Source of the DNA: Escherichia phage EcS1
Sequence record: NC_055721.1
DNA: 64,000 bases
Direction: 5' to 3' (one strand)
Shown: piece after piece, positions 1-64,000 of the stretch
Position numbering within the stretch: position 1 is the stretch's first letter
Layout of the letters: each line of letters opens with the position of its first letter
Translations under genes and position numbers: made by a program
The notes under the pieces: model-generated
The model's database searches: none
Seen by the model: only the letters and a program-made list of their open reading frames with translations
Told to the model about the DNA's origin: nothing

Positions 1-1608
1 GAACTGATTGCTAACGTTAATAATATTAACGAAGCTCTTGAAATGGGATCAGATACTGAGATCATTAAACAAGTAGGCATTAACAAAGACAATATCGAAA
101 TTCTTCAAGAGCATATGCAATTTGCAGAAAATGATATTGGTAATCTTATTACTGGACTAACTCAAGTAGCTGATGATGTTGGTCCTTATGACCAAGATGT
201 TGACCCGTATTACCGTACAGTGCGTGATAACCTTGTATGGGTTAAAAAAGAAATGGGTCAATACCCAGGACAAGATTTTAATGGTCAATCTGTAGTTGGA
301 AATGTCTCGACAGGTATGAAACGTCGTATCATTGAAAACAGTTCAGAAATAGCTAGTCAAGGTTCTCGTATTACCGAGTTAGAAGACAATTACGAAAACT
401 CAGATATCGGTGCATTAACAATTGAAGTAAACAAACTTCGTAAAGAAGTAGGTCCTTCAACTGCGGCTAAAGCTGATACTTTGTATAAACGTACTGATAC
501 ATTAGAAACAAAATCAGCTTCAATGGATCGTAATATCGATGAGATCGAAATAGCAATTGGTTTTGGTGGAACTCCTATTGATACTCGTGTTACTACAAAC
601 ACTAATAGCATCTCTACACTTACTACTCAAATCACTGCACCTATTACAGGTCTTTCGCCACGTGTTGTTGTAATTGAAAATGCTATTGGAACAACCACAC
701 AACCTGCTACTATTAACGGTAAAATCTTTGTTTTACGTCGTGATTTAGATGCACTATCTCTTGTAGTCGGAAGCGATACTTCATCTGGTCTTCGCGGTGA
801 TGTTGCATGGCTGAACCAGCGCGTAGGTATTGTCCCACAAGGACAACAACCTGGTCCTACTACAGCATTTGGTCAGATTGCTACTTTATCTTCATTGGCT
901 AACTCTAATGCTTCAGCTATTCAGGATATCCAAGCTGAAATTGGTAACAACACAACTGGTCTTAAAGGACAAGTAATTAGCCTGACAAGTATCATTAATG
1001 GTACTAACCCTAATGGTGTTACTGTCGAAGAACGTGGTCTTTTAAGAACTGTTAAGGCTCATGATGTAACAATTAAGACATTAATTCCAGAAGCCCCAAT
1101 TAATGGTAAATCTTATGTGCGTAAAGATGCCGCTTGGAGTGAGTCTAATGCAATTGATACGAGTACTTTAGTTGCTGAAGCTCCTAACGACGGTAAAGAA
1201 TACGTCCGTAAGAGTAAAGCCTGGGAAGAACTTGTTTTAACATCTTATTTGACTGATGCTGCTTCTGATAGCAAATTATATGGAAGACAAGATGGAGCTT
1301 GGACTGAAGTTGTTATTCCAAGTGTAACCGGATTTATCACAGATGCTCCTAAAGAAGTTAAAAACTTCGTACGTAATAATGGCGCTTGGGTTGCTATTAC
1401 TATTCCTACTGTGCCGGATGTTTCAGATTTTATTACTGATGCACCTAACGATACCAAATTATATGGTCGTAAGGCTGAAGCATGGGAAGAAGTTGTTATT
1501 CCTGCAGCTCCAGATATCACTAATTTGATTCCTGAAGCGCCTAAAGATGGTAAGGCTTATGTTCGTAAAGATGGGGCTTGGGTAGATATTACCACATTGA
1601 CTCCATAA
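1..1608 (+). CDS. wac: Fibritin (neck whisker), 5-prime partial; reading frame open from position 1
   Basis: Frame continuous from base 1 to stop at 1606-1608; C-terminus ends in foldon-like motif PEAPKDGKAYVRKDGAWVDI resembling T4 foldon [21 protein letters not shown]; lies immediately upstream of gene 13 as in T4. Confidence 0.8.
   Translation, partial: ELIANVNNINEALEMGSDTEIIKQVGINKDNIEILQEHMQFAENDIGNLITGLTQVADDVGPYDQDVDPYYRTVRDNLVWVKKEMGQYPGQDFNGQSVVGNVSTGMKRRIIENSSEIASQGSRITELEDNYENSDIGALTIEVNKLRKEVGPSTAAKADTLYKRTDTLETKSASMDRNIDEIEIAIGFGGTPIDTRVTTNTNSISTLTTQITAPITGLSPRVVVIENAIGTTTQPATINGKIFVLRRDLDALSLVVGSDTSSGLRGDVAWLNQRVGIVPQGQQPGPTTAFGQIATLSSLANSNASAIQDIQAEIGNNTTGLKGQVISLTSIINGTNPNGVTVEERGLLRTVKAHDVTIKTLIPEAPINGKSYVRKDAAWSESNAIDTSTLVAEAPNDGKEYVRKSKAWEELVLTSYLTDAASDSKLYGRQDGAWTEVVIPSVTGFITDAPKEVKNFVRNNGAWVAITIPTVPDVSDFITDAPNDTKLYGRKAEAWEEVVIPAAPDITNLIPEAPKDGKAYVRKDGAWVDITTLTP
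1080..1605 (+). repeat. Six tandem foldon-like peptide repeats (about 30 aa period) at fibritin C-terminus
   Basis: Repeats LIPEAPINGKSYVRKDAAWSE / VAEAPNDGKEYVRKSKAWEE / TDAASDSKLYGRQDGAWTEV / ITDAPKEVKNFVRNNGAWVA / ITDAPNDTKLYGRKAEAWEEV / LIPEAPKDGKAYVRKDGAWVD. Confidence 0.85.
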
Positions 1609-1615
1609 AAATTAT

Positions 1616-1640
1616 GGGAGACTTCGGTCTCCCTTTCTTG
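1616..1640 (+). terminator. Rho-independent terminator after wac (GGGAGAC-TTCG-GTCTCCC + T-run)
   Basis: 7-bp GC stem, tetraloop, TTTCTT. Confidence 0.7.
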
Positions 1641-1672
1641 CATAAATACAGTTATTAATACAAGGACATCCT

Positions 1673-2614
1673 ATGGCCGGCTATAACGCATATAACCCAA
1701 AAGAGCTCAAGGACGTAATCCTACGTCGCCTGGGAGCTCCAATAGTAAACGTTGAAGTAACAACAGAACAAGTATATGATTGCATCCAGCGCTCCCTGGA
1801 GCTATTTGGCGAGTATCATTTCGATGGCCTTAATAAAGGCTATCAAGTATTCACAATAGGTGAAGATGACGAAGAACTTTATCGTACAGGTGTATTTGAC
1901 CTTTCAGGTAAAAACATTTATGCAATAACCCAAATTGTTCGTACTAATGTAGGCTCAATTACCTCAATGGATGGTAATGCTACTTATCCATGGTTCACTG
2001 ACTTTATGCTAGGCATGGCTGGTATTAATGGTGGTATGGGTTCAAGCTGTAATAAGTTTTATGGACCTAATGCCTTCGGTGCAGACCTTGGTTATTTCAC
2101 CCAATTGATGCAATACCGCACAATGATGCAAGACATGCTTTCGCCATTACCTGATTATTGGTATAATGATGCTACAGGCCAATTAAAGATTATGGGTAAC
2201 TTCAAAAAGAATGATATCATCATTTGTGAAGTATTCGTTAAATCTTATATAGATGTAGAGAAAGCCGTAGGGAATACTGCTGGCTATGGCTTTGCAAGTA
2301 ATTGTGCTTCTGTAAATCCTTATACCGCTAGCCAAATCTACGATAACCCAGACCGTGCGTTGTCCGGTATGCGTGCAGGTGAGGACCCTGTAATTAAGCA
2401 AGGTTCTTATAATAATCGTTGGGTCAAAGATTATGCGACCACATTAGTTAAAGAACTCAATGGACAAATTCTAGCCAAGCATCAAGGTATGCAATTACCT
2501 GGTGGAATTACAGTTGATGGCACTCGTCTAATTGAAGAAGCTCGTATTGAGAAAGAAGCATTACGACAAGAGCTTGATTTACTTGATCCACCATTTGGTA
2601 TTCTGTTAGGATAA
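1673..2614 (+). CDS. 13: Neck protein gp13
   Basis: 313 aa; N-terminus [21 protein letters not shown] matches recalled T4 gp13; synteny wac-13-14. Confidence 0.85.
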
Positions 2615-2616
2615 TT

Positions 2617-3393
2617 ATGACTACTTACGATTCATCGCTTTTTGCTAAATTAGAGAATCATACTGGGTACGGTAAAACAAATGAAGAAGAGATATTAAAC
2701 CCATTTGTTAATTTCCATAAGTATGAAAACACTCAGAATTTAGCCGATGTATTAGTAGCCGAAAGTATTCAGATGCGTGGGATAGAACTATACTATGTCC
2801 CACGTGAATTTGTTAAACCAGATATGATATTTGGTGAAGACATTCAATCTAAATTTACAAAGGCCTGGAAATTTGCGGCCTATTTAGATTCATTTGATGG
2901 TTATTCAGGCGATAATACATTCTTTAGTAAATTCGGTATGTCAGTTAATGATGAAGTAAACTTTAGTATTAACCCTAGACTCTTCAAACATCAATGTAAT
3001 GGAACAGAACCTATTGCAGGTGATTTGATTTATTTCCCAATGGATAACAGCTTATTTGAAATTAACTGGGTTGAACCTTATGACCCATTCTATCAAGTAG
3101 GGCAAAATGCTATCCGCAAAGTAACAGCTCAGAAATTCGTTTATTCTGGTGAAGAACTTAAGCCTGAACTTCAACGTAATGAAGGTATCAACATTGCTGA
3201 ATTCAGTGAACTTGATTTACGTCCTATCCATAATATTGATGGATTAGCTGATATCAATGACGACCAATATGCTGAATCAAATCAGTTTAATGAAGAAGCT
3301 TCTAAGTATGTAGAACCATACACTGTTATTAATGGTAAAGGTCTTCAAGAACCGCCTAAAGCAGATTCATTTGATGATTCTTTCTTTGATTAA
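2617..3393 (+). CDS. 14: Neck protein gp14
   Basis: 258 aa, size and position match T4 gp14. Confidence 0.8.
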
Positions 3394-3411
3394 TAAATAA
3401 GCATATATCAT

Positions 3412-3425
3412 GGGGCTTCGGCCCC
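3412..3425 (+). other. Intercistronic hairpin GGGGC-TTCG-GCCCC just upstream of gene 15 RBS
   Basis: Read directly; no T-run. Confidence 0.6.
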
Positions 3426-3437
3426 TTAGGAGAAAAA

Positions 3438-4267
3438 ATGTTCGGACACTGGTATAATTCATCACTGCGTCGCTATATTGTTTTAATGGGTGATTTGTTT
3501 TCCCATGTCCAGGTAGCACGTGTCAGAGCGGATGTAGGCACTAAGTTTATTAAAGTTCCTATTACTTATGCTTCAAAAGAAAAATTTATGTCTCAACTTG
3601 GCAAATGGACTGCTATTCAAAGCGCTCAAGATAAAGCCAAGATTGAAACAGTTCTTCCACGTATGAATCTTCATTTAGTGGACTTGCAATATAACGCACA
3701 ATATAAAACAGCTACCCAAAACAGAACTGCGGCTCAATATCAAGACGGTGACCCAAGAAAATCTGTTTCACAATTCAGTCCTACTCCAGTCAAAATGATT
3801 TTTGAGTTAGGCATTTATACTCGTCACCAAGACGATATGTATCAAATCATAGAACAAATTTTGCCTTATTTCCAACCTCATTTTAATACAACAATAACAG
3901 AACTTTATACAAATGAGATTAAATTCGAGCGTGACATCAGGATTGTATTCCAATCAGCTGCAATGGACGAACAAATAGAAGGTGACCCGATGACAAGACG
4001 TCGTTTGGAATGGTCTATTATGTTCGAAGTGAATGGTTGGCTTTATCCACCAGTTGCATCAATTGAAGGCGAAATCAGAACAGTATATATTGACTTCTTT
4101 GCCAATACTAAAGAGCTTACGCCTGAAGGCATATTCGAATCAGTTGATAGTGAAGTAGTTCCTAGATATGTAGAAGAAGCCGATTGGGACGGAAAATCAG
4201 AACAAACTTATTCGCATGATATTCCTATTCCTGTTGAGCCTGCGCCACCTAGCCCGAGGACTAATAA

Positions 4268-4271
<4 letters not shown>
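3438..4271 (+). CDS. 15: Tail sheath stabilizer / tail completion protein gp15
   Basis: 277 aa, synteny between 14 and 16; AGGAG-type RBS upstream. Confidence 0.8.
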
Positions 4272-6587
<2,316 letters not shown>

Positions 6588-6619
6588 AAAGTAAAGCAAA
6601 ACAATATTGAGGATTCAAA

Positions 6620-8602
6620 ATGGCTTTATTATCCCCGGGCATTGAGCTCAAAGAAACTAGTGTACAAAGCACCGTCGTTCGTAACGCTACAGGACGTGCT
6701 GCATTGGTAGGGAAGTTCCAGTGGGGTCCTGCGTATCAGGTTACTCAAATCACTAACGAAGTAGAATTGGTTGAACGTTTCGGTGGACCTAATAATGAAA
6801 CGGCTGACTATTTTATGTCGGGTATGAACTTCCTCCAATATGGTAATGATTTACGTGTTGCACGTGTTGTTGACCGTTTGACTGCTAAGAACGCTTCGCC
6901 TATTGCAGGCAATATTAAAACAACTATCACTTCAGCCGGTGCAAACTATGCTGTAGGCGATAAAATCACAATTAAATATCTCCAAACTGTTGTTGAAACT
7001 GAAGGTGAAGTTTCACAAGTTGACGCCGATGGTAAAATTCTGAAAGTATTCATCCCTTCAGAAAAAATCATTGCATATGCTAAATCAGTAAATCAGTATC
7101 CAGCTCTTGGTTCTGCTTGGGTTGCCGAAACGGCATCAAGTTCTTCAGGTACAAACGGAACTATTGCAGTAAATTCAATAGTCACTGATTCAGGTATTTT
7201 ACTGACTGAACCAGAAAGTGCTACAGCTGAAATTACTTCAGTCAAGTATCAAGAACTGTTGGCTGAATATGCTATGCCTGGTATTGTCGCGATTTACCCA
7301 GGTGAAATTGGTTCTCAAATCGAAGTAGAAATTGTTTCTAAAACTTCTTACGATTCGACTACTATCACTGAGCTGCCTATTTACCCAAGTGGTGGTAGTC
7401 GTGCTTCTTCAGGACGTGCTGTATTCAATTACGGACCACAGAATGATAATCAATTTGGACTTATTGTTCGTCGTGATGGTGCTATTGTAGAAACTGTTAT
7501 CCTGTCTATTAAAGAAGGTGATAAAGACGTTTACGGTAATAACATCTTCATGGATGATTATTTCTCTAAAGGAACTTCTAATTACATCTTCGGTACTACT
7601 GTGGGTTGGCCAGTAAACTTCTCAGGTATTATCCAATTGTCTGGTGGTGTTTCTTCTAGCTCAACAATTACTGCCGGTGATTTGATGCAAGGTTGGGATT
7701 TGTTCGCTGACCGTGAAGCGCTTCATATCAACCTGTTAATTGCTGGTGCGTGCGCTGGTGAAGGTGATGAAATTGCAAGTACTGTTCAGAAGCATGTTGT
7801 TTCAATTGCAGATGAACGTCAAGATTGTTTAGCATTCCTTTCTCCACCTAAAGGTACCTTAGTTAATGTTCCATTGACTAATGCGATTGATAACCTTATT
7901 AATTGGCGTACAGGTAATGGGTCATTTGATACTAATAACATGAATATCAGCACGACTTATGCTGCTATTGATGGTAACTACAAATACCAATACGACAAAT
8001 ACAACGACGTAAACCGTTGGGTCCCATTATCTGCTGATATGGCAGGTTTGTGTGCTCGTACTGATGATATCTCTCAACCTTGGATGTCGCCAGCTGGTTA
8101 TAACCGTGGACAAATTCTGAATGTCATTAAATTGGCTGTAGAACCACGTCAAGCGCATCGTGACCGTATGTATCAAGAAGGTATTAACCCAGTTACTGGC
8201 TTCGCAGGTGGTGATGGATTTATTCTTTATGGCGACAAAACCGCTACTAAAGTTCCGACTCCATTTGACCATATTAACGTGCGTCGTTTGTTCAACATGT
8301 TGAAGAAAAATATCGGTGATGCATCTAAATATCGTCTGTTCGAAAATAACGATAACTTCACGCGTTCAAGCTTCCGTATGGAAACTTCACAATACCTGAG
8401 TGGTATTAAAGCCTTAGGTGGTGTATACGAATTCCGTGTAGTTTGCGATACGACTAACAACACCCCAGCTGTTATTGACCGTAATGAATTCGTAGGAAGC
8501 ATTTACGTTAAACCTGCTCGCAGCATTAACTACATCACTCTGAACTTTGTGGCTACAAGCACTGGTGCAGACTTCGATGAGCTGATTGGTCCTGCTCAAT
8601 AA
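6620..8602 (+). CDS. 18: Tail sheath protein gp18
   Basis: 660 aa vs 659 aa in T4; preceded by TATAAATA late box. Confidence 0.95.
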   Translation: MALLSPGIELKETSVQSTVVRNATGRAALVGKFQWGPAYQVTQITNEVELVERFGGPNNETADYFMSGMNFLQYGNDLRVARVVDRLTAKNASPIAGNIKTTITSAGANYAVGDKITIKYLQTVVETEGEVSQVDADGKILKVFIPSEKIIAYAKSVNQYPALGSAWVAETASSSSGTNGTIAVNSIVTDSGILLTEPESATAEITSVKYQELLAEYAMPGIVAIYPGEIGSQIEVEIVSKTSYDSTTITELPIYPSGGSRASSGRAVFNYGPQNDNQFGLIVRRDGAIVETVILSIKEGDKDVYGNNIFMDDYFSKGTSNYIFGTTVGWPVNFSGIIQLSGGVSSSSTITAGDLMQGWDLFADREALHINLLIAGACAGEGDEIASTVQKHVVSIADERQDCLAFLSPPKGTLVNVPLTNAIDNLINWRTGNGSFDTNNMNISTTYAAIDGNYKYQYDKYNDVNRWVPLSADMAGLCARTDDISQPWMSPAGYNRGQILNVIKLAVEPRQAHRDRMYQEGINPVTGFAGGDGFILYGDKTATKVPTPFDHINVRRLFNMLKKNIGDASKYRLFENNDNFTRSSFRMETSQYLSGIKALGGVYEFRVVCDTTNNTPAVIDRNEFVGSIYVKPARSINYITLNFVATSTGADFDELIGPAQ

Positions 8603-8688
8603 TAGGATGGCGCCTAGGACATCTAATCTAGGCGCCATATATTCTATTAGGTTAATAAAAATTCTTTCCCTGACGTCCACTGAGACGT

Positions 8689-8696
8689 TATAAATA
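8689..8696 (+). promoter_or_regulatory. Late promoter TATAAATA upstream of gene 19
   Basis: Perfect box 18 nt before ATG. Confidence 0.6.
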
Positions 8697-8713
8697 ATAC
8701 ATGAGAGTGCACA

Positions 8714-9205
8714 ATGGAATTAACTGATATCACACGTGCCTTCGAATCCGGTGACTTCGCTCGTCCTAACTTGTTCGAAGTCGAAATCCCATTCCTTGGT
8801 AAAAACTTCAGCTTCAAATGTAAAGCTGCTCCGATGCCTGCAGGCATTGTAGATAAAGTCCCAGTCGGTTATATGAACCGTAAAATTAACGTTGCTGGCG
8901 ACCGTACCTTTGACGATTGGACTATCACCATTTATAATGATGACGCCCATAAAACACGTCAGTCTATTGTTGATTGGCAGAATATCTGTCATGGTATGAC
9001 TAACGAAATTACTGGTGGAGCTCCAGCAGAATATAAGAAAACTGCTATTGTTCGTCAATTCCATCGTGATGGCAAAACAGTAACTAAAGAACACACTATC
9101 ACTGGTCTGTGGCCAACTACTGTTGGTGAAGTACAGATGGACTGGGATTCAAATAACGAAGTAGAAACATTTGAAACTACTTTCGCTATCGATTGGTGGG
9201 AATAA
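8714..9205 (+). CDS. 19: Tail tube protein gp19
   Basis: 163 aa identical in length to T4 gp19; late promoter upstream, terminator downstream. Confidence 0.9.
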   Translation: MELTDITRAFESGDFARPNLFEVEIPFLGKNFSFKCKAAPMPAGIVDKVPVGYMNRKINVAGDRTFDDWTITIYNDDAHKTRQSIVDWQNICHGMTNEITGGAPAEYKKTAIVRQFHRDGKTVTKEHTITGLWPTTVGEVQMDWDSNNEVETFETTFAIDWWE

Positions 9206-9211
9206 ATAAGT

Positions 9212-9237
9212 ATGGAGCTTCGGCTCCATCAATTTTT
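9212..9237 (+). terminator. Terminator after gene 19 (ATGGAGC-TTCG-GCTCCAT + AATTTTT)
   Basis: Hairpin plus T-run. Confidence 0.6.
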
Positions 9238-9273
9238 AAAAGTGTTTTAAGCAAATCACTTTTAAAAGTTCGG

Positions 9274-9281
9274 TATAAATA
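9274..9281 (+). promoter_or_regulatory. Late promoter TATAAATA upstream of gene 20
   Basis: Perfect box about 40 nt before ATG. Confidence 0.55.
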
Positions 9282-9321
9282 TTATCAGAGAGCAACGCTC
9301 TGTTAACTTTGGAGACTCTAA

Positions 9322-10890
9322 ATGGCTTTTGACATTCTAAGTATTTTTGTTCCTTGGGCAAAAGAAGACGAACAAGAATACAAACAAACAATAAATGATG
9401 GATTAGAGTCGATTACGGCACCTAAATTTGATGATGGTGCTCTTGAAATCGAAGCTAACGAGAACGATCGCCCTGGTAATGGCTTCATGCAACAAATGTT
9501 TGGTATTCAAGAACCAGGCATGAAGACTACACGAGATATCATTGATACTTATCGTAGTTTAATGAATAACTATGAAGTTGATAATGCTGTCCAAGAAATT
9601 GTTTCTGATGCTATCGTTTATGAAGATAATCATGACGTGGTTTCATTAGATTTAGATTCAACTGACTTTAGTCAGAATATCAAAGATCGAATTCATGAAG
9701 AATTTAATGACGTATTGACAAGTCTTAATTTCCAGCGTAAAGGAACAGACCATTTCCAGCGTTGGTATGTTGATTCACGTATTTTCTTCCATAAAATTAT
9801 AAATCCTAATAAGATTAAAGATGGTATCCAAGAACTTCGTAGATTAGACCCGCGTAATGTCCAATTCGTTCGTGAAGTAATCACTAAAGATGAAGCTGGA
9901 ACTAAAGTAGTTAAAGGATATCGTGATTTCTTTATTTACGATACAGGCAATGAATCATATCAAGCCGATGGCAGAATATATGCTGCTGGAACTAAAATTA
10001 AAATTCCTCGTGCAGCCATTGTGTATGCTCACTCTGGATTAGTTGATTGTTCAGGTAAAAATATAATTGGCTATTTACATCGTGCTGTAAAGCCTGCGAA
10101 CCAATTAAAACTAATGGAAGATTCATTAGTGATTTACCGTATTACGCGTGCACCTGATCGTCGTGTATTCTACATTGATACAGGTAATATGCCTTCACGT
10201 AAGGCAGCACAACACATGCAACACATCATGAACACGATGAAAAACCGTGTTGTGTATGATGCAAGTACCGGTAAAATTAAAAACCAACAACACAACATGT
10301 CAATGACCGAAGATTATTGGTTACAAAGACGTGATGGTAAAGCTGTTACAGAAGTTGACACAATGCCTGGCGCTACTGGTATGTCGGATATGGATGACGT
10401 CCGTTATTTCCGTACTAACCTTTATCGTGCTCTACGTATCCCTGAATCCCGTATCCCTAATGATCAAGGTGGTGGCGGTGTTCAATTCGAATCGGGTGTA
10501 GCAATTACTCGTGACGAACTTAAATTTTCTAAATTTATCCGTGACCTTCAACACAAATTTGAAGAAATCATGTTGGACCCACTCAAAACTAATTTAATTC
10601 TTCGTAAGGTTATTACAGAAGACGAGTGGAACAAAGAGATAAATAATATTAAAGTTGTGTTCCACCGTGATTCATACTTCACTGAAATGAAGGATGCTGA
10701 AATCATGGAACGTAGAATCAATATGCTGACTATGGCCGAACCGTTCATAGGTAAATATATTTCTCATCAAACTGCAATGAAAGATTTCTTGCAAATGTCT
10801 GAAGAGGAAATTGAACAAGAAGCTAAGCAGATTGAACTTGAGTCTAAAGAGGCTCGTTTCCAAGACCCTGAAAATGAAGAGGATTTCTAA
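9322..10890 (+). CDS. 20: Portal vertex protein gp20
   Basis: 522 aa; synteny 19-20-67-68-21. Confidence 0.95.
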
Positions 10891-11165
10891 TGGAAGATTT
10901 CGTTTCCGCAGTTAAATCCAACGACCTCATCAAAGCTAAGAAAGCGTTCAGCGCTATTATGCTTGAAAGGACCGCTGGTTTAGTCGCTGAGCAGCGTAAG
11001 CTTATTGCTCAGTCTATTGTTATCGAAGGCGAAGAAGCTGAAGATAATGATGACGAAGATAAAAAAGATAAAAAACCTCCTTTCCCACCTAAAAAAGGCG
11101 AAAAGGACGAAGATAAAGACGACAAATCTGATTCTGAAGACGACAAAGACGATAAGGAAGATTAA
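10890..11165 (+). CDS. 67: Prohead core protein gp67 (acidic C-terminus)
   Basis: 91 aa with D/E/K-rich tail as in T4 gp67. Confidence 0.7.
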   Translation: MEDFVSAVKSNDLIKAKKAFSAIMLERTAGLVAEQRKLIAQSIVIEGEEAEDNDDEDKKDKKPPFPPKKGEKDEDKDDKSDSEDDKDDKED

Positions 11166-11591
11166 ATGTTAATGCTCCCTGAAGACCACGAATTAGTAAT
11201 CGATAATGTCGAAGCTCTGATTCCTGAAGCACAGGGTCGCCTTGACATCTTGTCGAAAGCACTTGATAAAGCCGATATAAATAAAATTGTAGAGAACATG
11301 CTGAGTGATAATACCGATTTGGCTATTGCACTTGGTTCTCTCAATGAAGATATGCAATTAAATGAATTCATTGTTAAACATGTTTCTAGTCGTGGAGAAA
11401 TTACTCGTACTAAAGACCGTAAAACACGTGAACGTAATGCTTATCAGACAACTGGCTTATCTAAAGCAGCTCGTCGTCAAATTGCTCGCAAGGCGACCAA
11501 AACAAAACGCGCTAATCCGTCTATCACCACGCGTGCCCAACGTAAAAAGAAAAAAGCGATGGCCAAGCGTAAAGCATTTGGACTAAGCTAA
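11166..11591 (+). CDS. 68: Prohead core protein gp68
   Basis: 141 aa, same length as T4 gp68; basic C-terminus. Confidence 0.7.
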
Positions 11592-12235
11592 TGAATGAAC
11601 CCCAATTACTAATTGAAAATTGGGGTCAACCAGGCGAAGTGATTAATGGTATTCCGATGCTTGAATCTCACGATGGTTCAGATTCTGGTTTAAAACCAGG
11701 TCTTTATATCGAAGGTGTATTCATGCAAGCTGAAGTTGTTAACCGTAATAAACGTCTTTACCCAAAAACAATTTTGGAAAAAGCTGTTTCTAATTACATT
11801 AAAGAACAAGTTCAGACTAAACAAGCTTTAGGAGAATTAAACCATCCACCTCGTGCTAACGTTGACCCTATGCAAGCTGCCATCATCATTGAAGAAATGT
11901 GGTGGAAAGGCAATGATGTATACGGACGTGCACGTATTATCGAAGGTGACCACGGTCCTGGTGATAAATTAGCTGCAAACATCCGTGCAGGCTGGATTCC
12001 TGGTGTGTCCAGTCGCGGCCTAGGAGCTTTGAAAGCTTCAGGTAAAGGTTATAACATCGTTCAGGAAGGTTTTCGCCTGACGGTTGGTGTGGACGCTGTA
12101 TGGGGACCTAGTGCTCCTGATGCGTGGGTCCAGCCGAAACAAATTTCTGAAAGTACAGAAGAAAAGGCGCAAGTCGCCAATACAAGTGCTGATGATGCTT
12201 TTAATGCACTAGCCGAGCGCTTAAAAGCGTTATAA
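11591..12235 (+). CDS. 21: Prohead core protease gp21
   Basis: 214 aa; near-identical to recalled T4 gp21 (MNEPQLLIE.. LNHPPRANVDPMQAAIIIE). Confidence 0.95.
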   Translation: MNEPQLLIENWGQPGEVINGIPMLESHDGSDSGLKPGLYIEGVFMQAEVVNRNKRLYPKTILEKAVSNYIKEQVQTKQALGELNHPPRANVDPMQAAIIIEEMWWKGNDVYGRARIIEGDHGPGDKLAANIRAGWIPGVSSRGLGALKASGKGYNIVQEGFRLTVGVDAVWGPSAPDAWVQPKQISESTEEKAQVANTSADDAFNALAERLKAL

Positions 12236-12238
12236 ATA
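12231..12238 (+). promoter_or_regulatory. Late promoter TATAAATA upstream of gene 22
   Basis: Perfect box overlapping gene 21 stop. Confidence 0.55.
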
Positions 12239-12267
12239 ATTATGTAACTTAACAACAGGACTTAAAA

Positions 12268-13074
12268 ATGCTGAAAGAACTACTGATTAGCGAAGCTAAA
12301 GAAATCGAAGCTTCCGTAGAACTTGATAGCGTTTTCGAATCAGTTAATCTGTCTGATGAAGCAAAAGCTAATTTCAGCACTGTATTCGAAGCGACCGTCA
12401 AAAAACACGCCGTACAACTGGCAGAATCTCATATTACTAAAATTGCCGAATTGGCCGAATCTCAGGTTCAAGAAGGTATCGAAGCTGCTAAAATCGAAGC
12501 AGAAGCTACTTTGACCGAATCTGCTTCTAAATTCTTCGACCACATCGCTAAAGAATGGCTGGCAGAAAATAAAATTGCAATTGATCGTGGTATTAAAGGC
12601 GACCTGTTCGAATCTATGCTGACCGGCATGAAAGAACTGTTCGTAGAACACAACGTTGTTATTCCTGCTGAATCTGTAGATGTTGTTGCAGAAATGGAAG
12701 AAGAACTTGCTGAAGCTAACGCCGAAACTACTAAATTGTTTGAGTCTAATGTTTCTCTGACTGCTGAAATTGCTTCTATGAAGCGTGATTTTGCAATCAC
12801 TGAAATGACTCGTGATTTAACTGAATCTCAGAAAGAGAGTGTAACATCTCTAACTGAAGGAATGGATTATTCAGATGCTTTTACTGGTAAGTTGACCGCT
12901 ATCGTCGAGATGGTTAAAACATCTAAAGATAAAACCATTACTGAAGGTGTAATAAATACTCCTGAAGATGATGCTGCAAAACTGAACTTTGTATCAGAAG
13001 CAGTCGATGAAAAATCAACTAAAGCACCTTCAGTCATGGATGCATACATCCGCGGTGCGACCCGTCTTTCTTAA
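12268..13074 (+). CDS. 22: Prohead core scaffold protein gp22
   Basis: 268 aa acidic helical protein between 21 and 23. Confidence 0.85.
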   Translation: MLKELLISEAKEIEASVELDSVFESVNLSDEAKANFSTVFEATVKKHAVQLAESHITKIAELAESQVQEGIEAAKIEAEATLTESASKFFDHIAKEWLAENKIAIDRGIKGDLFESMLTGMKELFVEHNVVIPAESVDVVAEMEEELAEANAETTKLFESNVSLTAEIASMKRDFAITEMTRDLTESQKESVTSLTEGMDYSDAFTGKLTAIVEMVKTSKDKTITEGVINTPEDDAAKLNFVSEAVDEKSTKAPSVMDAYIRGATRLS

Positions 13075-13095
13075 TTTAACAAGGTTATACAACAC

Positions 13096-14655
13096 ATGAA
13101 AAAGAACGCTCTCTTAGAAAAATGGCAGCCACTGCTGGAAAATGAAGAACTGCCAGAAATTGTTGGTGCTTCAAAACAAGCCATTATCGCTAAAATCCTG
13201 GAAAACCAGGAAAAAGACTTTACTACTTCCCCTGAATACAAAGATGAAAAAATCGCAGAAGCTTTTGGTTCGTTCCTGAGTGAAGCAGAAATTGGTGGTG
13301 ACCATGGTTATGATGCAACCAATATCGCTGCTGGTCAAACCTCTGGTGCTGTAACTCATATCGGTCCTGCTGTAATGGGTATGGTTCGTCGTTCAATCCC
13401 TAATCTGATTGCTTTCGATATCTGTGGTGTTCAGCCGATGAATAACCCTACTGGCCAGGTGTTCGCACTGCGTGCTGTGTATGGCAAAGATCCAATCGCA
13501 GCTGGCGCTAAAGAAGCATTCCACCCAATGTTCGCTCCAGATGCAATGTTCTCTGGTCAAGGTGCTGCTGAAGTATTCCCTAAAGCAACCGCTGGTAAAG
13601 TGTTAGCTGTTGGTGATATTGTAGTTCATGATTTCGAACAAACTGGTCGTGCTCATCTTCAAACTGTAGTTGCTTTCACTATTGATGCTGCTGCTACTGA
13701 TGCTGGTAAACTGGACGTAGAAATCACTAAGCAATTAGAAGCTGGTAAACTGGCTGAAATCGCTGAAGGTATGGCTACCTCTATCGCCGAATTGCAAGAA
13801 GGCTTTAACGGTTCTACTGATAATGCTTGGAACGAAATGGGCTTCCGTATCGATAAACAAGTTATCGAAGCTAAATCTCGTCAGCTTAAAGCTGCTTACT
13901 CTATCGAACTGGCTCAAGACTTACGTGCTGTTCACGGTATGGACGCTGATGCCGAACTGAGTGGTATTCTGGCTACAGAAATTATGCTGGAAATTAACCG
14001 TGAAGTAATCGACTGGATTAACTATTCAGCACAGGTTGGTAAAACCGGTATGACTCAAACTGTTGGTTCTAAAGCCGGTGTGTTTGACTTCCAAGACCCA
14101 ATCGATACGCGTGGTGCTCGTTGGGCTGGTGAAAGCTTTAAAGCTCTTCTGTTCCAAATCGATAAAGAATCAGCTGAAATCGCACGTCAAACCGGTCGTG
14201 GTGCAGGTAACTTCCTGATTGCTTCACGTAACGTTGTTAACGTACTGGCTGCTGTTGATACCAACGTATCTGTAGCTGCTCAAGGTCTGGGTCGTGGTTT
14301 CGAAACTGATACCACTAAAGCCGTATTTGCTGGTGTATTGGGTGGACGCTACCGTGTCTATATCGACCAGTATGCACGTCAAGACTACTTCACCATGGGT
14401 TATAAAGGTTCTAACGAAATGGATGCTGGTATCTACTACGCGCCATACGTTGCACTGACTCCGCTGCGTGGTTCCGATCCTAAGAACTTCCAACCAGTAA
14501 TGGGCTTCAAAACTCGTTATGGTATCGGTATTAACCCATTCGCTGACCCAGAAGCTCAGGCTCCTAAAGGTCGTGTCGTGTCTGGTATGCCTTCATTGGC
14601 TAACAGCATCGGTAAAAACGGTTACTTCCGTCGTGTGTTCGTTAAAGGTATCTAA
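13096..14655 (+). CDS. 23: Major capsid protein gp23
   Basis: 519 aa; long stretches identical to recalled T4 gp23 (e.g. IGGDHGY, NIAAGQTSGAVT, GPAVMGMVRR, YYAPYVALTPLRGSDPKNFQPVMGFKTRYGIGINPFA). Confidence 0.98.
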   Translation: MKKNALLEKWQPLLENEELPEIVGASKQAIIAKILENQEKDFTTSPEYKDEKIAEAFGSFLSEAEIGGDHGYDATNIAAGQTSGAVTHIGPAVMGMVRRSIPNLIAFDICGVQPMNNPTGQVFALRAVYGKDPIAAGAKEAFHPMFAPDAMFSGQGAAEVFPKATAGKVLAVGDIVVHDFEQTGRAHLQTVVAFTIDAAATDAGKLDVEITKQLEAGKLAEIAEGMATSIAELQEGFNGSTDNAWNEMGFRIDKQVIEAKSRQLKAAYSIELAQDLRAVHGMDADAELSGILATEIMLEINREVIDWINYSAQVGKTGMTQTVGSKAGVFDFQDPIDTRGARWAGESFKALLFQIDKESAEIARQTGRGAGNFLIASRNVVNVLAAVDTNVSVAAQGLGRGFETDTTKAVFAGVLGGRYRVYIDQYARQDYFTMGYKGSNEMDAGIYYAPYVALTPLRGSDPKNFQPVMGFKTRYGIGINPFADPEAQAPKGRVVSGMPSLANSIGKNGYFRRVFVKGI

Positions 14656-14671
14656 TACTTTAAAAAATTAT

Positions 14672-14697
14672 GGGAGACTTCGGTCTCCCATTTTTGT
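14672..14697 (+). terminator. Terminator after gene 23 (GGGAGAC-TTCG-GTCTCCC + ATTTTTGTTT)
   Basis: Hairpin plus T-run. Confidence 0.8.
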
Positions 14698-14708
14698 TTC
14701 TGAAGCTT

Positions 14709-14728
14709 TATAAATAAACTTATAAATA
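14709..14728 (+). promoter_or_regulatory. Tandem late promoters (two TATAAATA boxes) upstream of gene 24
   Basis: Boxes at 14709-14716 and 14721-14728. Confidence 0.6.
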
Positions 14729-14740
14729 AACTTATAAACA
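14709..14740 (+). repeat. Tandem 12-bp direct repeat (TATAAATAAACT x2.7) carrying two perfect TATAAATA boxes
   Basis: tataaataaact tataaataaact tataaaca read directly. Confidence 0.85.
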
Positions 14741-14755
14741 AAAGAGGAATGTGCA

Positions 14756-16036
14756 ATGAGCAAAATTCATACCCTGTTGCGCGAATCTACAACTACGAGC
14801 AGTTCGTCTCTTGGGCGTCCCGACCTCGTTGCATTGACTCGCGCCACGACTAAATTAATCTATAGCGATATTGTGGCAGAACAACGTACATCTCAACCAG
14901 TTGCGGCATTATATGGTATCAAATATTTGAACCCTAATGATGATATGACCTTTACTTCTGGTGCTACTTATGCTGGCCCATTCGGTACTAAAGAACGCAA
15001 AACGGTAGTTGAAATTACTGATGCAAATAAAGCAACATTTACAACAGGCAAATACTTCAAATATAAAGATATCGTTTATAAAGTATTAGGTGTTTCTGTT
15101 ACCGATGGGACTACTGAAACCGATCTTGATTTTATGATTCAAGAATCAATGGTTCTTTTGAATATTCGAAGTGTGCACGAAGCAGCTGAAACGGCTAAAT
15201 TTGAAGCCTCTGATGTAGAAGTATCTGAAGCATCATTTGAAGTGTCTAAATGGAATGCTCCAGTTAAATCACGTAAATTAAAAACAGCTTTGACTGTTGA
15301 ATTGATGCAAGACCTTGAAGCTAATGGATTCAATTCGCCTAATTTCGTAGAAGATCTTTTGGCTACCGAAATGGCTGATGAAATTAATAAAGACATTATC
15401 CAGTCATTGATTACAGTTTCTAGTCGTTATAAAGTTACTGGTGAAACAGATAAAGGCATTCTTGATTTAACTACTGTTGAAGACCCGTTAGCTGGACGTA
15501 AATTGTATCGTATGGTATGTGAAATCAATTCGCATATTCAAAGAACAACTTCTTATTCAGGAACTTATGTCGTTGCATCAACTCGTGTCGCTGCTGTATT
15601 AGCTTCTTCAGGTTGGTTAAAACATAAGCCAGAAGATGACCAATATCTGTCACCGGCTGCATATGGATTCTTGGCTAATGGTCTGCCACTTTATTGTGAT
15701 GCAAGTTCACCATTAGATTATGTTATTGTTGGTGTTAAAGAGGACTTTGGTGAACTAGAAATGGTTGGCTCATTGTTCTATGCGCCGTATACTGAAGGAT
15801 TGGATTTAGAAGACCCTGAACACGTAGGTGCGTTTAAGGTAATTGTTGACCCGGAATCTTTGCAACCATCTGTTGCATTACTGGTTAGATATGCTCTGTC
15901 AGCGAACCCTTATACAGTAGCTAAAAACGAGGCTGATGCTCGTATTATTGATGCTACTGATATGGATAAAATGGCAGGTCAAAGTGATATGTCTGTATTG
16001 CTTGGTGTTAAGTTACCGAAGTTAATTGCAGGCTAA
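14756..16036 (+). CDS. 24: Capsid vertex protein gp24
   Basis: 426 aa, gp23 paralog position and size. Confidence 0.9.
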   Translation: MSKIHTLLRESTTTSSSSLGRPDLVALTRATTKLIYSDIVAEQRTSQPVAALYGIKYLNPNDDMTFTSGATYAGPFGTKERKTVVEITDANKATFTTGKYFKYKDIVYKVLGVSVTDGTTETDLDFMIQESMVLLNIRSVHEAAETAKFEASDVEVSEASFEVSKWNAPVKSRKLKTALTVELMQDLEANGFNSPNFVEDLLATEMADEINKDIIQSLITVSSRYKVTGETDKGILDLTTVEDPLAGRKLYRMVCEINSHIQRTTSYSGTYVVASTRVAAVLASSGWLKHKPEDDQYLSPAAYGFLANGLPLYCDASSPLDYVIVGVKEDFGELEMVGSLFYAPYTEGLDLEDPEHVGAFKVIVDPESLQPSVALLVRYALSANPYTVAKNEADARIIDATDMDKMAGQSDMSVLLGVKLPKLIAG

Positions 16037-16070
16037 AAAAAAAAGGGAACCATATGGTTCCCTTTTTTTG
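16035..16070. terminator. Bidirectional terminator between convergent 24 and rnlB (A10-GGGAACCATATGGTTCCC-T7)
   Basis: Palindromic hairpin flanked by A-run and T-run. Confidence 0.8.
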
Positions 16071-16073
16071 TTT

Positions 16074-17078
16074 TTATACTACTTCATGCCATTTTTCACG
16101 AATGGTAGCCATTACTATTTGCTGAAGTTCTTTCTTAACTAAGTTCGGTTGGTCAGCATCGATAAGTACGATACCTTCACGTTCTGCTTCGACAAAAATA
16201 TCTTGCATAGTAAGACCCATTACCTTACCGAAGTCTTTAGCTGTCACTTCACCAATATGACTCAAAACGTTGGACACACGGTTCCAGGTACTATATTCAG
16301 CTAATGTAGACAGTGCAACCTTATCTTGGTCGCTTAATACCGCAGCCGGCTTAATAGGCTTATCAGATTTAGCCTTTTCACTGAACTTAGAGTTCTTACA
16401 TTTAATAGCAACACGATTACCGTTAGCTAAAATCACTGGATAACAAGGCTTCAGAACATAGCCTTCTGCGATATTCTTTTCACCATGAGGCAAGAAACCA
16501 AAGTGAGCTATGTTAGCATATTCAATACCGTTGGCCACAGCAAGTTCATTATAATGATTAACTACAGAATCAAAGTCATTAACTAACTGAGATAATTCTT
16601 CGAAAGAGCCACGAGCTATTAGTGGTGCTACTTTAAAACCAAAGGTACAGCACATACGTTCAACCATGAAATCATCAGCATAAGTGCCTTCTTGGTCGTG
16701 TTCTGACTTAATTAAGATATCGAATACGTAGAAGTCTTTCTCACCGTAATCCATACCTTTTTGAATTCCACCACCTGCGAACTCGCCGAAAATTTGATAC
16801 GAAGATGCTGTACCACAGATAGAGTCTTGAAGAAACTTAATAGACTTATCATATTTCTTCATAATAATTTCATGAGCAAAGAAACTTTCACCGGGCAGAA
16901 TAGGTCCTGTCCGCTTACACGGAGTGACTGCGTCACGACTAATAATTAGAGAGAAGTTTGTACCATGAATCTTTTCACGTGCTACCCATACGCCAGTGTC
17001 ATTACCAGAGAAACGAATCTTCTCGATGAACTTACCGTTGTAATGATTCTCTAAAGAGGAGTACTTTTCAAATGTCAT
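16074..17078 (-). CDS. rnlB: RNA ligase 2
   Basis: 334 aa; [37 protein letters not shown] match recalled T4 Rnl2. Confidence 0.92.
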
Positions 17079-17119
17079 AAATCACCATATTAAAATAATT
17101 AATCTTCTAGCCCCAGGCT

Positions 17120-17127
17120 TATAAATA
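17120..17127 (+). promoter_or_regulatory. Orphan TATAAATA box in loop of AGGC/GCCT hairpin, no adjacent + strand gene
   Basis: Perfect box; nearest + gene (hoc) is 660 nt downstream. Confidence 0.3.
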
Positions 17128-17176
17128 GGCCTCTGAACCATTATATCGAATATATCACATATATTCTTAAAGCATA

Positions 17177-17485
17177 TTAGAACTTAATTTCAACCCATTC
17201 GCCATCACGTTGACAACTACGCCATTTGGCTTCAATACCTTCATCTTCGAGCCATTTAAGGAAAACGTCTTTATATTTCGAGAATTTTGAAACATTCTTC
17301 AAAGGATAATAATGGAATTCTCTGCGTCCTTGTTTAGCAACATCAGTGATACACTTTTCAAAGTCTTTTTTAAGTTCAGTGTATTCTGAACTTGAAATAG
17401 AATCGGCAATAGCACCATAGTAAGTAGCTAATTTAGTAGTACGTGTCATTTTAGGCCTCGGTTTTGGATAAGGTAGCGTGTGCAT
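17177..17485 (-). CDS. Hypothetical protein (24.2-like position); true start may be internal (MTRTTKL)
   Basis: ORF only; synteny. Confidence 0.45.
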   Translation of the reverse strand: MHTLPYPKPRPKMTRTTKLATYYGAIADSISSSEYTELKKDFEKCITDVAKQGRREFHYYPLKNVSKFSKYKDVFLKWLEDEGIEAKWRSCQRDGEWVEIKF

Positions 17486-17726
17486 TGATATTTTTAACCA
17501 ATTTTTTGTGATGCAAAGTTGATGTAGTCATTCGCTTGCGATAAACAACTTTCTCGCGTGATTTGAATTTGATTTTAAGCTTTTCACCTTCAGCCCAATG
17601 TTTAGCAGCTTCTCGAGCTGAAATACCTAATTTTTCAGCTACATCACCAAATGTCATTTTTAAATCTTCAATCATTGTATAAATTTGAACAGCAATATTC
17701 ATAGTCACCTCATGTTTGTAGGTCAA
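17451..17726 (-). CDS. Hypothetical small protein with possible helix-turn-helix (24.3-like position)
   Basis: ORF; segment FGDVAEKLGISAREAAKHW resembles an HTH. Confidence 0.4.
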   Translation of the reverse strand: MTYKHEVTMNIAVQIYTMIEDLKMTFGDVAEKLGISAREAAKHWAEGEKLKIKFKSREKVVYRKRMTTSTLHHKKLVKNINAHATLSKTEA

Positions 17727-17786
17727 TTATACTCAATATTCTTATAGCATAAATACACTATATTTCATAATAAGAGGACACATCTT

Positions 17787-19124
17787 ATGGCTATTCCTTC
17801 AGTAACGATTACCCCAGTTAATGCCTCACCACAACTTGGTCAGACATTAACTATCAATTCAGTAGTTGAATTCGACCCAACAGATGTTTATACATCGTAT
17901 AAATGGGAACTTTCTGGCGCAGATACAGGCGTTACTACTGCAACATACACTAAAGCCAATATCACAAGTGCTGATGCTGGTTCTTACGTATTAAAAGTTA
18001 TGCATGGTGTTGATGCAGGTTCTGCAACTGAAACCGCTTCAAGTCCTGCCGTTATTACTACTTTACCGGCAACAACTGTTTCTATTGTTTCAACCACTAC
18101 TGACATTTATGTCGGTGATACATTAACTATTACTGCTACCCCAACTGGTGTTCCTTCTGGCGCAACAGTAGGCGCATATGAATGGTCTAAAGGTGGTACT
18201 GTAGTTTCGGGCCAAACTACTTCTACATTGACTAAAACAGTTGCGGCTGGCGATGCCGGTTCTTATACTGCTAAAGTATCTTATACTGTAACAGGCCAAG
18301 CACCAATTAAAACTGCTGCATCTAATGCTATCTCTGTTACTGTTGGACCTGCATTAGCATTTGCTACTAACCTTAATGCAACAGCTTCTGTATCAACAGG
18401 CCAAGCTCTTACCCTAACTGTAGCAGCATCCGGTGGTAAATCTCCATATACATATCAATGGAAGAAAGGAAGTGCTAACATAGGAACTAATTTAAATACA
18501 TTTATAGTTCCTTCTGCGGATTCAACAACTGCAGGAACTTATACTGTTGAAGTGACAGATGCTGCAAGTCATAAAATCACATCAGCTTCTTGTGTTGTTA
18601 CAGTGGTGCCTGCTTTATCTTTGAGCACCGATTTGTCTGCGACTAAATCAGTTGTTTCAGGTAAAACTCTTACTCTAACTATTGTTGCAGCTAATGGCAA
18701 AACGCCTTATACATATCAATGGAAAAGAGCTGGCGTTGAAATCCCAAGTGAAACAGCTGCTACATTTACTAAATCTGCGTCACCAGCGGACGCAGGTACG
18801 TATACATGTGAAGTGACAGATGATAATAACGATAAAATCACATCTAATACATGTGTTGTAACTGTTAGTTTATTGCCTGATTTAGAAGTTCTTTGGACTG
18901 TACATCCTATCCCATGGCGAGATACAAGTTTCACTCCGTTAGGTTATTGGGTATTAGATGAAATCTTACTTCAAAAAGCTGATGGCAAAGACTGGAAAAC
19001 TGATTACGCTACTTATCATTACACAGAAGAAGTTCAAACTATTTTAGAAGCATTTAATGCTATGGGTGAAGTTGAAATTCAAGACTCGCGTAATGGGTAT
19101 ATCCACAAAATGAGTTTAATTTAA
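17787..19124 (+). CDS. hoc: Hoc, highly immunogenic outer capsid protein (four Ig-like domains plus C-terminal capsid-binding domain)
   Basis: 445 aa; repeated Ig-like units with YxWxxxG and AGxYTCEVTD motifs; C-terminal HPIPWRDTSF...GKDWKTD...QDSRNGYIHK matches recalled T4 Hoc C-terminus. Confidence 0.85.
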   Translation: MAIPSVTITPVNASPQLGQTLTINSVVEFDPTDVYTSYKWELSGADTGVTTATYTKANITSADAGSYVLKVMHGVDAGSATETASSPAVITTLPATTVSIVSTTTDIYVGDTLTITATPTGVPSGATVGAYEWSKGGTVVSGQTTSTLTKTVAAGDAGSYTAKVSYTVTGQAPIKTAASNAISVTVGPALAFATNLNATASVSTGQALTLTVAASGGKSPYTYQWKKGSANIGTNLNTFIVPSADSTTAGTYTVEVTDAASHKITSASCVVTVVPALSLSTDLSATKSVVSGKTLTLTIVAANGKTPYTYQWKRAGVEIPSETAATFTKSASPADAGTYTCEVTDDNNDKITSNTCVVTVSLLPDLEVLWTVHPIPWRDTSFTPLGYWVLDEILLQKADGKDWKTDYATYHYTEEVQTILEAFNAMGEVEIQDSRNGYIHKMSLI

Positions 19125-19133
19125 GAAGGTTTT

Positions 19134-19631
19134 ATGGCTGATAAATGGACAACAGTTAACCCAATCCCGTGGCGAGATACAAGTTTTACGTATCTCCCTT
19201 ACTGGCTTTACGATATTATAGTTAAAGCCTTTAAAGACGGTAATGATTGGCGTGATTATTCTGAAACGAAATACAAATTAGAATTTGATACCTTGATTCA
19301 AGCATTCGAAGACTACGATGACATTTCAGTTATTGAATCACGTAATGGTAATCTACATGATTTATCTAATTTTACACCAGTAACAATCACAGCTAAATCA
19401 CCTGTGCCAGCTTTTAAAGTTGGTGACCCAGATTTAGTTATCAGCGCATTGTTCACAATTGATCCAGTTAAATTAGGGCAGCATGCAGTGTTATCTGTTG
19501 ATGCTTCTGGACATGCTGTATTAAGCAGCAGTGCTGTACCATCCGTTAAGGCTGTTTCGGCTGGGACAACTGTGGTGACATGTACTATTGGTGATGTATC
19601 AGAAACAATTAGTTTAGTTGTAACTGTATAG
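19134..19631 (+). CDS. Hoc-anchor-domain protein with C-terminal Big_2-like Ig domain (second putative capsid decoration protein)
   Basis: N-terminal 75 aa (NPIPWRDTSFTYLPYW...DGNDWRDY...ESRNGNLH) paralogous to the Hoc C-terminal domain of the preceding ORF; C-terminal VDASGHAVLSSS..VKAVSAGTTVVTCTIGDVSETISLVVTV has Big_2 pattern. Confidence 0.75.
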   Translation: MADKWTTVNPIPWRDTSFTYLPYWLYDIIVKAFKDGNDWRDYSETKYKLEFDTLIQAFEDYDDISVIESRNGNLHDLSNFTPVTITAKSPVPAFKVGDPDLVISALFTIDPVKLGQHAVLSVDASGHAVLSSSAVPSVKAVSAGTTVVTCTIGDVSETISLVVTV

Positions 19632-19632
19632 C

Positions 19633-19666
19633 AAAAAGGGAGAGCTTACGCTCTCCCTTTTTTATT
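19633..19666. terminator. Bidirectional terminator between convergent 19134..19631 and 19662..20375
   Basis: AAAAA-GGGAGAGC-TTAC-GCTCTCCC-TTTTTT. Confidence 0.8.
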
Positions 19667-20375
19667 TTATAACTTGGAAACTTGAATTACGCGTTTCACG
19701 AACGCGAACTAACCCATCACGCTTAATGTAATATAAAAGACTTAATATCGTATCAATACCGTAGTGGTGTGGGAACGAATGCGGATTCACTTTCCATTCT
19801 GGGTTCTTTGTAATCCATTCATAAATCCACCAAGGTAGAGTTACATAAGTTAATCCACGTCCAATTTGAGCTAATGTAGGACTGAAATCTTTTGGAAGCT
19901 CAAATACCTTTTCAGATTCAATAATCTGTTCAATAGCTTTTTCAAGAGCAGGGAGATCTTCTTCAGTCATAGGCTTGGTTGGGATAGTTTCAATGCCTTC
20001 GCTATGAATAACTGTAACAACTTCACCAATTGGAGCTTGAATAGAGTTAATGATTTTAGCTTCAACGGAAGGAGCTCCGATAGAATCGATCAAAAGTGTC
20101 TTGGCTTCATCTTTAGCTTCATCTTTAAAAACAGAAGTGCCAGTGAGTTCATCATCAGCTTGAATCAAATCAGAGATACTCATTCCGCCAATATCTTCAG
20201 GCATTGGTTCAGAAGCAAGTTTTTTCATTTCTTCTGACAAGTCAGCAACCATGTTATCAAATGACTTAGTTTTCTTTAAAGTTATGTTGAAAGTAAGAGC
20301 GTAGTCGGCCAGTTTTTCTTTGGCTTCTTTTTTGTCTAGCTCACGAAGTTCGTCAATATAAATTTTATCAATCAT
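19662..20375 (-). CDS. Hypothetical acidic protein in the position occupied by inh in T4 (identity not confirmed)
   Basis: 237 aa ORF; synteny between hoc and uvsW; sequence not recognised. Confidence 0.5.
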   Translation of the reverse strand: MIDKIYIDELRELDKKEAKEKLADYALTFNITLKKTKSFDNMVADLSEEMKKLASEPMPEDIGGMSISDLIQADDELTGTSVFKDEAKDEAKTLLIDSIGAPSVEAKIINSIQAPIGEVVTVIHSEGIETIPTKPMTEEDLPALEKAIEQIIESEKVFELPKDFSPTLAQIGRGLTYVTLPWWIYEWITKNPEWKVNPHSFPHHYGIDTILSLLYYIKRDGLVRVRETRNSSFQVIK

Positions 20376-20390
20376 AGTATAGCCTCAGTG

Positions 20391-20398
20391 TATAAATA
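20391..20398 (+). promoter_or_regulatory. Late promoter TATAAATA upstream of uvsW
   Basis: Perfect box 30 nt before GTG start. Confidence 0.5.
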
Positions 20399-20427
20399 TA
20401 TCTATATTTATTACTTAGGAATCTCTC

Positions 20428-21927
20428 GTGGATATCAATGTACATTTTGAAGATTATAGTCATGTTCTGATTGAATGCTCAGAGAGCATCTTCTTTGAAC
20501 TAAGAGACTACTTTTCATTTGAAGCTGATGGCTTCAAATTTAACCCACAATACAAATATGGTCATTGGGATGGACGAATTCGCCTTTTAGGTTATGACCG
20601 TCGTTTGCCATTTGGACTAGTTGGATTCATCGATAAATTTGCTTCCAATATGGATTACAAAGTAGCAATTGACCCTAAAATCAATGAGAAAGAAGATATC
20701 GCTCGTGTTGATTTTGATAATTGGTTGAATGCTCTTGAAATTTATTCTGGGTCTACCAAGATTGAGCCACATTGGTACCAGAAGGACGCCGTGTACACTG
20801 GCCTGATGAATCGTAGAAACATTCTTAATTTACCTACTTCCGCAGGTAAGTCATTGATTCAGGCGCTCCTGGCACGTTATTATGTTGAGAACTATGTTGG
20901 TAAGATTTTAATCATTGTTCCAACAACAGCTTTAGTTGATCAAATGATTGACGATTTTGTTGATTATCGTTTGTTCAATCGTAAGAATATGCTAGGCATT
21001 CGTGGTGGTACAGCTCGTGATTCTGACGCAGAGATTTATGTTGCTACTTGGCAAACTGCTGTTAAACAACCTAAAGAATGGTTCAGTCAGTTTGGTATGA
21101 TGATGAACGACGAATGTCATCTTGCTACAGGCAAAAGTATTTCATCTATTATTGCAGGCTTAAATAATTGTGCTTTCAAATATGGTCTTTCTGGTTCTTT
21201 AAAAGATGGTAAAGCCAATTTGATGCAATATGTAGGTATGTTTGGTAATGTTTTTAAGCCTGTGTCAACATCACAGCTTATGGAAGATGGTCAAGTAACT
21301 GATTTGAAAATCAACTCTATTTTCTTACGTTACCCTGATGAATTCTGTGCTCAAATGAAAGGCAAAGATTATCAGACAGAAATTAAGGTTATCCAAAAAG
21401 CTAAGAAACGAAATCTTTGGGTCTCTAAGCTTGCTGTTAAATTAGCTAAAAAAGAAGAGAACGTTTTCTTGATGTTCAAGAATGCCGAACATGGTAAAGA
21501 ACTTTTCCAAATGGTTAAAGACCTTGAGCATAAAGAAGTATTCTTCGTAAATGGTGAAGTTGATACTGATACTCGTAATGCATTGAAAGTAATGGCTGAA
21601 AATGGCAAGGGTATTATTGTTGTCGCTTCATACGGCGTATTCTCTACCGGCATCAGTGTTAAAAACTTACATCATATTATTTTTGCACACCCGGTAAAAT
21701 CAAAGATCATTGTGCTTCAGACTATTGGTCGTGTACTTCGTAAACACGTAAGTAAAACAACGGCTCAAGTCTGGGACATTATAGATGATATGGGTGTTAA
21801 ACCTAAGTCTGCTAATGCTAAAAAGAAATATGTTCATTTGAATTATGCATTAAAACATGCTCTTGAACGTATTCAACGTTATGCAGAAGAAAAATTCAAT
21901 TATGTAATGAAACAGGTAGACTTATGA
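20428..21927 (+). CDS. uvsW: UvsW recombination/repair helicase (GTG start)
   Basis: 499 aa; ILNLPTSAGKS Walker A, MMNDECHLA DExH box, GRVLRKH; near-identical to recalled T4 UvsW. Confidence 0.95.
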   Translation: MDINVHFEDYSHVLIECSESIFFELRDYFSFEADGFKFNPQYKYGHWDGRIRLLGYDRRLPFGLVGFIDKFASNMDYKVAIDPKINEKEDIARVDFDNWLNALEIYSGSTKIEPHWYQKDAVYTGLMNRRNILNLPTSAGKSLIQALLARYYVENYVGKILIIVPTTALVDQMIDDFVDYRLFNRKNMLGIRGGTARDSDAEIYVATWQTAVKQPKEWFSQFGMMMNDECHLATGKSISSIIAGLNNCAFKYGLSGSLKDGKANLMQYVGMFGNVFKPVSTSQLMEDGQVTDLKINSIFLRYPDEFCAQMKGKDYQTEIKVIQKAKKRNLWVSKLAVKLAKKEENVFLMFKNAEHGKELFQMVKDLEHKEVFFVNGEVDTDTRNALKVMAENGKGIIVVASYGVFSTGISVKNLHHIIFAHPVKSKIIVLQTIGRVLRKHVSKTTAQVWDIIDDMGVKPKSANAKKKYVHLNYALKHALERIQRYAEEKFNYVMKQVDL

Positions 21928-22151
21928 TTGACTTCAAACAATTTGTTCATGAAGCAGCAATCGAAACCTTTATGTCTAAAATAGGGTCTTGTATGACCCT
22001 TGATGGACTTAAAGAACTCGAAGGCTATTACAAGAAACGTTCAGGTGAAACTGAATTAGGTGATTCAGACGACATCAGTATTCGTGATGCATTGGCAGGC
22101 AAGCGTACAGAGCTTGAGTCGATGGATGATGAAGAAGATGAAGATTTTTAA
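21924..22151 (+). CDS. uvsW.1: UvsW.1 small acidic protein
   Basis: 75 aa directly downstream and overlapping uvsW stop, as in T4. Confidence 0.75.
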   Translation: MIDFKQFVHEAAIETFMSKIGSCMTLDGLKELEGYYKKRSGETELGDSDDISIRDALAGKRTELESMDDEEDEDF

Positions 22152-22154
22152 TAC

Positions 22155-22182
22155 AAAAAAGCCCCGACCATAAGGAAGGGGC
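22155..22182 (-). terminator. Minus-strand terminator after small Cys-rich ORF
   Basis: On minus strand GCCCC-loop-GGGGC followed by TTTTTTGT. Confidence 0.5.
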
Positions 22183-22212
22183 AAAACCAACAAAGTGGCT
22201 ATCAACACTAGA

Positions 22213-22377
22213 CTAAATTAAAAGTTGCGTTTCGTTCAATTGCTCTTGTGTGTCTTCAGTGACAGGCAATTCACACGCATAATTATAGCAAGGACCTGGA
22301 TGAACCAGACCTTTGTCTGATTGAACAACCAATGCCGAATCGATTGGTGTTTTACAGACGACACAAATCTCAGACAT
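22213..22377 (-). CDS. Small Cys-rich protein (54 aa, CVVC...CYNYAC)
   Basis: Hand-translated MSEICVVCKTPIDSALVVQSDKGLVHPGPCYNYACELPVTEDTQEQLNETQLLI; AAGGAG RBS 4 nt upstream; followed by minus-strand terminator hairpin. Confidence 0.45.
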   Translation of the reverse strand: MSEICVVCKTPIDSALVVQSDKGLVHPGPCYNYACELPVTEDTQEQLNETQLLI

Positions 22378-22409
22378 AATTGTCTCCTTGGTTGTCGTTA
22401 CATATCTAT

Positions 22410-22625
22410 TTATATTTGCTTTCTGGCTTTAGCTTTAAAGTCTCGCATATGCATGTCTATGCCCATTTGTGTTTCGTAGAAATACTCATCTATATACCCA
22501 GCAAACTTGCCTTTAATATAAAGAACATCTTCACCACACGGATGATCAGGTACAATACGGATATCTGAATCGGAAATTCCATGCTTTTTCTTTAAGAACT
22601 TTATCTCTTCTTCAAACTCTTCCAT
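22410..22625 (-). CDS. Hypothetical protein (uvsY.-1-like)
   Basis: 71 aa ORF abutting uvsY stop. Confidence 0.55.
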   Translation of the reverse strand: MEEFEEEIKFLKKKHGISDSDIRIVPDHPCGEDVLYIKGKFAGYIDEYFYETQMGIDMHMRDFKAKARKQI

Positions 22626-23059
22626 TACTTACCACCAGCTTCAAATACTCTGATATCAAGAATATGTTTAATGCTGAAACCACGAGCCTTTACAGCGTCC
22701 ATAGCACTTGAACAGAATTCAAGCAGAATAGCCCAATATTGCAATTGAGTTTCTACTTTCAACACATTGCTGTCTGCCGACAGAACCATTTTCATTTCTG
22801 ACTTCTCATATTGGTCCATACTCACAGCTTCACCTGGCTCACCACGACCGGTATAAAAATCCAATCGCTTCTTAAGCGCAGTCTTTTTCTGCGCTTCAAT
22901 TCTTAATATCTCTTTTCGACAAGTCGAATGCAGACGCAACCACTTCCCGTATAAAACAGGATTATTAGCAGCTTCATACTGTAACTTGGTTGAATCTATC
23001 TTTAAATCCTTATCTAACTCATCTTGAAACGACTCTAATTTAAACTCTAATCCACTCAT
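22625..23059 (-). CDS. uvsY: UvsY recombination mediator
   Basis: 144 aa; IDSTKLQYEAANN, LRIEAQKK, YEKSEMK, LQYW, RGF.IKHI match recalled T4 UvsY. Confidence 0.92.
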   Translation of the reverse strand: MSGLEFKLESFQDELDKDLKIDSTKLQYEAANNPVLYGKWLRLHSTCRKEILRIEAQKKTALKKRLDFYTGRGEPGEAVSMDQYEKSEMKMVLSADSNVLKVETQLQYWAILLEFCSSAMDAVKARGFSIKHILDIRVFEAGGK

Positions 23060-23116
23060 TAATGTTCCTTAGCAATAAACCCGTAACCCATTATACACAC
23101 CTTCAAAAGAAAGCGT

Positions 23117-23515
23117 TTAACGAGCTGAATTACTAAGTTGAAGCTTGATTTGTTCAACGGTATCCGGGTTGTCTATAATACTAAATTGAACTGTCACAAT
23201 AAGCGTATAACTATCATACAACGGTGTAACATCAACTAATAGTTTATCAATACGAGGTTCAAAGTTACGAATAGCAGATATGATATTACGCTGAGTTGTA
23301 TCTGCTGTAAGTGGTGTCATGTTTTCAAAAAGCTGATCAGACAACTCACATCCAAATTCTGGATTAAAGGGTCGAGACCCTTTACGAGTCGTAATAATGC
23401 CTAACAAACTGTTTTTAACTGCACGAGACCCAGTGGCTTTAGAAATATCGCGATCCCAAGCCATATTCATCTCGGGATCGATATCAGAGTATAATTGATT
23501 TATGTTTTTGATCAT
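23117..23515 (-). CDS. 25: Baseplate wedge protein gp25
   Basis: 132 aa; LYSDIDPEM, SLLGIITTRKGSRPF.PEFGC.LSDQLFENMTPLTADT match recalled T4 gp25. Confidence 0.93.
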   Translation of the reverse strand: MIKNINQLYSDIDPEMNMAWDRDISKATGSRAVKNSLLGIITTRKGSRPFNPEFGCELSDQLFENMTPLTADTTQRNIISAIRNFEPRIDKLLVDVTPLYDSYTLIVTVQFSIIDNPDTVEQIKLQLSNSAR

Positions 23516-24144
23516 TATAGTAGCTTAAAGAATTCTTTAAGTCCTTTAATTACATGAACACTGGTTTCGCCACATTCACATGAAATAGGCACTGCTAATA
23601 CTACTTGTGGTTTTAATAGCATAGCGGTAATGTCTTTTAGTGCTTCACTAGAGATAGCAGCATAAAGATCATCTAATTCTAAATCTGAAAGATCATCTAC
23701 TTTAATGACTGAACCATCAACATCAATGAACTCAATACACTTAGCAACCATCATAGCCATATTAGAGTCATCAAAAAGTTTAGGGTATTTGAACTTGACC
23801 TTAAAGTTAGTGAATTCCCACACCAGGGGCTCAGAGGGAGCATCAATTTGTGCATGTGTAAAGTTAAGTGGCACCTCTTGTTCCCGCTTACAGGCACACA
23901 CCCACGTATGCTCATGATTAACTTCACCTAATGAATGAGCCCAAAGTTTAATGACAAGCAATTCAGATTCTTGGCGATTAAGGTTATCAGCATCAGTACA
24001 GTTTTTAATCAGTTCTACGATGGCTAAGTCTAATGTTCCCTTAAGCTTTGCATGCATAAGGTCTTTATATTCTCTAAGAGTAAATGCTCGGCAATTAACC
24101 ACTTTACCTGAGACATGTACTGTAAATTTATATTCAAAGTTCAT
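23515..24144 (-). CDS. 26: Baseplate hub subunit gp26
   Basis: 209 aa, synteny 25-26 divergent from 51. Confidence 0.8.
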   Translation of the reverse strand: MNFEYKFTVHVSGKVVNCRAFTLREYKDLMHAKLKGTLDLAIVELIKNCTDADNLNRQESELLVIKLWAHSLGEVNHEHTWVCACKREQEVPLNFTHAQIDAPSEPLVWEFTNFKVKFKYPKLFDDSNMAMMVAKCIEFIDVDGSVIKVDDLSDLELDDLYAAISSEALKDITAMLLKPQVVLAVPISCECGETSVHVIKGLKEFFKLL

Positions 24145-24170
24145 AAAATAGTTCCTCTTATATGTGTATT

Positions 24171-24178
24171 TATAAATA
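24171..24178 (+). promoter_or_regulatory. Late promoter TATAAATA upstream of gene 51
   Basis: Perfect box 17 nt before ATG. Confidence 0.6.
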
Positions 24179-24194
24179 GATGAAAGGAGATACT

Positions 24195-24947
24195 ATGGCT
24201 AATATCGTACGTTGCAATTTGCCTGATGGTACTCATCGTTTCAAGCCGTTCACAGTCGCAGATTATCGAGATTTCTTGTTAGTTCGAAATGACATGAACA
24301 CTAAATCAAAAGAAGAACAAATCGAATTGCTTGACGATCTCTTAGATGATTATTTCGATGAATATCCTAAATCATGGCGCCCTTACATTTTTATTTCAGT
24401 TTTTACTTCATCTATCGGTAAAACAAAAATACCTGTAGCATATGAATGTTCTAAATGTGGTAACACAAAACGATTCATGATTAACCTGGCCCAACCGCCA
24501 TTAACAGCTCCAACCATTGAATGCTCAGGTGTCAAAATCAAATTCAAATACCCAAATGAATTCACTGATGACTTAGTCCAATTAGTCGCTGACAATATCG
24601 ATTCAGTCGAAGACAGTGAAGCTGTTTATAAGTGGGATGAACTTGATAATGAAACTAAAGTTCAAGTGATTGATTCTATTGATTACAAATCATTTGAAGC
24701 TCTTATCAAGAAAATGAAACCACTTTATATAGAAGTTAATTACGGCTGCTGTACAAAACACCAATATGTTTATGATTCATTAGTAGATGTATTTAAATTA
24801 TTATTGAACCCAGATGAAGTCTTTTCTTTTTATCAAGTGAATCATCTTTTAGTTAAAAGTCATTATGACTTAAATTCTGTTATGAGTATGATTCCAATTG
24901 AAAGAAGTATTGCTTTATCATTAGTCGAAAAGGACCTTAAGAAATGA
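24195..24947 (+). CDS. 51: Baseplate hub assembly protein gp51 (start chosen at second ATG after AAAGGAGA RBS)
   Basis: Synteny; TATAAATA box at 24171-24178; RBS aaggaga then ATG at 24195. Confidence 0.8.
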   Translation: MANIVRCNLPDGTHRFKPFTVADYRDFLLVRNDMNTKSKEEQIELLDDLLDDYFDEYPKSWRPYIFISVFTSSIGKTKIPVAYECSKCGNTKRFMINLAQPPLTAPTIECSGVKIKFKYPNEFTDDLVQLVADNIDSVEDSEAVYKWDELDNETKVQVIDSIDYKSFEALIKKMKPLYIEVNYGCCTKHQYVYDSLVDVFKLLLNPDEVFSFYQVNHLLVKSHYDLNSVMSMIPIERSIALSLVEKDLKK

Positions 24948-26152
24948 CCAAAACAGTCCAGATGGCTGGGTATCCTAATATTAGTATCAAGCTATATGAA
25001 AACTATGATGCTTGGCTTGAAAATAGATTTGTTGAACTTGCTGCTACATTCACTACACTCACAATGAGAGATGGACTTTATGGAAACAATGAAGGCCTTC
25101 TTCAGTTCTATGATAACAAGAATCTCCATACTAAAATGGATGGTGAACAAGTCATTCAGATTTCTGTAGCTAATGCTAACACTCAAAGAACATTATCTCG
25201 TATCTATGGATGTAAACACTTTGCTGTAGGTGTTGACTCTAAAAGTGATAACATCATTACGATTCAATTAGCACCAATTCATATTTTAGAAGACTTGAAA
25301 TTCTCAAGAACATTTTTTGCTAATGCCTCACAAAGTATTAACGAAATGATTAACGTCATCTATCAAGACCGACCGTTAATTGCACCACCCGTTGAATCAC
25401 TTAACATATATGTTCCTAAGGTTCCATGGTGTGGCAATGTTCCTAAATACTATGACTTCGTTCGCGATACTGGGTTAGCTGTTGATTCTGACCAATTCGT
25501 TTTTGTTTGGGAAGATATCCAAGGCATCAGGTTCATGGATTATCAACAAATGACTGCTCAAGAAGCTAAAACATTTGTTGTTGGTGAACCAAGACTAATT
25601 GGACAATATGTTAATCAATTAGAAACACCTATCGCATTTGACTTTGAATGGCTAACTAAAGCTAACCAACACACACGTAAGCCAATGACTAACGTTACGA
25701 TATATGCTCATTCATTTATGGATAAAGAGGTTACTCGTATTGTTGTTGGTGAAGGACAAAATAGTGTATTAGTTTCACGTTCAGGTGCTTATGCTGAACA
25801 GATTTATCGTAACGGTTATGAAGAAGCATTGCGATTAGGAACAATGGCTCAATACGATGGTTATGCTCACGTGAAGGTATACGGTGACTTTGAATTATGC
25901 CCAGGTCAAAAATTAAACTTTGCTGATATTAAGAACCAATTCGTATCTGATTTTTATATTGATGAAGTGATTCATGAAATAAGCAATAATCAATCAATCA
26001 CTAACATCTATGCATTTACAAATGGTAAGCCGATTACACCGGTAGAACCAATTAAGGTGAAAAATGAACTTAAAACTTATAATCCCGATGAAGACATTGA
26101 AACTGAATGGGAAGGACCTCAAGATCCCGAAACTGGGACTGAAACACCATAA
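24944..26152 (+). CDS. 27: Baseplate hub subunit gp27
   Basis: 402 aa, synteny. Confidence 0.85.
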   Translation: MTKTVQMAGYPNISIKLYENYDAWLENRFVELAATFTTLTMRDGLYGNNEGLLQFYDNKNLHTKMDGEQVIQISVANANTQRTLSRIYGCKHFAVGVDSKSDNIITIQLAPIHILEDLKFSRTFFANASQSINEMINVIYQDRPLIAPPVESLNIYVPKVPWCGNVPKYYDFVRDTGLAVDSDQFVFVWEDIQGIRFMDYQQMTAQEAKTFVVGEPRLIGQYVNQLETPIAFDFEWLTKANQHTRKPMTNVTIYAHSFMDKEVTRIVVGEGQNSVLVSRSGAYAEQIYRNGYEEALRLGTMAQYDGYAHVKVYGDFELCPGQKLNFADIKNQFVSDFYIDEVIHEISNNQSITNIYAFTNGKPITPVEPIKVKNELKTYNPDEDIETEWEGPQDPETGTETP

Positions 26153-26606
26153 ACTAGTTCGTGATGTCCGCGGCCCAGATGAGAATCTTAAAATACTAAT
26201 GGATTCTATATGTCCTGGTTTAACGGCTGCTGAAACAGATTTCGTTGCTCTTCATGTATTAGCATTTAATAATCGTTTGAAAGATGAAGTCACAATAGAT
26301 GGCTTCACTTATAAATTGAATGACATTTATATTTGTCAACGATTAGAACAACAATTTGCTGGTCATACATTCTATTTCAGGTCTAATAAGCCATTTGAAC
26401 AGTTCGGACCAGTCGATGATGTATTAGAGAAATGTTTCTTAAAAGTAGATAATTCTACCGAATGCCCTGATTTCATGGGTATGCCTGCATTTGTTTCTAA
26501 ATGGGCTGATGATATTACTTCGACTGTAGCTATTCCTGGTCCTAATGGCCCTATCAAAGGAATAATACCTATTATGGACATTTTAAATGATTCAACCAAA
26601 CAGTGA
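26064..26606 (+). CDS. 28: Baseplate hub distal subunit gp28 (start uncertain; overlaps gp27 end by 89 nt)
   Basis: 180 aa vs about 177 aa in T4; AAGGTGA RBS upstream of 26064. Confidence 0.7.
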   Translation: MNLKLIIPMKTLKLNGKDLKIPKLGLKHHKLVRDVRGPDENLKILMDSICPGLTAAETDFVALHVLAFNNRLKDEVTIDGFTYKLNDIYICQRLEQQFAGHTFYFRSNKPFEQFGPVDDVLEKCFLKVDNSTECPDFMGMPAFVSKWADDITSTVAIPGPNGPIKGIIPIMDILNDSTKQ

Positions 26607-28353
26607 TAAAACTACATTACGTCGTAAGAAAAAAATAGAAGATGGCGAACCTGAGCGTAAAGCTCAGGGGGCAGCATCAGATCAAACTGTTGTCCTTAAT
26701 GATATATCTGCTAAATTAACCGACGTACAAGCAGCAACTGAACTAATTTCAGATACGGTTGAAGCTAAAGGTAATCAAATATTAGGAAGCATTGATGGGC
26801 TTTCTAAAGGTCTAGAAAATGTAGAAGCGGCCTCAGAATTAGCGGCTGAAGCTTCAGAGAAAACAACTGAACAAGTTTCTAAACTCAATGATGTTGCTTC
26901 AGCTATTTCAGATAAATTAGCTAAGCTTTCAGAGATGTTCGAGCATAAGCTTTTTGGTGCATCTGATTTTGTTGGCCCACAACCTTCAGCATCTCCTGAT
27001 TCATCTTTACTTGAAGCAATTAAAGCTGCAATGCCTCTTGAAGTAATTCAGCCATCGTTGAATGAATTACTTGAAAAACTATTACCAGGAGGACAACCGC
27101 CAGAACCGCCAACTCCTCCACCTGAAGACCCTCCTGCAGAAGAGAAACCTTCTAAAGAAAAACCAGGTAAGAGTGAAGATTCTAAATTAGATGATTTGAT
27201 TAAAATCACTAAAGGAGGATTCAAAGCTTCAGTAGGTGTGTCTGACAAAATTGCTGGTATGTTGTTCAAATATACATTGACAGCAGCAGCCGAAGCAGCT
27301 AAATTAGCCGGGATGATGTTTGCACTTATTTTAGGTATTGATCTTATTAGAATTCATTTCAAATATTGGAGCGATTTGTTTAATAAGAGTTTTGAAGAGT
27401 TCTTTGCTAAAGCTGAAGAATGGGGACCTTTAATTCAATCAGTTGTTGAGATGGCTAAAAATATTTCTACAATGTGGGACGAAAAGAATTGGTCTGGTCT
27501 TGCAGGTGCTATTATTAAAGGCATCGGTGATATTACTATTGCATTAGCTGATTTAATGTTCTTAGGCATCACTAAAATTACGGCTGCAATGCTTCGTGCA
27601 ATGGGTATGGATGATAAAGCCTTAACTGTAGAAGGTTATGGTTTAGAACAATTCCAAAAATCAGGTGCAGTTCTTGATGAACAAGACCAAGATACTTTGG
27701 CTCGTTATCAAGATCGTAATATGCAAAAAGATACTAAGAAAAAAACTGAAACAGCTGAAAGGTACAAAAATAGCAAAGCGGCTCGTGAACAAGCAGTTAA
27801 TTATGGGTCTCTGACAAAAGAAGAAGCTGCTCAAATCGAAGCTGGTACTTATGGCAAAGAGAATGAAATTGCTAATCTTCCTGAAGATCAACGTATTAAA
27901 GCTATCAAGGCTCGTAATGAAACTCAAGCTGCATTAAAACGTACTAATGATTTAACAGCGACAACTCGAAGCAGTGATACTTCGCGCATCGAAAATCTCG
28001 ATAAATCTATTGACTCAATTGGTAAGCGTTTAGCTGATCCTGCATTAGCTAAAACACCTAAGCTTCGTAAAGACATGGAAGGCGAATTAGGTAAATTAAC
28101 GGCTGCAGTAGATAAGCTTAAAGCAGATGCTAAGGTAGCTCCAGCTCCGGTTGAAGAACAAGAAGATACTCAAAAATCTAATCGTATTGAACAACAGAAA
28201 CGAGCTAATGAAGCAGCTAAAAATGCTCCAGCATCAAATGCTCAAGTCACTAACAATACTGTTGTAAATAAGACTAGTAAAACCAATGTTACTGTGCCAC
28301 CTACAAGTTCAACTCCTGCTCCAGGCATGGGTGGCTCACGAAGGGTTAATTAA
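26587..28353 (+). CDS. 29: Baseplate hub subunit / tail length determinator gp29
   Basis: 588 aa; Pro-rich linker PPEPPTPPPEDPP; synteny. Confidence 0.85.
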   Translation: MIQPNSDKTTLRRKKKIEDGEPERKAQGAASDQTVVLNDISAKLTDVQAATELISDTVEAKGNQILGSIDGLSKGLENVEAASELAAEASEKTTEQVSKLNDVASAISDKLAKLSEMFEHKLFGASDFVGPQPSASPDSSLLEAIKAAMPLEVIQPSLNELLEKLLPGGQPPEPPTPPPEDPPAEEKPSKEKPGKSEDSKLDDLIKITKGGFKASVGVSDKIAGMLFKYTLTAAAEAAKLAGMMFALILGIDLIRIHFKYWSDLFNKSFEEFFAKAEEWGPLIQSVVEMAKNISTMWDEKNWSGLAGAIIKGIGDITIALADLMFLGITKITAAMLRAMGMDDKALTVEGYGLEQFQKSGAVLDEQDQDTLARYQDRNMQKDTKKKTETAERYKNSKAAREQAVNYGSLTKEEAAQIEAGTYGKENEIANLPEDQRIKAIKARNETQAALKRTNDLTATTRSSDTSRIENLDKSIDSIGKRLADPALAKTPKLRKDMEGELGKLTAAVDKLKADAKVAPAPVEEQEDTQKSNRIEQQKRANEAAKNAPASNAQVTNNTVVNKTSKTNVTVPPTSSTPAPGMGGSRRVN

Positions 28354-28361
28354 GGAATATT

Positions 28362-29420
28362 ATGGACATCAAAATTTTAGATGATTTCAAAGATAAGTTT
28401 GATTCACTTATTGGCGAAAAAACATCTGCCGGACAAAGTAAAGTTCAACCAATGAGAAAAACCATTAGCGCTCAATATCCGGCTGAGCGCGCCTCAGGCA
28501 ATGATGGTATAGACGATTTACGCATTAACGATCTTTATAAAAATGGGCTGTTATTTACAGCCTATGATTATAAATCAAGAACAACTCCTGATTTACGTTC
28601 AATGCGTTCATCTGTTATTGAAAGTGTTCGTAATAGTTTTGACCCTGTGAAAGGCACCACTGTTGGTGCCGGAACTCAATTCGATAAGAATCCTATTGCT
28701 AATATATTGTTACCACGTTCTAAATCTGACACCGATTCTATTTCGCATAAGTTCAATGATGTGGGTGAATCACTTATTACTCGTGGTGCAGGGACGGCCA
28801 CTGGTGTTTTAAGTAATGTCGCTTCTACCACAGTATTTGGTGCCATTGAATCAATTACTCAAGGTTGGATGTCAGACCATGGTGAACAGATTTATAACAC
28901 AGCACGTTCAATGTATGCTGGCCCTGATAATAGAAGCAAAGTATTCACGTGGGACTTAACCCCACGAAATGTTCAAGACTTAATTCAAATCATTAACATC
29001 TATGAGACCTTTAACTATTTCTCATATGGTGAAACAGGCAATAGTAATTTTGCTGCTGATTTGAAAGAACAGATTGACTCATGGTACAAAACCACATTCA
29101 TTAATAATCTGACACCAACAGGAGCTGACACTTCAAATACGATGATGGAACAAGTTACTTCGTTCTTGAGTAATGTCATTGTTGTGAGTAATCCAACAGT
29201 TTGGTTTATTCGTAACTTTGGTAAAACATCATCGTTTGACGGTCGCCCAGATGTGTTTGGGCCTTGTCAAATACAAAGTATAAGATTTGATAAGTCACCA
29301 AATGGTAATTTTAATGGATTGGCTATTGCTCCTAACTTACCAAGTTCATTCGTATTGGAAATCACTTTCCGTGAAATCTTGACATTGAACCGTGGAACTC
29401 TTTATAATGGAGCTCTATAA
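28362..29420 (+). CDS. 48: Baseplate tail-tube cap gp48
   Basis: 352 aa, synteny 29-48-54. Confidence 0.85.
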   Translation: MDIKILDDFKDKFDSLIGEKTSAGQSKVQPMRKTISAQYPAERASGNDGIDDLRINDLYKNGLLFTAYDYKSRTTPDLRSMRSSVIESVRNSFDPVKGTTVGAGTQFDKNPIANILLPRSKSDTDSISHKFNDVGESLITRGAGTATGVLSNVASTTVFGAIESITQGWMSDHGEQIYNTARSMYAGPDNRSKVFTWDLTPRNVQDLIQIINIYETFNYFSYGETGNSNFAADLKEQIDSWYKTTFINNLTPTGADTSNTMMEQVTSFLSNVIVVSNPTVWFIRNFGKTSSFDGRPDVFGPCQIQSIRFDKSPNGNFNGLAIAPNLPSSFVLEITFREILTLNRGTLYNGAL

Positions 29421-30385
29421 TGTTTACATTAGAAGAATTTAAAAACCAAGCTGGGAATATAGATTTTCAGCGTACCAACCTTTTTAGTGTAGTCTTCGCG
29501 ACTACACCATCAAGTAAATCACAACAACTGCTCGATCAATTTGGCGGCATGATATTCAACAACATTGCATTAGATTCTGATTGGTTAGGGTTAAAGCCTG
29601 GAGATATTACTCAGGCAGTAACGTCTATAGCCGTCGCTGGCGGTCAGCAATTGATTCGTAAGTCAGGTATAAGTAAATATCTGATTGGTGCGATGTCCAA
29701 CAGGGTTGTGCAGAGCTTACTAGGTGAGTTCCAAGTAGGAACTTATCTTTTGGACTTCTTCAATATGGCATTCCCTACTTCAGGTTTAATGGTATCAGCA
29801 GTCAAATTGCCTGAGAACCAATTACAACATGAAATGGATTTGAATCATAATGCGCCAAACATTAGAATCACTGGTCGTGATTATACTCCTTTGATTCTTA
29901 CATTCCGTATGGACCCTGAAGCAAGTAACTTTCGTGCAATGCATGATTGGGTGAATGCAGTCCAAGACCCAGTAACAGGTTTACGAGCTTTACCTGAAGA
30001 TGTTGAAGCTGATATTCAAGTTAACTTACACGCACGTAATGGTTTACCACATACCGTAGTAATGATGCAAGGGTGTGTGCCTGTGGGCGTAGGAGCCCCT
30101 GAATTAACTTATGATGGTGATAATCAGATAGCTATTTTCGATGTGACCTTCGCATACAGAGTGATGTCTGTTGGTGCTGTAGGACGTCAAGCCGCATACG
30201 ATTGGTTAGAAGATAAAGCCATAAACGTTATAACTGGTATCAATGGCGATATGAGTATGAATTCATTACTTCCAAGATTAAGTCGCTTAGGCGGAGCAGG
30301 AGGTGGTATAAGTCAGATAGTTACTGGCGCAGGACGAGCTACAGGAGCATGGAATACTCAGTCGAGGATTTTAGGCGGGATATAA
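29420..30385 (+). CDS. 54: Baseplate tail-tube initiator gp54
   Basis: 321 aa, synteny. Confidence 0.85.
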   Translation: MFTLEEFKNQAGNIDFQRTNLFSVVFATTPSSKSQQLLDQFGGMIFNNIALDSDWLGLKPGDITQAVTSIAVAGGQQLIRKSGISKYLIGAMSNRVVQSLLGEFQVGTYLLDFFNMAFPTSGLMVSAVKLPENQLQHEMDLNHNAPNIRITGRDYTPLILTFRMDPEASNFRAMHDWVNAVQDPVTGLRALPEDVEADIQVNLHARNGLPHTVVMMQGCVPVGVGAPELTYDGDNQIAIFDVTFAYRVMSVGAVGRQAAYDWLEDKAINVITGINGDMSMNSLLPRLSRLGGAGGGISQIVTGAGRATGAWNTQSRILGGI

Positions 30386-30409
30386 AAAAAGGGAGAGCTA
30401 AGCTCTCCC
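30386..30409. terminator. Terminator hairpin between gene 54 and minus-strand ORF 30418..30729
   Basis: AAAAAAA-GGGAGAGCT-A-AGCTCTCCC. Confidence 0.65.
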
Positions 30410-30417
30410 TTCAGGGT

Positions 30418-30729
30418 TTAGTTACGGAAACCAATGAAAGCTGGAATTTCAAGGAACAAACTTGTGAATTGCTCTTTACCTTCAAGAGATTTATGGAAGA
30501 ACTTCACTGATACTGGGAATTCACCTTCAATTTTGCCATGAAGGATACCGTCAACAATTGTTTCAGATTGTTCTTCTTTACCAAAGATTTCTTGAGGAAT
30601 CATTAGAACATCATATTGCTCAGGTGATTTAAAAATCTGAGATGAGGCTTTTAATGCAAACTCATCAGAAATAGGAGTAACATTTTCAACAACGATTTCA
30701 GTTTGGTTAATACGTAAGATAGATTTCAT
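30418..30729 (-). CDS. Hypothetical protein (alt.-x region)
   Basis: 103 aa ORF with own sigma70-like promoter and SD in hairpin. Confidence 0.5.
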   Translation of the reverse strand: MKSILRINQTEIVVENVTPISDEFALKASSQIFKSPEQYDVLMIPQEIFGKEEQSETIVDGILHGKIEGEFPVSVKFFHKSLEGKEQFTSLFLEIPAFIGFRN

Positions 30730-30757
30730 AATAAGTTCCTCATGTGATTGAGGTTCT

Positions 30758-30786
30758 ATAGTACCACATCCTTGTGGTGTTGTAAA
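30758..30786 (-). promoter_or_regulatory. Sigma70-like early promoter (TTTACA-17-TACTAT) for ORF 30418..30729; -35 overlaps alt stop
   Basis: Hexamers and 17-nt spacer read on minus strand. Confidence 0.45.
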
Positions 30787-32850
30787 CTACCCTTGAATAA
30801 AACGTTCTGGGATTTCTTGGATGTCTATTAAAGAAGCTAAAAGAGCTAGTCCTTCTTTGTTAGGATTAGGCTTTGAAGCCTTCACAAATGAGGTAAAGTT
30901 CAATGGTTCAGAAGTGTCCATAGCAACAAGTTCACCATTCTCAAACAATGCATCACCATCATACACTATAGTAGATTCTTCAATTTGTTCTGAAGTCATG
31001 ATTTCAGCTTGAATGAACTTTTGGTTACTATATTGAATACCGTCATTATAAGAAGCATCAGTTATAGAATTAATGGATACCATTGTTCCACGAGGTAAAA
31101 TGATTTCCATTTCAGAAGGCATATTACTCAAATCACCAGGGAAGATGACGTTAATTTTATGACCACCATCAATAGCCCAACCAACTGTAACTCTGATATC
31201 ATTTTCAAATTGGCCTGGCATATCTTTTGCTTCTTCGGAACCTGCATCAATGTTAAGTTCACTACGAACTTCTTCAGGAGCTAAACCAATAGCCGAATTT
31301 CCTTTCCAACCACCAAAGATGATAGGAGCTAATGAAGTAGAAACATAATTACGGAAATAGAATACACGGTTTTTAATCAATGATTCCCAAATAGGCTTAC
31401 GTATAGTTTGAGAACGCCATAACGTAATATTTTCTGGGATGCGGTCACCACGTTCAAAAGCAGCATCAATTCCATCAATAGCTTCTAAGACTTCATAGCG
31501 ATTCATTATATTGCTACTTTGCTCAGACCAACGGCCAAGCAAATAATCATTAATATCATGATAACCAGAACCAACATATTCTCTGATACCACGTTGCTCT
31601 TTTACTGGATATTGTAAAGGAGTACGAGAGCCAGCTATACCATTAATATTATCTGATACGTTTTTGGCATAGTTTTGAAGTGATTCTTTGATGAACTTAG
31701 TTCTTAACATAGTCCATTCAGCTTGAGCACGTTCTTTTGACATGCCATAATTATCATCCAATTGTTTATCTATAAAATCTTCTTTAAAATCTTCAGTCAT
31801 ATCCATGCATAATTTAGCATATTCTTGCATACTTTTAACAGAAGTTAAAGGAGCTTGACCTATATTTTTAATTAAAACTTCAGTCATTCGATCTGACATT
31901 CTAGCAATAGTATCTTCATCAATAAATCTTAAATTTTTTAATCTATAACCAATACCGTTGACGGCTCTTTCTGCTGATCTTGTTCTAGCAGCCTTAGAAG
32001 TTAGCACCAATTCTAATTCGCGTGCTTCTGGGACTAAATTAGCAGTTGCCGGCTTATTAAACTTAGAAGCTCTGGCTTCAATTTCATCCCATTTAGGGTC
32101 ACTAAATGAATCCGTAGCCATTGATTGGGATGCAGCTACTTGTCGGCGCGAAACCTTAGTACGATTAATTACTGAACGATCTGAACGATCTTTTTCAATT
32201 TCAGCAATAGAACCAGCAAAAGCTTCATCTTTAGTTACATTTTCGCCTGTTTTCTTAGAAACATACACATCGCCGACCTTAGATTCAACCTTAGTGTATA
32301 GCTCAGAATTGATTTCAGGGATGCCAGAGATATCCTCTAGACCACGAGACTTACGATAGATAAGAATATATGCGTGCTTTGAAGTAAATGTATAGAGCGC
32401 ATCCAGGACTTTAAATTGACCACCTGTACGAGCCATTACCAGACGTTGCATGATGCGTTGAACAGTTCGTTCTTGGCCTTTCATTTTCTTGGCCGGGAAA
32501 CGGAACATCACAGCATCCATACGGTTCTTTTTAACTACTGAATACACAGTGTCGAAGATAGTATTCAATGCACCTACAGGATCGGAACCTAATCCACCTT
32601 TAAGTTCAGCAGGTGTTCCTTTATCACTTAGTGACATCAGAATAACGTGTGCGTATTTGTCGCCTTGTTTAATCTGTTTAGTCGCATCACCTTGAGACAA
32701 ATATGAAACCATACGAGCAACTAGCTTATCATTACCTGGAACTTTAATAGACCAGAGTTGTGGAACTTTTGCTTTTGGGTTCAAATCAATGACTGGATAT
32801 CCATTTTCGGATTCGCTGTCAAAAACTTCAACCAATAAATTATCAGTCAT
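30787..32850 (-). CDS. alt: Alt, packaged ADP-ribosyltransferase
   Basis: 687 aa; QKRGIREYVGSGY, NRVFYFRNFVSTSL, EMEVILPRG, LIQAEVMT-like blocks match recalled T4 Alt. Confidence 0.9.
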   Translation of the reverse strand: MTDNLLVEVFDSESENGYPVIDLNPKAKVPQLWSIKVPGNDKLVARMVSYLSQGDATKQIKQGDKYAHVILMSLSDKGTPAELKGGLGSDPVGALNTIFDTVYSVVKKNRMDAVMFRFPAKKMKGQERTVQRIMQRLVMARTGGQFKVLDALYTFTSKHAYILIYRKSRGLEDISGIPEINSELYTKVESKVGDVYVSKKTGENVTKDEAFAGSIAEIEKDRSDRSVINRTKVSRRQVAASQSMATDSFSDPKWDEIEARASKFNKPATANLVPEARELELVLTSKAARTRSAERAVNGIGYRLKNLRFIDEDTIARMSDRMTEVLIKNIGQAPLTSVKSMQEYAKLCMDMTEDFKEDFIDKQLDDNYGMSKERAQAEWTMLRTKFIKESLQNYAKNVSDNINGIAGSRTPLQYPVKEQRGIREYVGSGYHDINDYLLGRWSEQSSNIMNRYEVLEAIDGIDAAFERGDRIPENITLWRSQTIRKPIWESLIKNRVFYFRNYVSTSLAPIIFGGWKGNSAIGLAPEEVRSELNIDAGSEEAKDMPGQFENDIRVTVGWAIDGGHKINVIFPGDLSNMPSEMEIILPRGTMVSINSITDASYNDGIQYSNQKFIQAEIMTSEQIEESTIVYDGDALFENGELVAMDTSEPLNFTSFVKASKPNPNKEGLALLASLIDIQEIPERFIQG

Positions 32851-32897
32851 AGTGTTACCTTTAGCAGTTTATTATATTCTAGTATTTATGCCCAAAA

Positions 32898-32913
32898 GGA
32901 GCCCGAAGGCTCC
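32898..32913 (-). other. Intercistronic hairpin GGAGCC-CGAA-GGCTCC upstream of alt
   Basis: Read directly. Confidence 0.55.
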
Positions 32914-33108
32914 TTAAGCTGCAGATATTGGCAATAACGTACGATAGACTTCAAAATACGGTGCTTTTTCATATGAGTCTAAAGTGTTATCTCTGAATTC
33001 ACGATAAGCAGTCATATCAAAAAAATCAAGAATAATTTGAGAACAAGAGGTGGAAACATCTCCACCTTCTTTACGAGCGATAACAACTGTTTCTAAGTAA
33101 GCTTTCAT
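32914..33108 (-). CDS. Hypothetical small protein
   Basis: 64 aa ORF overlapping ligase stop by 4 nt. Confidence 0.35.
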   Translation of the reverse strand: MKAYLETVVIARKEGGDVSTSCSQIILDFFDMTAYREFRDNTLDSYEKAPYFEVYRTLLPISAA

Positions 33109-34619
33109 TTTATACCTGTTGTTTCAGTGAAATTACCAAACACTTCGTCAAAGGTATCAGCTTTAGTTTTATCAAAACGGAAGCCTTTAATAATCGGTAA
33201 GAAGATACCAACAGTACCATCTTTACGACCTTCAGACGTTACCCAACCATTACATTCGCAGTCAGCAATACGTCCTACTAATTTACCTTCACGAGCCAGT
33301 TTCATTAGATATTCACGGTCCATCTCGTTACGAGCTTCGATTGGAATATCTACCCAGTCTTTTGTCTTCTTATCACGAACTCTTGTTGTGTCAGTAAAAC
33401 CAGAACCACAATCAGATGTAATACGTCCACACGCAGAACGAAGACGAACACCACCTAATTTGTTAGGCTCTTTAGAGTGCTCATAGTAATCTACTATTTC
33501 AAGAGCAATATCAATTACTTCTTTGAACTTAACTAAGTTCTTAGAGCGCTTGTTTTCCCAATAAGAACCCATGTTCTTCAGGATAATACCTTCAAGCTTC
33601 ATATCTACATAACGTTTGTAGATTTTAGCTGCTTCGTCAAGATTATTAACCCAATGGTTCTCAATCAGAATAACAGAATCAAAGCCATGTAATACTAGAG
33701 CTTCATTAATCATTAACTCAAGAGCTTTGAAACGTACGTCGTATTTGAAGCCTTTAATCTGACCTTCAGAATAAACTTCATCAAGTGGAACAAGGTCCCA
33801 AACCTGGAACTTCATGCCAGCAGCTTCATCAGAAGTAATAGAACCCTTTAGAGATTTATTTGCTAGCCCATTAGAAGTACTACGGTCGACAACGGCTTCA
33901 TCTGTTTCTTCATCACCAAATAAGAAGTCAAGAGATGTGTCAGAAGATTTTTTAGCCGGAGCATGATAAACTAACTCACCATCTACCATTACGCCATTAG
34001 GATGTTTCAGGCGTTCGTCTTTAGTCATAATCATCAGCTCACGAGCAAGCTTATTAAGACCTTGATATTCATTACCTGCACGACTAAAGAAAGTGACACC
34101 TTCATCACGAACTTCAGCGAAACAACGCGCACCATCAGCTTTTAATTGAGCATAAGCAGGGAACTTGATATGCTTTTTAATGAGCTTTTCATCATAAGCT
34201 GAAGCCAACATTTGCGGCTGTTCTGGAATTAAATTCTTCCAGACTTTATTCGCAATAGTAGGACCAGCACCACATTCAAGGTCACGCATCATTACGCGCC
34301 GCAATACTTCTTCTTCGCCTGGTTCTTTAAATTGAATATCACTAATAAGCATACCCAATTGACGGATAGCTTCATGACCACTGAATACTCGAGTAGCTAA
34401 TTTAGTTTCAATGAAATCTAATGCGTCTGCTAAACTACGCGAGCCACGACATTCAATAACGTCAGGCCACTTTTTGATACCATAGTTGAATCGTTTAGAA
34501 TAAGCCATCAAGAATACACGACGCAAGAGGTCATTATCTTTATTTGCTTCAATGATAGCTTGTTTTTCTTTAGTTGAATCAGTTGCTTTAACTTTATTGA
34601 GGATTGCTAAAATACTCAT
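33105..34619 (-). CDS. 30: ATP-dependent DNA ligase gp30
   Basis: 504 aa; VMMRDLECGA, IPEQPQMLAS, FPAYAQLKADGARCFAEVR, EGIILKN, KFKEVIDV match recalled T4 ligase. Confidence 0.95.
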   Translation of the reverse strand: MSILAILNKVKATDSTKEKQAIIEANKDNDLLRRVFLMAYSKRFNYGIKKWPDVIECRGSRSLADALDFIETKLATRVFSGHEAIRQLGMLISDIQFKEPGEEEVLRRVMMRDLECGAGPTIANKVWKNLIPEQPQMLASAYDEKLIKKHIKFPAYAQLKADGARCFAEVRDEGVTFFSRAGNEYQGLNKLARELMIMTKDERLKHPNGVMVDGELVYHAPAKKSSDTSLDFLFGDEETDEAVVDRSTSNGLANKSLKGSITSDEAAGMKFQVWDLVPLDEVYSEGQIKGFKYDVRFKALELMINEALVLHGFDSVILIENHWVNNLDEAAKIYKRYVDMKLEGIILKNMGSYWENKRSKNLVKFKEVIDIALEIVDYYEHSKEPNKLGGVRLRSACGRITSDCGSGFTDTTRVRDKKTKDWVDIPIEARNEMDREYLMKLAREGKLVGRIADCECNGWVTSEGRKDGTVGIFLPIIKGFRFDKTKADTFDEVFGNFTETTGIK

Positions 34620-34845
34620 TAAATTCGTCCATCAGTTCGTTGAAGGTTTTGTGATATCTTACCATACCATCGATACTGCAAAGCCATAATTCATTCTGAG
34701 CTACACAGTCTTTGAATATTGGATTCGCCGAATTCGAGAATACATGGCTACCTGTTGCTCTTAAAAACTTAATAGGCGTTTGATAATATTCAGTTTCAAG
34801 AGTATCTTTTTGTAGACAATAATTATGAACGTTAAACATTACCAA
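34594..34845 (-). CDS. Hypothetical protein (30.1-like)
   Basis: 83 aa ORF. Confidence 0.45.
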   Translation of the reverse strand: MVMFNVHNYCLQKDTLETEYYQTPIKFLRATGSHVFSNSANPIFKDCVAQNELWLCSIDGMVRYHKTFNELMDEFNEYFSNPQ

Positions 34846-35678
34846 CGGTCCTTATCAAAAGTATAATGACATTTAAAGGGTCCAATTAATGGTTGAGCAA
34901 AGTCATGATCAACTATTTTAGGATGATTATTCATCCATTCAGCTCGGAGTATAGAATCACCTTTACCAACATAAGACTTTCTTGCTTCTTCCATGATACC
35001 CATTCTCAACATGGCATCTTCCATAGAACTCATGATATCCTTTACGGATTTAGAATTAAGTTCTTTAGCTAGATGTTCCCAATCATTAACAGCGTCATAA
35101 GATTTAAGATTAGGAGCAGTACGTTGACCACGTGGCATGTGATACGAAACAACATCAGTTCCTTCAAATACTTTAACTGCAGATTCGATATGTGAACCAA
35201 GATCGTCTACATAGCAAACAACACGATCACCATATTTTTCTTTTACTTTTTCAAGCAGAACATCTTTTGATTCGTTGAAGTCGCAAACCATGATGTCTTT
35301 AAATGCACCTGGGAACAATGCGTTCAAATTGAATTGTCTATTCAAATGAGCGTCAACACTATTGCCTAATGCAGTCACGGCCACAAAGTCGTATTCTTTC
35401 TTAAGTTCATTAACCCATTTCACAGCATCATCATATGGCGCCAAATAACGAATGAAATCTGAGTTGTTATATTTCAAAAGAAGTTTAACGGCAAACTCTT
35501 CATCACATCCGAAGATTTCACCAGGCGGAACAAACTTATCATCCACTAAAAAGTCTAAAATACCTTCAATAGGCAATTGATACTTCTGAGCGAAATAAGG
35601 CAGACCAGATTGCCATTTAACTAAGATGCCATCAACATCTGTAGCAATTACTTTACGTTCTTTTTTCTGAGTCAGCAC
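34839..35678 (-). CDS. HAD-superfamily-like hydrolase (30.2-like position)
   Basis: 279 aa; N-terminal ATDVDGIL resembles HAD motif I (DxDG), later VCYVDDL resembles motif IV. Confidence 0.55.
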   Translation of the reverse strand: MLTQKKERKVIATDVDGILVKWQSGLPYFAQKYQLPIEGILDFLVDDKFVPPGEIFGCDEEFAVKLLLKYNNSDFIRYLAPYDDAVKWVNELKKEYDFVAVTALGNSVDAHLNRQFNLNALFPGAFKDIMVCDFNESKDVLLEKVKEKYGDRVVCYVDDLGSHIESAVKVFEGTDVVSYHMPRGQRTAPNLKSYDAVNDWEHLAKELNSKSVKDIMSSMEDAMLRMGIMEEARKSYVGKGDSILRAEWMNNHPKIVDHDFAQPLIGPFKCHYTFDKDRW

Positions 35679-35895
35679 GTTTTTGAGCCTCTAAAAAATA
35701 AATAGCGAAATTTGTTTTAGGGAAAGGATTGTTAGGAGCCGCAATCAATGATATCTCACCAAGAGCAAATCCACCTTTAATAGGCATAGTTACTTTTGGC
35801 CACACTAATGATGGCCAAGGATTAGGCATCATATTGCACCTCAAATACACCATAATTTGAAATGGCAACATTGACATGACAATACTCACCTTCAT
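35653..35895 (-). CDS. Hypothetical small protein
   Basis: ORF only. Confidence 0.3.
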   Translation of the reverse strand: MKVSIVMSMLPFQIMVYLRCNMMPNPWPSLVWPKVTMPIKGGFALGEISLIAAPNNPFPKTNFAIYFLEAQKRADSEKRT

Positions 35896-36022
35896 CAGTA
35901 AGAACTAAAGCCATAGCACCATTCGGTGAAACCTTCTCAATTTGATAAAGCTTCCCTTCAGTGAAAAGTTCATCATATGGAGGGAACACACGTTTAGCAA
36001 GCAGGTTCGTAGCAATCATCAT
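35822..36022 (-). CDS. Hypothetical small protein
   Basis: ORF only. Confidence 0.4.
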   Translation of the reverse strand: MMIATNLLAKRVFPPYDELFTEGKLYQIEKVSPNGAMALVLTDEGEYCHVNVAISNYGVFEVQYDA

Positions 36023-36218
36023 TTGCAGCCTTTAAAAGGGTTAATTCTGATTCCATGTGAACAGATTCAGTACCATCTGACCATGAAACTTCATATGCTG
36101 GTTCAACCTTGTATTTCAGGATTCCAGGTGTATACATTATAACCACACCCGGGATAAATCCTGAAATATGCTGAACTGGGGTTCCTAGTTCAAATTTCAC
36201 TTTATAACCTTGACCCAT
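35994..36218 (-). CDS. Hypothetical small protein
   Basis: ORF only. Confidence 0.45.
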   Translation of the reverse strand: MGQGYKVKFELGTPVQHISGFIPGVVIMYTPGILKYKVEPAYEVSWSDGTESVHMESELTLLKAANDDCYEPAC

Positions 36219-36364
36219 TCTGGGAATTCGATGAAATCAGGAGCGTCAATTTCACAAATCATCATACCTGCATTCACAGTAATATTACCTACTTCAATCA
36301 TAGGATTTGATTGAAGGCTTTGTGATAAGCGTTTTGCATCAGAAACTTGCACGAAAAGAATCAT
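36197..36364 (-). CDS. Small ORF (55 aa), start overlapping upstream stop (TAATG)
   Basis: Hand-translated MILFVQVSDAKRLSQSLQSNPMIEVGNITVNAGMMICEIDAPDFIEFPEWVKVIK; GGGGTGA RBS. Confidence 0.3.
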   Translation of the reverse strand: MILFVQVSDAKRLSQSLQSNPMIEVGNITVNAGMMICEIDAPDFIEFPEWVKVIK

Positions 36365-36813
36365 TATTTCACCCCATAAGAAACGAAAGCTTCGCCAGTC
36401 TTTTTGACCACAATAACTCGTACACCATCAGAAGCATTTCTGAGTTGACTTACCGCAAAGTCTTTAGCTTCTTGTTCAGTAAAAGGACCATTTGGTAGAG
36501 GCAGATTGCTTTTGCTTGTAGGAATAGTGATAGTCCAGAAATCTTGTTCAGTATCAACACGAATAAACTTCTTAGATATTTCATTCTGTAAGAACATACA
36601 CCAAACGTTGTCGAACTCGCCTTCATTTGCTTTGAAGGTGCCTTTATCAGTACGAACTGCAATGATGTTTCCATCCTTATCTAGTTCAGCAACTTCAAAC
36701 TCACCGAAACCTATTAAACGTTTCCATGCAGAAGCAAAGCCTGCACTACGGTCTTCCATGAATTGTTTACCAGCTTCAGTCCATTTGTAAACGATTTTTT
36801 CAGACGTCAACAT
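36364..36813 (-). CDS. Hypothetical protein (149 aa; start reassigned to MLTSEK after GAGGA RBS)
   Basis: ORF; the track N-terminus would run through an intercistronic hairpin, so internal ATG at 36813 preferred. Confidence 0.55.
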   Translation of the reverse strand: MLTSEKIVYKWTEAGKQFMEDRSAGFASAWKRLIGFGEFEVAELDKDGNIIAVRTDKGTFKANEGEFDNVWCMFLQNEISKKFIRVDTEQDFWTITIPTSKSNLPLPNGPFTEQEAKDFAVSQLRNASDGVRVIVVKKTGEAFVSYGVK

Positions 36814-36831
36814 AACAATTTCCTCAGAGTA

Positions 36832-36845
36832 GGGCCCGAAGGCCC
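36832..36845 (-). other. Intercistronic hairpin GGGCC-CGAA-GGCCC followed by GAGGA RBS module
   Basis: Same module as 37797-37813. Confidence 0.6.
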
Positions 36846-36853
36846 ATTTTAGA

Positions 36854-37216
36854 TTAGATAGTGAATTCAGATGAAACGATATCCCATAATGCTTCACGCT
36901 GCTCATCAGTAGTTTTCATACTTAACACATGACGCAACCATAACTTAACTAACATTTTGCGATTAGAACCGTTCCAAGATGGATGAGTACCTAAATCTCG
37001 AGTACGAACATCATCATGAAAACCAACTTTAATTACTGAACCTTTCAAAGAAACATCCAGCGTAATCCCGTTTTCGAAAGCAACATGAACATAGTTATCT
37101 TCCCAATACATGTTGATATCACACACTGTACCGTTTTCATGTTTCCATAAACATACAGTAGAAACATCCCATGCATTAGCTTTAACATATTTACGTTCGA
37201 AGTTTAAGTAGTTCAT
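36854..37216 (-). CDS. Hypothetical protein (about 120 aa; start reassigned downstream of promoter)
   Basis: ORF; promoter -10/-35 lie inside the track N-terminal extension. Confidence 0.5.
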   Translation of the reverse strand: MNYLNFERKYVKANAWDVSTVCLWKHENGTVCDINMYWEDNYVHVAFENGITLDVSLKGSVIKVGFHDDVRTRDLGTHPSWNGSNRKMLVKLWLRHVLSMKTTDEQREALWDIVSSEFTI

Positions 37217-37247
37217 TTTGTTATCCAAGTTTGCTGATTGAGTGTAC

Positions 37248-37276
37248 ATAATACCACACTCAATCAGCGTTGTAAA
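37248..37276 (-). promoter_or_regulatory. Sigma70-like early promoter (TTTACA-17-TATTAT) centred in a 13-bp perfect inverted repeat
   Basis: Hexamers on minus strand; IR arms 37233-37245 and 37256-37268. Confidence 0.45.
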
Positions 37277-37279
37277 CAC

Positions 37280-37783
37280 TTAGAACGAACTTTTTACTAC
37301 TTGTGGTTCTTTAACGAGTTTGAAACGAGAAATGCCTTTAAAAACAATAACTTCATCATAAGTATTTTCATGAAGCCATGCTGCAGCCCACTCTTCTGCT
37401 TGTTTTTCGCTCAAGTTTTTCGCACGAATCAAGAAATCGGTATCTTCTTCTCTAGCAACAAGACAACCATAGTCTAAATCTTCTAGAACTGGTTCAACTT
37501 CTTTTTCTGGCTCGTAGTCTTTAACTTCTGTGAAGTACTGGTATTCGTTTCCATAAATCCAGCAATCACCATACCCTTGTCTTGAGAACTGTCCAAGTTC
37601 ATCTAAACGATAAAGCTCTTTCTTACCATCAAAGCTGATTTTTAGAACATCAGTGTTATTAACTAGTTCAGTAATCATAAACGGTTTATTGCTGAGATAG
37701 TTTGCAACTGCAGTATTGATAGTAGGCGCTTCTTCAACAAATTCAGCCGCGTCAGCTAGTTTGTACCAGTGGTTTAATTCCAT
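37280..37783 (-). CDS. Hypothetical acidic protein
   Basis: 167 aa ORF with GAGGA RBS and upstream GC hairpin. Confidence 0.6.
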   Translation of the reverse strand: MELNHWYKLADAAEFVEEAPTINTAVANYLSNKPFMITELVNNTDVLKISFDGKKELYRLDELGQFSRQGYGDCWIYGNEYQYFTEVKDYEPEKEVEPVLEDLDYGCLVAREEDTDFLIRAKNLSEKQAEEWAAAWLHENTYDEVIVFKGISRFKLVKEPQVVKSSF

Positions 37784-37796
37784 AATTTCCTCAAAG

Positions 37797-37813
37797 TAGG
37801 GCCCGAAGGCCTA
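37797..37813 (-). other. Intercistronic hairpin (GGGCC-CGAA-GGCC) followed by GAGGA RBS module
   Basis: Same module as 36832-36845. Confidence 0.6.
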
Positions 37814-37817
37814 GTTA

Positions 37818-38171
37818 TTAAGCGATTGTGGTCCAGTTATCTAAATTGATAACACCTTTATCTTTCATTTGTTGAATCAATGCTTCAGCACGAGTACGAC
37901 CATTTTCATACCATGTGCAATCTTCATCATCATAAGTCTCAGAACGAATGCGACCTAAGATGACAGTTTTCAGAACATATTCTTCACCAGTAAACCAGTT
38001 AGTCAAACGAATTTTCCAAGAGAAATCATCTGACTGACCATCAGGAGTCATGCAATAAACCAGTTCAAATTGCTCCATAGATAATCCCCACTGAAGTTCT
38101 TTAACTGATTGAGCTTTGTAGCCATCATGATCTTTGCATTTGATGAAAGCGTTCAGATTAATAGTTTTCAT
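37818..38171 (-). CDS. Hypothetical protein (117 aa; start at MKTINL)
   Basis: ORF; GGAGA RBS; promoter TTTACT-16-TAAGAT upstream. Confidence 0.55.
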   Translation of the reverse strand: MKTINLNAFIKCKDHDGYKAQSVKELQWGLSMEQFELVYCMTPDGQSDDFSWKIRLTNWFTGEEYVLKTVILGRIRSETYDDEDCTWYENGRTRAEALIQQMKDKGVINLDNWTTIA

Positions 38172-38200
38172 TTTATTCTCCATTTGTTGATTGAGTGTAC

Positions 38201-38228
38201 ATCTTAACACAATCCTAGGAGAAGTAAA
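38201..38228 (-). promoter_or_regulatory. Sigma70-like early promoter (TTTACT-16-TAAGAT) sharing 15-bp -10 region with 37236-37250
   Basis: tgattgagtgtacat present at 37236-37250 and 38188-38202. Confidence 0.4.
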
Positions 38229-38232
38229 CACC

Positions 38233-38427
38233 TTATTTTACATGACTGAATTCTACATCAGACCAGATGCCGAAAGGCGGAAGATTAGGTTCTTCTTTAA
38301 AGGCTAACTTTTTGACATCAGTCCAAGGCCAACAGCAAACTTCGTGCTCGTATAACCAGCATGTTCCTTGCAAAGGACTCTCAGGATGCATTTCTATAAT
38401 TTTATAAACCAAAGTTTTCTTGAACAT
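38233..38427 (-). CDS. Hypothetical small protein (64 aa; start at MFKKTL)
   Basis: ORF; track N-terminal extension spans a terminator hairpin so internal start preferred. Confidence 0.45.
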   Translation of the reverse strand: MFKKTLVYKIIEMHPESPLQGTCWLYEHEVCCWPWTDVKKLAFKEEPNLPPFGIWSDVEFSHVK

Positions 38428-38439
38428 ATTCACCTCATA

Positions 38440-38470
38440 CAGATACAAAAATGGGAGACCGAAGTCTCCC
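38440..38470 (-). terminator. Minus-strand terminator (GGGAGAC-TTCG-GTCTCCC + ATTTTTGT) after small basic ORF
   Basis: Same 32-nt module as at 56268-56297. Confidence 0.75.
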
Positions 38471-38475
38471 ATAAC

Positions 38476-38655
38476 TTATGCTACAGCTCGCGGCTTTCCA
38501 AAACGAGAAGCATCGTCGCGTAACACGGCTCGTGCACGACGCATAATCTTCTCAACTGTCTGATTAATACGCTTGTTCGACCCACGCTTATATTTCGCGC
38601 GTTTAGAGGTACCAACTACTTCTTTAACTGCTTGTTTCTTAGCTTGCTTAGCCAT
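38476..38655 (-). CDS. Small highly basic protein (59 aa, 30.9-like position)
   Basis: Hand-translated MAKQAKKQAVKEVVGTSKRAKYKRGSNKRINQTVEKIMRRARAVLRDDASRFGKPRAVA; stop 5 nt before strong terminator hairpin. Confidence 0.4.
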   Translation of the reverse strand: MAKQAKKQAVKEVVGTSKRAKYKRGSNKRINQTVEKIMRRARAVLRDDASRFGKPRAVA

Positions 38656-38976
38656 TTTATTCTTCCAATCTTGGAGTAAAGTTAGCTCTATGACTTACGG
38701 TTTCCCTGCATAGAGCCGTTTTCTGTTTGGTCATTTCATGGCAGACCTACCAGAAGGTTTCGTTTATTTTACGTCTAGATAACCTACAACTACGACATCA
38801 TACTACTTCTATCTGTTGCACACCGTTAGCTGGCCATAGGCTGGGTCCGGGTCAGATTTCTCTGGGATAGAATATACATCAATGACTGTATAGGCCATGA
38901 GGTCACTCGGATTGTGAATCATTGTCCATCCGGTAACATGCCCTTGCCGTAATATGAACAAGTCCTCAAGGGGTAC

Positions 38977-39225
38977 TTATTTCAAAGTCACGATGAAGTG
39001 ACGGACTGCTTTACGAGCTGCAGAACACAATGGCTTAGCATATTTCAGTTCATCTTGAATAGCCAGTTCAGTAGCCAAAGCTTTCTGAGAAGGATTCAGA
39101 TGTTTGAAATATTCCAGGATGTCGAGAGCTTCAGCTTTAACATCAATGGAAGCACCATAGTTATCATGGCCTGCATTCCAGGATTTACGTTGGATGTCGA
39201 GAATAGATTTGATTAGTTCTTGCAT
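38977..39225 (-). CDS. rIII: rIII-like lysis-inhibition accessory protein (assigned by size and synteny only)
   Basis: 82 aa, same length as T4 rIII, immediately downstream of gene 31. Confidence 0.45.
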   Translation of the reverse strand: MQELIKSILDIQRKSWNAGHDNYGASIDVKAEALDILEYFKHLNPSQKALATELAIQDELKYAKPLCSAARKAVRHFIVTLK

Positions 39226-39338
39226 TATAGAGCCTCAATATGAGGTAAAAATTAGGAGACAATCATCGGTTAACTAAGGTCCGACTGCCATTATCTCCAC
39301 ATAGAAGTGATCCTGTTAATGGTCACCACTTCATAAAT

Positions 39339-39692
39339 TTATTTATACACTACGCCTAACGACTTATAATGCGCAGCTACAAATTTTTGTTTTACTTCTT
39401 TAGGTTGTTTAATACCTAAAGCAACAAGTGGATGAATCACGTTTTTAAACGTTGGGTTACTTGCAAGATAAGGAACCAAATCACCTACTTCAATGAAACC
39501 AGTTGGAACTTCATCGCCAATGGAATGAACTTCCATTACTTCTGGTAATTGACCTTGTGTTTCTTTGCCTAAAAAGATTCCAGATTCAGATGTTTTATCA
39601 TCACCTGCTTGGGACGGTTCAGAGACAAAAATAATGTGCTCACCTAGAGCTTTAATTGGGAGTTCCATTTTATTACCTGTTTGGTAGACCAT
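39339..39692 (-). CDS. 31: Co-chaperonin gp31 (GroES analogue)
   Basis: LPIKALGEHIIFVSEPSQAGDD..HSIGDEVPTGF.EVGDL..HPLVALGIKQPKEVKQKF..HYK matches recalled T4 gp31. Confidence 0.9.
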   Translation of the reverse strand: MVYQTGNKMELPIKALGEHIIFVSEPSQAGDDKTSESGIFLGKETQGQLPEVMEVHSIGDEVPTGFIEVGDLVPYLASNPTFKNVIHPLVALGIKQPKEVKQKFVAAHYKSLGVVYK

Positions 39693-39724
39693 GAGTAAAT
39701 AATATCACTCATGGTCTAAAGCAT

Positions 39725-40048
39725 TTAACCAACAAACTTAACCAGATGTTCCATCTTCATTCCATTAAAGGAAACCAGTTTGTCGATGCTAAAGCCACGC
39801 CATTGTTTGATTTCAGTATCAAATGCTGGAACCATATCTACAGCTTCTTTACGAGGCTTACTAGGATTCACATAGCTTTCATAGATTGCAGGGTCAACCA
39901 GTTTACCAATTACATCTTTATCACGAGAAGCTTTCATTACACGCATGGTGCCATCAGCTTTTTCAAAGACTACTTCAGAAGTACCCATTGCCAGTTTAGT
40001 TTTCAAGACTTCACGCAGAGCTACTTTTTGATCTTCAGTTAATTTCAT
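39725..40048 (-). CDS. Hypothetical protein (31.1-like)
   Basis: 107 aa ORF. Confidence 0.5.
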   Translation of the reverse strand: MKLTEDQKVALREVLKTKLAMGTSEVVFEKADGTMRVMKASRDKDVIGKLVDPAIYESYVNPSKPRKEAVDMVPAFDTEIKQWRGFSIDKLVSFNGMKMEHLVKFVG

Positions 40049-40600
40049 TTATTCGATTCCACAAAAGTTTTCAATTCGATTCCAGTCAAGAGACTTCAAA
40101 TTAGTACGAGAATATTCGATGACTTCAAGACCTGAATCACGTAAGATGTCATCCCAATTATCAGGAGAACGATCATATTTTTCAGCATAAACAACTTTCT
40201 TAATACCTGACTGAGCAATAGCTTTAGAACAATCAGGACAAGGAGAAGCTGTTACGTACATCGTGGCGCCATCAATAGACGAGCCATTACGAGCAGCAAA
40301 CAAAATAGCATTCAATTCAGCATGGATTTCATTACGAGCAGACCAAGAACTATGGGCTACTCGATGTTCTGCTTTAAGACCTACTCGATGATGGCGTTCA
40401 CCTGGAATAAGTTTACCTTTACCTAACCAACCTTGTTCTGCAGCATGGTCACAACAGTTTACACCACCAGATGGAGTGCCATTATAGCCAGTAGAAATGA
40501 TGCGACCATTCTTTTCAATGACCGCACCTACCTTCCAAGAACAACATTTAGATTCTTGAGAAATCAGATATGCAATCTGAAGATAAGTGCTAGATTTCAT
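40049..40600 (-). CDS. cd: dCMP deaminase
   Basis: 183 aa; zinc-binding HAELNAI and PCPDC motifs. Confidence 0.9.
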   Translation of the reverse strand: MKSSTYLQIAYLISQESKCCSWKVGAVIEKNGRIISTGYNGTPSGGVNCCDHAAEQGWLGKGKLIPGERHHRVGLKAEHRVAHSSWSARNEIHAELNAILFAARNGSSIDGATMYVTASPCPDCSKAIAQSGIKKVVYAEKYDRSPDNWDDILRDSGLEVIEYSRTNLKSLDWNRIENFCGIE

Positions 40601-40944
40601 TAAATCACCAAGTAAGTTGAGCGTTTAGTAGAAACCAATTTTAGTCCTTCAATTGGTTCGACAATATTCTTTACAGTACCAATTGTGATGAATTCTGCAT
40701 CTTTAAAACGATTCTTTTTATCGTTAAAGACTGTACCCATGTATTGGTAACCTAATTCTACGCCATGATTGTTTACAGCAATCAATACTGCATCATATTC
40801 TTCATCAGGGACCATTGAGACTGCGTGGTCCATACGCAGTTCGGTTAACACTTCATCGATGCCTTTTTGAGATACTTCACCACGTATACCAATCAAGTTC
40901 GCACGAAGAATTTTATCAATCTTTTCTTTTAGCATATTGATCAA
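40600..40944 (-). CDS. Hypothetical protein downstream of DAHP synthase
   Basis: 114 aa ORF; overlaps DAHP synthase 3-prime end. Confidence 0.5.
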   Translation of the reverse strand: MINMLKEKIDKILRANLIGIRGEVSQKGIDEVLTELRMDHAVSMVPDEEYDAVLIAVNNHGVELGYQYMGTVFNDKKNRFKDAEFITIGTVKNIVEPIEGLKLVSTKRSTYLVI

Positions 40945-41926
40945 TCTCTGTTAGAGTTTTAACTGTTTGTTCCCAGCCGATGCAAGCATCAGTCACTGAA
41001 ACACCATACTTCATGTCACGAGAAATTTTCTGAGAACCTTCGTTCAGATGAGATTCTATCATAAAACCTTTAACTAATTGGAAACCTGCTTTCAATACTT
41101 CTTTAGCTACGCCTGGTTGACGCGTGAAGTCTTTTTCACTGTTCGAGTGTGAGCAGTCAACCATAACTGATTGGTTCACACCTGCGTGATACAGGTCGTC
41201 TAAGACATCAACAATATCGTCTTCATGATAGTTAGGACCCTTATCACCGCCACGTAGAACGATGTGAGTGTTCTTATTGCCTACGGCATGAACGATACCT
41301 ACGTTTCCGTTGTTATCCATACCTAAGTAACGGTGTGGGAACGCAGCAGATTTCATAGCATCAATAGCTACTTGAGCAGAACCATTTGTTCCATTCTTGA
41401 AGCCAACACACATAGGCAGACCTGAAGCGATTTCACGGTGTGTCTGTGATTCAGTCGTACGAGCGCCGATAGCAACCCATGAGAAAATACCACTAAGATA
41501 CTTAATCGTGAATGGGTCAAGCACTTCAGTCGCTAATGGAAGGCCAATATCTAAAAGGTCTAAACATAAACGACGAGCACAATGAAGACCATAGTTCAAG
41601 TCAAATGTGTCGTTCAAATGTGGGTCATTTACATAACCTTTCCAACCTACAGTCGTACGAGGCTTTTCAAAATAAACACGCATAACTAACAATACGTCAG
41701 GCAATTGTTTTTGCAATTCAGCCAGACGTTGGCCATATTCTAAAGCAGCTTTAGGGTCATGAATAGAACATGGACCCACTACAACAAGCTTACGATGGTT
41801 TTCGCCACACATAATGCGATTAACTTCTTCGCGATGTTTTTCTACTTGTTCTTTATGTCCTGCATGAAATGGAAGTTCACGAGCAAGTTCATTAGGCGAA
41901 TACAACTGTTCTACAACCAAATTCAT
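40916..41926 (-). CDS. 3-deoxy-D-arabino-heptulosonate-7-phosphate (DAHP) synthase, class I AroG/AroF/AroH-like
   Basis: 336 aa; collinear with recalled E. coli AroG: LVVVGPCSIHDP, LLVMRVYFEKPRTTVGWKG, NDPH, WVAIGARTTESQTHREIASGL, VGFKNGTNG, IVLRGG, VMVDCSHSNS, GFMIESHLNEG, SVTDACIGWE. Confidence 0.9.
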   Translation of the reverse strand: MNLVVEQLYSPNELARELPFHAGHKEQVEKHREEVNRIMCGENHRKLVVVGPCSIHDPKAALEYGQRLAELQKQLPDVLLVMRVYFEKPRTTVGWKGYVNDPHLNDTFDLNYGLHCARRLCLDLLDIGLPLATEVLDPFTIKYLSGIFSWVAIGARTTESQTHREIASGLPMCVGFKNGTNGSAQVAIDAMKSAAFPHRYLGMDNNGNVGIVHAVGNKNTHIVLRGGDKGPNYHEDDIVDVLDDLYHAGVNQSVMVDCSHSNSEKDFTRQPGVAKEVLKAGFQLVKGFMIESHLNEGSQKISRDMKYGVSVTDACIGWEQTVKTLTEIDQYAKRKD

Positions 41927-42198
41927 TAAATTTCCCCAAAGATATTATGCATTTCTACAAGCCCGTCACGAGCATGTAATAATTGTGTGTGTTTAGACTT
42001 ATGACCTTGCTGAACAGAAATAATTACAGCACTAGGCACTAATGGGTCCTGGCGAAGAACTACTTCTGCACCAGGGATACGATTCGCAATTTCTTGAGCA
42101 AAGTTCTGAACTTTAGTCATGAACTCTTCACGAGTAATAGGAGTATCTGAAATCATTTTAACCCCAGTAGAACGAATAGCGTACAAAGAGCTTTTCAC
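41926..42198 (-). CDS. Hypothetical protein upstream of DAHP synthase (stop overlaps its start)
   Basis: 90 aa ORF. Confidence 0.45.
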   Translation of the reverse strand: MKSSLYAIRSTGVKMISDTPITREEFMTKVQNFAQEIANRIPGAEVVLRQDPLVPSAVIISVQQGHKSKHTQLLHARDGLVEMHNIFGEI

Positions 42199-42619
42199 TT
42201 AAATCAAGTTCAAGATCAAAGTCTACTTTAAAGGAGGAATAAGTAACATCTAATTTAAAGTTAGTATCTTTAAGCAGAATATTCAGTACACCTGCAACTT
42301 CACCATGAATTTGTGCCTGAGTTCCAGGCTCATTAATGTTTTCATAGAGATGATTAGAAATAACCTGTTTAACAACCAGTTCTAAGACTTCAGTGTAACG
42401 TGGGAACTGAGAAGACTTATCTTCATCCATAAAGCTATTAATGAATTCCAGAGCTTGGTTTAAATTCACATGACCTGAATAAAAGCGTTCACGTGTTGTA
42501 CGGTTAATAGCTACAATATAAGCTTTATCAACTGATGCTGTTTCATCAATATTAAAAGCAAATTTATTTTGCTTTTCTACAAGTGATTTAGCACCATATA
42601 AGGTTTCAAAGGTAATCAT
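42158..42619 (-). CDS. Hypothetical protein
   Basis: 153 aa ORF. Confidence 0.5.
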   Translation of the reverse strand: MITFETLYGAKSLVEKQNKFAFNIDETASVDKAYIVAINRTTRERFYSGHVNLNQALEFINSFMDEDKSSQFPRYTEVLELVVKQVISNHLYENINEPGTQAQIHGEVAGVLNILLKDTNFKLDVTYSSFKVDFDLELDLSEKLFVRYSFYWG

Positions 42620-42819
42620 AGGTAATTTTCCTCTACGTATTTGAATACGCTTTTGTGTGTAAAGTGTCCACCATCAACAGTCTCTTCAGTATCGTAATCA
42701 CGAATATCTAAAGCAACACCGTCTTCATTATGATGGACAACAAAGATGAAACATTTACGTTCTTCGATTTCTTCAATCAAATCGTAGAGCTCACTAATAT
42801 CTTCTAAATAGTCACACAT
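42616..42819 (-). CDS. Hypothetical acidic small protein
   Basis: 67 aa ORF. Confidence 0.45.
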   Translation of the reverse strand: MCDYLEDISELYDLIEEIEERKCFIFVVHHNEDGVALDIRDYDTEETVDGGHFTHKSVFKYVEENYL

Positions 42820-43718
42820 TAAAAGTCACCATGAGCCACTTGCCAACATTCAACACCGATACGACGCCACATTTCTACTACCTGTGCACGGTCATCGACA
42901 GCCAGAACTACATCATAATCTTGGACAATATCGTTCCAGAAGATTTCTTCTTTCACAACGTCATCTTTACGTGGGTCGCCTTGCTTGCGCTGGAAATGCT
43001 TTTCAGTCTGAATCATGTTTTCGTTTAGCCAATTGATAGTAGCCACACGATGTTTCAGAGGCTCATCTTTGTTACCTGATTCACGTCCAGAGACGGTAAG
43101 GATTTTAAACCCTTGTTGTTGCAGCAATTTAAGAAGCAGTACAACCATCTCACGAGGAGTATCGTCACAGAGCTTATCAAGGTCGTAAGGAGAGCGGTGT
43201 TCGTTATCGGCTAATGTTCCATCAAGGTCAAAGATAACCGCTTGAGGGCGCCCTTCAGGATAATCAGCGGATACATATTTCATTGGAACAGACATCTTAG
43301 CGTACATAGAACGTAAGACATCAATTGGAACAGCCTTTTCACCACGATACTGGTTACGTTTCAGAAGCTCGGTCCATGGAATATCAAAACGTTCGATTTC
43401 AAGCTTAGTTTCATGTTTAACAGAGAATTCTTGCCACACTTTCAGAGTAGTAGGGTTCAAGTTCGTATCGGCAATGATTACGCCTTTACATCCATCAAGA
43501 GCTAACAATGTTTGAGCTGAAGAGAATTGTACTTTAGAGACAGCTTTCTCTTTTTGCTTTGTATATTTGTATTGGTTACGATATTCGAGCCCAAACAACT
43601 TTTCACGGAAGTCATCACGTGACAGGATATAGAAGCCAGGGTTCTTAGCAACATATTCATTAGCCCAAGTAGTTTTACCTGAACCTGGAGCACCTTGAGT
43701 CAAAATAATCTTTTTCAT
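42819..43718 (-). CDS. pseT: Polynucleotide 5-prime kinase / 3-prime phosphatase
   Basis: 299 aa; MKKIILTQGAPGSGKTTWA P-loop, AVIFDLDGTLA phosphatase motif, QGDPRKDDVVKEEIFW, VVEMWRRIGVECWQVA match recalled T4 Pnk. Confidence 0.96.
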   Translation of the reverse strand: MKKIILTQGAPGSGKTTWANEYVAKNPGFYILSRDDFREKLFGLEYRNQYKYTKQKEKAVSKVQFSSAQTLLALDGCKGVIIADTNLNPTTLKVWQEFSVKHETKLEIERFDIPWTELLKRNQYRGEKAVPIDVLRSMYAKMSVPMKYVSADYPEGRPQAVIFDLDGTLADNEHRSPYDLDKLCDDTPREMVVLLLKLLQQQGFKILTVSGRESGNKDEPLKHRVATINWLNENMIQTEKHFQRKQGDPRKDDVVKEEIFWNDIVQDYDVVLAVDDRAQVVEMWRRIGVECWQVAHGDF

Positions 43719-43927
43719 TCTTTCACCAATGATTTAATAAAGTCTTGGAGTTCTTTAGAAGCACGACCCCAGTTTTCATGATATCTTAAAGTATGCGCTT
43801 CTAAAATAGAAGCCATTTTATGAGAATCACATGATTGCTGTCGTTCTAGGTGCCGGCCATAAATTGTTGCTCTGACTTCTGATTCATAAATCAGCCCACG
43901 AAGTTGCTCTAGATGTTCAAGAGTCAT
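43715..43927 (-). CDS. Hypothetical small protein
   Basis: 70 aa ORF. Confidence 0.45.
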   Translation of the reverse strand: MTLEHLEQLRGLIYESEVRATIYGRHLERQQSCDSHKMASILEAHTLRYHENWGRASKELQDFIKSLVKE

Positions 43928-44099
43928 TAGTCACCTGTAGCTCTACAAAAGTCATTAAGGCGGTTCTAGCCGAGCTTGCCATGCCGTATAGCTCTTGAAC
44001 ACGTGAGCTACGCATATGCAAACCTAAATTCAAAGCGCGTTGTGCCTGTTCATAAGCTTCAAACAGCCCTTTCCATACGTTATATTGTTCAAGAGTCAT
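43917..44099 (-). CDS. Hypothetical small protein
   Basis: 60 aa ORF. Confidence 0.4.
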   Translation of the reverse strand: MTLEQYNVWKGLFEAYEQAQRALNLGLHMRSSRVQELYGMASSARTALMTFVELQVTNDS

Positions 44100-44335
44100 A
44101 GTTTGTCAATCTCATTGAATATATTAAGCAAAGTTTTGTTAAGTTCGTATTCACTTAAATCGATTTCTTCAATTCCGTCTTTACGGCTAATAGACCCAGA
44201 CCGAATACGATTAGTGGTTATCTGATTAACCCCGCCTGTGCATTTTGCACTTTCACATAAAGAGTACATCTTTGCTTTTAATTGAGTTTTTAGGTCCGGC
44301 GAATTAATCATATGTACAAAATCAAGACCAGTCAT
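44096..44335 (-). CDS. Hypothetical small protein
   Basis: 79 aa ORF. Confidence 0.45.
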   Translation of the reverse strand: MTGLDFVHMINSPDLKTQLKAKMYSLCESAKCTGGVNQITTNRIRSGSISRKDGIEEIDLSEYELNKTLLNIFNEIDKL

Positions 44336-44497
44336 AACTTAATTCCTTATACAAAGCTTCGCGAGCAGCCTTAAGTTCTTTGGCTGATTCATATGCACAT
44401 TTATCGTCGATTAATGACATTGCAACTTGTGTCTGACGTTGACCATGTAGTTTGGCTTTGAGTTCATAAGCTGCAAACAAATCTTTCAATTTATCAT

Positions 44498-44995
44498 TCA
44501 TACGTCAAGTTCCTTATACAAGTCTTCACGAGCTTCTTTCAGAATTTTACCTGTTTCGCGTAAGAATGGTTCTACTTTTTCACCAGTAACGCGTCCAGAA
44601 TTAACTAATGATAAATGACGACCATGACGTAAAGCAGCTTGTTCAAAGGCATGAACAATACTACGCTTACGGTCTCGTTCAAGGACTTCTTCTTCGAAGA
44701 TAGGATAGTCATTAACAGAAGACATAATGGAGTACCAATCGCGTAAAGGAATCTGAGTTTCTTCGTTCAGTTCAAATGTACGATCTACTGTATCACTATT
44801 AGGCGAATAGTATTCTACACGATGGACCATATCGCCACCGTCTGTGAGATGCCAGATATAACAAAATGTTGCTTTCTTTTCAAGAGGTGTACGAATACAA
44901 GAACCAAGCTGCATAAGCTTACGAAGCTCAGCATTTTTGATTTTGGTAAGACGTTCAGGTGAAGAGACAAAACTGTTATAACGTGGAGCAGCCAT
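44498..44995 (-). CDS. Hypothetical protein
   Basis: 165 aa ORF with upstream GC hairpin and GAGGA RBS. Confidence 0.5.
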   Translation of the reverse strand: MAAPRYNSFVSSPERLTKIKNAELRKLMQLGSCIRTPLEKKATFCYIWHLTDGGDMVHRVEYYSPNSDTVDRTFELNEETQIPLRDWYSIMSSVNDYPIFEEEVLERDRKRSIVHAFEQAALRHGRHLSLVNSGRVTGEKVEPFLRETGKILKEAREDLYKELDV

Positions 44996-45024
44996 AATAA
45001 TATCCTCAAATTTAATTATCCCAT

Positions 45025-45040
45025 AGAGCCCGAAGGCTCT
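45025..45040 (-). other. Intercistronic hairpin AGAGCC-CGAA-GGCTCT upstream of ORF 44498..44995
   Basis: Read directly. Confidence 0.55.
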
Positions 45041-45197
45041 AAGATTTTAAAATCAGTTTAATAGCTTTATATGCAAAGATTAATATCATACCAAATGCTA
45101 TTAAGCCAGTCATACCACTAGCACAACCAACGCTGCAACGCATGCAAGCAGAGCAACAACCAATCCTGCACAAAACAATGTAGCGCCTAAAGTCATT

Positions 45198-45494
45198 TTA
45201 CTTTTCACACTTCACTTCCTTCAAAGGAGCTCGATAATAACAAATGACACCGTTAGCATCTTTTACATAACGATTAACGTCATTCAACCATACTCTAAAT
45301 TCCTGTGATTCATTATATGGCATTCCTACGAAAGCAACACCATCAATCACTTTAACTTGCCATTGACCTGTCCAAGGTTTAATCGGGTCAGGCCAACTTG
45401 GGTCAACACGTTGCACAGGTTGTAGCTCAGGGACACTCTGGGAGCATCCAACCAAAAAGATAGATAAACATATGGCTAGAGATTTAAGTTTCAT
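45198..45494 (-). CDS. o-spanin (Rz1-like outer-membrane lipoprotein; T4 pseT.2 equivalent)
   Basis: Signal peptide with lipobox LVGC (MKLKSLAICLSIFLVGCSQS); directly downstream of i-spanin. Confidence 0.7.
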   Translation of the reverse strand: MKLKSLAICLSIFLVGCSQSVPELQPVQRVDPSWPDPIKPWTGQWQVKVIDGVAFVGMPYNESQEFRVWLNDVNRYVKDANGVICYYRAPLKEVKCEK

Positions 45495-45847
45495 CTGGTC
45501 GCCTCCTGCATATCCTGAGCGAACTTATTGAAGCTGTCATTGATTTGTTTCTCAACCAATTTAGGCTTCTTAGCTACTGTATCACTTCTTTTTGCGTCTG
45601 TAAACATCTTAGCATCAGACGTATCTCTTGCTAGACGATTTGCCTTACGTTCATCATCTAAAGCACTAAGACGAGTGAATCCATCTTTCAAATCTGTTAT
45701 CTGCTTATCTTGTTCTTTAACAGTTTGTTCAACATGAGTTAAAGATTCTTTTAAGTTATCGATACGGGCTTCTTGAATCTTTACAAAAGCAAAGACACTA
45801 AGAACACCTAGTATCAACAACATGTATCCACCATTTATAGTAGGCAT
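45491..45847 (-). CDS. i-spanin (Rz-like; T4 pseT.3 equivalent)
   Basis: N-terminal TM helix GYMLLILGVLSVFAFV then charged coiled-coil-like region; overlaps o-spanin start. Confidence 0.65.
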   Translation of the reverse strand: MPTINGGYMLLILGVLSVFAFVKIQEARIDNLKESLTHVEQTVKEQDKQITDLKDGFTRLSALDDERKANRLARDTSDAKMFTDAKRSDTVAKKPKLVEKQINDSFNKFAQDMQEATR

Positions 45848-46341
45848 AATTTAACGATTGTCTCAAAGATATCGTCTTGAGTCATATTGTTGATAAGAAT
45901 ATGATGGGGTGAATCAGAAGCTGAAATCTTAAAGCAAGTTTCAACCATTGAAGCCATTTCGTCAGCAGTTAAACGAGAATGCTGGATTCCAAGACGATGA
46001 TTACCATAGATTGGGTCAACAATAATGTAACATTTGTTGCCACTCAGATGGACATTAGGCTGGCTGATGTTAATGAACACTTCAGCGCCATATTTACCCA
46101 ACTGGTTTTCAAGGAAGCTCTTCATTTCTTCTACTGCGTCAGGCATAGCATCACGACGAGCTTCAGTGACTTTGTTGTTGTATTCTTTTTGCTTTTTACG
46201 TTTAGAAAGATTACGTGCCATGGCAATACGAAGATCGGTGATGTAACCAATAGTCTTAGAACCTTTAAAGATACTGATTCCATCATGACGATCACCGTAT
46301 TGAGCCATAACCATTTCATTTGTAATAAGTTGCATATTCAT
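45835..46341 (-). CDS. Alc-like protein (assigned by size and synteny; start moved to ATG after GAGGA RBS)
   Basis: 168 aa from MNMQLIT; lies between rnlA and spanins where T4 has alc (167 aa); sequence itself not verified. Confidence 0.4.
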   Translation of the reverse strand: MNMQLITNEMVMAQYGDRHDGISIFKGSKTIGYITDLRIAMARNLSKRKKQKEYNNKVTEARRDAMPDAVEEMKSFLENQLGKYGAEVFINISQPNVHLSGNKCYIIVDPIYGNHRLGIQHSRLTADEMASMVETCFKISASDSPHHILINNMTQDDIFETIVKLCLL

Positions 46342-46370
46342 TTTAATATCCTCATTTTGTTGGTAGGAGA

Positions 46371-46399
46371 ATCTTATCACAACAAAATGAGGATGTAAA
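46371..46399 (-). promoter_or_regulatory. Sigma70-like early promoter (TTTACA-17-TAAGAT) inside 15-bp inverted repeat upstream of alc-like gene
   Basis: IR arms 46348-46362 and 46380-46394; downstream arm contains the GAGGA RBS. Confidence 0.5.
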
Positions 46400-47572
46400 C
46401 TACTCTTGTTCGATTACAATTTCTTTCTTATATTCGTCTGGAACGAAGAACTTGTGATTCTTGTTAAAAGCTTCGTTAAGCTGTGGAATTAACTTATCTA
46501 GGTCTAAACCACCTGTGAACGCTTTCATCAGAATTGGGAACAGATAAGAACGGTCTGCATCTTTAAAGATTGTTTGAGCAGAGATAGCGAAGTCTTTACG
46601 GTCACGACCAGCTAGTTGCTTATAAGTTGTTTGAACTAAGTCTAATGCATGACGCAAGAACTCTAAATGAATAGTTTCAAACTTATCAATCTTAGTGATA
46701 GCCCATTCATCGCCTGCGAACATAGAACGAAGGTCATCAGAACCACCAGACACGACAGATTCGAAGAGAGCTTCGTTTTTAGTGATGGAATCTTTAGTAC
46801 GATGCAAAGCAACATACCAATCAGTTTTGAGCTTAAAGTTCAAACCGTTTTCCATTACAAAAACATAACCTTCTACACCTTCTTTGGCGCGAATGCCAGG
46901 CACAAATCGTTCATCGGCAGGAACATTAAATGCTTCTACCAAATGAGGACGAAGCATTGCATCTTTAAACAATTCTTCATATGGAACATATTCACCAGTC
47001 TTATTTTCACGAACATTCAGAAGAATCAGGTCACGTTTACTATAAGCCAGAACGATACGGTTATCTGGTGCAACGTATTCCATGTTACAAGTGAAGCCAT
47101 CTTTAGTAAGTTGAGTCACACGTTTCAAGAATTTTTCATAACGTGGACCATTGATAACTTGTAGTGCTGCATAAGCTTGTTCAGAAGAAATAGAAGCCTT
47201 AGACTTCAAGAACAGTTGGTCGTTATCTACAAAGCTAGAGATTAGAGAACCATCAGCCTTATCCATCATCAATTTGATTTTAGTAAGGTCCAAGTTCATG
47301 GTAAATGGAGTTTCATCTAAGTTAAAGAATTTTTCCATCGGACGAGCTGCAATACGAGTAGGCTTACCATCGACCATTTCAAACATAATGCCGCGGCACT
47401 CTAGAGCGTCAGGCAGAAGCCAATCAGAGTAAGATGCATAGTTATAACTGAAGATACGATACTCACCACCAAACGGCGTCTGGTAGTCACGGAAATAGAA
47501 TTTAGACTGGTCTTTTGGGTCAGTCAATTTCATCAGGTTTTTGTACAAATCATGTTCTTGTTTAGTAATCAT
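46400..47572 (-). CDS. rnlA: RNA ligase 1
   Basis: 390 aa; YRIFSYNYASYSDWLLPDALECRGIMFEM, EKFFNL, KADGSL, RIVLAY, ILLNVRENKTGEY match recalled T4 Rnl1. Confidence 0.95.
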   Translation of the reverse strand: MITKQEHDLYKNLMKLTDPKDQSKFYFRDYQTPFGGEYRIFSYNYASYSDWLLPDALECRGIMFEMVDGKPTRIAARPMEKFFNLDETPFTMNLDLTKIKLMMDKADGSLISSFVDNDQLFLKSKASISSEQAYAALQVINGPRYEKFLKRVTQLTKDGFTCNMEYVAPDNRIVLAYSKRDLILLNVRENKTGEYVPYEELFKDAMLRPHLVEAFNVPADERFVPGIRAKEGVEGYVFVMENGLNFKLKTDWYVALHRTKDSITKNEALFESVVSGGSDDLRSMFAGDEWAITKIDKFETIHLEFLRHALDLVQTTYKQLAGRDRKDFAISAQTIFKDADRSYLFPILMKAFTGGLDLDKLIPQLNEAFNKNHKFFVPDEYKKEIVIEQE

Positions 47573-47982
47573 TTCTTAACCTTGTGCTGGACATTCCAGG
47601 GTGGATTGAATAGTTTAATGAACATCGGTTCTTCAAGGTCCATAGTGGCAACGGACATTGTGCCTAATTCGTTTGTCATGCTCAAATTAAAACATTGACG
47701 TGCGTAGAAGTCTACTTTCTTGTTATCCATCAAAGCTTCATGAATAAACACTGATTTAGTAGAATCACTAGTTGGATTGCTTCGATTTATAGCTGTACGA
47801 TAATAATTGATTCGTTTACGTAAGTTTTTTGTCTTACCAATATACACTAATTCATCATCTACAGCAATTGCATAGATTACGTTTGATTTATTTGGAACTG
47901 AAAGTAGTTCAATTTCTCCATTATTATTCATTTCGAGTGAAGCATATTTTATAAAAGAAAATTCATCTGCGAATGGTTTCAT
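47569..47982 (-). CDS. denA: Endonuclease II
   Basis: 137 aa; NVIYAIA.DDELVYIGKTKNLRKRINYYRTAINR, YARQCFNLSMTNELGTM, IKLFNPPWN match recalled T4 DenA. Confidence 0.95.
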   Translation of the reverse strand: MKPFADEFSFIKYASLEMNNNGEIELLSVPNKSNVIYAIAVDDELVYIGKTKNLRKRINYYRTAINRSNPTSDSTKSVFIHEALMDNKKVDFYARQCFNLSMTNELGTMSVATMDLEEPMFIKLFNPPWNVQHKVKK

Positions 47983-47991
47983 TACGATAAA

Positions 47992-48005
47992 GGGGCCGAA
48001 GCCCC
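47992..48005 (-). other. Intercistronic hairpin GGGGC-CGAA-GCCCC between nrdB and denA
   Basis: Read directly; TTT follows on minus strand. Confidence 0.6.
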
Positions 48006-48010
48006 ATCCT

Positions 48011-49189
48011 TTAGAGATATTTACGGAAGTCGGTTAGAACGCTCTCGTCTACGTCGTTATCAATCTGTGCTACAAGATAAGAAGACAAATCGACTTCTTG
48101 TGGAGCAGACTGAACCATATCACTATTTAAGTATTCGCGAATCCAAGATAATGGATGACGTACAGGAGCATCCTTAATTGGACAAGGGAGTCCACAAGAA
48201 TTCATACGTGATACTGTGAGGTAGTCAATAAAGTCGCTCAGGATTTTAACGTTTAACCCAGGCATACCACCATTACGGAACAAGTGGACGGCCCACTCTT
48301 TTTCCTGGCGGTTGACTTCCATGAAAATATCTACTGCTTCTTGTTCACACTCTTTAGCAATTTCTACCCATTCATCACCGTCAGTACCCATCTGCCATTG
48401 ACGAATAATGAATTGGGTCCCTTTAAGGTGAAGCTGTTCATCACGGGCAATGAACTTCATAATCTTACTGTTGCCTTCCATGATTTCCATATTCTTATGG
48501 AAGTTGAAAGTACAAGCGAAAGATACATAAAAACGTATTGCTTCAAGGGCATTGATAACATGCATGCACAAATAGAGCGCTTTCATCAAGTTGTGTTTAG
48601 CAATTTCTTCAGATTGTTCAGCAACACAGTATGAATCATAATCGTTACCTTGGACTTTATACCACTTTGTTTCTTCTTTAGCATTTTCCCACAAGCGGGT
48701 TTTAGTCAGAACATCATCATAATAAACACCAATAGATTCTGCACGTTTCATGATGGCTTCATCAAGAACGATTTCATCAAAAATCTTAGTTGGATCATTA
48801 AACAGGTTACGCATTATGTGTGTATATGAACGAGAGTGAATTGTTTCACTGAACGTCCAGGTCTGGTTCCAAGTATCAAGACTTGGGTCAGAAATCAGAG
48901 CAGATAATACTGCTGCTGGTGCACGACCTTGGATGGTATCAAGCAATGATTGATACTTCAGGTTGTTGATGAATATTTCTTTTTGGTGTTCTGGGAGCTT
49001 TTCATATTGAGCACGGTCCATCATCAGGTTAACTTCTTCAGGCCGCCAAAAAAACGATAACTGCTTTTCAATTAGGTCTTCAAATGTTTTATGATGCTGG
49101 ATGTCATAACGGGCAATACTTAGTCCTGAACCCAAGAACATTGGTTCATTCAAGACATCTACTTGTTCTTTATTAAAAACTGTACTCAT
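48011..49189 (-). CDS. nrdB: Ribonucleotide reductase small subunit (class Ia), uninterrupted
   Basis: 392 aa continuous ORF; di-iron motif region ETIHSRSYTHI. Confidence 0.95.
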   Translation of the reverse strand: MSTVFNKEQVDVLNEPMFLGSGLSIARYDIQHHKTFEDLIEKQLSFFWRPEEVNLMMDRAQYEKLPEHQKEIFINNLKYQSLLDTIQGRAPAAVLSALISDPSLDTWNQTWTFSETIHSRSYTHIMRNLFNDPTKIFDEIVLDEAIMKRAESIGVYYDDVLTKTRLWENAKEETKWYKVQGNDYDSYCVAEQSEEIAKHNLMKALYLCMHVINALEAIRFYVSFACTFNFHKNMEIMEGNSKIMKFIARDEQLHLKGTQFIIRQWQMGTDGDEWVEIAKECEQEAVDIFMEVNRQEKEWAVHLFRNGGMPGLNVKILSDFIDYLTVSRMNSCGLPCPIKDAPVRHPLSWIREYLNSDMVQSAPQEVDLSSYLVAQIDNDVDESVLTDFRKYL

Positions 49190-49374
49190 AAGGTGTAAGT
49201 CCTGTTTAGCATTTCAGGTGTCATTATTTGGGCTTTGCGTTCTTGTTCCATCTTTTCAGACAATTTAGCAAACGAGCGTTTTAATCGTTTAGTATATTCA
49301 GCTTTAAATTCAGGGTCTTTTAAAAGAAGATGATATGCTTCAATATCATAGTCAATCATTTTTAACTTCCTCAT
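49186..49374 (-). CDS. Hypothetical small protein
   Basis: 62 aa ORF. Confidence 0.4.
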   Translation of the reverse strand: MRKLKMIDYDIEAYHLLLKDPEFKAEYTKRLKRSFAKLSEKMEQERKAQIMTPEMLNRTYTL

Positions 49375-49555
49375 ATCTGAAATCTACGCTAGTGTATTCT
49401 TTAGGTGCAAAGGCTGTACCAATCCTGATACCTTCTAGCATATTGTATAATGCAGAATGTTCGTTACGTTTGATTGGTACAGATTTTAATTTTGCTATGG
49501 TAAATAAACGCTCATTTTGTCGTGAAAATTTGATATAGATTTTGTATTCTTTCAT
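49352..49555 (-). CDS. Hypothetical small protein
   Basis: 67 aa ORF preceded by hairpin. Confidence 0.4.
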   Translation of the reverse strand: MKEYKIYIKFSRQNERLFTIAKLKSVPIKRNEHSALYNMLEGIRIGTAFAPKEYTSVDFRYEEVKND

Positions 49556-49570
49556 TTTGTTTTTCTCAGA

Positions 49571-49586
49571 AGGACATCCGTGTCCT
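49571..49586 (-). other. Hairpin AGGACA-TCCG-TGTCCT between nrdA and downstream small ORF
   Basis: Read directly. Confidence 0.5.
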
Positions 49587-49593
49587 CATTATA

Positions 49594-51855
49594 TCAAAGT
49601 TTACAAGAAGAGCAATCTTCTTCTTTTGGAACTTCGATTTCATAATCATCAGTACCAGAACCATCACGAGTATTATGATAGTAAGCTGTCTTACCACCGA
49701 AGTACCACAGATGAAGCATATCATCCATCATGACTGACATCGGAACCTTACCTTTAGGGTAGTTCTGTGGGTCATAGTACATGTTAGTAGAAATAGACTG
49801 ACATACGAATTTCTGCATAATTGCTACTTGATTCAAGTAACCTTTATTACCAGATTTCGCTAACTTCCAAGCATAATCATAAAGATCAACATTAGTATCA
49901 ACATTAGGCACAACTTGGTTAAAGGAACCTTCTTTCGATTCTTTAACACTTACAGGCCCACGTGGCGGCTCGATACCATTAGTGCTATTTGATACCTGGC
50001 TCGAAGATTCACAAGGCATGAGCGCGGATAAGGTACTGTTACGGATACCGTAACTTCTGAGGTCTTCCCGCAACTGTTCCCAGTCACAAACGTACGATGG
50101 GGCTGCGAGTTGGTCAATCTTTTTATTGTACCAGTCGATAGGTAACTCGCCTCTAGACCAACGAGTGTCTGAATAATACTCGCAATGGCCTTTTTCTTTC
50201 GCTAATTTGACTGATGCTCTGATGAGTGCATATTGAAGTCTTTCCATCATTTCGTGAGTTAAATCGTTTGCATCATTATATGATGCAAAGTTATCAGCTA
50301 ACCAAGCAGCATAGTTCGTGATACCAACACCGAGTGCACGACGTTTTTTAGCTTTCAAAGCTTCCGGGACAGGATAACCTTGATAGTCTAATAAATTATC
50401 TAAAGCACGAACTTGTACTTCGGCTAATTCGTTAATTTCGTCTTGGTTCTGCCAATCGAAGTTACCGAGTACATAAGCAGATAAAGTGCAAAGTGCGATT
50501 TCTGGGTCTTCACCACCAACGTCTTTAGTAGGAAGCGCGATTTCACAGCACAAGTTTGATTGCTTAACCGTAGCCACATCACGAATAAAAGGACCATACT
50601 CACCGACGTTATCTACAAAGTAAGGGTAAATACGAGCCGTACCTGAACGTTCAGTAAAGAACAATTCGAAGAGCTCGCGAGCTTTAATTCGTTTCTTACG
50701 AACCGTAGGATCTTTTTCTAAAGCTTCATAGAAATTACGGAACTTCAGAGGGTCAGCAAAATACGCTTCGTAAAGTTCGCCTTTCATGATGTCAGGACTG
50801 AACAACGTGATGTAATCATTTTTAACCAAACGTTCAAACATCAGGTCATTAATCTGAACACCATAGTCTAGATGACGAATACGGTTTTCATCTACACCTT
50901 TGTTGTTCTTCAGAACTAACAGGTTTTCCACTTCAAGATGCCATATCGGATAATACAACGTTGCTGCACCACCACGTACGCCACCTTGTGAACAACTCTT
51001 CACTGCGGTTTGGAAATGTTTCCAGAATGGAATCACCCCAGTATGTTTGACTTCACCATGACCAATCTTAGAACCTTCAGCACGAATCATACCACCATTA
51101 ATACCAATACCAGCACGTTTACTGATATAACGAATAATAGCTTCTGCACCTTTGTTAATTGATGTCAGTGAATCACCACTTTCAATAACAACACAAGAAC
51201 TAAACTGACGAGTTGGAGTACGAACACCTGCCATAATAGGAGTAGGCAACGAAACCTTACGAGTTGAAACAGCATCATAAAAACGAACTACGTTCTTAAT
51301 ACGATGTTCACCATCATCTTGGTGCAAACACATACCGATAAGCATGAATGCAAATTGAGGCGTTTCATAAATCTTGCCAGTTGAACGATCTTTGACTAGG
51401 TATTTTTCGATTAACTGCATCGTACCAGCATAAGTGAATTCAAAGTCACGGTCGTGTTTGATTTGAGATTCAAACAACTGGATTTCTTCTGCAGACCATT
51501 TGCTTAGGATTTCGGTGTCATAAAGACCTGCGTTAACTACTGAAGAGATGTGGTCGATAAACCGAGGTGGTTCGAATTGATTGAAAACATCTTTACGAAG
51601 ACCAAACATAGCTAGATTACTTGCTACATATTGATAATCTGGTTCGTCAACTGTAATACGGTTAGCAGCAACTTTAATAACTGCTTTATGAATTTCTTTA
51701 GTGGTCATTCCATCACGCAGATGACTTTTAACTTCTTCATAAAGGTCATAAGGGTTAACGGCTATAGATGTACTTGCGCACGACCATTCAAGGACTTGGA
51801 TGATTTTACTTGGTGTAAAATCTTGACTAACGCCTGAACTTTTTATTACTTGCAT
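49594..51855 (-). CDS. nrdA: Ribonucleotide reductase large subunit (start reassigned to MQVIKSSGVSQDF)
   Basis: 753 aa from internal ATG matching recalled T4 NrdA N-terminus; C-terminal CxxC redox tail (CSSCKL). Confidence 0.95.
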   Translation of the reverse strand: MQVIKSSGVSQDFTPSKIIQVLEWSCASTSIAVNPYDLYEEVKSHLRDGMTTKEIHKAVIKVAANRITVDEPDYQYVASNLAMFGLRKDVFNQFEPPRFIDHISSVVNAGLYDTEILSKWSAEEIQLFESQIKHDRDFEFTYAGTMQLIEKYLVKDRSTGKIYETPQFAFMLIGMCLHQDDGEHRIKNVVRFYDAVSTRKVSLPTPIMAGVRTPTRQFSSCVVIESGDSLTSINKGAEAIIRYISKRAGIGINGGMIRAEGSKIGHGEVKHTGVIPFWKHFQTAVKSCSQGGVRGGAATLYYPIWHLEVENLLVLKNNKGVDENRIRHLDYGVQINDLMFERLVKNDYITLFSPDIMKGELYEAYFADPLKFRNFYEALEKDPTVRKKRIKARELFELFFTERSGTARIYPYFVDNVGEYGPFIRDVATVKQSNLCCEIALPTKDVGGEDPEIALCTLSAYVLGNFDWQNQDEINELAEVQVRALDNLLDYQGYPVPEALKAKKRRALGVGITNYAAWLADNFASYNDANDLTHEMMERLQYALIRASVKLAKEKGHCEYYSDTRWSRGELPIDWYNKKIDQLAAPSYVCDWEQLREDLRSYGIRNSTLSALMPCESSSQVSNSTNGIEPPRGPVSVKESKEGSFNQVVPNVDTNVDLYDYAWKLAKSGNKGYLNQVAIMQKFVCQSISTNMYYDPQNYPKGKVPMSVMMDDMLHLWYFGGKTAYYHNTRDGSGTDDYEIEVPKEEDCSSCKL

Positions 51856-51874
51856 TTTTGTCCCATATTGTGAA

Positions 51875-51882
51875 TATAAATA
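51875..51882 (+). promoter_or_regulatory. Late promoter TATAAATA upstream of I-TevI-like HEG
   Basis: Perfect box 26 nt before ATG, GAGGAG RBS between. Confidence 0.55.
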
Positions 51883-51907
51883 CCAAAATATAGAGGAGTT
51901 ACCCCAC

Positions 51908-52666
51908 ATGAAATCAGGCATTTATAGAATAATTAACATTAATAATAACAAATCTTACGTTGGCAGCACTATAGACTTCCAAGCAAGATGGAAACGACAT
52001 TTTTCGGATTTGAAGAACGGGTGTCATTCTTCAATCAAACTCCAACGTTCATACGATAAACATGGTAAAGATTCATTCGTTTGTGAAATAGTTGAGCAGA
52101 CTCCATATGATGAATCTATAATTTCATTAGAAGATTATTATATCATCTATTTTGATTCAAAACAAAACGGATATAATATTGCTAACGCAGCATTTGGCGA
52201 CACTTTATCGCACCACCCTAACAAAGAAGAAATATTTAAGAAAATAAGCATTTCTCTTAGAGAAAACAATGAAAAACTTTCTGAAGAAGAAAGGAAAAAT
52301 AAATTTGGAAGTAAAAGTTGTAAGAAAGGTAAAAGCTACGAAGAATTTTACGGAGCTAAAAAGGCTCAAGAAATAGGTCTTAAACTTTCAGAAAGCAATT
52401 ATAATAGACAAATGTCTGGAACTAATAATCCATTCTTTGGTAAGACACATAGTGACGAAGTTAGAAAGAGAATTTCTGCCACACAGAAAGGACGTAAGAA
52501 ACCTCATGTTAAATTAAGTATAGAAGGAACTATTTATCAATCAGTGGCAGAAGCAATGAAAGCCACAAATCTTTCTCGTAAAGTTATAGAAAGACGTTGT
52601 GGCTCTGAATTATTCATAGATTGGTTTAGACTTCATATAGCCATTTTACCTTTAATTGGAGGGTGA
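51908..52666 (+). CDS. Free-standing GIY-YIG homing endonuclease, I-TevI-like
   Basis: 252 aa; KSGIYRI..N.KSYVGST.DF.ARWKRHFSDLKNGCHSSIKLQRS, NGYNIANAAFGDT.SHHP.KEEI and C-terminal HTH-like IEGTIYQSVAEAMKATNLSRKVIERR align with recalled I-TevI; TATAAATA and GAGGAG upstream. Confidence 0.9.
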   Translation: MKSGIYRIININNNKSYVGSTIDFQARWKRHFSDLKNGCHSSIKLQRSYDKHGKDSFVCEIVEQTPYDESIISLEDYYIIYFDSKQNGYNIANAAFGDTLSHHPNKEEIFKKISISLRENNEKLSEEERKNKFGSKSCKKGKSYEEFYGAKKAQEIGLKLSESNYNRQMSGTNNPFFGKTHSDEVRKRISATQKGRKKPHVKLSIEGTIYQSVAEAMKATNLSRKVIERRCGSELFIDWFRLHIAILPLIGG

Positions 52667-53496
52667 CTTTCATAATTTTTCAAAACAAAGTCTTCATGCA
52701 TTGTCATTTCAGTTACCCAAGTCAATTGAGCATGAGTTGTAGACACGTCAAAGTTAGAAGGTAGACCTTTGATTTCTAACTGACACAGCTCTTTAGGTTC
52801 ACGTCGTAGAATTTCTTTACACTGTTCTACATGGTTCAAATAGATGTGTGTATTGCCGCCTGAGAACACTAAGTCACCTGGAATAAGATTACACATCTTC
52901 GCTACGATATGCACAAGAGCGGCGTATGACGCAATATTAAATGGCAATCCTAAGAACACGTCAACACTTCGTTGATACCATTGCAAGTCTAGGTGGCCTT
53001 CACGCACGTTGAACTGATAGAACATATGACAAGGTGGAAGAGCCATCTTATCAATTTCAGCTGGGTTCCATGCTGAAACAATTTGACGACGATCATTAGG
53101 CATAGCCTTGATACGCTCAATTGTTTTAATTACCTGGTCGACGCCACCGAAATCTCGCCATTGCTTCCCATAAACAGGACCAAGTTCGCCACCAGAATAG
53201 CCAAGGTCTTTTGCTTGGTTTTCATAGTTATCGTCCCAAATAGTGTTACCGTCAAGATAAGAACCATGTGTACGGAATCGAAGGTCATTGACATTTGTAG
53301 AACCAGACAAGAACCACAGAAGCTCAGAGATACAGGCTTTCCATGCTAATTTCTTAGTCGTTACAGCTGGAAAACCTTTAGTCAGGTCCCAGCGTAGTTT
53401 AGTACCGAACAATGCTATCGTACCAGTTCCAGTACGATCATCAGTTTCATAACCATTAGTCAAAATGTGTTGAATCAGATGTTGATATTGCTTCAT
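52633..53496 (-). CDS. td: Thymidylate synthase, intronless
   Basis: 287 aa continuous ORF, ThyA-like throughout. Confidence 0.95.
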   Translation of the reverse strand: MKQYQHLIQHILTNGYETDDRTGTGTIALFGTKLRWDLTKGFPAVTTKKLAWKACISELLWFLSGSTNVNDLRFRTHGSYLDGNTIWDDNYENQAKDLGYSGGELGPVYGKQWRDFGGVDQVIKTIERIKAMPNDRRQIVSAWNPAEIDKMALPPCHMFYQFNVREGHLDLQWYQRSVDVFLGLPFNIASYAALVHIVAKMCNLIPGDLVFSGGNTHIYLNHVEQCKEILRREPKELCQLEIKGLPSNFDVSTTHAQLTWVTEMTMHEDFVLKNYESHPPIKGKMAI

Positions 53497-53906
53497 TAAT
53501 AATTCTCTTGTAAAGGATAAAAGAGGATTTCACGTCCATTCTTTTCGAATCGACCAATCATGATAACAGAATCAGAAGTATACTCTATATTTCCTAAAGC
53601 AGAGGCCTTTACAAGTTGTCCGTAATGAGGACAAACTTTCATACGTCCTTGGTCGAATACACCTGGACCACCTGCATAACAATAGAAATAGTCAGAACCA
53701 CCACGAATAGCTTCTACGGCTACTTCTATTTTGTAGATTCCATGTTCAAAAATATCAGCGGCATATCGTTGTGGGTCTTTTTTATATTCAGCAATTGTTG
53801 GTGCTGAAATCAAAGGACATAATGGCCAGTTCTTTTGTTCTTCACGTTTAAGTAATGTTAGGAGCATAATGTTCTTCCAGTGGATTGATATAAACTTCTG
53901 AGCCAA
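53496..53906 (-). CDS. Hypothetical protein, paralog A of tandem pair (probable start at 53867, MLLTLL)
   Basis: Shares LTLL..K.W...HGIY.(V/I)E and GN(V/I).Y...GRF.K.G.E...PL(E/Q)E(N/H)Y with 53848..54195; stop overlaps td start. Confidence 0.5.
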   Translation of the reverse strand: MAQKFISIHWKNIMLLTLLKREEQKNWPLCPLISAPTIAEYKKDPQRYAADIFEHGIYKIEVAVEAIRGGSDYFYCYAGGPGVFDQGRMKVCPHYGQLVKASALGNIEYTSDSVIMIGRFEKNGREILFYPLQENY

Positions 53907-54195
53907 TTTTGTAGAATCGACCAGTGATAACCATCACAGGACCATTCTCTGAATCATTATAAGTCACATTACCTGCAGCATGACCTAAGAACCATGTTTT
54001 AGTAGAAGTGCCGATATAAACAGGCTCATTGCCTTTATTGTTATACATGCAGCAGTCTTTAGACCATTGGTACAATTCATTGACTGGAATTTCTACACGA
54101 TAGATTCCATGCTCGTGACGCCAATTCTTCCAGACTTTTTGTTTCTTGTCTGCTTCAAGAAGAGTTAAGTTATACCCCAGTTTTGACATATACAT
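53848..54195 (-). CDS. Hypothetical protein, paralog B of tandem pair
   Basis: Paralogous to 53496..53906 (see above). Confidence 0.5.
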   Translation of the reverse strand: MYMSKLGYNLTLLEADKKQKVWKNWRHEHGIYRVEIPVNELYQWSKDCCMYNNKGNEPVYIGTSTKTWFLGHAAGNVTYNDSENGPVMVITGRFYKIGSEVYINPLEEHYAPNIT

Positions 54196-54793
54196 CCTCG
54201 CTGATATTTGTTACTGCATCAATATGATAATAGTGAGATTCTTTAAACAAGAAACCAGAGTCTTCGCGCGCTGGAGCAACAATAAAGCTCATTGGCAATT
54301 GAGTGTCAGAGTTCACCCTGTGACGTTTACGGATAGAGGTTTGTATTACCTTATCTGAGAATGGATAAGCTTGCTGAAGTAGTCCTGCACCACCTATCAC
54401 TGAATATACACCTTCTTCACGACTAAAGATAGCATTGAAATCAGCATTAGGGCTAGAAACTTGAAGTTCATGACCGTTCAGGAATTTATCGAATTGATAG
54501 TCACTTATATAAAAGTGAGCCAATGAGCCATCTTGAGTTGTAGGATAGTCACGAGACAAATCGCAAACAACTACATGAGGGCGTCCTACTAGTGGCTTAG
54601 GGAAACTAGAAAACGTCTTAGCTCCCATAATTAAAGTAGTGCCTTCAGTACGAGCTTTAAAGTTTTTAAGGTCTTGAGGAATATGGCCCCATGGTAACCC
54701 ACCATTTATTCCAAATGCAAATTCATTTTCGCCTGAAACAGTTTTAGTCCCAGCATAAGCATAAATTAATTGAATCATTGATTTTCCCACCAT
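54170..54793 (-). CDS. frd: Dihydrofolate reductase
   Basis: ELAFG...GLPWG, DL.NFKARTEGT.MIMGAKTF, HIVVCDL.RDYP.T.DG.LAHFYI, QVSSPNA, VIGG match recalled T4 Frd. Confidence 0.92.
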   Translation of the reverse strand: MVGKSMIQLIYAYAGTKTVSGENEFAFGINGGLPWGHIPQDLKNFKARTEGTTLIMGAKTFSSFPKPLVGRPHVVVCDLSRDYPTTQDGSLAHFYISDYQFDKFLNGHELQVSSPNADFNAIFSREEGVYSVIGGAGLLQQAYPFSDKVIQTSIRKRHRVNSDTQLPMSFIVAPAREDSGFLFKESHYYHIDAVTNISEDVYVKTGV

Positions 54794-55011
54794 TCAATAG
54801 CTTTTTTAACATCACAAAAATAATCAGAATTAATGCAACCACCGAATTCATCGTATAGGCACACTTCAATGAAACTAAGGCGTAAATGACAATCTGATTC
54901 ATGCATAGCTTGTTCTGCATGCATCTCAAAAATAGATAAATCTGATGATGTGAATGCACAATGGAGAAGATAATTATGGTCTTCGCCTTTGTATGAAATT
55001 GTTGTAATCAT
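54775..55011 (-). CDS. Hypothetical small protein (frd.x-like)
   Basis: 78 aa ORF. Confidence 0.4.
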   Translation of the reverse strand: MITTISYKGEDHNYLLHCAFTSSDLSIFEMHAEQAMHESDCHLRLSFIEVCLYDEFGGCINSDYFCDVKKAIEWWENQ

Positions 55012-55211
55012 CGACGTACCTCTTCAGCCATTTCTTCGAGAGCAGGGATTAGTTTGCGGGAGAATTCAATATTAGGGCCGCGGCCTATACGAGAAAAGAA
55101 GCCTGAAGTCATTTCTTTATGAGCCTGACGCATTGCATCGCGTACCAATAAGACTCCTTCAGCACGAGCATCTTTAAGCAGTTTATCAAGTTCTTCTTTA
55201 CTAATTTCCAT
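55008..55211 (-). CDS. Hypothetical small protein
   Basis: 67 aa ORF. Confidence 0.45.
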   Translation of the reverse strand: MEISKEELDKLLKDARAEGVLLVRDAMRQAHKEMTSGFFSRIGRGPNIEFSRKLIPALEEMAEEVRR

Positions 55212-55305
55212 AGCCTTGCCTCATTCCACATTGAATACACTTGCCACCAGCGAACATAAGTCCACACCCACAATACTTACATTCCCAATCAGTCAGAATT
55301 CTCAT
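55201..55305 (-). CDS. Zinc-ribbon-like micro-protein (34 aa)
   Basis: Hand-translated MRILTDWECKYCGCGLMFAGGKCIQCGMRQGYGN; start overlaps upstream stop (ATGA), stop overlaps downstream start. Confidence 0.35.
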   Translation of the reverse strand: MRILTDWECKYCGCGLMFAGGKCIQCGMRQGYGN

Positions 55306-55580
55306 TTTGTTTTCTTAGCAATTTTCCAGGCAGCTTTGAAAGCTTCGACTTCTTCAATTTCAATCCAAAAACCAGAACCAAAGCCATCGTCATAACAAGG
55401 ACAGCCGTCGCAATAGTCTTCCCAAGTAAGATCACGACCGCCAAGAGAAGAACCAGTTTCCATTGCACGCAGACGAATTTCAGCAGCTTCAATAGCTTCA
55501 GGGTCGTTACCTTCAATAGTGAAGTACCATTTTCCACGATATTCATTACCTAAGTTGATTGAGTTACGTTTAAGTTTCAT
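55302..55580 (-). CDS. Hypothetical protein (start at MKLKRNS after AAGGAG RBS)
   Basis: ORF with strong RBS. Confidence 0.5.
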   Translation of the reverse strand: MKLKRNSINLGNEYRGKWYFTIEGNDPEAIEAAEIRLRAMETGSSLGGRDLTWEDYCDGCPCYDDGFGSGFWIEIEEVEAFKAAWKIAKKTK

Positions 55581-55635
55581 TTTATTCTCCTTGTTGGTGT
55601 AGAAGCATAATACCATACCTCTACACCGTTGTACA

Positions 55636-55974
55636 CTACTTATTGAAAGTCTTTTTGATCAATGCAATCATTTCTTCTGCATTGCCTTCGTAGACAGTCA
55701 AAGTTATCGACTCATCTTTTATTTTTTCAAAGTATTTGAATTCACCTTGTGCTAGTTCAAAGTAAGGGACAAAACCACCTGAACCTGCAACTTGCCCATT
55801 GGCAAACTCGATTTCATCTACATAAAGGTCATAATCACATTTACTAACATTTCGAACAGTGAACCAACCACCATTCTTATCGATCAAACGAACCATTTCA
55901 TTGTTACAATGAGCATTTTCCATGAAAGCTGAGGTGCACTCTTCTTTCAAGCGATATTTTTTATCAACTTGCAT
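55636..55974 (-). CDS. Hypothetical protein
   Basis: 112 aa ORF. Confidence 0.5.
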   Translation of the reverse strand: MQVDKKYRLKEECTSAFMENAHCNNEMVRLIDKNGGWFTVRNVSKCDYDLYVDEIEFANGQVAGSGGFVPYFELAQGEFKYFEKIKDESITLTVYEGNAEEMIALIKKTFNK

Positions 55975-55976
55975 TT

Positions 55977-56207
55977 TTATTCACCTGATTCAACAATTGT
56001 ATCAAAAAGTTCTTCAATCATTTCTGGGTACATGCCAACACAGTACTCACGGTTTAGATAAAGATTGATAGTACGACGGTCACCTTCAATAGTGATTTCC
56101 ATACTGTAACCATTAGTAACACATTCAACTTCTTTAAGATTGTACTTATCAAGACAAGTCTCTTTGAAATAAGCATAATCGTAGATATCAATAGTTACTT
56201 TAGCCAT
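55977..56207 (-). CDS. Hypothetical small protein
   Basis: 76 aa ORF with own promoter and leader hairpin. Confidence 0.5.
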   Translation of the reverse strand: MAKVTIDIYDYAYFKETCLDKYNLKEVECVTNGYSMEITIEGDRRTINLYLNREYCVGMYPEMIEELFDTIVESGE

Positions 56208-56237
56208 TTTGTTTTCCTCACTTGTTTGTAGGAAAAC

Positions 56238-56266
56238 ATCTTACCACATCTAAATGAGGTTGTAAA
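56238..56266 (-). promoter_or_regulatory. Sigma70-like early promoter (TTTACA-17-TAAGAT) immediately after gene 32 terminator
   Basis: Hexamers read on minus strand; homologous to 46371-46399 unit. Confidence 0.5.
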
Positions 56267-56267
56267 C

Positions 56268-56297
56268 AGATACAAAAATGGGAGACCGAAGTCTCCC
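56268..56297 (-). terminator. Gene 32 terminator (GGGAGAC-TTCG-GTCTCCC + ATTTTTGT)
   Basis: Hairpin 7 nt after gene 32 stop, T-run follows. Confidence 0.8.
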
Positions 56298-56304
56298 ATC
56301 ATTA

Positions 56305-57210
56305 TTACATACCTGCTAACAGAGCATCTAAGTCGTCTTCATCAGCACCACTTGGTGTGGTATCACGAGATTGGACATTAGTACGAGCTGTATCAGTAAA
56401 GTCTTTCATATCTTGGTCGAAGGCATCAAGTGAATCACCGATTGCATCAGCCTGAGCAGAAGCTTTAGCGGCAGCACCACCAAGTGCAGCGATACCAAAT
56501 ACTTGTTCAAATTTCTTCTGGTTTACATCCAGAGTTTTGAACTTATCTTTAGAAGTCAGTTCGCTCAAATCAGACATATTGTCATTGAGGAATGTCTGGA
56601 ACGTTTCGTCGTTGATATTAGGGATTTCAGATTGACCTAAGAATTTAGAGTCATCATAGTTCTTGAAATCACCGACTTTCTTAGTTTTCAGTACGAAGTT
56701 CGCACCATCGAAAGGACATGTCACATCGACTGGAGTTTCACCGATAGAGGTATCAACTTCAACCATTGCTGTGATTTTGTCGTATACTTTCTGACCAAAA
56801 CGGAACTTGAATACTTTACCTTCTGTTTCTGGGTTAGCTTTATCTTGAACAACCAAGATGTTAGCCCAGTATGAAGTCTTACGCTTCAGGAGTTGGTATT
56901 CAGGCTTATTCGTATTGTACGAATCATTTTTAGACAGATATTGGCAAACTGGACAGTTATCAAAGTCACCATGAGTAGAAGTACAGTTTTCGATGTACCA
57001 TTTACCATTTTTCTTGAAACCGTGATTCACCAGCTTAGCAAACGGAAGACCTTCATCACCTTTACCTGGAAGGAAACGAATAACAGCCATGCCATTACCG
57101 TTGTCGTCTTTCAATTTCCATTCATTCTTATCGTCAGAAGAGAAACCTTGACCACCTTTCAGAGAAGCCAGTTGTGCTTGAAGAGCTGCAGGATCTTTAC
57201 GCTTGAACAT
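56305..57210 (-). CDS. 32: Single-stranded DNA-binding protein gp32
   Basis: 301 aa (same as T4); [67 protein letters not shown] match recalled T4 gp32. Confidence 0.97.
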
Positions 57211-57295
57211 ATTTTATTACCTTATTTAAATTAACAGTTTATTTTATTAGTTGATGTGACATAATGCCTCACATCTGGCATACTGATATTTATAA
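57211..57295 (-). promoter_or_regulatory. Gene 32 leader with hairpin (ATGTGA-N9-TCACAT) and minus-strand TATAAATA; candidate translational operator
   Basis: Hairpin and A/U-rich leader read upstream of gene 32 ATG; T4 gp32 autoregulates on its leader (from memory). Confidence 0.4.
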
Positions 57296-57949
57296 TCAGA
57301 TTTTGCAACTCTTGATAGTTTGTATAAAGAGCGTTTTAGCTTCCAAGGGATTAATATTCAAAATCTTCTTGTAAGCTTTCAATTTAATCGAATAATTCGA
57401 CCAAACTAAATCAGTAGACAGTTCGTCATGTTTATCTATTATATCCAAAAAAGAATCAAGCAAAATAAACGTTTCAAAACTGATAACGTTTGATTGGAGA
57501 AGCTTGAAGATATAACTCGAGCTGACGTTCTTATTATACACAAATAATTCGTTAAGCGAATTGGTTTCAACTTTCTGAGCGAAGTAATACATGTTCTTAA
57601 TATCATCTTCGAACACGGTTTTAACTCGTTTCAGTTTACCAATATATTCACGATAAAATACTAACGCGTCAGCATCACTGATGTCGCCAATCCATGCATC
57701 TTGGTTAGCAACCAAGTTACTCATGAATATTAATGTTAGTTCTTTAAGAGTGTATTTGTCAGCTAGTTTTTCAAAGAAATACTTGTCACGACGTTTGTTA
57801 TAGGCTGCGTCAGAAATTCGCATGGTCCAATTATACTTTATAACGTCGTAACGACCATTAAAGTGCTGTTTGAGCATCAAATACAACATATAAACTGATT
57901 TACCATTTATATGTCGTGTATTATTAGGAGGCATGCGAATTTGAATCAT
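57296..57949 (-). CDS. 59: Helicase loader gp59
   Basis: 217 aa (same as T4); YDVIKYNW.MR.SDAAY.KRRDKYFF, VANQDAWIGDISDADALVFYREYIG, SSYIFKLLQSN.ISFETFILLDSFL.IIDKHDE. Confidence 0.95.
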   Translation of the reverse strand: MIQIRMPPNNTRHINGKSVYMLYLMLKQHFNGRYDVIKYNWTMRISDAAYNKRRDKYFFEKLADKYTLKELTLIFMSNLVANQDAWIGDISDADALVFYREYIGKLKRVKTVFEDDIKNMYYFAQKVETNSLNELFVYNKNVSSSYIFKLLQSNVISFETFILLDSFLDIIDKHDELSTDLVWSNYSIKLKAYKKILNINPLEAKTLFIQTIKSCKI

Positions 57950-58254
57950 AGCAAGAAATCCAGGGTATTTGTTCGTTGAGTACGAGCCATAGATGGACGA
58001 AGAAGATTATCGTCAATGGCTTCGCTCATAATTTTATCAATTATACCAGTCGGAATGAATCGAGCAAATTGACCTTCTGGAACAGAGTTTTCTTCAAGCC
58101 AGGCAGTCGTTACTTCAAGATAAGAAGAACCGGTTTTAGCAACCAGTTTTTCAATATCGAAGCCATTTTGTTGTTTATCTAAAGAAGTATTGATATCATC
58201 TTTAGTAATAGGGGCGCCAGCCCCATCATCATTTAGCAGGGAAAATTGAGTCAT
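57946..58254 (-). CDS. 33: Late transcription accessory protein gp33 (start at MTQFSL)
   Basis: C-terminal ENSVPEGQFARFIPTGIIDKIMSEAIDDNLLRPS...TNTLDFLL matches recalled T4 gp33. Confidence 0.85.
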   Translation of the reverse strand: MTQFSLLNDDGAGAPITKDDINTSLDKQQNGFDIEKLVAKTGSSYLEVTTAWLEENSVPEGQFARFIPTGIIDKIMSEAIDDNLLRPSMARTQRTNTLDFLL

Positions 58255-58519
58255 ACAGTTCAACAACCTCTTCTTTCTCAGATTCAAAACGATCACGTGT
58301 ACCTTTGTGATGCAGAGAGAACACTTGGCCAAACATTTTACCGTCTACACCAAGTTCTTTCTTAGCTCGAGTTTTGATTTCTTTAATTTGGTCGCCATAA
58401 GCTTCCATTTTCAATTTAATATCAGAAGCTTCTTTAACCATTTTAGCCAAGTCAGCACCATGGACAGCTTCGTCAAATTCAACTTTAAATTCTTTCTTTT
58501 CTTTAACTTCTTTAGACAT
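58229..58519 (-). CDS. dsbA: Double-stranded DNA-binding protein DsbA
   Basis: 96 aa basic protein between 33 and rnh as in T4. Confidence 0.6.
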   Translation of the reverse strand: MSKEVKEKKEFKVEFDEAVHGADLAKMVKEASDIKLKMEAYGDQIKEIKTRAKKELGVDGKMFGQVFSLHHKGTRDRFESEKEEVVELYDSIFPAK

Positions 58520-58527
58520 TATTCACC

Positions 58528-59469
58528 TCAAAAATCATTCAGATTATTCATTAATTTAGATAGACCAGATTTCACGAAGTAAGAATAAATTCGTGAACGT
58601 GGTGGGACCTTGTAGCTATTATAACGTTCCATAATTAAAGCTTTAATGTCAGGACGAATGAAATCCATATCGATAAGAATACGGTTTTCTTTAAATCGTT
58701 CGAACTGAACAGGAGTCAATAGAGATTCAATTTTTTCTAAGTCATAATAATGTTCAGCGATATCTTCAAGTTCTTTTTGCTTAGTAGGAGGAGTACGTTC
58801 ACCTTCCACTTTAGTCAACCAGAAATCACCACGAACTTTGATACTTGCGACGTTATCTTTCTTATCGCCTTTAACTACTTTAGTTACACAATCGAGTAAT
58901 GGAGAACCAGTTTTAGATTTTACCCATTTCTTGAACATTGGTGCCCATTGCTTCAGATTAGGCAATTTATGTAACTGAGTGAAGTCACCATCTGATGAAC
59001 AAACTACAACTGGATGGCCAAGGAAAGTCAAATATTGAGACAAGATAGCAATATGATCATCAGCCTCTATTGTGTCAATATTCATGACAATATAAGGCAT
59101 ATATTTTTCAAGTTCATCAACTACTATATGTAGAGCTTCAAATAAACCAGCCCAATCAAACATGGACTCTTCACGGTCCAATGCGCGGTTTTTCTTATAG
59201 TAGTGAGCTTCTTGACGGCGCCAATACCCTGATTTAGAGTTATCAACACACACAATAAGATGTTCATAGCCTTGTTTACGGAACATCATTTTATTCTTAC
59301 GCATAGATTGCAGAACTAAATGACGTAACATAGGAACAGTTACTTTTGGAAATTTATTAGCTTCACCAAATTCAGTGAATGCAGCAGCCATAATAATCTG
59401 ACTGAAGTCCATAAGGACAAAACCTTCTTTAGGACGATCTTCTTCAGGAAGTAAAAAATCTAAACTCAT
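58528..59469 (-). CDS. rnh: RNase H (5-prime to 3-prime exonuclease / flap endonuclease)
   Basis: 313 aa; SGYWRR, YYKKNR, REES, MPYIVM.ID, EADDHIA, SSDGDFTQLHK, KGDKKDNVASVKVR, RVEGERTP, LPPR..IYSYFVK.GLSKL match recalled T4 RNase H. Confidence 0.95.
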   Translation of the reverse strand: MSLDFLLPEEDRPKEGFVLMDFSQIIMAAAFTEFGEANKFPKVTVPMLRHLVLQSMRKNKMMFRKQGYEHLIVCVDNSKSGYWRRQEAHYYKKNRALDREESMFDWAGLFEALHIVVDELEKYMPYIVMNIDTIEADDHIAILSQYLTFLGHPVVVCSSDGDFTQLHKLPNLKQWAPMFKKWVKSKTGSPLLDCVTKVVKGDKKDNVASIKVRGDFWLTKVEGERTPPTKQKELEDIAEHYYDLEKIESLLTPVQFERFKENRILIDMDFIRPDIKALIMERYNSYKVPPRSRIYSYFVKSGLSKLMNNLNDF

Positions 59470-59530
59470 TTCAATGAACCCTGTTCAATTAGTCAACTCA
59501 GTTATTCTAACATGTCATATGGACAGCGTT

Positions 59531-59538
59531 TATAAATA
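59531..59538 (+). promoter_or_regulatory. Late promoter TATAAATA upstream of gene 34
   Basis: Perfect box 32 nt before ATG. Confidence 0.6.
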
Positions 59539-59569
59539 ACTCTATACTCTAGACCTAAGGAAAATTAAT

Positions 59570-62500
59570 ATGGCCGATATTTTAAAACCTGCTTTCCGTG
59601 CCACATCCGGCCTTGATGCAGGTGGCGATAAAGTTATCAACGTTGCGAAAGCTGATTTCGACGTTTTAAGTGATGGTGTTAACGTTGATTTCTTCATTGA
59701 AGAAAACACCATCCAAGAATATATTGAAACACGTGCATACCGTCAAAACTTTGCTGTTATGTTTGATGGACGTATCTGGACTGCTAAAGCTGATATTGCT
59801 TCACCTTCAGGGCCATTCCAAGAAGCACGTTGGACTGCATTACGTACTGACCCAAAATGGAAATATGTTACTTCAGGGGCGAACAATGCTCTTAATTCAG
59901 GCGATACCATTTCTGTTACTACTGAATTAGGCGATGTTGGATTCATTTTACCAAATGATCCACAAGATGGCGACACCATTGTAATTAAAGATGTCGGTGC
60001 GAAGGTTGGTTACAATTCACTTAAAGTAAAAGTATCAAACCAACAGATCGTTAATTTAGGTAACAAAGTAAATGAACTTCTGATTACCAAACCACGTTCA
60101 GAAAACGTGTTTATTTTTAGTAATCGTTTATGGTATTTTTATGCTGCTGAAGAAAGTATTCATGCAACTCAAATCACTGTAGCAAATAACGAATATCGTG
60201 CATCGGCTAGTGAACGTATCTTCCGTACTCACTCAGCGCCAGGTGCAATCATTGTTGTTCTGCCTAAATACGCAAACAATGGTGATATCATTTATTTCAC
60301 TGACCTTGATGGGTTAGCTCCGTTACAACATTTAATTGTTAAGACATTTGATAACACTTCAAGTATTGGTAAAGCTGGACAATATCAGATTGAATCACGT
60401 ACTTCGGCCGATGGCTTAGTTATCTACGATGCATCTACTAAAGTATGGAAGATTTGGGACGGCGATATCAGACAACGTCTTCGTATTATTCGTGATGACG
60501 TAAATCTGTTAGCCAATGAAAGTGTCATGGTTTTTGGTGTTAATAACTCAGTTCAAAAAACAATTAACATTAAATTACCTGCTGGCGTTGCGATCGGTGA
60601 TAAAGAACGTATCGCAATGAACTATATGCGTAAAGGTCAGAAAGTAATTATTACCGCTGCAACTGGCGATAAAATTGCTACTTCTAAAACTTTGCTTCAG
60701 TTCCCTAAACGTTCTCAGTATCCACCTGATGTTGAATGGGTTAAAGTCGATTCATTAGAATTTGATGGTACCATTGATTATGTTCCTATTATGGAATTAT
60801 CTTATGTGGAAGATGGTGCTGAAAAGTATTGGGTTGTTTCTACTAATGATCCGACAGTAGAACGTGTTGATGCAACTAGTGATGCTAATAGACAACGTTT
60901 AGGTGTTATTGCTCTGGCAAGCCAGGCGCAAGCTAATGCGAACCATGAACAGACTCCTGAAAAAGAATTAGCTATTACTCCAGAGACTTTAGCTAACAGA
61001 ACAGCTACTGAAACTCGTCGTGGTATAGCACGTGTAGCAACAACAGCTGAAGTTAATAAATTAACGACTGACACTTATGCTGATGATACTATTATTACAC
61101 CTAGAAAGTTAAATGAACGTTCAGCTACTGAAACTCGTCGTGGACTTGCTGAAATTGCAACTCAGCCTGAAACTAATGCCGGAACAGATGATACAGTCAT
61201 TATAACGCCGAAAAAACTAGAAGCACGTCGTGCAACTGAAACTATGGCTGGTATTGCGCCTTTAGTTGTTTCAGGTGGTATTCCAGGTATTGACCGTGAT
61301 ACTGTAGGAACTGGCATTTACGAACGTACTGAACATACTCGTCAAGTAACGCCTAAGACCTTGTTTGAAAATAAGGCTACTCAGACGGCGCAAGGTGGTG
61401 TTTGGATGGCAACTGGCAATGAAACTATTGCTGGGGTAGTTGATACTCCTGCGATGCCTCTAGCTGTGTCTCCTGAACAACTACATAAAAAGACTGCTAC
61501 TGAAACTCGTATTGGTTTTACCGAAATTGCTACACAACCGGAAACTGATGCTGGGACTGATGACTTCAGATTCATTACGCCTAAGAAATTAAATAACCGT
61601 AATGCTACCGAAACTTTGACAGGTATATCGCGTGTCGCGACACAAGTGGAATTTGATGCTGGTACTTTAGATAATGTTATTTCAACTCCGTTGAAAATTA
61701 AAACTAGATTTAATGATACCGCTCGTACTTCTGTTATCCCAGCCAGTGGTTTAACTGAATCAGGAACTCTCTGGAACCATTATACACTGGATATTCGAGA
61801 AGCATCTGAAACACAACGTGGTACAGCTCGTTTAGCGACTCAACTTGAAGTAAATACTGGTACAGATGATAAAACAATTGTTACTCCTTTAAAACTTCAT
61901 AGCAAAAAAGCTACTGAATCTTCTGAAGGTATTATCCAAGTAGCAACTCAGGCTGAAACAGTTACAGGCACATCTCCAACTAAAGCAATATCGCCTAAGA
62001 ACTTCAAATATGTTGTTCAACAAGAAACGACTTGGGAAGCAAGTCCAACCACTCGTGGTTTTGTTAAGATTTCTGAAAATGCTATTACTTGGGTAGGTAA
62101 TAATACAGCTGGGTCTACTAAACCATTAGACCAATATGTGAAATCTGGGTATGCTATTTCTCCATATGAGTTGAATAAAACTCTGGCTAATTATTTGCCA
62201 TTAATGGCTCAAGCTGAAGATTCACGTAATTTAGATGGACTTGATTCACTTCAATTCATCCGTCGTGATATCGACCAAACTGTGAATGGCAAATTAACTC
62301 TGACCAAAGAGTTAGTGACTTCTGCTGCTATTACTTCAACTGCCGCTGCAACATTTGATTCAGTATTAAGTATCAAAACAGTGACAATTGGTAATAATAC
62401 AGGTAATGCTATTTTCAATATGGCTGGGACCACGAACCCATGGGCTATTTCTGCATTATCATCTAAAGATACTATTGAATTCAAGTCTGGTACTTCAGCT

Positions 62501-63346
62501 AATGCTTTAGTATTGAATAAGAATGGTGATACAACAATTGCTGGACAAATTACTGCACCGAATATCAATATAACTTCAGCATATAAAATGAATGGTGTTA
62601 ACATCATTGCTGCTGAAACAATTGGTTCAACTCCAGTAGTTGCAATTGGTTCGACTACCCAAAAGATGGCTGTTAAAAGTGTTGATGCTGCTAATATCGA
62701 TGTATACGATAAAGACTCACCATCTGCGCCGTATAAGATATTAACATCTAAAAATGCTGTGGATATTGTAGGTCAAAACTTCGTTAAGAAGATTGGCGAT
62801 ACAATGTCTGGACGTTTAACTATTAATGCCGCGATGTCTGTTATCATGGACCAAGACAAAGCTATGGGTGCATTGACTGCCGAAACAATAGGTACTTGGT
62901 CAACCGAAATAACTAAACAAGCATTGTATAACACTTTGCCTGGTTATGTCGTTCCAGTATTTGTTAAAGATGACCAAGGACAAAGCACTCCTATTGTAGA
63001 AAGTTATACCGAAGTTAAGTCAATCGGTACAATGTCTCAATTTGGTGTATCGTCAGCTTACACGTATCGTATTTGGACTCCTCGTCCTCAAACGGTTCAA
63101 GCTAACCATAGTCCAGTTTCAATGTATACTCAGATTTGGGATTCAGCTCGTAACGTATGGGGTCAATGGTCTCGTATGTTCACCTCTGAAGCGCCTCCAA
63201 CGGCTGCTGACATTGGTGCTGTTTCTACTGCTGGTTCTGCATTCGATAACCTGACAATACATAAGTGGCTTCAGATTGGCAATGTTCGTATTGAGCCAGA
63301 TGATGTTACTCGTACAGTTAAATTCACTTGGATTGATACTCCATAA
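59570..63346 (+). CDS. 34: Long tail fibre proximal subunit gp34
   Basis: 1258 aa; GLDAGGDK, SNRLW, MNYMRKGQ, YWVV, PTVERVD, RLGVIALA.QAQAN, ELAITPETLANRTATETRRGIAR, SPYELN..LANYLPL, LDGLDS.QFIRRDI.QTVNG.LTLT match recalled T4 gp34; TATAAATA upstream. Confidence 0.95.
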   Translation: MADILKPAFRATSGLDAGGDKVINVAKADFDVLSDGVNVDFFIEENTIQEYIETRAYRQNFAVMFDGRIWTAKADIASPSGPFQEARWTALRTDPKWKYVTSGANNALNSGDTISVTTELGDVGFILPNDPQDGDTIVIKDVGAKVGYNSLKVKVSNQQIVNLGNKVNELLITKPRSENVFIFSNRLWYFYAAEESIHATQITVANNEYRASASERIFRTHSAPGAIIVVLPKYANNGDIIYFTDLDGLAPLQHLIVKTFDNTSSIGKAGQYQIESRTSADGLVIYDASTKVWKIWDGDIRQRLRIIRDDVNLLANESVMVFGVNNSVQKTINIKLPAGVAIGDKERIAMNYMRKGQKVIITAATGDKIATSKTLLQFPKRSQYPPDVEWVKVDSLEFDGTIDYVPIMELSYVEDGAEKYWVVSTNDPTVERVDATSDANRQRLGVIALASQAQANANHEQTPEKELAITPETLANRTATETRRGIARVATTAEVNKLTTDTYADDTIITPRKLNERSATETRRGLAEIATQPETNAGTDDTVIITPKKLEARRATETMAGIAPLVVSGGIPGIDRDTVGTGIYERTEHTRQVTPKTLFENKATQTAQGGVWMATGNETIAGVVDTPAMPLAVSPEQLHKKTATETRIGFTEIATQPETDAGTDDFRFITPKKLNNRNATETLTGISRVATQVEFDAGTLDNVISTPLKIKTRFNDTARTSVIPASGLTESGTLWNHYTLDIREASETQRGTARLATQLEVNTGTDDKTIVTPLKLHSKKATESSEGIIQVATQAETVTGTSPTKAISPKNFKYVVQQETTWEASPTTRGFVKISENAITWVGNNTAGSTKPLDQYVKSGYAISPYELNKTLANYLPLMAQAEDSRNLDGLDSLQFIRRDIDQTVNGKLTLTKELVTSAAITSTAAATFDSVLSIKTVTIGNNTGNAIFNMAGTTNPWAISALSSKDTIEFKSGTSANALVLNKNGDTTIAGQITAPNINITSAYKMNGVNIIAAETIGSTPVVAIGSTTQKMAVKSVDAANIDVYDKDSPSAPYKILTSKNAVDIVGQNFVKKIGDTMSGRLTINAAMSVIMDQDKAMGALTAETIGTWSTEITKQALYNTLPGYVVPVFVKDDQGQSTPIVESYTEVKSIGTMSQFGVSSAYTYRIWTPRPQTVQANHSPVSMYTQIWDSARNVWGQWSRMFTSEAPPTAADIGAVSTAGSAFDNLTIHKWLQIGNVRIEPDDVTRTVKFTWIDTP
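60950..62000 (+). repeat. Imperfect peptide repeats in gp34 (TP..L..R.ATE...G.A..ATQ.E.NAGTDD)
   Basis: At least six copies read in the translation. Confidence 0.7.
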
Positions 63347-63354
63347 GAGGTATT

Positions 63355-64000
63355 ATGTCTAATATTATGGCTGGTTTCGGTAATGGATTTGTCGAAACCC
63401 AAATCATATCAGAAAATAATGCTGTAAGATATAAACTGTCAATAGCGGCCGGACTTAAAAAGTCCGTGCCTGCTATAGGTTATGTTTTATTGCAAGATAA
63501 ACCGTTAGGCCCGCAAGAGAGTCCTCCTGGATTAACCGTTAGAGAATTTAATGTTGCAACAAATACAATTGCATCATCTAAATTATTTGAATTTAAAAAT
63601 GGTGAAGCAGGCGGAGCTTCTCAAGCATTTGTGGATTATATTACGGCCTTATCTTCTAAACCTAATGTAATTGTTATTCTTACATCAGGTGATAGATTAT
63701 ATTCTAATGCGGCAATTGATACATGGTTTTTAAATGCATCAGCAACAAGTTGGCCAGGCACATGGAGGTGTTCTAAATTCCCATGCTCTTACGTTGCTTT
63801 TTATTCTCCACTTTATAAAAAGATAGTTCAAGAACATGCTACTTATAGCGATGATATTTTAAGACAGGAAGATGTCAGAGCTCAATTAGAAATTGTTTAT
63901 GATAAGTTCAATGATATAGGCGCTACTGGATTTTCTAAACGTTCTATAGAAGACCCTACTGAATATTCAAGTAGCACTGAGTTTGACTTTGTACGATATC
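63355..64000 (+). CDS. 35: Long tail fibre hinge connector gp35, 3-prime partial (runs off window)
   Basis: Hand-translated MSNIMAGFGNGFVETQIISENNAVRYKLSIAAG...VIVILTSG...SYVAFYSP...DIGATGF resembles recalled T4 gp35; no stop before window end. Confidence 0.7.
   Translation, partial: MSNIMAGFGNGFVETQIISENNAVRYKLSIAAGLKKSVPAIGYVLLQDKPLGPQESPPGLTVREFNVATNTIASSKLFEFKNGEAGGASQAFVDYITALSSKPNVIVILTSGDRLYSNAAIDTWFLNASATSWPGTWRCSKFPCSYVAFYSPLYKKIVQEHATYSDDILRQEDVRAQLEIVYDKFNDIGATGFSKRSIEDPTEYSSSTEFDFVRY

What the first reader, a model, noticed from the sequence alone, without database searches (positions are those of the whole stretch)
40600..42198. Full-length AroG-like DAHP synthase inside the early cd-pseT module
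The 336-aa minus-strand ORF at 40916..41926 is collinear with E. coli AroG as I recall it across the whole protein (PCSIHD, RVYFEKPRTTVGWKG, GARTTESQ.HRE, KNGT, DCSH, ESHL, DACIGWE). This enzyme catalyses the first committed step of the shikimate pathway (PEP + erythrose-4-phosphate), which is not a T4 function as far as I know. It is translationally coupled to an upstream 90-aa ORF (stop/start overlap at 41926) and followed by an overlapping 114-aa ORF, both unrecognised. This suggests a small operon that could rewire host aromatic or sugar-acid metabolism during infection.
Basis: partly seen in the sequence, partly recalled or inferred. Interest (0 to 1): 0.7.

Follow-up and report, generated by a model that had tools for sequence, protein, structure and literature searches.

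The report
Phage-borne DAHP synthase, likely deregulated
This T4-like phage carries an intact copy of the enzyme that opens the bacterial pathway to aromatic amino acids; the gene is already annotated in this phage and in about 200 relatives, but its feedback-control site looks rewired, so it may ignore the cell's normal "enough" signal.

Summary
Window 40916..41926 (-) encodes a 336-aa type I-alpha DAHP synthase with every catalytic residue intact. It is closest to E. coli AroF, not AroG.

It is not new. The window is Escherichia phage EcS1, and GenBank already names this protein. A PHROG family exists (phrog_5045). About 200 phage records, nearly all T4-like, carry a homologue, and in every locus I opened it sits between pseT and cd.

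The two "unrecognised" flanking ORFs are homologues of T4 cd.2 and cd.1. They also occur in T4 and T2, which lack the enzyme. So there is no dedicated operon: the gene is inserted at the cd.2|cd.1 junction of a tightly packed run of T4-type early genes.

One point was not found in the papers searched. The phage enzymes form one clade (100/100 bootstraps) that branches outside the sampled bacterial AroF group. All lack about 9 N-terminal residues and carry fixed changes at known feedback-resistance positions: AroG P150->I, Q151->K (the yeast Aro4 Q166K position) and S180->P.

My best reading is an early-expressed auxiliary metabolic gene that pushes carbon into chorismate regardless of Tyr/Phe/Trp levels. 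Activity and insensitivity are inferred, not measured.

The parts
40916..41926 (-). CDS for a 336-aa type I-alpha (AroF-like) 3-deoxy-7-phosphoheptulonate (DAHP) synthase. It is 100% identical to the annotated Escherichia phage EcS1 protein.
   Evidence: AlphaFold model pLDDT 93, with TM 0.94-0.97 to solved DAH7PS structures.
41924..41937 (-). Translation-initiation region: Shine-Dalgarno GGGG (41937..41934), then a TAATG stop/start overlap (cd.2 stop 41928..41926, enzyme ATG 41926..41924).
   Evidence: Sequence read.
41768..41770 (-). Codon for Cys53, a metal ligand (AroG Cys61). The other ligands are His260 (41147..41149), Glu291 (41054..41056) and Asp313 (40988..40990).
   Evidence: Invariant in 25/25 phage and 102/102 bacterial sequences.
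41414..41506 (-). Segment with the remodelled allosteric-site residues: Ile141 (41504..41506, AroG Pro150), Lys142 (41501..41503, AroG Gln151 / AroF Gln152 / Aro4 Gln166) and Pro171 (41414..41416, AroG Ser180). Tyr200 (41327..41329, AroG Phe209) lies further downstream.
   Evidence: Feedback-resistant mutations at these positions are documented in PMC11843938 and PMC7513737.
41926..42156 (-). Upstream neighbour, a T4 cd.2 homologue (76 aa from ATG 42156; the maximal ORF from GTG 42198 is 90 aa). DUF7320 / phrog_1504.
   Evidence: 942 phage records; annotated cd.2 in ime09.
40600..40935 (-). Downstream neighbour, a T4/T2 cd.1 homologue (111 aa from ATG 40935; 114 aa from TTG 40944). phrog_2063. 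It overlaps the enzyme's 3' end by 20 nt.
   Evidence: 754 phage records; annotated cd.1 in T2 and ime09.
40049..40600 (-). cd, dCMP deaminase. Its start overlaps the cd.1 stop (TAATG at 40600).
42158..42819 (-). Two small conserved T4-type ORFs between cd.2 and pseT: 42158..42619 (153 aa, with a C-terminal DUF7355/phrog_1695 match) and 42616..42819 (67 aa, phrog_2360).
42819..43718 (-). pseT, polynucleotide 5'-kinase/3'-phosphatase. It forms the upstream boundary of the module.
   Evidence: HAD_PNKP E=5.8e-54, AAA_33.

Best explanation
The gene encodes a catalytically competent type I-alpha DAHP synthase (PEP + erythrose-4-phosphate -> DAHP). It belongs to a phage-specific clade that branches beside, not within, the sampled bacterial Tyr-sensitive AroF group.

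The gene appears to have been captured once by an ancestor of several T4-like genera. It was inserted at the cd.2|cd.1 junction of the early nucleotide-metabolism region and has since been fully adapted to phage codon usage.

It is probably transcribed with its neighbours as part of the prereplicative pseT-cd gene run and translated by coupling to cd.2.

The N-terminal arm is about 9 residues shorter than in bacterial enzymes. Three residues at known feedback-resistance positions are replaced in every clade member. The enzyme is therefore most likely insensitive to Tyr, Phe and Trp. It would hold open the flux-controlling first step of the shikimate pathway after host transcription is shut off, whatever the aromatic amino acid levels. 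The host's remaining, largely unregulated pathway enzymes would then convert DAHP to chorismate for aromatic amino acids and chorismate-derived cofactors.

Shown here: identity, intact active site, fold, clade structure, genomic slot and residue changes. Inferred: enzyme activity, timing of expression, feedback insensitivity and physiological benefit.
For: Identity:
- PF00793 E=3.7e-80.
- TIGR00034 450.8 bits (cut-off 173) and NF009395 466.7 bits (cut-off 343).
- 52% identity to E. coli AroF, and 6AGM E=1e-108.
- Model pLDDT 93, TM 0.94-0.97 and rmsd 1.2-1.5 A to solved I-alpha enzymes.

Active site: the metal ligands, seven PEP ligands and the KPRT motif are invariant in 25/25 phage sequences that share only 54-74% identity with EcS1.

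Clade and history:
- The phage clade is monophyletic in 100/100 bootstraps and is sister to all sampled AroF-type sequences.
- It occupies the same pseT...cd slot in Winklervirus, Mosigvirus, Marfavirus, Bragavirus and a metagenomic T4-like contig.
- GC3 is 0.31, like neighbouring phage genes (0.23-0.36) and unlike E. coli aroF (0.50).

Deregulation signature:
- All 25 core clade members have AroG P150->I, Q151->K, S180->P and F209->Y. The two outliers have PKPY and IRPY at these four positions. All lack the residues matching AroF N7, N8 and V9. By contrast, 100/102 of the nearest bacterial sequences keep P, Q, S and F.
- Only 10 positions in the whole protein are clade-diagnostic. Five of them fall among 14 inhibitor-pocket positions (P=1.3e-5). 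Three fall among 7 literature-documented feedback-resistance positions (P=6e-4).
- Documented feedback-resistant mutants include AroG P150L and S180F, AroF Q152I and N8K (PMC11843938), and yeast Aro4 Q166K (PMC7513737). Aro4 Q166 aligns with phage K142.
- The N-terminal extension and beta-hairpin form the I-alpha allosteric machinery (PMC4735112).

Accessory status: Mosigvirus moha has flanks 96% identical to JS09 but lacks the cassette.
Against: - There is no biochemical or genetic evidence for any phage DAHP synthase in the papers I could search.
- The Tyr-type Gly (G202), D137, P138 and the beta-hairpin are all retained.
- The altered pocket residues are themselves strongly conserved in phages (11 of 14 near-invariant against a 40% background). 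That fits a pocket that still does something, not one simply abandoned.
- In a wider sample of 150 family representatives, Q151 (83/150) and S180 (93/150) are not universal. Lineages of unknown regulation carry other residues. So the substitutions alone do not prove loss of regulation.
- The 14-position pocket list came from my recollection of the AroG-Phe structure, and I had already seen two of the changes when I compiled it.
- Expression timing is inferred from T4. The promoter scan here was at chance level (22 found, 23.3 expected).
Confidence: 0.6

Rival explanations
1. An ordinary feedback-regulated AroF-type enzyme. The phage simply adds more Tyr-sensitive DAHP synthase, and the residue differences are neutral drift compatible with inhibitor binding.
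For: The closest solved relative is Tyr-sensitive AroF. The Tyr-type Gly at the specificity position, D137, P138 and the hairpin are retained. Several records annotate the gene as 'Tyr-sensitive'.
Against: Q->K at this position abolishes Tyr inhibition in yeast Aro4 (PMC7513737). AroF Q152I, AroG P150L and S180F, and AroF N8K are all feedback-resistant, and the phage clade carries changes or a deletion at all four positions in every member. The changes are fixed rather than drifting, and they are concentrated in the pocket.
Confidence: 0.17
2. Re-tuned regulation. The remodelled but conserved pocket (Val135, Phe139, Ile141, Lys142, Ile166, Pro171, Tyr200) binds a different effector, so the phage enzyme answers to a signal other than aromatic amino acids. 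Candidates include an anionic metabolite such as chorismate or prephenate, a nucleotide, or a protein partner.
For: 11 of 14 pocket positions are near-invariant across phage genera against a 40% background (P=0.004). The new residues are a consistent set that adds a cationic Lys and a Tyr hydroxyl. The hairpin is retained in the model.
Against: The same elements form the tight-dimer interface (PMC4735112), so conservation can be explained by structural need alone. No ligand is indicated by any result here. Loss of the N-terminal arm removes part of the site.
Confidence: 0.15
3. Metabolic diversion rather than supply. The value to the phage is consumption of PEP and/or erythrose-4-phosphate (perturbing the PTS, glycolysis or the pentose-phosphate pathway) or provision of a non-amino-acid chorismate product. 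An example is pABA/folate for the neighbouring thymidylate synthase, DHFR and dCMP-modifying enzymes.
For: The gene sits in the nucleotide-metabolism region, next to cd and upstream of nrdAB, td and frd. A deregulated enzyme would run even when aromatic amino acids are plentiful, which is when extra amino-acid synthesis is least needed (inference).
Against: No other shikimate, chorismate or folate-synthesis gene was found in the 64-kb window. The location may reflect only a permissive insertion site. Nothing here is directly supportive.
Confidence: 0.06
4. A decaying passenger gene or pseudo-enzyme with no role in infection.
For: The cassette is dispensable. Mosigvirus moha lacks it, and mar005P1 shows the same 63-64% partial coverage of the region; T2 lacks it at this locus.
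Against: All catalytic residues are invariant across 27 sequences down to 54% identity. The reading frame is intact, codon usage is fully adapted, and the gene is retained in at least five genera in the same slot.
Confidence: 0.02

Closest known systems
E. coli AroF (Tyr-sensitive DAHP synthase, type I-alpha; PDB 6AGL/6AGM)
   Same: About 52% identity over the full length. Same fold, same metal, PEP and E4P ligands, same Gly at the Tyr/Phe specificity position, and the beta-hairpin insertion is retained.
   Different: About 9 residues shorter at the N-terminus (AroF N7, N8 and V9 absent). P151->I, Q152->K, S181->P and F210->Y. Two loops are 3 residues shorter. It branches outside the sampled bacterial AroF clade.
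Engineered or selected feedback-resistant DAHP synthases (yeast Aro4 Q166K; E. coli AroG P150L and S180F; AroF Q152I and N8K)
   Same: The phage clade naturally carries Lys at the Aro4-Q166 position and non-wild-type residues at AroG 150 and 180. It lacks the AroF N8 region.
   Different: The substitutions are natural, combined and fixed across a clade. Ile and Pro are not the residues used in the laboratory mutants (Leu and Phe). Insensitivity is untested.
Annotated DAHP synthases of other T4-like phages (phrog_5045; e.g. Serratia phage CHI14, Escherichia phage JS09, Klebsiella phages Marfa and KLB31, Proteus phage Pm5461)
   Same: Same clade, 60-74% identity, same pseT...cd slot and same IKPY signature. 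KLB31's copy was noted as an auxiliary metabolic gene in PMC11845039.
   Different: EcS1 keeps cd.1 between the enzyme and cd, as Winklervirus does. JS09 and Marfa have the enzyme abutting cd.
   Same: Same family and catalytic motifs, 48% identity.
   Different: Fails the AroG equivalog cut-off (385 against 568 bits). Gly rather than Ser at AroG position 211. It is further from the phage enzyme than AroF in the tree.

Membership tests
Type I-alpha DAHP synthase (AroF/G/H family; TIGR00034, PF00793) | Full-length match to the curated family model above its cut-off | tested here: met
   TIGR00034 450.8 bits (cut-off 173.2), NF009395 466.7 bits (cut-off 343), PF00793 269 bits (cut-off 25.5).
Type I-alpha DAHP synthase (AroF/G/H family; TIGR00034, PF00793) | Metal ligands Cys/His/Glu/Asp, PEP ligands and the KPRT motif | tested here: met
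   C53, H260, E291, D313, R83, K88, G154, A155, R156, K177, R225 and K88-P89-R90-T91 are all present and invariant in 25/25 phage homologues.
Type I-alpha DAHP synthase (AroF/G/H family; TIGR00034, PF00793) | (beta/alpha)8 barrel with an N-terminal extension and an internal two-strand beta-hairpin | tested here: met
   Model pLDDT 93. TM 0.94-0.97 and rmsd 1.2-1.5 A to 4HSO, 1GG1 and 8E0X. Hairpin strands at 198-203 and 209-214. The N-terminal extension is present but about 9 residues shorter.
Type I-alpha DAHP synthase (AroF/G/H family; TIGR00034, PF00793) | Catalysis of PEP + E4P -> DAHP | not testable with these tools
   Requires an enzyme assay or complementation of an aroFGH mutant.
Feedback-inhibited I-alpha isozymes (AroF, AroG, AroH, Aro4, NmeDAH7PS) | Conserved Gln (AroG 151) and Ser (AroG 180), plus the N-terminal arm (AroG D6/D7, AroF N8), at positions where mutation gives feedback resistance | tested here: not met
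   The phage has K142 and P171, and the arm residues are absent. AroF, AroG, AroH and Aro4 all have Q and S, and Nme DAH7PS shows the same in the alignment. Caveat: Q and S are not universal in the wider family.
Feedback-inhibited I-alpha isozymes (AroF, AroG, AroH, Aro4, NmeDAH7PS) | Measured inhibition by Phe, Tyr or Trp | not testable with these tools
   Requires kinetics with effectors.
AroG (Phe-sensitive isozyme) | Score above the AroG equivalog cut-off, and Ser at the Phe/Tyr discriminating position (AroG S211) | tested here: not met
   NF006723 385.2 bits against a cut-off of 568. Gly202 at that position.
AroF (Tyr-sensitive isozyme) | Groups within the bacterial AroF clade, with Gly at the discriminating position | tested here: inconclusive
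   Gly202 is present and AroF is the best solved match. However, the phage clade is sister to, not nested within, the sampled AroF-type sequences.
phrog_5045 (phage phospho-2-dehydro-3-deoxyheptonate aldolase) | Full-length profile match | tested here: met
   E=7e-163, residues 4-334 on profile positions 11-339 of 341.
   cd.2 homologues are in 942 phage records and cd.1 homologues in 754, including T4 and T2, against 211 records with the enzyme. JS09 and Marfa have the enzyme without cd.1.

The most novel reading that the evidence does not exclude
The T4-like phage DAHP synthase clade is not merely desensitised but re-wired. Its strongly conserved, remodelled former Tyr pocket (Ile141, Lys142, Pro171, Tyr200, with the N-terminal arm removed) would serve as a new regulatory site for a different metabolite or partner. 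The phage would then gain its own control over entry into the shikimate pathway during infection.

A weaker and more probable version (about 0.55) is that the clade is a natural feedback-resistant enzyme. That would give phages, and metabolic engineers, a ready-made deregulated DAHP synthase.
Probability: 0.15. Interest if true: 0.6.

Novelty: already known. Interest (0 to 1): 0.33.

Why it matters
As a gene call it adds nothing. The protein is annotated in EcS1 and is a catalogued phage auxiliary gene.

The interesting question is what the phage gains from it. DAHP synthase is the flux-controlling step of aromatic biosynthesis and the main step under end-product inhibition. One deregulated copy would therefore be enough to open the whole host pathway.

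If the predicted insensitivity holds, this would be a clear example outside cyanophages of a phage carrying a regulation-stripped host enzyme. It would also supply a natural template for feedback-resistant DAHP synthases. Closely related phage pairs with and without the gene (JS09 and moha) already exist for direct fitness and metabolomic tests.

Tried and rejected
- **Dedicated operon with the flanks:** rejected. The flanks are T4 cd.2 and cd.1, present in phages without the enzyme.
- **AroG orthology:** rejected.
- **Promoter/terminator scan of 38500..46500:** at chance level (22 promoter-like sites against 23.3 expected; 3 terminator-like against 4.5). It defines no transcription unit. Hand searches for MotA-box or late-promoter motifs found nothing convincing directly upstream of the gene.
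- **Rfam scan of the whole window:** no hits.
- **'Acinetobacter phage MD-2021a' hits:** rejected as phage evidence. Their neighbours (cobS, cobT, clpA, fadH) show they are bacterial contigs.
- **Literature:** They returned only passing mentions of the phage gene (PMC11845039, PMC8022965) and no biochemistry. Hartmann 2003 and Cross 2013 are not held, so the AroG-Phe pocket list rests on my recollection of Shumilin et al. 2002.
- **First bootstrap attempt with Biopython:** timed out. It was redone with a numpy distance routine.
- **Wider family survey:** it weakened, but did not remove, the argument that Q151 and S180 are obligatory.
Full report

Yes.

- Pfam DAHP_synth_1 matches residues 36-324 with E=3.7e-80.
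- NCBIfam TIGR00034 (aroFGH equivalog) scores 450.8 bits against a cut-off of 173.
- NF009395 scores 466.7 bits against a cut-off of 343.
- PHROGs has a dedicated family, phrog_5045 'phospho-2-dehydro-3-deoxyheptonate aldolase', matched at E=7e-163.

The sequence shows the stop/start overlap TAATG at 41928..41924, preceded by GGGG at 41937..41934. An in-frame TAA lies seven codons upstream of the ATG with no alternative start between them. The protein therefore cannot be longer at its N-terminus.

**2. What the window is, and how common the gene is**

The protein is 100% identical to 'phospho-2-dehydro-3-deoxyheptonate aldolase [Escherichia phage EcS1]' on a 175,437-bp contig. EcS1 is the type of genus Kagamiyamavirus, Tevenvirinae. 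The gene is therefore already annotated in this very genome.

tblastn against 50,697 phage records finds it in 211.

- 183 records are at 60-80% identity. They include Mosigvirus of E. coli and Shigella, Winklervirus of Serratia, Erwinia and Kosakonia, Klebsiella phages such as Marfa, and the Edwardsiella PEi phages.
- Proteus phages (Bragavirus) are at about 58-60%.
- A few low-identity hits are not T4-like. The 'Acinetobacter phage MD-2021a' records are plainly bacterial contigs.

I found two papers that mention the phage gene in passing. KLB31's copy is described as an amino-acid auxiliary metabolic gene (PMC11845039). phiC120's copy is noted as a domain (PMC8022965). Ten full-text searches returned no enzymology or genetics.

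**3. Context**

The window has the standard layout of the T4 early region: alt, gene 30 ligase, 30.8, rIII, 31, 31.1, cd, then pseT, alc, rnlA, nrdB, nrdA, td, frd, 32, 59 and rnh.

- *Upstream ORF.* It is a homologue of T4 cd.2 (DUF7320/phrog_1504). tblastn finds it in 942 phage records, including T4-type phages, and it is annotated cd.2 in ime09. Its likely start is ATG 42156 (76 aa), not GTG 42198.
- *Downstream ORF.* It is a homologue of cd.1 (phrog_2063). It occurs in 754 records and is annotated cd.1 in T2 and ime09. Its likely start is ATG 40935 (111 aa).
- *Insertion point.* In T2 the order is pseT, cd.5, cd.3, cd.2, cd.1, cd, with cd.2 and cd.1 overlapping. The EcS1 enzyme therefore sits exactly at the cd.2|cd.1 junction.
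- *Same slot elsewhere.* The gene occupies the same pseT...cd slot in CHI14, JS09, Marfa, Pm5461 and a metagenomic T4-like contig. The immediate neighbours differ, however. JS09 and Marfa have no cd.1 between the enzyme and cd.
- *Dispensability.* Within Mosigvirus, phage moha has flanks 96% identical to JS09 but lacks the ~1.1-kb cassette, and cd.2 abuts cd.

The gene is thus a dispensable accessory insertion into a conserved, tightly packed gene run. It is not part of a dedicated three-gene operon. No other shikimate or chorismate gene is present in the window.

**4. The enzyme itself**

The best solved relative is E. coli Tyr-sensitive AroF (6AGM, E=1e-108), ahead of Neisseria DAH7PS and AroG. 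The AroG and AroH isozyme models both fail their cut-offs.

I aligned 25 phage sequences with 102 bacterial sequences: 99 close relatives plus E. coli AroF, AroG and AroH. The following are invariant in all of them:

- the four metal ligands (AroG C61, H268, E302, D326);
- seven PEP ligands;
- the KPRT motif.

An AlphaFold model built on a 28-sequence alignment has pLDDT 93. It superposes on solved I-alpha enzymes with TM 0.94-0.97 and rmsd 1.2-1.5 A. The regulatory beta-hairpin is retained.

GC3 of the gene (0.31) matches neighbouring phage genes (0.23-0.36) and not E. coli aroF (0.50). A neighbour-joining tree puts all 27 phage-type sequences in one clade in 100/100 bootstraps. That clade is sister to all sampled AroF-type gammaproteobacterial sequences and is not nested among enterobacterial AroF.

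The simplest history is one old capture followed by descent, with some loss, within T4-like phages.

**5. The regulatory site**

Here the phage enzymes differ systematically from their bacterial relatives.

- *Shorter N-terminus.* All 25 core clade members have 48-52 residues before the metal Cys. E. coli AroG has 60, and the 100 bacterial-type sequences have 58 or more, mostly 59-62. The residues aligned with AroF N7, N8 and V9 (AroG D6, D7, L8) are therefore missing.
- *Fixed substitutions.* All core members carry Ile, Lys, Pro and Tyr at AroG positions 150, 151, 180 and 209. By contrast, 100/102 of the nearest bacterial sequences have Pro, Gln, Ser and Phe. The two apparent exceptions, P0025 (PKPY) and P0027 (IRPY), proved to be phage-type sequences. 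P0027 sits in the same pseT-DAHPS-cd slot, and P0025 lies on a contig carrying a T4-family gene.
- *Concentration in the pocket.* Only ten positions in the whole protein are conserved in both groups yet different between them. Five fall in my 14-position list of inhibitor-pocket residues (hypergeometric P=1.3e-5). Three fall among seven literature-documented feedback-resistance positions (P=6e-4).
- *Documented mutants.* The documented feedback-resistant variants are AroG L76V, D146N, P150L, L175 and S180F, and AroF P148L, Q152I and N8K (review PMC11843938). Yeast Aro4 Q166K is also feedback-resistant (PMC7513737).
- *The Aro4 equivalence.* I confirmed the Aro4 sequence against PDB 1HFB. Q166 aligns with phage K142, S195 with P171, and the Tyr/Phe-discriminating G226 with G202.
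- *Structural role.* In I-alpha enzymes the N-terminal extension and the hairpin form the allosteric machinery and part of the tight-dimer interface (PMC4735112).

**6. Caveats on that inference**

- The pocket list comes from my memory of the AroG-Phe complex (Shumilin et al. 2002), and I compiled it after I had seen two of the changes.
- A wider sample of 150 representatives of 50%-identity clusters shows that Gln151 (83/150) and Ser180 (93/150) are common but not universal. Pro at position 180 occurs in 26 of them. The regulation of those lineages is unknown.
- The altered residues are themselves highly conserved among phages (11 of 14 near-invariant against a 40% background). That could reflect a dimer-interface role or a new ligand rather than simple loss.
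- No assay exists.

**7. Mechanism proposed**

*Shown:* an intact, conserved, phage-adapted type I-alpha DAHP synthase at the cd.2|cd.1 junction, translationally coupled to cd.2.

*Inferred from knowledge of T4:* expression with the prereplicative pseT-cd run.

*Inferred from residue-level comparison:* loss of Tyr/Phe/Trp feedback.

*Inferred from pathway logic:* DAHP synthase is the flux-controlling step and the main step under end-product inhibition, and the E. coli isozyme genes are repressed by TyrR and TrpR. One unregulated copy made after host shut-off would therefore keep carbon flowing to chorismate through long-lived host enzymes. It would supply aromatic amino acids and possibly chorismate-derived cofactors.

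I put about 0.9 on 'active DAHP synthase' and about 0.55-0.6 on 'feedback-insensitive'.

**8. Comparison and novelty**

The protein works like, and is a member of, type I-alpha DAHP synthases. It is not an AroG orthologue and sits beside rather than inside AroF. It resembles laboratory feedback-resistant mutants at the sequence level.

As an entity it is already known: it is annotated in EcS1, catalogued as phrog_5045, present in about 200 genomes, and mentioned as an auxiliary metabolic gene. The feedback-resistance-like signature of the clade was not found in the papers I could search. It is directly testable.

**9. Verdict**

Novelty is low for the gene itself. Interest is moderate for the predicted deregulation.

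Noticed in passing
L015 (Escherichia phage moha MN850590.1) versus L002 (JS09): Presence/absence polymorphism within Mosigvirus. moha, and probably vB_Eco_mar005P1 LR027383.1 (same partial coverage, not opened), have flanks 96% identical to JS09 but lack the ~1.1-kb DAHP synthase cassette. In moha, cd.2 abuts cd directly. This is a ready-made natural comparison pair.
   Followed up: partly
L008 and L011 (CAKLQF020000009.1, CAKLQH020000043.1): Records labelled 'Acinetobacter phage MD-2021a' in the phage collection carry aroF next to cobS, cobT, clpA, clpS and fadH. They look like bacterial chromosomal contigs and are not evidence of phage carriage.
   Followed up: partly
window 42158..42619 (-): In this 153-aa ORF only the C-terminal ~82 aa match DUF7355/phrog_1695. 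The N-terminal ~70 aa match nothing, so the gene may be a fusion or an extension.
   Followed up: no
window 39725 (-) and 39347 (-): A good MotA-box middle-promoter-like site (AATGCTTTAGACCATGAGTGATATTAT) lies just upstream of gene 31 (39692). A T4 late-promoter motif TATAAATA at 39347 lies upstream of the rIII-like ORF at 38977..39225.
   Followed up: no
L009 (Aeromonas phage HJ05, 79 kb; CDS 3899..5062): A 387-aa 'hypothetical protein' in a 79-kb phage (much smaller than T4-like genomes) is a DAHP synthase (36% identity) with all catalytic residues. It has Ala, His, Pro and Val at AroG positions 150, 151, 180 and 209. This may be a second, independent phage acquisition that also lacks the canonical regulatory residues.
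   Followed up: partly
L013 / L014 (metagenomic contigs carrying P0025): A divergent member of the phage clade (PKPY signature) lies in a different context, not between pseT and cd. Its neighbours are a 394-aa ORF with a faint Zeta-toxin hit and a DUF2828/DUF7788 protein.
   Followed up: no
P0121 and others: Several family representatives are much longer than a single DAHP synthase (for example P0121 at 799 aa with two matched stretches, and others of 600-730 aa). These may be tandem or fused DAHP synthases, or gene-calling fusions.
   Followed up: no
window 44498..44995 (-), 34839..35678 (-), 36364..36906 (-), 37280..37783 (-): Four ORFs of 165-279 aa in the early region have no Pfam match at E<=1e-5.
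   Followed up: no

What the first reader, a model, noticed from the sequence alone, without database searches (positions are those of the whole stretch)
44498..44995. Extra 165-aa gene and three small ORFs between pseT and the spanins
The T4 layout as I recall it has pseT.1-3 here. This window has a 165-aa unknown protein with its own hairpin-RBS module plus three 60-79-aa ORFs (43715..44335) and an unlisted ORF of roughly 54 aa at about 44336-44497. This is a variable accessory locus.
Basis: inference. Interest (0 to 1): 0.3.

Follow-up and report, generated by a model that had tools for sequence, protein, structure and literature searches.

The report
Variable accessory-gene slot in T4-like phage
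Between the lysis (spanin) genes and the RNA-repair kinase gene of this T4-like phage lies an ordinary "plastic" slot holding one widespread gene of unknown function, a stand-alone copy of that gene's tail domain, the T4 pseT.1 counterpart and two further small genes; none has a known function.

Summary
The ORFs are real and look coding. The window is Escherichia phage EcS1. T4 pseT.3 and pseT.2 are the spanins themselves, present here at 45198-45847. The 70-aa ORF next to pseT is the PseT.1 ortholog.

The 165-aa gene is not peculiar to this phage. It belongs to an uncharacterised family (phrog_4482) found directly after the o-spanin in 264 T4-like genomes. T4's own slot holds only pseT.1.

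A confident AlphaFold model shows an N-terminal alpha/beta domain with no match among solved structures, plus a long helical hairpin. The 59-aa ORF is a stand-alone copy of that hairpin and resembles other phages' versions more than EcS1's own.

Compared with Serratia phage CHI14, the 59-, 79- and 60-aa ORFs form a clean 570-bp block inserted exactly at a gene junction, with short duplicated junction sequences. The 79-aa ORF has no detectable relative.

The hairpin upstream of the 165-aa gene is conserved with compensatory base changes across genera.

No function can be assigned. My best guess is non-essential, early-expressed binding proteins. This is an ordinary hyperplastic region of low to moderate interest.

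The parts
45491..45847 (-). i-spanin, ortholog of T4 PseT.3 (left border of the slot together with the o-spanin)
   Evidence: phrog_739 'Rz-like spanin', E 1.6e-30. Same position as T4 pseT.3.
45198..45494 (-). o-spanin lipoprotein, ortholog of T4 PseT.2
   Evidence: phrog_812, E 3.6e-39. LVGC lipobox visible in the translation.
45110..45196 (-). Tiny hydrophobic ORF 'type A' (28 aa from the ATG; 32 aa from GTG at 45208): MTLGATLFCAGLVVALLACVAALVVLVV
   Evidence: Similar peptides sit at the same place in CHI14 (33 aa) and Kosakonia phage 305 (32 aa, annotated). The codon-frame score is near zero (0.006), so conservation is the only support.
45039..45113 (-). Tiny hydrophobic ORF 'type B' (24 aa): MTGLIAFGMILIFAYKAIKLILKS, with an ATGA overlap onto type A
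   Evidence: Similar 25-aa ORFs follow the o-spanin in fHe-Yen9-01 and CF1. Sequence read.
45024..45041 (-). Intercistronic RNA hairpin UAGAGCC-UUCG-GGCUCUA, starting at the stop codon of the tiny ORF
   Evidence: Present in the predicted minimum-energy fold. The UUCG-type hairpin is present in 8 of 11 aligned phages and P545 has a UUAG variant. 5 of 7 stem pairs show compensatory changes, and the covariation score exceeded all 500 shuffles. IME08 and VR25 carry a different hairpin. No U-run follows. No Rfam match.
44996..45023 (-). Conserved spacer and Shine-Dalgarno: UGGGAUAAUUAAAUUUGAGGAUAUUAUU, then AUG
   Evidence: Columns GGAT.AT, the spacer A-run (A..A) and TGAGGA are invariant or nearly so across 11 phages. 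The hairpin-plus-box pattern occurs only once in the 64-kb window.
44498..44995 (-). 165-aa gene (EcS1 gp203), member of the uncharacterised family phrog_4482: N-terminal alpha/beta domain (residues 1-93) plus helical hairpin (94-163)
   Evidence: phrog_4482, E 1.9e-58, full length. 100% identical to EcS1 KNT65_gp203. 264 phage records by tblastn. AF2 pLDDT 95.9. No Pfam, NCBIfam, PADLOC or PDB sequence hit.
44322..44501 (-). 59-aa gene: stand-alone copy of the family's C-terminal helical hairpin (aligns to residues 108-163 of the 165-aa protein)
   Evidence: Matches phrog_4482 positions 107-161, E 2.8e-8. C-terminal-domain HMM E 4.8e-13. 41-51% identical to the best-matching C-termini of other phages' homologs (e.g. 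IME08 44%) versus 34% to EcS1's own, which ranks 23rd of 30.
44096..44335 (-). 79-aa ORFan gene
   Evidence: No tblastn match in 50,697 phage records. Only itself in IMG/VR. No family hits. Codon-frame score 0.185, and an AAGGA Shine-Dalgarno upstream.
43917..44099 (-). 60-aa gene, a small helical type also found in this slot in other genera
   Evidence: 34% identity to the 57-aa gp242 of Yersinia phage fHe-Yen9-01, which sits in the same slot (E 7e-4). A similar 57-aa ORF occurs in CF1. Its first 14 nt are identical to the first 14 nt of the PseT.1 gene.
43715..43927 (-). 70-aa gene, ortholog of T4 PseT.1, with an ATGA overlap onto pseT
   Evidence: 41% identity to T4 PseT.1, E 2e-17. phrog_2347, E 5e-24. 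PF26888 in the precomputed annotation.
42819..43718 (-). pseT, polynucleotide 5'-kinase/3'-phosphatase (right border of the slot)
   Evidence: PF25109, E 6e-54; PF13671, E 7e-20; phrog_505, E 2e-114.
43928..44497 (.). 570-bp block (60-, 79- and 59-aa ORFs) with no counterpart in Serratia phage CHI14, inserted exactly at the junction between the 165-aa gene's stop and the PseT.1 start
   Evidence: Colinear blastn of EcS1 against CHI14 aligns 42817-43927 and 44498-45042 to adjacent CHI14 sequence. Junction duplicates: 48 nt at 73% (44343-44390 vs 44510-44557) and 14 nt exact (43914-43927 vs 44086-44099).

Best explanation
**What it is.** This is a hyperplastic accessory-gene slot of a T4-type genome (Escherichia phage EcS1). 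It lies between the spanin genes (orthologs of pseT.3 and pseT.2) and pseT.

**Shown:**
- The slot holds the T4 counterpart PseT.1 (70 aa).
- It also holds a ~160-aa gene that is widespread in T4-like phages but absent from T4's own slot.
- That gene comes with its own conserved 5' module: a UUCG hairpin, an invariant spacer and a Shine-Dalgarno sequence.
- Relative to the CHI14 layout, a 570-bp block of three small genes sits exactly at the junction between those two genes.
- The 165-aa protein is modelled with high confidence as an alpha/beta N-domain with no match among solved structures, followed by a long antiparallel helical hairpin.
- The 59-aa gene encodes just that hairpin and resembles a different allelic lineage more than EcS1's own gene.

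**Inferred, origin.** The block arrived by recombination with another T4-like phage. Short homologies at conserved gene ends probably mediated it:
- the '...AREALYKEL' 3' end, whose YKEL codons also carry the AAGGA ribosome-binding site for the next gene;
- the 'ATGACTCTTGAACA' 5' start.

**Inferred, function (weakly supported):**
- The genes carry no promoter of their own in the locus. They are probably read from promoters upstream of alc or rnlA, as in T4, and are translationally coupled.
- The products are probably small, soluble, non-essential proteins that act by binding a partner, either a host or phage protein or a nucleic acid.
- The hairpin probably serves as a dimerisation or interaction module of the four-helix-bundle type.
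- The stand-alone hairpins probably either self-associate or pair with the full-length protein.
- The most likely role is host-specific takeover or counter-defence, as for other genes of T4 hyperplastic regions.
- The RNA hairpin most likely acts as an mRNA decay barrier or insulator in front of the gene. It is probably not a terminator or promoter.
For: **Identity and layout**
- EcS1 gp203 is 100% identical.
- ORFs, codon statistics, ATGA overlaps and ribosome-binding sites.
- The T4 slot contains only pseT.1.
- PseT.1 orthology.

**Family distribution and synteny**
- phrog_4482, E 2e-58.
- 264 phage records, against 798 for PseT.1. About 650 of those 798 records are at least 80% identical to T4 PseT.1.
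- Only 23 cluster representatives among 1.84 billion proteins.
- The gene follows the o-spanin in 13 loci from at least 10 genera.

**Structure**
- pLDDT 95.9.
- BFVD returns only uncharacterised T4-like phage proteins, including stand-alone hairpins.

**Origin of the 59-aa gene:**

**Block insertion and junction repeats:**

**Variability**
- The slot is 224-1479 bp across 16 phages.
- The closest relative of the 165-aa gene (65% identity) has no further credible ORF (at most a 35-aa one) before pseT.

**RNA hairpin**
- Covariation.
- No T-run after the stem, and similar UUCG hairpins elsewhere in the window.

**Promoters:** no late or MotA-type promoter in the locus, and sigma-70-like matches across the scanned region 42500-46500 no more frequent than in shuffled sequence.

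**Concept:** hyperplastic regions and cassette shuffling in T4-like phages are described in PMC4122927.
Against: - No direct evidence of function exists. There is no similarity to any characterised protein, domain or solved fold.
- Expression timing, dimerisation and partner binding are inferred, not shown.
- The direction of the indel rests on parsimony over 16 loci. It could be an insertion in EcS1 or a deletion in relatives.
- The junction repeats may simply reflect conserved coding ends rather than recombination substrates.
- The relation of PseT.1 to the hairpin domain is only suggestive (hhalign P 1.4e-4, probability 53%, 28 columns).
- The relation of the 60-aa type to either is not supported by HMMs.
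Confidence: 0.55

Rival explanations
1. The three block ORFs are debris left by recombination and have no function of their own. This applies especially to the 59-aa ORF, read as the truncated 3' third of a second gene copy, and to the 79-aa ORFan.
For: - The 59-aa ORF covers only residues 108-163 of the family.
- The block is absent from CHI14 and from the nearest relative of the 165-aa gene.
- The 79-aa ORF has no detectable relative anywhere searched.
Against: - All three keep an ATG start, an upstream Shine-Dalgarno sequence, tight or overlapping junctions and positive codon-frame scores of 0.18-0.38.
- The 59-aa ORF starts where the two helices of the hairpin begin to pair.
- Stand-alone hairpin genes recur independently: PM2 71 aa, P0026 87 aa, KPV15 89 aa.
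- The 60-aa type is kept in the same slot in Yersinia and Citrobacter phages.
Confidence: 0.2
2. The 165-aa protein, and perhaps PseT.1 and the hairpin paralogs, is an accessory factor of the Pnk/Rnl1 tRNA-repair pathway or an inhibitor of host anticodon nucleases. Its conserved basic residues would bind RNA or the nuclease.
For: - The gene always lies between rnlA and pseT.
- PseT.1 is translationally coupled to pseT through an ATGA overlap.
- Conserved Lys, Arg and His positions: K20, K41, HG.R, SGK.
Against: - T4, in which Pnk/Rnl1 counter-defence against PrrC was defined (T4 record annotation), lacks the gene in this slot.
- Gene order in T4-like phages is largely inherited, so synteny is weak evidence of shared function.
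- Alc and the spanins, which are unrelated in function, lie in the same run.
- No similarity to RNA-binding folds.
Confidence: 0.1
3. The gene belongs to the lysis cassette. It would be a cytoplasmic regulator acting with the spanins and the tiny membrane peptides that precede it.
For: It lies immediately downstream of the o-spanin in 12 of the 13 loci (in PM2 two small ORFs intervene), often after one or two conserved tiny hydrophobic ORFs.
Against: - No signal peptide or transmembrane segment; the model is a soluble protein.
- A conserved hairpin separates it from the upstream genes.
- T4 spanins work without it.
- Holin and endolysin genes are elsewhere in T4-type genomes (established knowledge).
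Confidence: 0.07
4. The hairpin-spacer-SD element is a PeSL-type mobile promoter/terminator cassette that drives the gene and mediates its shuffling.
For: - It has a stem-loop, then an A/T-rich box containing GATAAT, then a Shine-Dalgarno sequence and ATG, within a hyperplastic region. This resembles the PeSL composition described in PMC4122927.
- EcS1 has TGGGATAAT, which resembles an extended -10 element.
Against: - PeSLs carry a full -35/N17/-10 promoter between the stem-loop and the Shine-Dalgarno sequence. Here only about 17-22 nt separate them, so a -35 would fall inside the stem.
- The promoter scan finds nothing at this position.
- The TG of the extended -10 is not conserved.
- The 570-bp indel is not adjacent to the hairpin.
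Confidence: 0.1

Closest known systems
phrog_4482 (PHROGs family, function unknown); for example Serratia phage CHI14 ARW57647.1, Enterobacter phage CC31 CC31p226, VR25_239
   Same: Full-length profile match (E 1.9e-58). Same length, same position after the o-spanin, same upstream hairpin/SD module.
   Different: EcS1's copy has a longer inter-helix loop (NSGRVTGEKVEPFL). Among the loci examined it is the only one followed by a second, stand-alone hairpin gene from another allelic lineage.
T4 PseT.1 (NP_049835.1; PF26888 / phrog_2347), uncharacterised
   Same: The 70-aa ORF is its ortholog (41% identity, same position overlapping pseT). A helix-1 motif, (L/I)(I/V)xxxExxAxx(H/Y)G(R), is shared with the hairpin domain of the 165-aa family (hhalign P 1.4e-4).
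   Different: The 165-aa protein is not a PseT.1. It has an extra ~100-residue N-domain and no significant pairwise similarity. The domain-level relation is unproven.
Hyperplastic regions and PeSL-mediated modular shuffling in T4-like phages (Arbiol 2010, PMC2839356; Comeau 2014, PMC4122927)
   Same: Small ORFs and ORFans appear as indels between conserved genes. Exchange happens at short conserved sequences at gene borders.
   Different: The repeated sequences bordering the block are conserved coding ends (C-terminal LYKEL with its embedded Shine-Dalgarno; N-terminal MTLE). They are not promoter/stem-loop cassettes, and the one stem-loop in the locus lacks a PeSL promoter.
C(UUCG)G tetraloop hairpins of T4 intercistronic regions (Tuerk et al. 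1988; from my own knowledge, not checked here)
   Same: A GC-rich 6-7 bp stem closed by a UUCG loop in an intercistronic gap. Several further examples occur in this window.
   Different: This one is not followed by a U-run. Instead it is tied to an invariant GGAU(A/U)AU...UGAGGA spacer in front of one particular gene across genera, with stem covariation.
ROP-like helical hairpins that dimerise into four-helix bundles
   Different: Only a generic fold resemblance with no sequence relation. Dimerisation was not tested.

Membership tests
phrog_4482 (~160-aa T4-like phage family, unknown function) - for the 165-aa ORF | Full-length profile match | tested here: met
   E 1.9e-58, residues 4-165 on profile positions 3-162 of 162.
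phrog_4482 - for the 165-aa ORF | Syntenic position: first sizeable gene after the o-spanin, upstream of pseT | tested here: met
   Holds in 12 of 13 loci from at least 10 genera. In PM2 two small ORFs precede the gene.
phrog_4482 - for the 59-aa ORF | Full-length architecture (N-domain plus hairpin) | tested here: not met
   Only profile positions 107-161 match (E 2.8e-8). The N-domain HMM gives no hit. It is a domain-only relative.
T4 PseT.1 family (PF26888 / phrog_2347) - for the 70-aa ORF | Sequence similarity to T4 PseT.1 over the full length | tested here: met
   BLASTP 41% identity, E 2e-17. phrog_2347, E 4.9e-24. PF26888 in precomputed annotation.
T4 PseT.1 family - for the 70-aa ORF | Position immediately upstream of pseT, abutting or overlapping it | tested here: met
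   43715-43927 overlaps the pseT start at 43718 by 4 nt. In T4, pseT.1 directly abuts pseT.
T4 PseT.1 family - for the 165-aa ORF | Sequence similarity to PseT.1 | tested here: not met
   BLASTP E 0.078 over 18 residues. Profile-profile P 1.4e-4 over 28 columns only.
T4 PseT.1 family - for the 60-aa ORF | Sequence similarity to PseT.1 | tested here: inconclusive
   The first 14 nt are identical and hhalign gives P 0.007 over 19 columns. The helix-1 HMM gives E 27.
T4 spanins PseT.3 / PseT.2 - for the flanking genes at 45198-45847 | Profile match, N-terminal TM segment (i-spanin), lipobox (o-spanin), adjacent overlapping genes downstream of alc | tested here: met
   phrog_739 and phrog_812. Sequences. 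T4 layout. PMC6139136.
PeSL promoter/stem-loop cassette (PMC4122927) - for the hairpin module | Stem-loop upstream of the gene | tested here: met
PeSL promoter/stem-loop cassette - for the hairpin module | Sigma-70-like -35/N17/-10 promoter between the stem-loop and the Shine-Dalgarno sequence | tested here: not met
   Only 17-22 nt separate the stem from the Shine-Dalgarno sequence. The scan gives no promoter call here, and there is no conserved -35.
Intrinsic (rho-independent) terminator - for the hairpin | GC-rich stem followed directly by a U-run | tested here: not met
   The stem is followed by UGGGAUAAUU. The terminator scan does not call it. Other UUCG hairpins in the window do have T-runs.
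Hyperplastic region of T4-type genomes (Comeau 2007/2014) | Gene content varies among related phages between conserved flanking genes; enriched in small ORFs and ORFans | tested here: met
   224-1479 bp and one to six small ORFs (tiny ones included) across 16 phages. The 79-aa ORFan.
Known anti-phage defence system proteins (PADLOC-DB) | Profile match | tested here: not met
   No hit at E <= 1 for any of the six ORFs.

The most novel reading that the evidence does not exclude
The ~160-aa family could be a new class of phage takeover or counter-defence effectors built around one interaction module. Its components would be an N-domain with no match among solved structures, a helical hairpin, the stand-alone hairpin paralogs (the 59-aa gene; possibly PseT.1 and the 60-aa type), and a covarying 5' RNA hairpin/box. 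Phages would duplicate and swap the hairpin module to retarget or to act as decoys, possibly in connection with the adjacent tRNA-repair genes.
Probability: 0.1. Interest if true: 0.6.

Novelty: new member of a known kind. Interest (0 to 1): 0.25.

Why it matters
This mainly helps annotation:
- It corrects the reading of the locus. The spanins are pseT.3 and pseT.2, and the 70-aa ORF is PseT.1.
- It shows that the 165-aa gene belongs to a widespread, still uncharacterised family that the T4 model phage lacks in this slot.

It also documents a clean example of block insertion at a gene junction with duplicated coding ends. And it flags a conserved, covarying 5' hairpin element.

If the family turns out to be a host-range or counter-defence factor, it would be relevant to therapeutic T4-like phages of Klebsiella, Enterobacter, Serratia and E. 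coli, which carry it. Nothing here shows that yet.

Tried and rejected
**Function of the 165-aa protein: no leads**
- Pfam, NCBIfam and PADLOC scans, and PDB sequence searches with the single sequence and with a 22-sequence profile, found nothing.
- Foldseek against BFVD returned only uncharacterised relatives.
- The AFDB50 library was not available.

**Spurious hits**
- Two long repeat proteins in the HMMER search (P0021, P0025) were inspected and dismissed as repeat or low-complexity artefacts.

**Searches that found only EcS1 or nothing**
- The search for related loci with the family alignment failed for lack of a conserved stretch.
- The same tool with single proteins found only EcS1 itself.
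- Literature searches for 'pseT.1' and for Tevenvirinae accessory or anti-defence genes returned nothing.

**One superfamily for all the small ORFs: not established**
- Confirmed only for the 59-aa ORF.
- Suggestive for PseT.1.
- Not supported for the 60-aa and 95-119-aa types.

**Regulatory signals in the locus: none found**
- No T4 late promoter (TATAAATA) or MotA-box promoter in the locus, sigma-70-like matches at the chance level of shuffled sequence, and no Rfam family.
- The PeSL and intrinsic-terminator readings of the hairpin were rejected on anatomy.
Full report
**1. Source and layout**

The 165-aa translation is 100% identical to KNT65_gp203 of Escherichia phage EcS1, a 175,437-bp genome. 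EcS1 belongs to Straboviridae, Tevenvirinae, genus Kagamiyamavirus.

All genes between 41 and 47.6 kb lie on the minus strand. In the direction of transcription the order is:

| Coordinates | Gene |
|---|---|
| 46400-47572 | rnlA |
| 45835-46380 | alc (PF17527, E 2e-49) |
| 45491-45847 | i-spanin (phrog_739) |
| 45198-45494 | o-spanin (phrog_812) |
| 45039-45196 | two tiny hydrophobic ORFs |
| 45024-45041 | RNA hairpin |
| 44498-44995 | 165-aa gene |
| 44322-44501 | 59-aa ORF |
| 44096-44335 | 79-aa ORF |
| 43917-44099 | 60-aa ORF |
| 43715-43927 | 70-aa ORF |
| 42819-43718 | pseT (PF25109, E 6e-54) |

**2. Checking the observation**

The 'unlisted ~54-aa ORF' is a 59-aa ATG ORF at 44322-44501.

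The genes are tightly packed. ATGA stop/start overlaps join 165/59, 79/60 and 70/pseT, and overlaps of 14 and 11 nt join 59/79 and 60/70. Shine-Dalgarno-like sequences precede most starts; the one before the 60-aa ORF is weak.

I trained a codon-frame likelihood model on the window's 35 ORFs of at least 200 aa. It gives positive scores for all five ORFs: 165 aa 0.36, 59 aa 0.38, 79 aa 0.19, 60 aa 0.18 and 70 aa 0.11. Real 60-codon chunks average 0.32 (5th percentile 0.11), and no wrong-frame chunk exceeds 0. The ORFs therefore look like genes.

**3. Comparison with T4**

In T4 the order is alc, pseT.3, pseT.2, pseT.1, pseT. pseT.3 and pseT.2 are the spanins (PMC6139136). Only pseT.1 (75 aa) lies between the spanins and pseT.

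The window's 70-aa ORF is the PseT.1 ortholog. It is 41% identical (E 2e-17), matches phrog_2347 at E 5e-24 and carries PF26888 in the precomputed annotation.

So all three T4 pseT.x genes are present here. The extra genes are the 165-, 59-, 79- and 60-aa ORFs and the tiny hydrophobic ORFs.

**4. The 165-aa family**

- It matches phrog_4482 (function unknown) over its full length, E 1.9e-58.
- tblastn finds it in 264 of 50,697 phage records, all T4-like. Hosts include Klebsiella, Escherichia, Enterobacter, Serratia, Citrobacter, Salmonella, Yersinia, Erwinia, Kosakonia and Pectobacterium.
- An exhaustive HMMER scan of 1.84 billion cluster representatives gives only 23 hits. Two of these are spurious repeat proteins.
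- In 13 loci from at least 10 genera the gene follows the o-spanin and precedes pseT.
- PseT.1 occurs in 798 records. About 650 of them are at least 80% identical to T4 PseT.1, that is, T4- and RB69-type phages.
- Only 55 Escherichia records carry the 165-aa family, and the examples inspected were Dhakavirus and Gaprivervirus. This fits absence from the T4 group, but I did not check every genome.
- No Pfam, NCBIfam, PADLOC or PDB sequence relationship was found, either with the single sequence or with a 22-sequence profile.

**5. Structure**

AlphaFold2 with the 22-sequence alignment gives pLDDT 95.9 and pTM 0.78. The model has two parts:
- an alpha/beta N-domain (strands 8-10, 43-51, 54-63, 72-75 and 91-93, with short helices);
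- a long antiparallel helical hairpin (helices 94-132 and 138-163).

Invariant or nearly invariant residues are V10, K20, L24, G31, L38, K41, V60, P65, L76, G125 and G149. Recurring motifs are LRKLM..GSC..TPLEKKA, FE.AA..HG.R and ESGK.L..AR.ALY.EL. No catalytic-looking constellation is evident.

**6. The 59-aa ORF**

It matches positions 107-161 of phrog_4482 (E 2.8e-8) and an HMM of the family's C-terminal domain (E 4.8e-13). It aligns to residues 108-163 of the 165-aa protein, which is the stretch where the two helices pair.

It is 41-51% identical to the best-matching C-termini of other lineages (P0010, P0011, IME08, VR25 and others). It is only 34% identical to EcS1's own C-terminus, which ranks 23rd of 30. 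It is therefore not a recent local duplication. It comes from another allelic lineage, the one with the short-loop variant ALGDV..AYESGK.

Stand-alone hairpin genes also occur in Pectobacterium phage PM2 (71 aa), in a metagenomic 87-aa protein (P0026) and in KPV15 (89 aa).

**7. The other small ORFs**

- The 60-aa ORF is 34% identical to the 57-aa gp242 of Yersinia phage fHe-Yen9-01, which lies in the same slot (E 7e-4). A similar 57-aa ORF precedes pseT in Citrobacter phage CF1.
- The 79-aa ORF has no tblastn match in the phage collection. It finds only itself in IMG/VR.

I also asked whether all the small proteins are paralogous hairpins. The PseT.1 family (42 sequences) aligned against the hairpin domain (25 sequences) gives hhalign P 1.4e-4 and probability 53% over 28 columns. 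That stretch covers a shared helix-1 motif (an earlier, smaller test is). This is suggestive only. The 60-aa and the 95-119-aa types show no significant relation.

**8. How the locus was built**

blastn of EcS1 against Serratia phage CHI14 is colinear:
- 42817-43927 aligns with pseT plus PseT.1 (81.5% identity).
- 44498-45042 aligns with the 160-aa gene (70-78% identity).

In CHI14 these two segments are adjacent, and the 160-aa stop overlaps the PseT.1 ATG. EcS1 43928-44497 (570 bp, carrying the 60-, 79- and 59-aa ORFs) has no counterpart.

The block's ends repeat the junction sequences:
- The 3' end of the 59-aa ORF resembles the 3' end of the 165-aa gene (48 nt, 73%; both encode AREALYKEL or AREDLYKEL). 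The YKEL codons TATAAGGAA supply the AAGGA Shine-Dalgarno sequence for the next gene.
- The 60-aa and 70-aa ORFs both begin with the identical 14 nt ATGACTCTTGAACA. About 0.005 exact 14-nt repeats would be expected by chance in 1.65 kb (my estimate).

Across 16 phages the slot ranges from 224 bp (T4) to 1479 bp (EcS1). It holds one to six small ORFs (tiny ones included) in varying combinations and orders. The nearest relative of the 165-aa gene (65% identity, a Logan contig) has no further credible ORF (at most a 35-aa one) before pseT.

This is the behaviour described for hyperplastic regions of T4-like phages (PMC4122927). The difference is that the short homologies here are conserved coding ends rather than PeSL cassettes.

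**9. The hairpin-RBS module**

AGAGCC-UUCG-GGCUCU (45024-45041, minus strand) starts at the stop codon of the preceding tiny ORF. It is followed by UGGGAUAAUUAAAUUUGAGGAUAUUAUU-AUG.

Eight of 11 homologous loci have a UUCG hairpin at the same place and P545 has a UUAG variant; IME08 and VR25 have a different hairpin. Five of 7 stem pairs show compensatory changes, 80.8% of cells are paired, and the covariation score exceeded all 500 shuffles and all slid controls. The spacer columns GGAT.AT, the spacer A-run (A..A) and TGAGGA are invariant or nearly so.

The element lacks several features of known types:
- no U-run, so it is not a canonical terminator;
- no room for a -35/-10 promoter, so it is not a PeSL;
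- no Rfam match.

No late or MotA-type promoter lies inside the locus. Several similar C(UUCG)G hairpins occur elsewhere in the window, most of them with T-runs.

My inference is that it acts as an mRNA decay barrier or insulator, or as a processing signal, in front of the gene. This is untested.

**10. Function**

Nothing here identifies a function. The best-supported reading is by analogy with other genes of T4 hyperplastic regions. These would be small, soluble, non-essential proteins, probably expressed before late genes from promoters upstream of alc or rnlA. They would act by binding a host or phage partner, with the helical hairpin as an oligomerisation or interaction module.

Rivals are listed with their evidence: recombination debris, an accessory role in tRNA repair, a lysis accessory, and a PeSL cassette. 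I consider all of them less likely.

**11. Verdict**

It needs correction on the T4 layout, on PseT.1 and on how widespread the 165-aa family is.

The finding is an ordinary hyperplastic region with a few neat details:
- a domain-only paralog derived from a foreign allele;
- a clean block insertion with duplicated junctions;
- a covarying 5' hairpin;
- an N-domain with no match among solved structures.

Interest is low to moderate.

Noticed in passing
window 45039-45196 (-): Two tiny hydrophobic ORFs lie directly after the o-spanin and overlap each other by ATGA. Type A is 28 aa (MTLGATLFCAGL...). Type B is 24 aa (...IFAYKAIKLILKS). Each has look-alikes at the same place in other genera: CHI14 and Kosakonia 305 for type A, fHe-Yen9-01 and CF1 for type B. 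They may be unannotated membrane peptides linked to lysis.
   Followed up: partly
window 44996-45041 (-); L001, L005, L006, L009-L012, L014 upstream of the homologous gene: A UUCG hairpin with compensatory stem changes, followed by an invariant GGAU(A/U)AU...UGAGGA spacer, is conserved in front of the ~160-aa gene across genera. It matches no Rfam family and is neither a canonical terminator nor a PeSL. Its role is unknown.
   Followed up: partly
window 40916-41926 (-): A 336-aa ORF resembles DAHP synthase (3-deoxy-7-phosphoheptulonate synthase), an auxiliary metabolic gene. CHI14 and Klebsiella phage P545 annotate the same gene nearby.
   Followed up: no
window 43914-43927 and 44086-44099 (-): The PseT.1 gene and the 60-aa gene start with the identical 14 nt ATGACTCTTGAACA (MTLE). 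The 60-aa N-terminus resembles the CHI14 PseT.1 N-terminus. This hints that the 60-aa type is a PseT.1-derived paralog, but profile tests were not significant.
   Followed up: partly
window 1616-1633 (+), 14670-14691 (+), 38451-38472 (-), 56277-56300 (-): Near-identical GGGAGAC-UUCG-GUCUCCC hairpins followed by T-runs recur at four or more sites. This looks like a repeated terminator cassette of the kind implicated in modular shuffling of T4-like genomes.
   Followed up: no
window 42691-42715 (-): A match to the MotA-box middle-promoter pattern (TGCTTTA-N12-TACGAT) lies inside the 67-aa ORF just downstream of pseT. It could drive the downstream cd.x-like genes.
   Followed up: no
window 45835-46380 (-): The mechanical alc ORF starts at a GTG 13 codons upstream of where the Pfam ALC profile begins. 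The true start is probably the ATG at about 46341 (MNMQLITNE...).
   Followed up: no
L008 2187-2501; L016 2063-2481; L013 4089-4814: Variants of the slot occur in other phages. fHe-Yen9-01 has an N-terminally truncated 104-aa family member. In PM2 a stand-alone hairpin gene and a PseT.1-like gene precede, rather than follow, the ~160-aa gene. VR25 carries a MobE-like homing-nuclease gene next to pseT.
   Followed up: partly

What the first reader, a model, noticed from the sequence alone, without database searches (positions are those of the whole stretch)
45110..45196. 28-codon purely hydrophobic micro-ORF immediately after the o-spanin
One nt after the o-spanin stop, the minus strand has ATG followed by MTLGATLFCAGLVVALLACVAALVVLVV and a stop. 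This is a single predicted transmembrane helix co-transcribed with the spanins. It could be a membrane-active lysis accessory peptide, or a chance ORF.
Basis: seen in the sequence. Interest (0 to 1): 0.3.

Follow-up and report, generated by a model that had tools for sequence, protein, structure and literature searches.

The report
Conserved tiny membrane-helix gene after o-spanin
The tiny hydrophobic reading frame after the phage's outer-membrane lysis gene is a real, conserved gene for a 32-residue single membrane helix of unknown role, already catalogued as an uncharacterised phage family, and a second unannotated one follows it.

Summary
It is not a chance ORF. It matches phrog_26334 (unknown function). 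Homologues occupy the same slot in Winklervirus, Karamvirus and Kanagawavirus, under clear purifying selection (8 synonymous and 0 non-synonymous codon differences between two Karamvirus copies).

The conserved start is the GTG at 45208, not the ATG at 45196. It overlaps the o-spanin end and follows an AAGGA ribosome-binding site, giving a 32-aa product, MKSKMTLGATLFCAGLVVALLACVAALVVLVV. AlphaFold2 models one helix.

A second micro-ORF, B (45039-45113, MTGLIAFGMILIFAYKAIKLILKS), starts on A's stop (ATGA) and ends at a conserved C(UUCG)G hairpin. It has homologues after the o-spanin of Yersinia Tegunavirus phages and is annotated nowhere.

The lysis-accessory idea is unproven and somewhat weakened:
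- T4 lacks both peptides.
- Two phages with identical i-spanin membrane anchors differ only in having A.
- An A homologue sits beside a terminase in an unrelated phage.

Best reading: an accessory inner-membrane microprotein that acts by packing against another membrane protein. Interest is modest.

The parts
45110..45208 (-). Micro-ORF A: 32 codons plus stop, GTG start, product MKSKMTLGATLFCAGLVVALLACVAALVVLVV.
   Evidence: ORF listing. Matches phrog_26334 at E=1.8e-6. Homologues lie in the same slot. dN/dS is 0.10-0.27 where dS is not saturated. 8 synonymous / 0 non-synonymous codon differences between L020 and L023. AF2 models a single helix over residues 6-31 with pLDDT 84.
45215..45221 (-). 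Shine-Dalgarno-like AAGGAAG, embedded in the o-spanin codons for L-K-E. The AAGGA core lies 8 nt upstream of the GTG start of A.
   Evidence: Read from the sequence. The same AAGGA lies 6 nt before the ATG in Karamvirus and Kanagawavirus and 8 nt before the GTG in Winklervirus.
45039..45113 (-). Micro-ORF B: 24 codons plus stop, product MTGLIAFGMILIFAYKAIKLILKS. Its ATG overlaps A's TGA (ATGA), and its TAG stop runs into the hairpin stem.
   Evidence: Sequence. Homologue MFMNTIIFIAILVFLYKIIKLILQS overlaps the o-spanin end in Tegunavirus. Reciprocal phmmer E values of 1e-3 and 5e-3, well above a noise floor near E=1. 6 synonymous / 10 non-synonymous codon differences, including a TCT/AGT serine switch. 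Not annotated in any record examined.
45025..45040 (-). C(UUCG)G tetraloop hairpin AGAGCC-UUCG-GGCUCU, closing the alc / spanin / micro-ORF unit. No U-run follows it.
   Evidence: Folding gives -14.4 kcal/mol, z=-2.3. Conserved at the same place with compensatory stem changes: GAGGCC/GGCCTC in Karamvirus, AAGGGC/GCCCTT in Moonvirus, GAGGGC/GCCCTC in Kanagawavirus.
45198..45494 (-). o-spanin (T4 PseT.2 homologue): lipoprotein signal MKLKSLAICLSIFLVGC and a C-terminal CYYR...C motif.
   Evidence: phrog_812 'Rz-like spanin' at E=3.6e-39. Alignment with T4 and relatives.
45491..45847 (-). i-spanin (T4 PseT.3 homologue), with an N-terminal transmembrane anchor.
   Evidence: phrog_739 'Rz-like spanin' at E=1.6e-30. 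Annotations of relatives.
46371..46399 (-). Sigma-70 / T4-early-like promoter match, TTTACA-17-TAAGAT with an extended TG, upstream of alc. It is a candidate start of the transcript carrying alc, the spanins, A and B.
   Evidence: Consensus scan only: 9/12 match, and the number of sites found is not above shuffle expectation. Assigning it as the promoter is inference.
44498..44995 (-). Downstream 165-aa gene of unknown function (phrog_4482), with its own GAGGA ribosome-binding site after the hairpin. It marks the start of a variable region that T4 lacks.
   Evidence: phrog_4482 at E=1.9e-58. Synteny in relatives. In T4 the pseT.2 stop overlaps the pseT.1 start directly.

Best explanation
Micro-ORF A is a genuine accessory phage gene.

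Shown:
- Its frame, length and N-terminal half (M-[K/R]-x(1-3)-T-L-G-A-x-L-F-x-x-G-x-x-x-A) are conserved under purifying selection in four T4-like lineages and in one unrelated phage.
- Its conserved start (GTG 45208 here) overlaps the o-spanin stop region and is preceded by an AAGGA site built into the o-spanin L-K-E codons.

Inferred:
- It is translated from the same mRNA as the spanins.
- The 2-3 N-terminal positive charges keep the N-terminus in the cytoplasm, and residues ~6-32 insert as one inner-membrane helix with essentially no extramembrane domain.
- A protein of this design can only act inside the bilayer. It therefore most likely works like the bacterial single-helix microproteins AcrZ, KdpF, CydX and MgtS, by packing its conserved half against the transmembrane part of a larger membrane protein and modulating it.

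I judge the partner more likely to be a host inner-membrane protein or a general envelope function than the spanin complex itself. That would make A a dispensable, horizontally exchangeable 'moron'-type gene. It would sit at the 3' end of a membrane-protein operon because that slot gives translational coupling, membrane-proximal synthesis and a stabilising 3' hairpin.

Micro-ORF B is a second, unrelated peptide of the same kind with the opposite charge polarity (C-terminal lysines, so N-out/C-in). It is stacked in the same slot.
For: - Conservation and selection: phrog_26334 match; the same slot in Winklervirus, Karamvirus, Kanagawavirus and the window's phage; dN/dS 0.10-0.27 with dS near saturation; L020 vs L023 differ by 8 synonymous and 0 non-synonymous codons, with differences concentrated at third positions.
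- Start and ribosome-binding site.
- Single helix; Kyte-Doolittle 3.13.
- Dispensable for spanin function: T4 lacks A and B, and T4 pseT.3/pseT.2 alone complement lambda Rz/Rz1 (PMC6139136). L013 and L014 share the i-spanin N-terminus, hairpin and downstream gene but differ by clean absence or presence of A.
- Autonomous: a search of 1.84 billion representatives found only 3 clusters. One of them (P0003, MRYTLGAKLFIAGVALALVAITVALYVVVN, E=4.7e-5) lies in a non-T4 phage between terL and small basic ORFs/dUTPase, with its own AGGAGGA site and no lysis gene nearby.
- Mode of action of single-helix microproteins: PMC7267776 (AcrZ-AcrB), PMC4325964 (CydX), review PMC12648545.
Against: - There is no expression, localisation or phenotype data for any member.
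- No partner is identified.
- The helical periodicity of conservation is only suggestive (moment peaks at 95-100 degrees, permutation p=0.09).
- A (four T4-like lineages) and B-type peptides (Tegunavirus and the window; a weakly similar Moon/S16-type peptide in two more lineages) are tightly and repeatedly linked to the o-spanin stop. That pattern is what a spanin-linked function would predict, and my 'permissive slot' explanation for it is an inference.
- Homology of P0003 rests on about 30 residues.
Confidence: 0.5

Rival explanations
1. Lysis accessory. A, and likewise B, is delivered next to the spanin complex from the same mRNA. It binds the i-spanin transmembrane anchor (or the holin/antiholin) in the inner membrane and tunes the timing or efficiency of outer-membrane disruption. 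It would be a non-essential third component of the spanin module.
For: - The start overlaps the o-spanin end in every T4-like carrier.
- Two unrelated transmembrane-only peptide families (A and B) occupy exactly this slot, upstream of the hairpin, while the neighbouring variable-region ORFs appear to be soluble proteins.
- There is precedent for a small transmembrane protein being required for lysis: LambdaSo Lcc6, 65 aa (bioRxiv 10.1101/2024.01.23.576932).
Against: - T4 spanins are self-sufficient (PMC6139136).
- L013 and L014 have identical i-spanin anchors with and without A, so there is no sign of co-adaptation.
- The P0003 homologue is not beside any lysis gene.
- In T4-like phages the spanins are not part of a lysis cassette; holin and endolysin are encoded elsewhere (PMC6139136).
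Confidence: 0.25
2. Membrane-depolarising mini-toxin. A and/or B act like type I toxin peptides (Ibs, ShoB, TisB, DinQ; 19-35 aa single helices) or a minimal pinholin. They would oligomerise and leak protons, for example to shut down host transport, block superinfection or advance holin triggering.
For: - Size and composition match that class (known from the literature; not tested here).
- B has an amphipathic, lysine-bearing C-terminus, YKAIKLILKS.
- A has small residues at positions 8, 15, 19 and 22 that could support self-packing.
Against: - No match to any toxin or holin family in Pfam, NCBIfam or PADLOC.
- A has no polar or charged residue inside the helix to line a pore.
- If the unit is transcribed early, as the promoter-like site suggests, depolarisation would risk premature holin triggering.
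- No antisense RNA or other control element is evident.
Confidence: 0.1
3. Chance or untranslated ORF. The conservation would reflect overlap with the o-spanin end or an RNA element rather than a peptide.
For: - Very hydrophobic short ORFs do arise by chance in this genome: the other three checked of the five most hydrophobic lie out of frame inside long genes.
- There is no direct evidence of translation.
Against: - Only the first 11-19 nt overlap the o-spanin; the remaining ~85 nt lie in otherwise non-coding DNA.
- Divergence is synonymous-dominated.
- The frame stays open in all carriers while the other two frames carry stops.
- No Rfam family matches and no structure is evident apart from the downstream hairpin.
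- A homologue with a strong AGGAGGA site exists in an unrelated phage.
Confidence: 0.05
4. Lipoprotein-signal mimic. A resembles a lipoprotein signal peptide (MKSK, a hydrophobic core, then LLA-C23). It would be lipidated and cleaved to a 10-residue lipopeptide, or would act as a decoy for Lgt/LspA, which process the o-spanin.
For: A Cys preceded by Ala lies at position 22/23 in the window (LLAC), Karamvirus (AVAC) and Kanagawavirus (GVAC). The gene sits directly after a lipoprotein gene.
Against: - That Cys is absent in Winklervirus (T or I) and in P0003 (I).
- The conserved part of the family is the N-terminal half, which would be the discarded signal.
- The near-invariant Cys13 is preceded by Phe, which is incompatible with a lipobox.
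Confidence: 0.04
5. Frameshift extension of the o-spanin. Ribosomes would slip near the o-spanin stop and fuse the helix to the lipoprotein. The result would be a unimolecular-spanin-like protein, with an outer-membrane lipid anchor and a C-terminal inner-membrane helix, as in T1 gp11.
For: The architecture would be attractive, and the ORFs overlap by 11-19 nt.
Against: - The frame offset between the o-spanin and A is not conserved: an 11-nt overlap in the window and Winklervirus, against 19 and 13 nt in Karamvirus and Kanagawavirus, which is a different reading-frame relation.
- Every homologue keeps its own start codon and AAGGA site.
- An in-frame TGA lies immediately upstream of the GTG, and I found no slippery heptamer in the short shift window.
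- P0003 follows a terminase, not a lipoprotein.
Confidence: 0.02

Closest known systems
PHROG family phrog_26334 (32-position profile, 'unknown function'). Its GenBank members are annotated 'hypothetical protein' in Karamvirus, Kanagawavirus and Winklervirus phages, e.g. UJJ22219.1, XQQ59566.1, QEA10712.1.
   Same: Profile match (window E=1.8e-6; Karamvirus copy 1.7e-22). Same length, same position overlapping the o-spanin end, and the same TLGAxLFCxGL core.
   Different: The window copy is the most divergent T4-like member, at 55-63% identity, and its exact sequence is not in the 15-billion-protein collection. It uses GTG, and it is uniquely followed by a second coupled micro-ORF.
Bacterial single-helix regulatory microproteins (AcrZ 49 aa, KdpF 29 aa, CydX 37 aa, MgtS 31 aa).
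   Same: A single transmembrane helix with little or no soluble domain. These are often encoded in or next to operons for membrane complexes, and they act by binding the transmembrane region of a larger protein (PMC7267776, PMC4325964, PMC12648545).
   Different: No sequence relationship. No partner is known. The gene is phage-encoded and patchily distributed.
Shewanella phage LambdaSo Lcc6 (65-aa transmembrane protein required for lysis).
   Same: A small phage-encoded single-pass membrane protein that takes part in lysis without being a holin, endolysin or spanin (10.1101/2024.01.23.576932).
   Different: Lcc6 has a 43-aa cytoplasmic domain, is encoded far from the lysis genes, is essential for lysis and acts at the pinholin step. 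There is no homology. A is dispensable in close relatives.
Type I toxin peptides (IbsC 19 aa, ShoB 26 aa, TisB 29 aa, DinQ 27 aa).
   Same: Size range and near-pure hydrophobic helix. B in particular has a comparable hydrophobic N-terminus with a basic C-terminus (comparison from general knowledge, not tested here).
   Different: No family match. No antisense RNA locus. A and B are co-translated in a phage operon rather than tightly repressed.
T4 spanin system PseT.3/PseT.2 (Kongari et al. 2018).
   Same: The immediate upstream genes are clear homologues, and A and B share their transcription unit.
   Different: A and B have none of the defining features of either spanin subunit, and T4 itself has no counterpart: the pseT.2 stop overlaps the pseT.1 start.

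Membership tests
phrog_26334 (uncharacterised phage micro-protein) | Significant match to the family profile over its full length | tested here: met
   E=1.8e-6, 29 bits, residues 4-32 on profile positions 3-31 of 32. A profile built from 10 members recovers only this family in 1.84e9 representatives.
phrog_26334 (uncharacterised phage micro-protein) | Conserved genomic position (start overlapping the o-spanin 3' end, upstream of the UUCG hairpin) in T4-like carriers | tested here: met
   Start lies 10 to 18 nt upstream of the o-spanin's last base in L001-5, L009-10, L014, L018 and L020-23. Exception: P0003 sits in an unrelated phage.
Holin / antiholin / pinholin | At least one transmembrane segment plus a charged, hydrophilic C-terminal tail | tested here: not met
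   A ends ...LVVLVV with no charged residue after K4. No holin family passes threshold; the best is Phage_holin_3_6 at E=0.45 for a relative.
Holin / antiholin / pinholin | Genetic linkage to an endolysin gene | tested here: not met
   The neighbours are alc, the spanins and phrog_4482. In T4-like phages t and e are unlinked to the spanins (PMC6139136).
Two-component spanin subunit (i- or o-spanin) | i-spanin: N-terminal transmembrane anchor plus a periplasmic coiled-coil domain. o-spanin: lipobox plus a periplasmic domain. | tested here: not met
   A is 32 aa with a helix over residues 6-31 and no periplasmic domain. It has no family-wide lipobox.
Unimolecular spanin by frameshift fusion with the o-spanin | A conserved frame relationship and a shift site linking the lipoprotein to the C-terminal transmembrane segment | tested here: not met
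   The overlap is 11 nt in the window and Winklervirus, against 19 and 13 nt in Karamvirus and Kanagawavirus, which is a different frame offset. Each copy retains its own start and ribosome-binding site.
Bacterial lipoprotein signal peptide | Invariant lipobox Cys preceded by [LVI][ASTVI][GAS] | tested here: not met
   Cys23 is replaced by T or I in Winklervirus and by I in P0003. Cys13 is preceded by Phe.
Type I toxin peptides | Toxicity or depolarisation on expression, and a cis or trans antisense RNA antitoxin | not testable with these tools
   No family match and no RNA family in the region. Toxicity needs experiment.
Membrane-complex-binding microproteins (AcrZ/KdpF/CydX type; a functional class, not a homology family) | Single transmembrane helix of under 50 aa with a demonstrated physical partner in the membrane | tested here: inconclusive
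   The helix and size criteria are met. The partner is unknown, and the conservation periodicity is only suggestive (p=0.09).

The most novel reading that the evidence does not exclude
A and B would be representatives of a previously unrecognised optional third layer of the T4-type spanin module. In this reading, bilayer-only micro-peptides are translationally coupled to the o-spanin in very roughly a tenth of Tevenvirinae genomes. They would sit beside the i-spanin anchor with opposite topologies (A N-in, B N-out) and locally destabilise or organise the inner membrane to promote or time inner-outer membrane fusion. Functionally they would be a minimal fusion cofactor.
Probability: 0.12. Interest if true: 0.6.

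Novelty: new member of a known kind. Interest (0 to 1): 0.3.

Why it matters
If expressed, A adds a conserved 32-residue membrane peptide to the gene set of several T4-like genera. It is annotated only as 'hypothetical protein' in some records and missed in others, such as X20, Kc304 and Pet-CM3-4. B adds a peptide family that no record examined annotates at all.

Repeated stacking of transmembrane-only micro-ORFs on the o-spanin stop codon gives lysis researchers a cheap, well-defined test: a one-codon stop mutant that leaves the spanin intact. The test would show whether spanin function or timing has accessory membrane factors. The presence/absence pairs (L013 vs L014) are natural controls.

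Practically, the finding shows that start-codon choice (GTG overlapping the upstream gene) is the likely reason annotation pipelines drop these genes.

The finding does not currently change any model of lysis.

Tried and rejected
- tblastn with the 32-aa and 24-aa peptides against the phage collection returned nothing, probably because of low-complexity masking. I switched to synteny-based retrieval and local HMMs.
- The search for homologous proteins refuses queries shorter than 40 aa.
- The search for related loci with the B alignment failed because no stretch was conserved enough.
- A degenerate DNA pattern for the P0003-type N-terminus found one IMG/VR hit, which is a chance match: MSLTLGAKFFMVR*, inside other coding sequence.
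- blastn with the window's A+B DNA finds nothing at E<=1e-3 because it is too diverged.
- Pfam, NCBIfam and PADLOC gave no usable match for A, B or their relatives. Rfam found nothing in the region.
- No paralogues of A or B occur elsewhere in the window.
- Comparison of i-spanin anchors between carriers and non-carriers showed no pattern.
- The helical-face conservation test was not significant (p=0.09).
- Frameshift fusion to the o-spanin and lipoprotein processing were considered and rejected on comparative grounds.
- Other very hydrophobic small ORFs in the window (31506-31592, 51087-51149, 51165-51278) lie out of frame inside a 687-aa and a 775-aa gene and are chance ORFs.
- I fetched only the first 50 kb of T4 and did not complete a whole-genome search of T4 for A/B-like peptides elsewhere.
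- I did not attempt linker-fused AlphaFold models of A with B or with the i-spanin, because the tool returns no interface confidence.

Full report
**Context.** The window is from a T4-like (Tevenvirinae) phage. On the minus strand the order is nrdB, denA, rnlA (46400-47572), alc (45835-46341), i-spanin (45491-47, PseT.3-like: 45491-45847), o-spanin (45198-45494, PseT.2-like), the reported micro-ORF, a 165-aa phrog_4482 gene (44498-44995), four small ORFs, and pseT (42819-43718). The same sequence is IMG/VR contig IMGVR_UViG_2974737508_000001, 175,437 bp. The nearest GenBank relatives are Winklervirus phages (Erwinia Virsaitis27 and Vettismorki, Serratia X20, Kosakonia Kc304), at only about 80% nucleotide identity over the spanin genes.

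**Observation.** The o-spanin stop TAA is at 45200-45198, followed by one base, then ATG at 45196, 28 hydrophobic codons and TGA at 45112-45110. The frame is, however, open from a GTG at 45208, giving MKSKMTLGATLFCAGLVVALLACVAALVVLVV (32 aa, called 'A' here).

**Start codon.** Comparative data identify the GTG as the conserved start:
- In four Winklervirus genomes the ATG position reads CTA, but the GTG is kept (MKSNLTLGA...).
- In Karamvirus and Kanagawavirus an ATG aligns with the GTG (MRKFTLGAK..., MRKMTLGAK...).
- All versions keep K or R at residue 2.
- An AAGGA motif, formed by the o-spanin's conserved L-K-E codons, lies 8 nt before the GTG (window, Winklervirus) or 6 nt before the ATG (Karamvirus, Kanagawavirus).
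- The window's internal ATG has no such site.

**Is it more than chance?** On composition alone the case is weak. Only two ORFs of at least 28 aa with GRAVY of at least 2.0 occur in the window, against 0.04 expected from shuffles. But the other three of the five most hydrophobic small ORFs that I checked lie out of frame inside a 687-aa and a 775-aa gene, so they are artefacts. Conservation settles the matter:
- A matches phrog_26334, a 32-position family of unknown function (E=1.8e-6; Karamvirus copy 1.7e-22).
- Homologues occupy exactly the same slot in 13 independent loci from Winklervirus, Karamvirus (including the contigs whose lengths match CC31 and PG7) and Kanagawavirus.
- Outside the short overlap with the o-spanin, the window copy compared with its relatives gives dN about 0.3 with dS at or near saturation. 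dN/dS is 0.10-0.27 where it can be computed.
- Two Karamvirus copies encode identical peptides yet differ at 8 codons, all synonymous. Differences concentrate at third codon positions.
- The other two frames carry stops, and no Rfam family matches.

'Chance ORF' is rejected.

**The peptide itself.** AlphaFold2 on the 10-sequence alignment models one uninterrupted helix over residues 6-31, with mean pLDDT 84. The best 19-residue Kyte-Doolittle window averages 3.13. Invariant positions cluster in the N-terminal half: T6, L7, G8, A9, L11, F12, G15 and A19, with A22 nearly invariant. The C-terminal half is variable but hydrophobic. Conservation shows a helical periodicity peak at 95-100 degrees, but this is not significant (p=0.09). 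With positive charge only at the N-terminus, the positive-inside rule predicts N-in/C-out topology. That topology is inference.

**A second micro-ORF.** A's stop overlaps an ATG (GTATGA) that opens a 24-codon ORF, called 'B': 45039-45113, MTGLIAFGMILIFAYKAIKLILKS. Its TAG stop runs into a C(UUCG)G hairpin at 45025-45040.
- Winklervirus genomes lack this ~72-nt segment precisely; there the stop of A abuts the same hairpin.
- B has a clear homologue, MFMNTIIFIAILVFLYKIIKLILQS, overlapping the o-spanin end in Yersinia Tegunavirus phages fHe-Yen9-01, phiR1-RT and TG1.
- Reciprocal phmmer E values are 1e-3 and 5e-3 in a 9,678-segment six-frame database, where the noise floor is near E=1.
- The C-terminal YKxIKL[IM]L[KQ]S motif is kept through synonymous changes, including a TCT/AGT serine switch.
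- A weaker, possibly related peptide, MDPLVVLILCVTFYKICKLAMR, occupies the same slot in Moonvirus and S16-like Salmonella phages. It is the reciprocal top hit, but at E=0.08-0.7.
- B is annotated in none of these records and matches no PHROG, Pfam, NCBIfam or PADLOC model.
- Its lysines are C-terminal, which predicts the opposite topology to A (inference).

I rate B as probably real (about 0.7), on thinner evidence than A (about 0.9).

**Distribution.** The slot between the o-spanin stop and the hairpin holds one of four arrangements:
- A alone: Winklervirus, Karamvirus, Kanagawavirus.
- B-type alone: Tegunavirus, and the weakly similar peptide in Moonvirus and S16-like phages.
- A+B: only this phage.
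- Nothing: T4 and other Tequatrovirus, in which the pseT.2 stop overlaps the pseT.1 start, plus L013, L019, L024, L026 and L032.

In the GenBank phage collection, o-spanin-like DNA is found in 836 records. A-type DNA is found in 44 Karamvirus/Kanagawavirus records plus 7 Winklervirus-group records, of which I read A in the four fetched. B-type DNA is found in about 27 plus 6 records. That is very roughly a tenth overall.

L013 and L014 share the i-spanin N-terminus, the hairpin and the downstream gene, and differ by a clean absence or presence of A.

A search of 1.84 billion representative proteins with the family profile found only three clusters. The third, P0003 (MRYTLGAKLFIAGVALALVAITVALYVVVN, E=4.7e-5), comes from a non-T4 phage whose terminase is 56% identical to those of ~60 kb Vibrio phages. 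It lies between terL and small basic ORFs and a dUTPase, has its own AGGAGGA site, and has no lysis gene nearby.

**Transcription.**
- The only promoter-like site upstream in the right orientation and position is TTTACA-17-TAAGAT, before alc (46399-46371).
- The scan as a whole does not exceed shuffle expectation, so this assignment is inference.
- There is no terminator-like site between the spanins and A or B.
- The UUCG hairpin has no U-tract.
- The hairpin is conserved with compensatory stem changes across genera, consistent with a 3'-end or mRNA-stabilising element. That role is drawn from general knowledge of T4 C(UUCG)G hairpins.

**Interpretation.** What is shown is that A is a conserved, selected coding sequence with a plausible coupled initiation site, encoding a single hydrophobic helix. 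What is inferred is translation, inner-membrane insertion, and action within the bilayer by packing against a larger membrane protein. The last follows the precedent of AcrZ, KdpF and CydX (PMC7267776, PMC4325964, PMC12648545).

Whether the partner belongs to the lysis machinery is open.
- For a spanin link: invariant coupling to the o-spanin stop, and convergence of two unrelated transmembrane-only peptides on this one slot. LambdaSo Lcc6 is a precedent for a small transmembrane lysis factor.
- Against: T4 spanins alone complement lambda Rz/Rz1 (PMC6139136), the L013/L014 presence/absence pair, and the P0003 context.

I therefore favour an autonomous, dispensable accessory microprotein (0.5) over a spanin or holin modulator (0.25). 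Toxin-like depolarisation (0.1), non-expression (0.05), lipoprotein-signal mimicry (0.04) and frameshift fusion to the o-spanin (0.02) are minor rivals. The last two fail comparative tests: Cys23 is not conserved, and the frame offset relative to the o-spanin differs between lineages.

**Novelty and interest.** A is a divergent new member of an already catalogued but uncharacterised phage family. B is an unannotated family with a narrow distribution. Small hypothetical membrane peptides are common in T4-like genomes, and no function is demonstrated, so interest is modest (0.3). The most novel reading not excluded is an optional third, bilayer-only component of the T4-type spanin module. I give it about 0.12.

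Noticed in passing
window 45039-45113 (-): A second, unannotated 24-codon transmembrane micro-ORF (B, MTGLIAFGMILIFAYKAIKLILKS) starts on A's stop codon (ATGA). It has homologues after the o-spanin of Yersinia Tegunavirus phages. The A+B tandem is seen only in this phage.
   Followed up: yes
window 45025-45040 (-); L005, L007, L013, L014: A C(UUCG)G tetraloop hairpin lies immediately after the micro-ORFs. It is conserved across genera with compensatory stem changes and has no U-tract. It probably marks an mRNA 3' end or acts as a stabiliser.
   Followed up: partly
window 45215-45221 (-) and T4 L008 ~1340-1350: The o-spanin's conserved C-terminal L-K-E codons (AAGGAA, or AAAGAGGA in T4) double as the ribosome-binding site for whichever gene follows: A, B, or pseT.1 in T4.
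   Followed up: partly
L033 3001-3093 (also L034, L035; Logan SRR34488295 and related runs): A family-A homologue (P0003, 30 aa, lacking both cysteines) lies in an unrelated phage between the large terminase and small basic ORFs/dUTPase, with a strong AGGAGGA site. This suggests the micro-gene moves between phage types.
   Followed up: partly
L013 vs L014, around the o-spanin end (1794/1797): These are near-identical flanks (i-spanin anchor, hairpin, downstream gene) with clean absence or presence of micro-ORF A. They form a natural knock-out pair.
   Followed up: partly
window 43715-44995 (-): Five ORFs (165, 59, 79, 60 and 70 aa) lie between the hairpin and pseT, where T4 has only pseT.1. 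The 70-aa ORF at 43715-43927 resembles T4 PseT.1 (shared ...GLIYESE...IYGR... motif), so this is a variable ('hyperplastic') insertion region.
   Followed up: no
window 31506-31592, 51087-51149, 51165-51278 (all -): Other very hydrophobic short ORFs rank alongside A by GRAVY. They lie out of frame inside a 687-aa gene (30787-32850) and a 775-aa gene (49594-51921), so they are chance ORFs and useful negative controls.
   Followed up: yes
window 6580-20398 (+): The T4 late-promoter motif TATAAATA occurs 16 times in the window, against 5.8 expected. Nine of the 16 lie on the + strand between 6.5 and 20.4 kb, which suggests a late-gene block there. A near-match, TATAAATG, sits inside the first codons of the i-spanin (about 45829-45836, -).
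   Followed up: no
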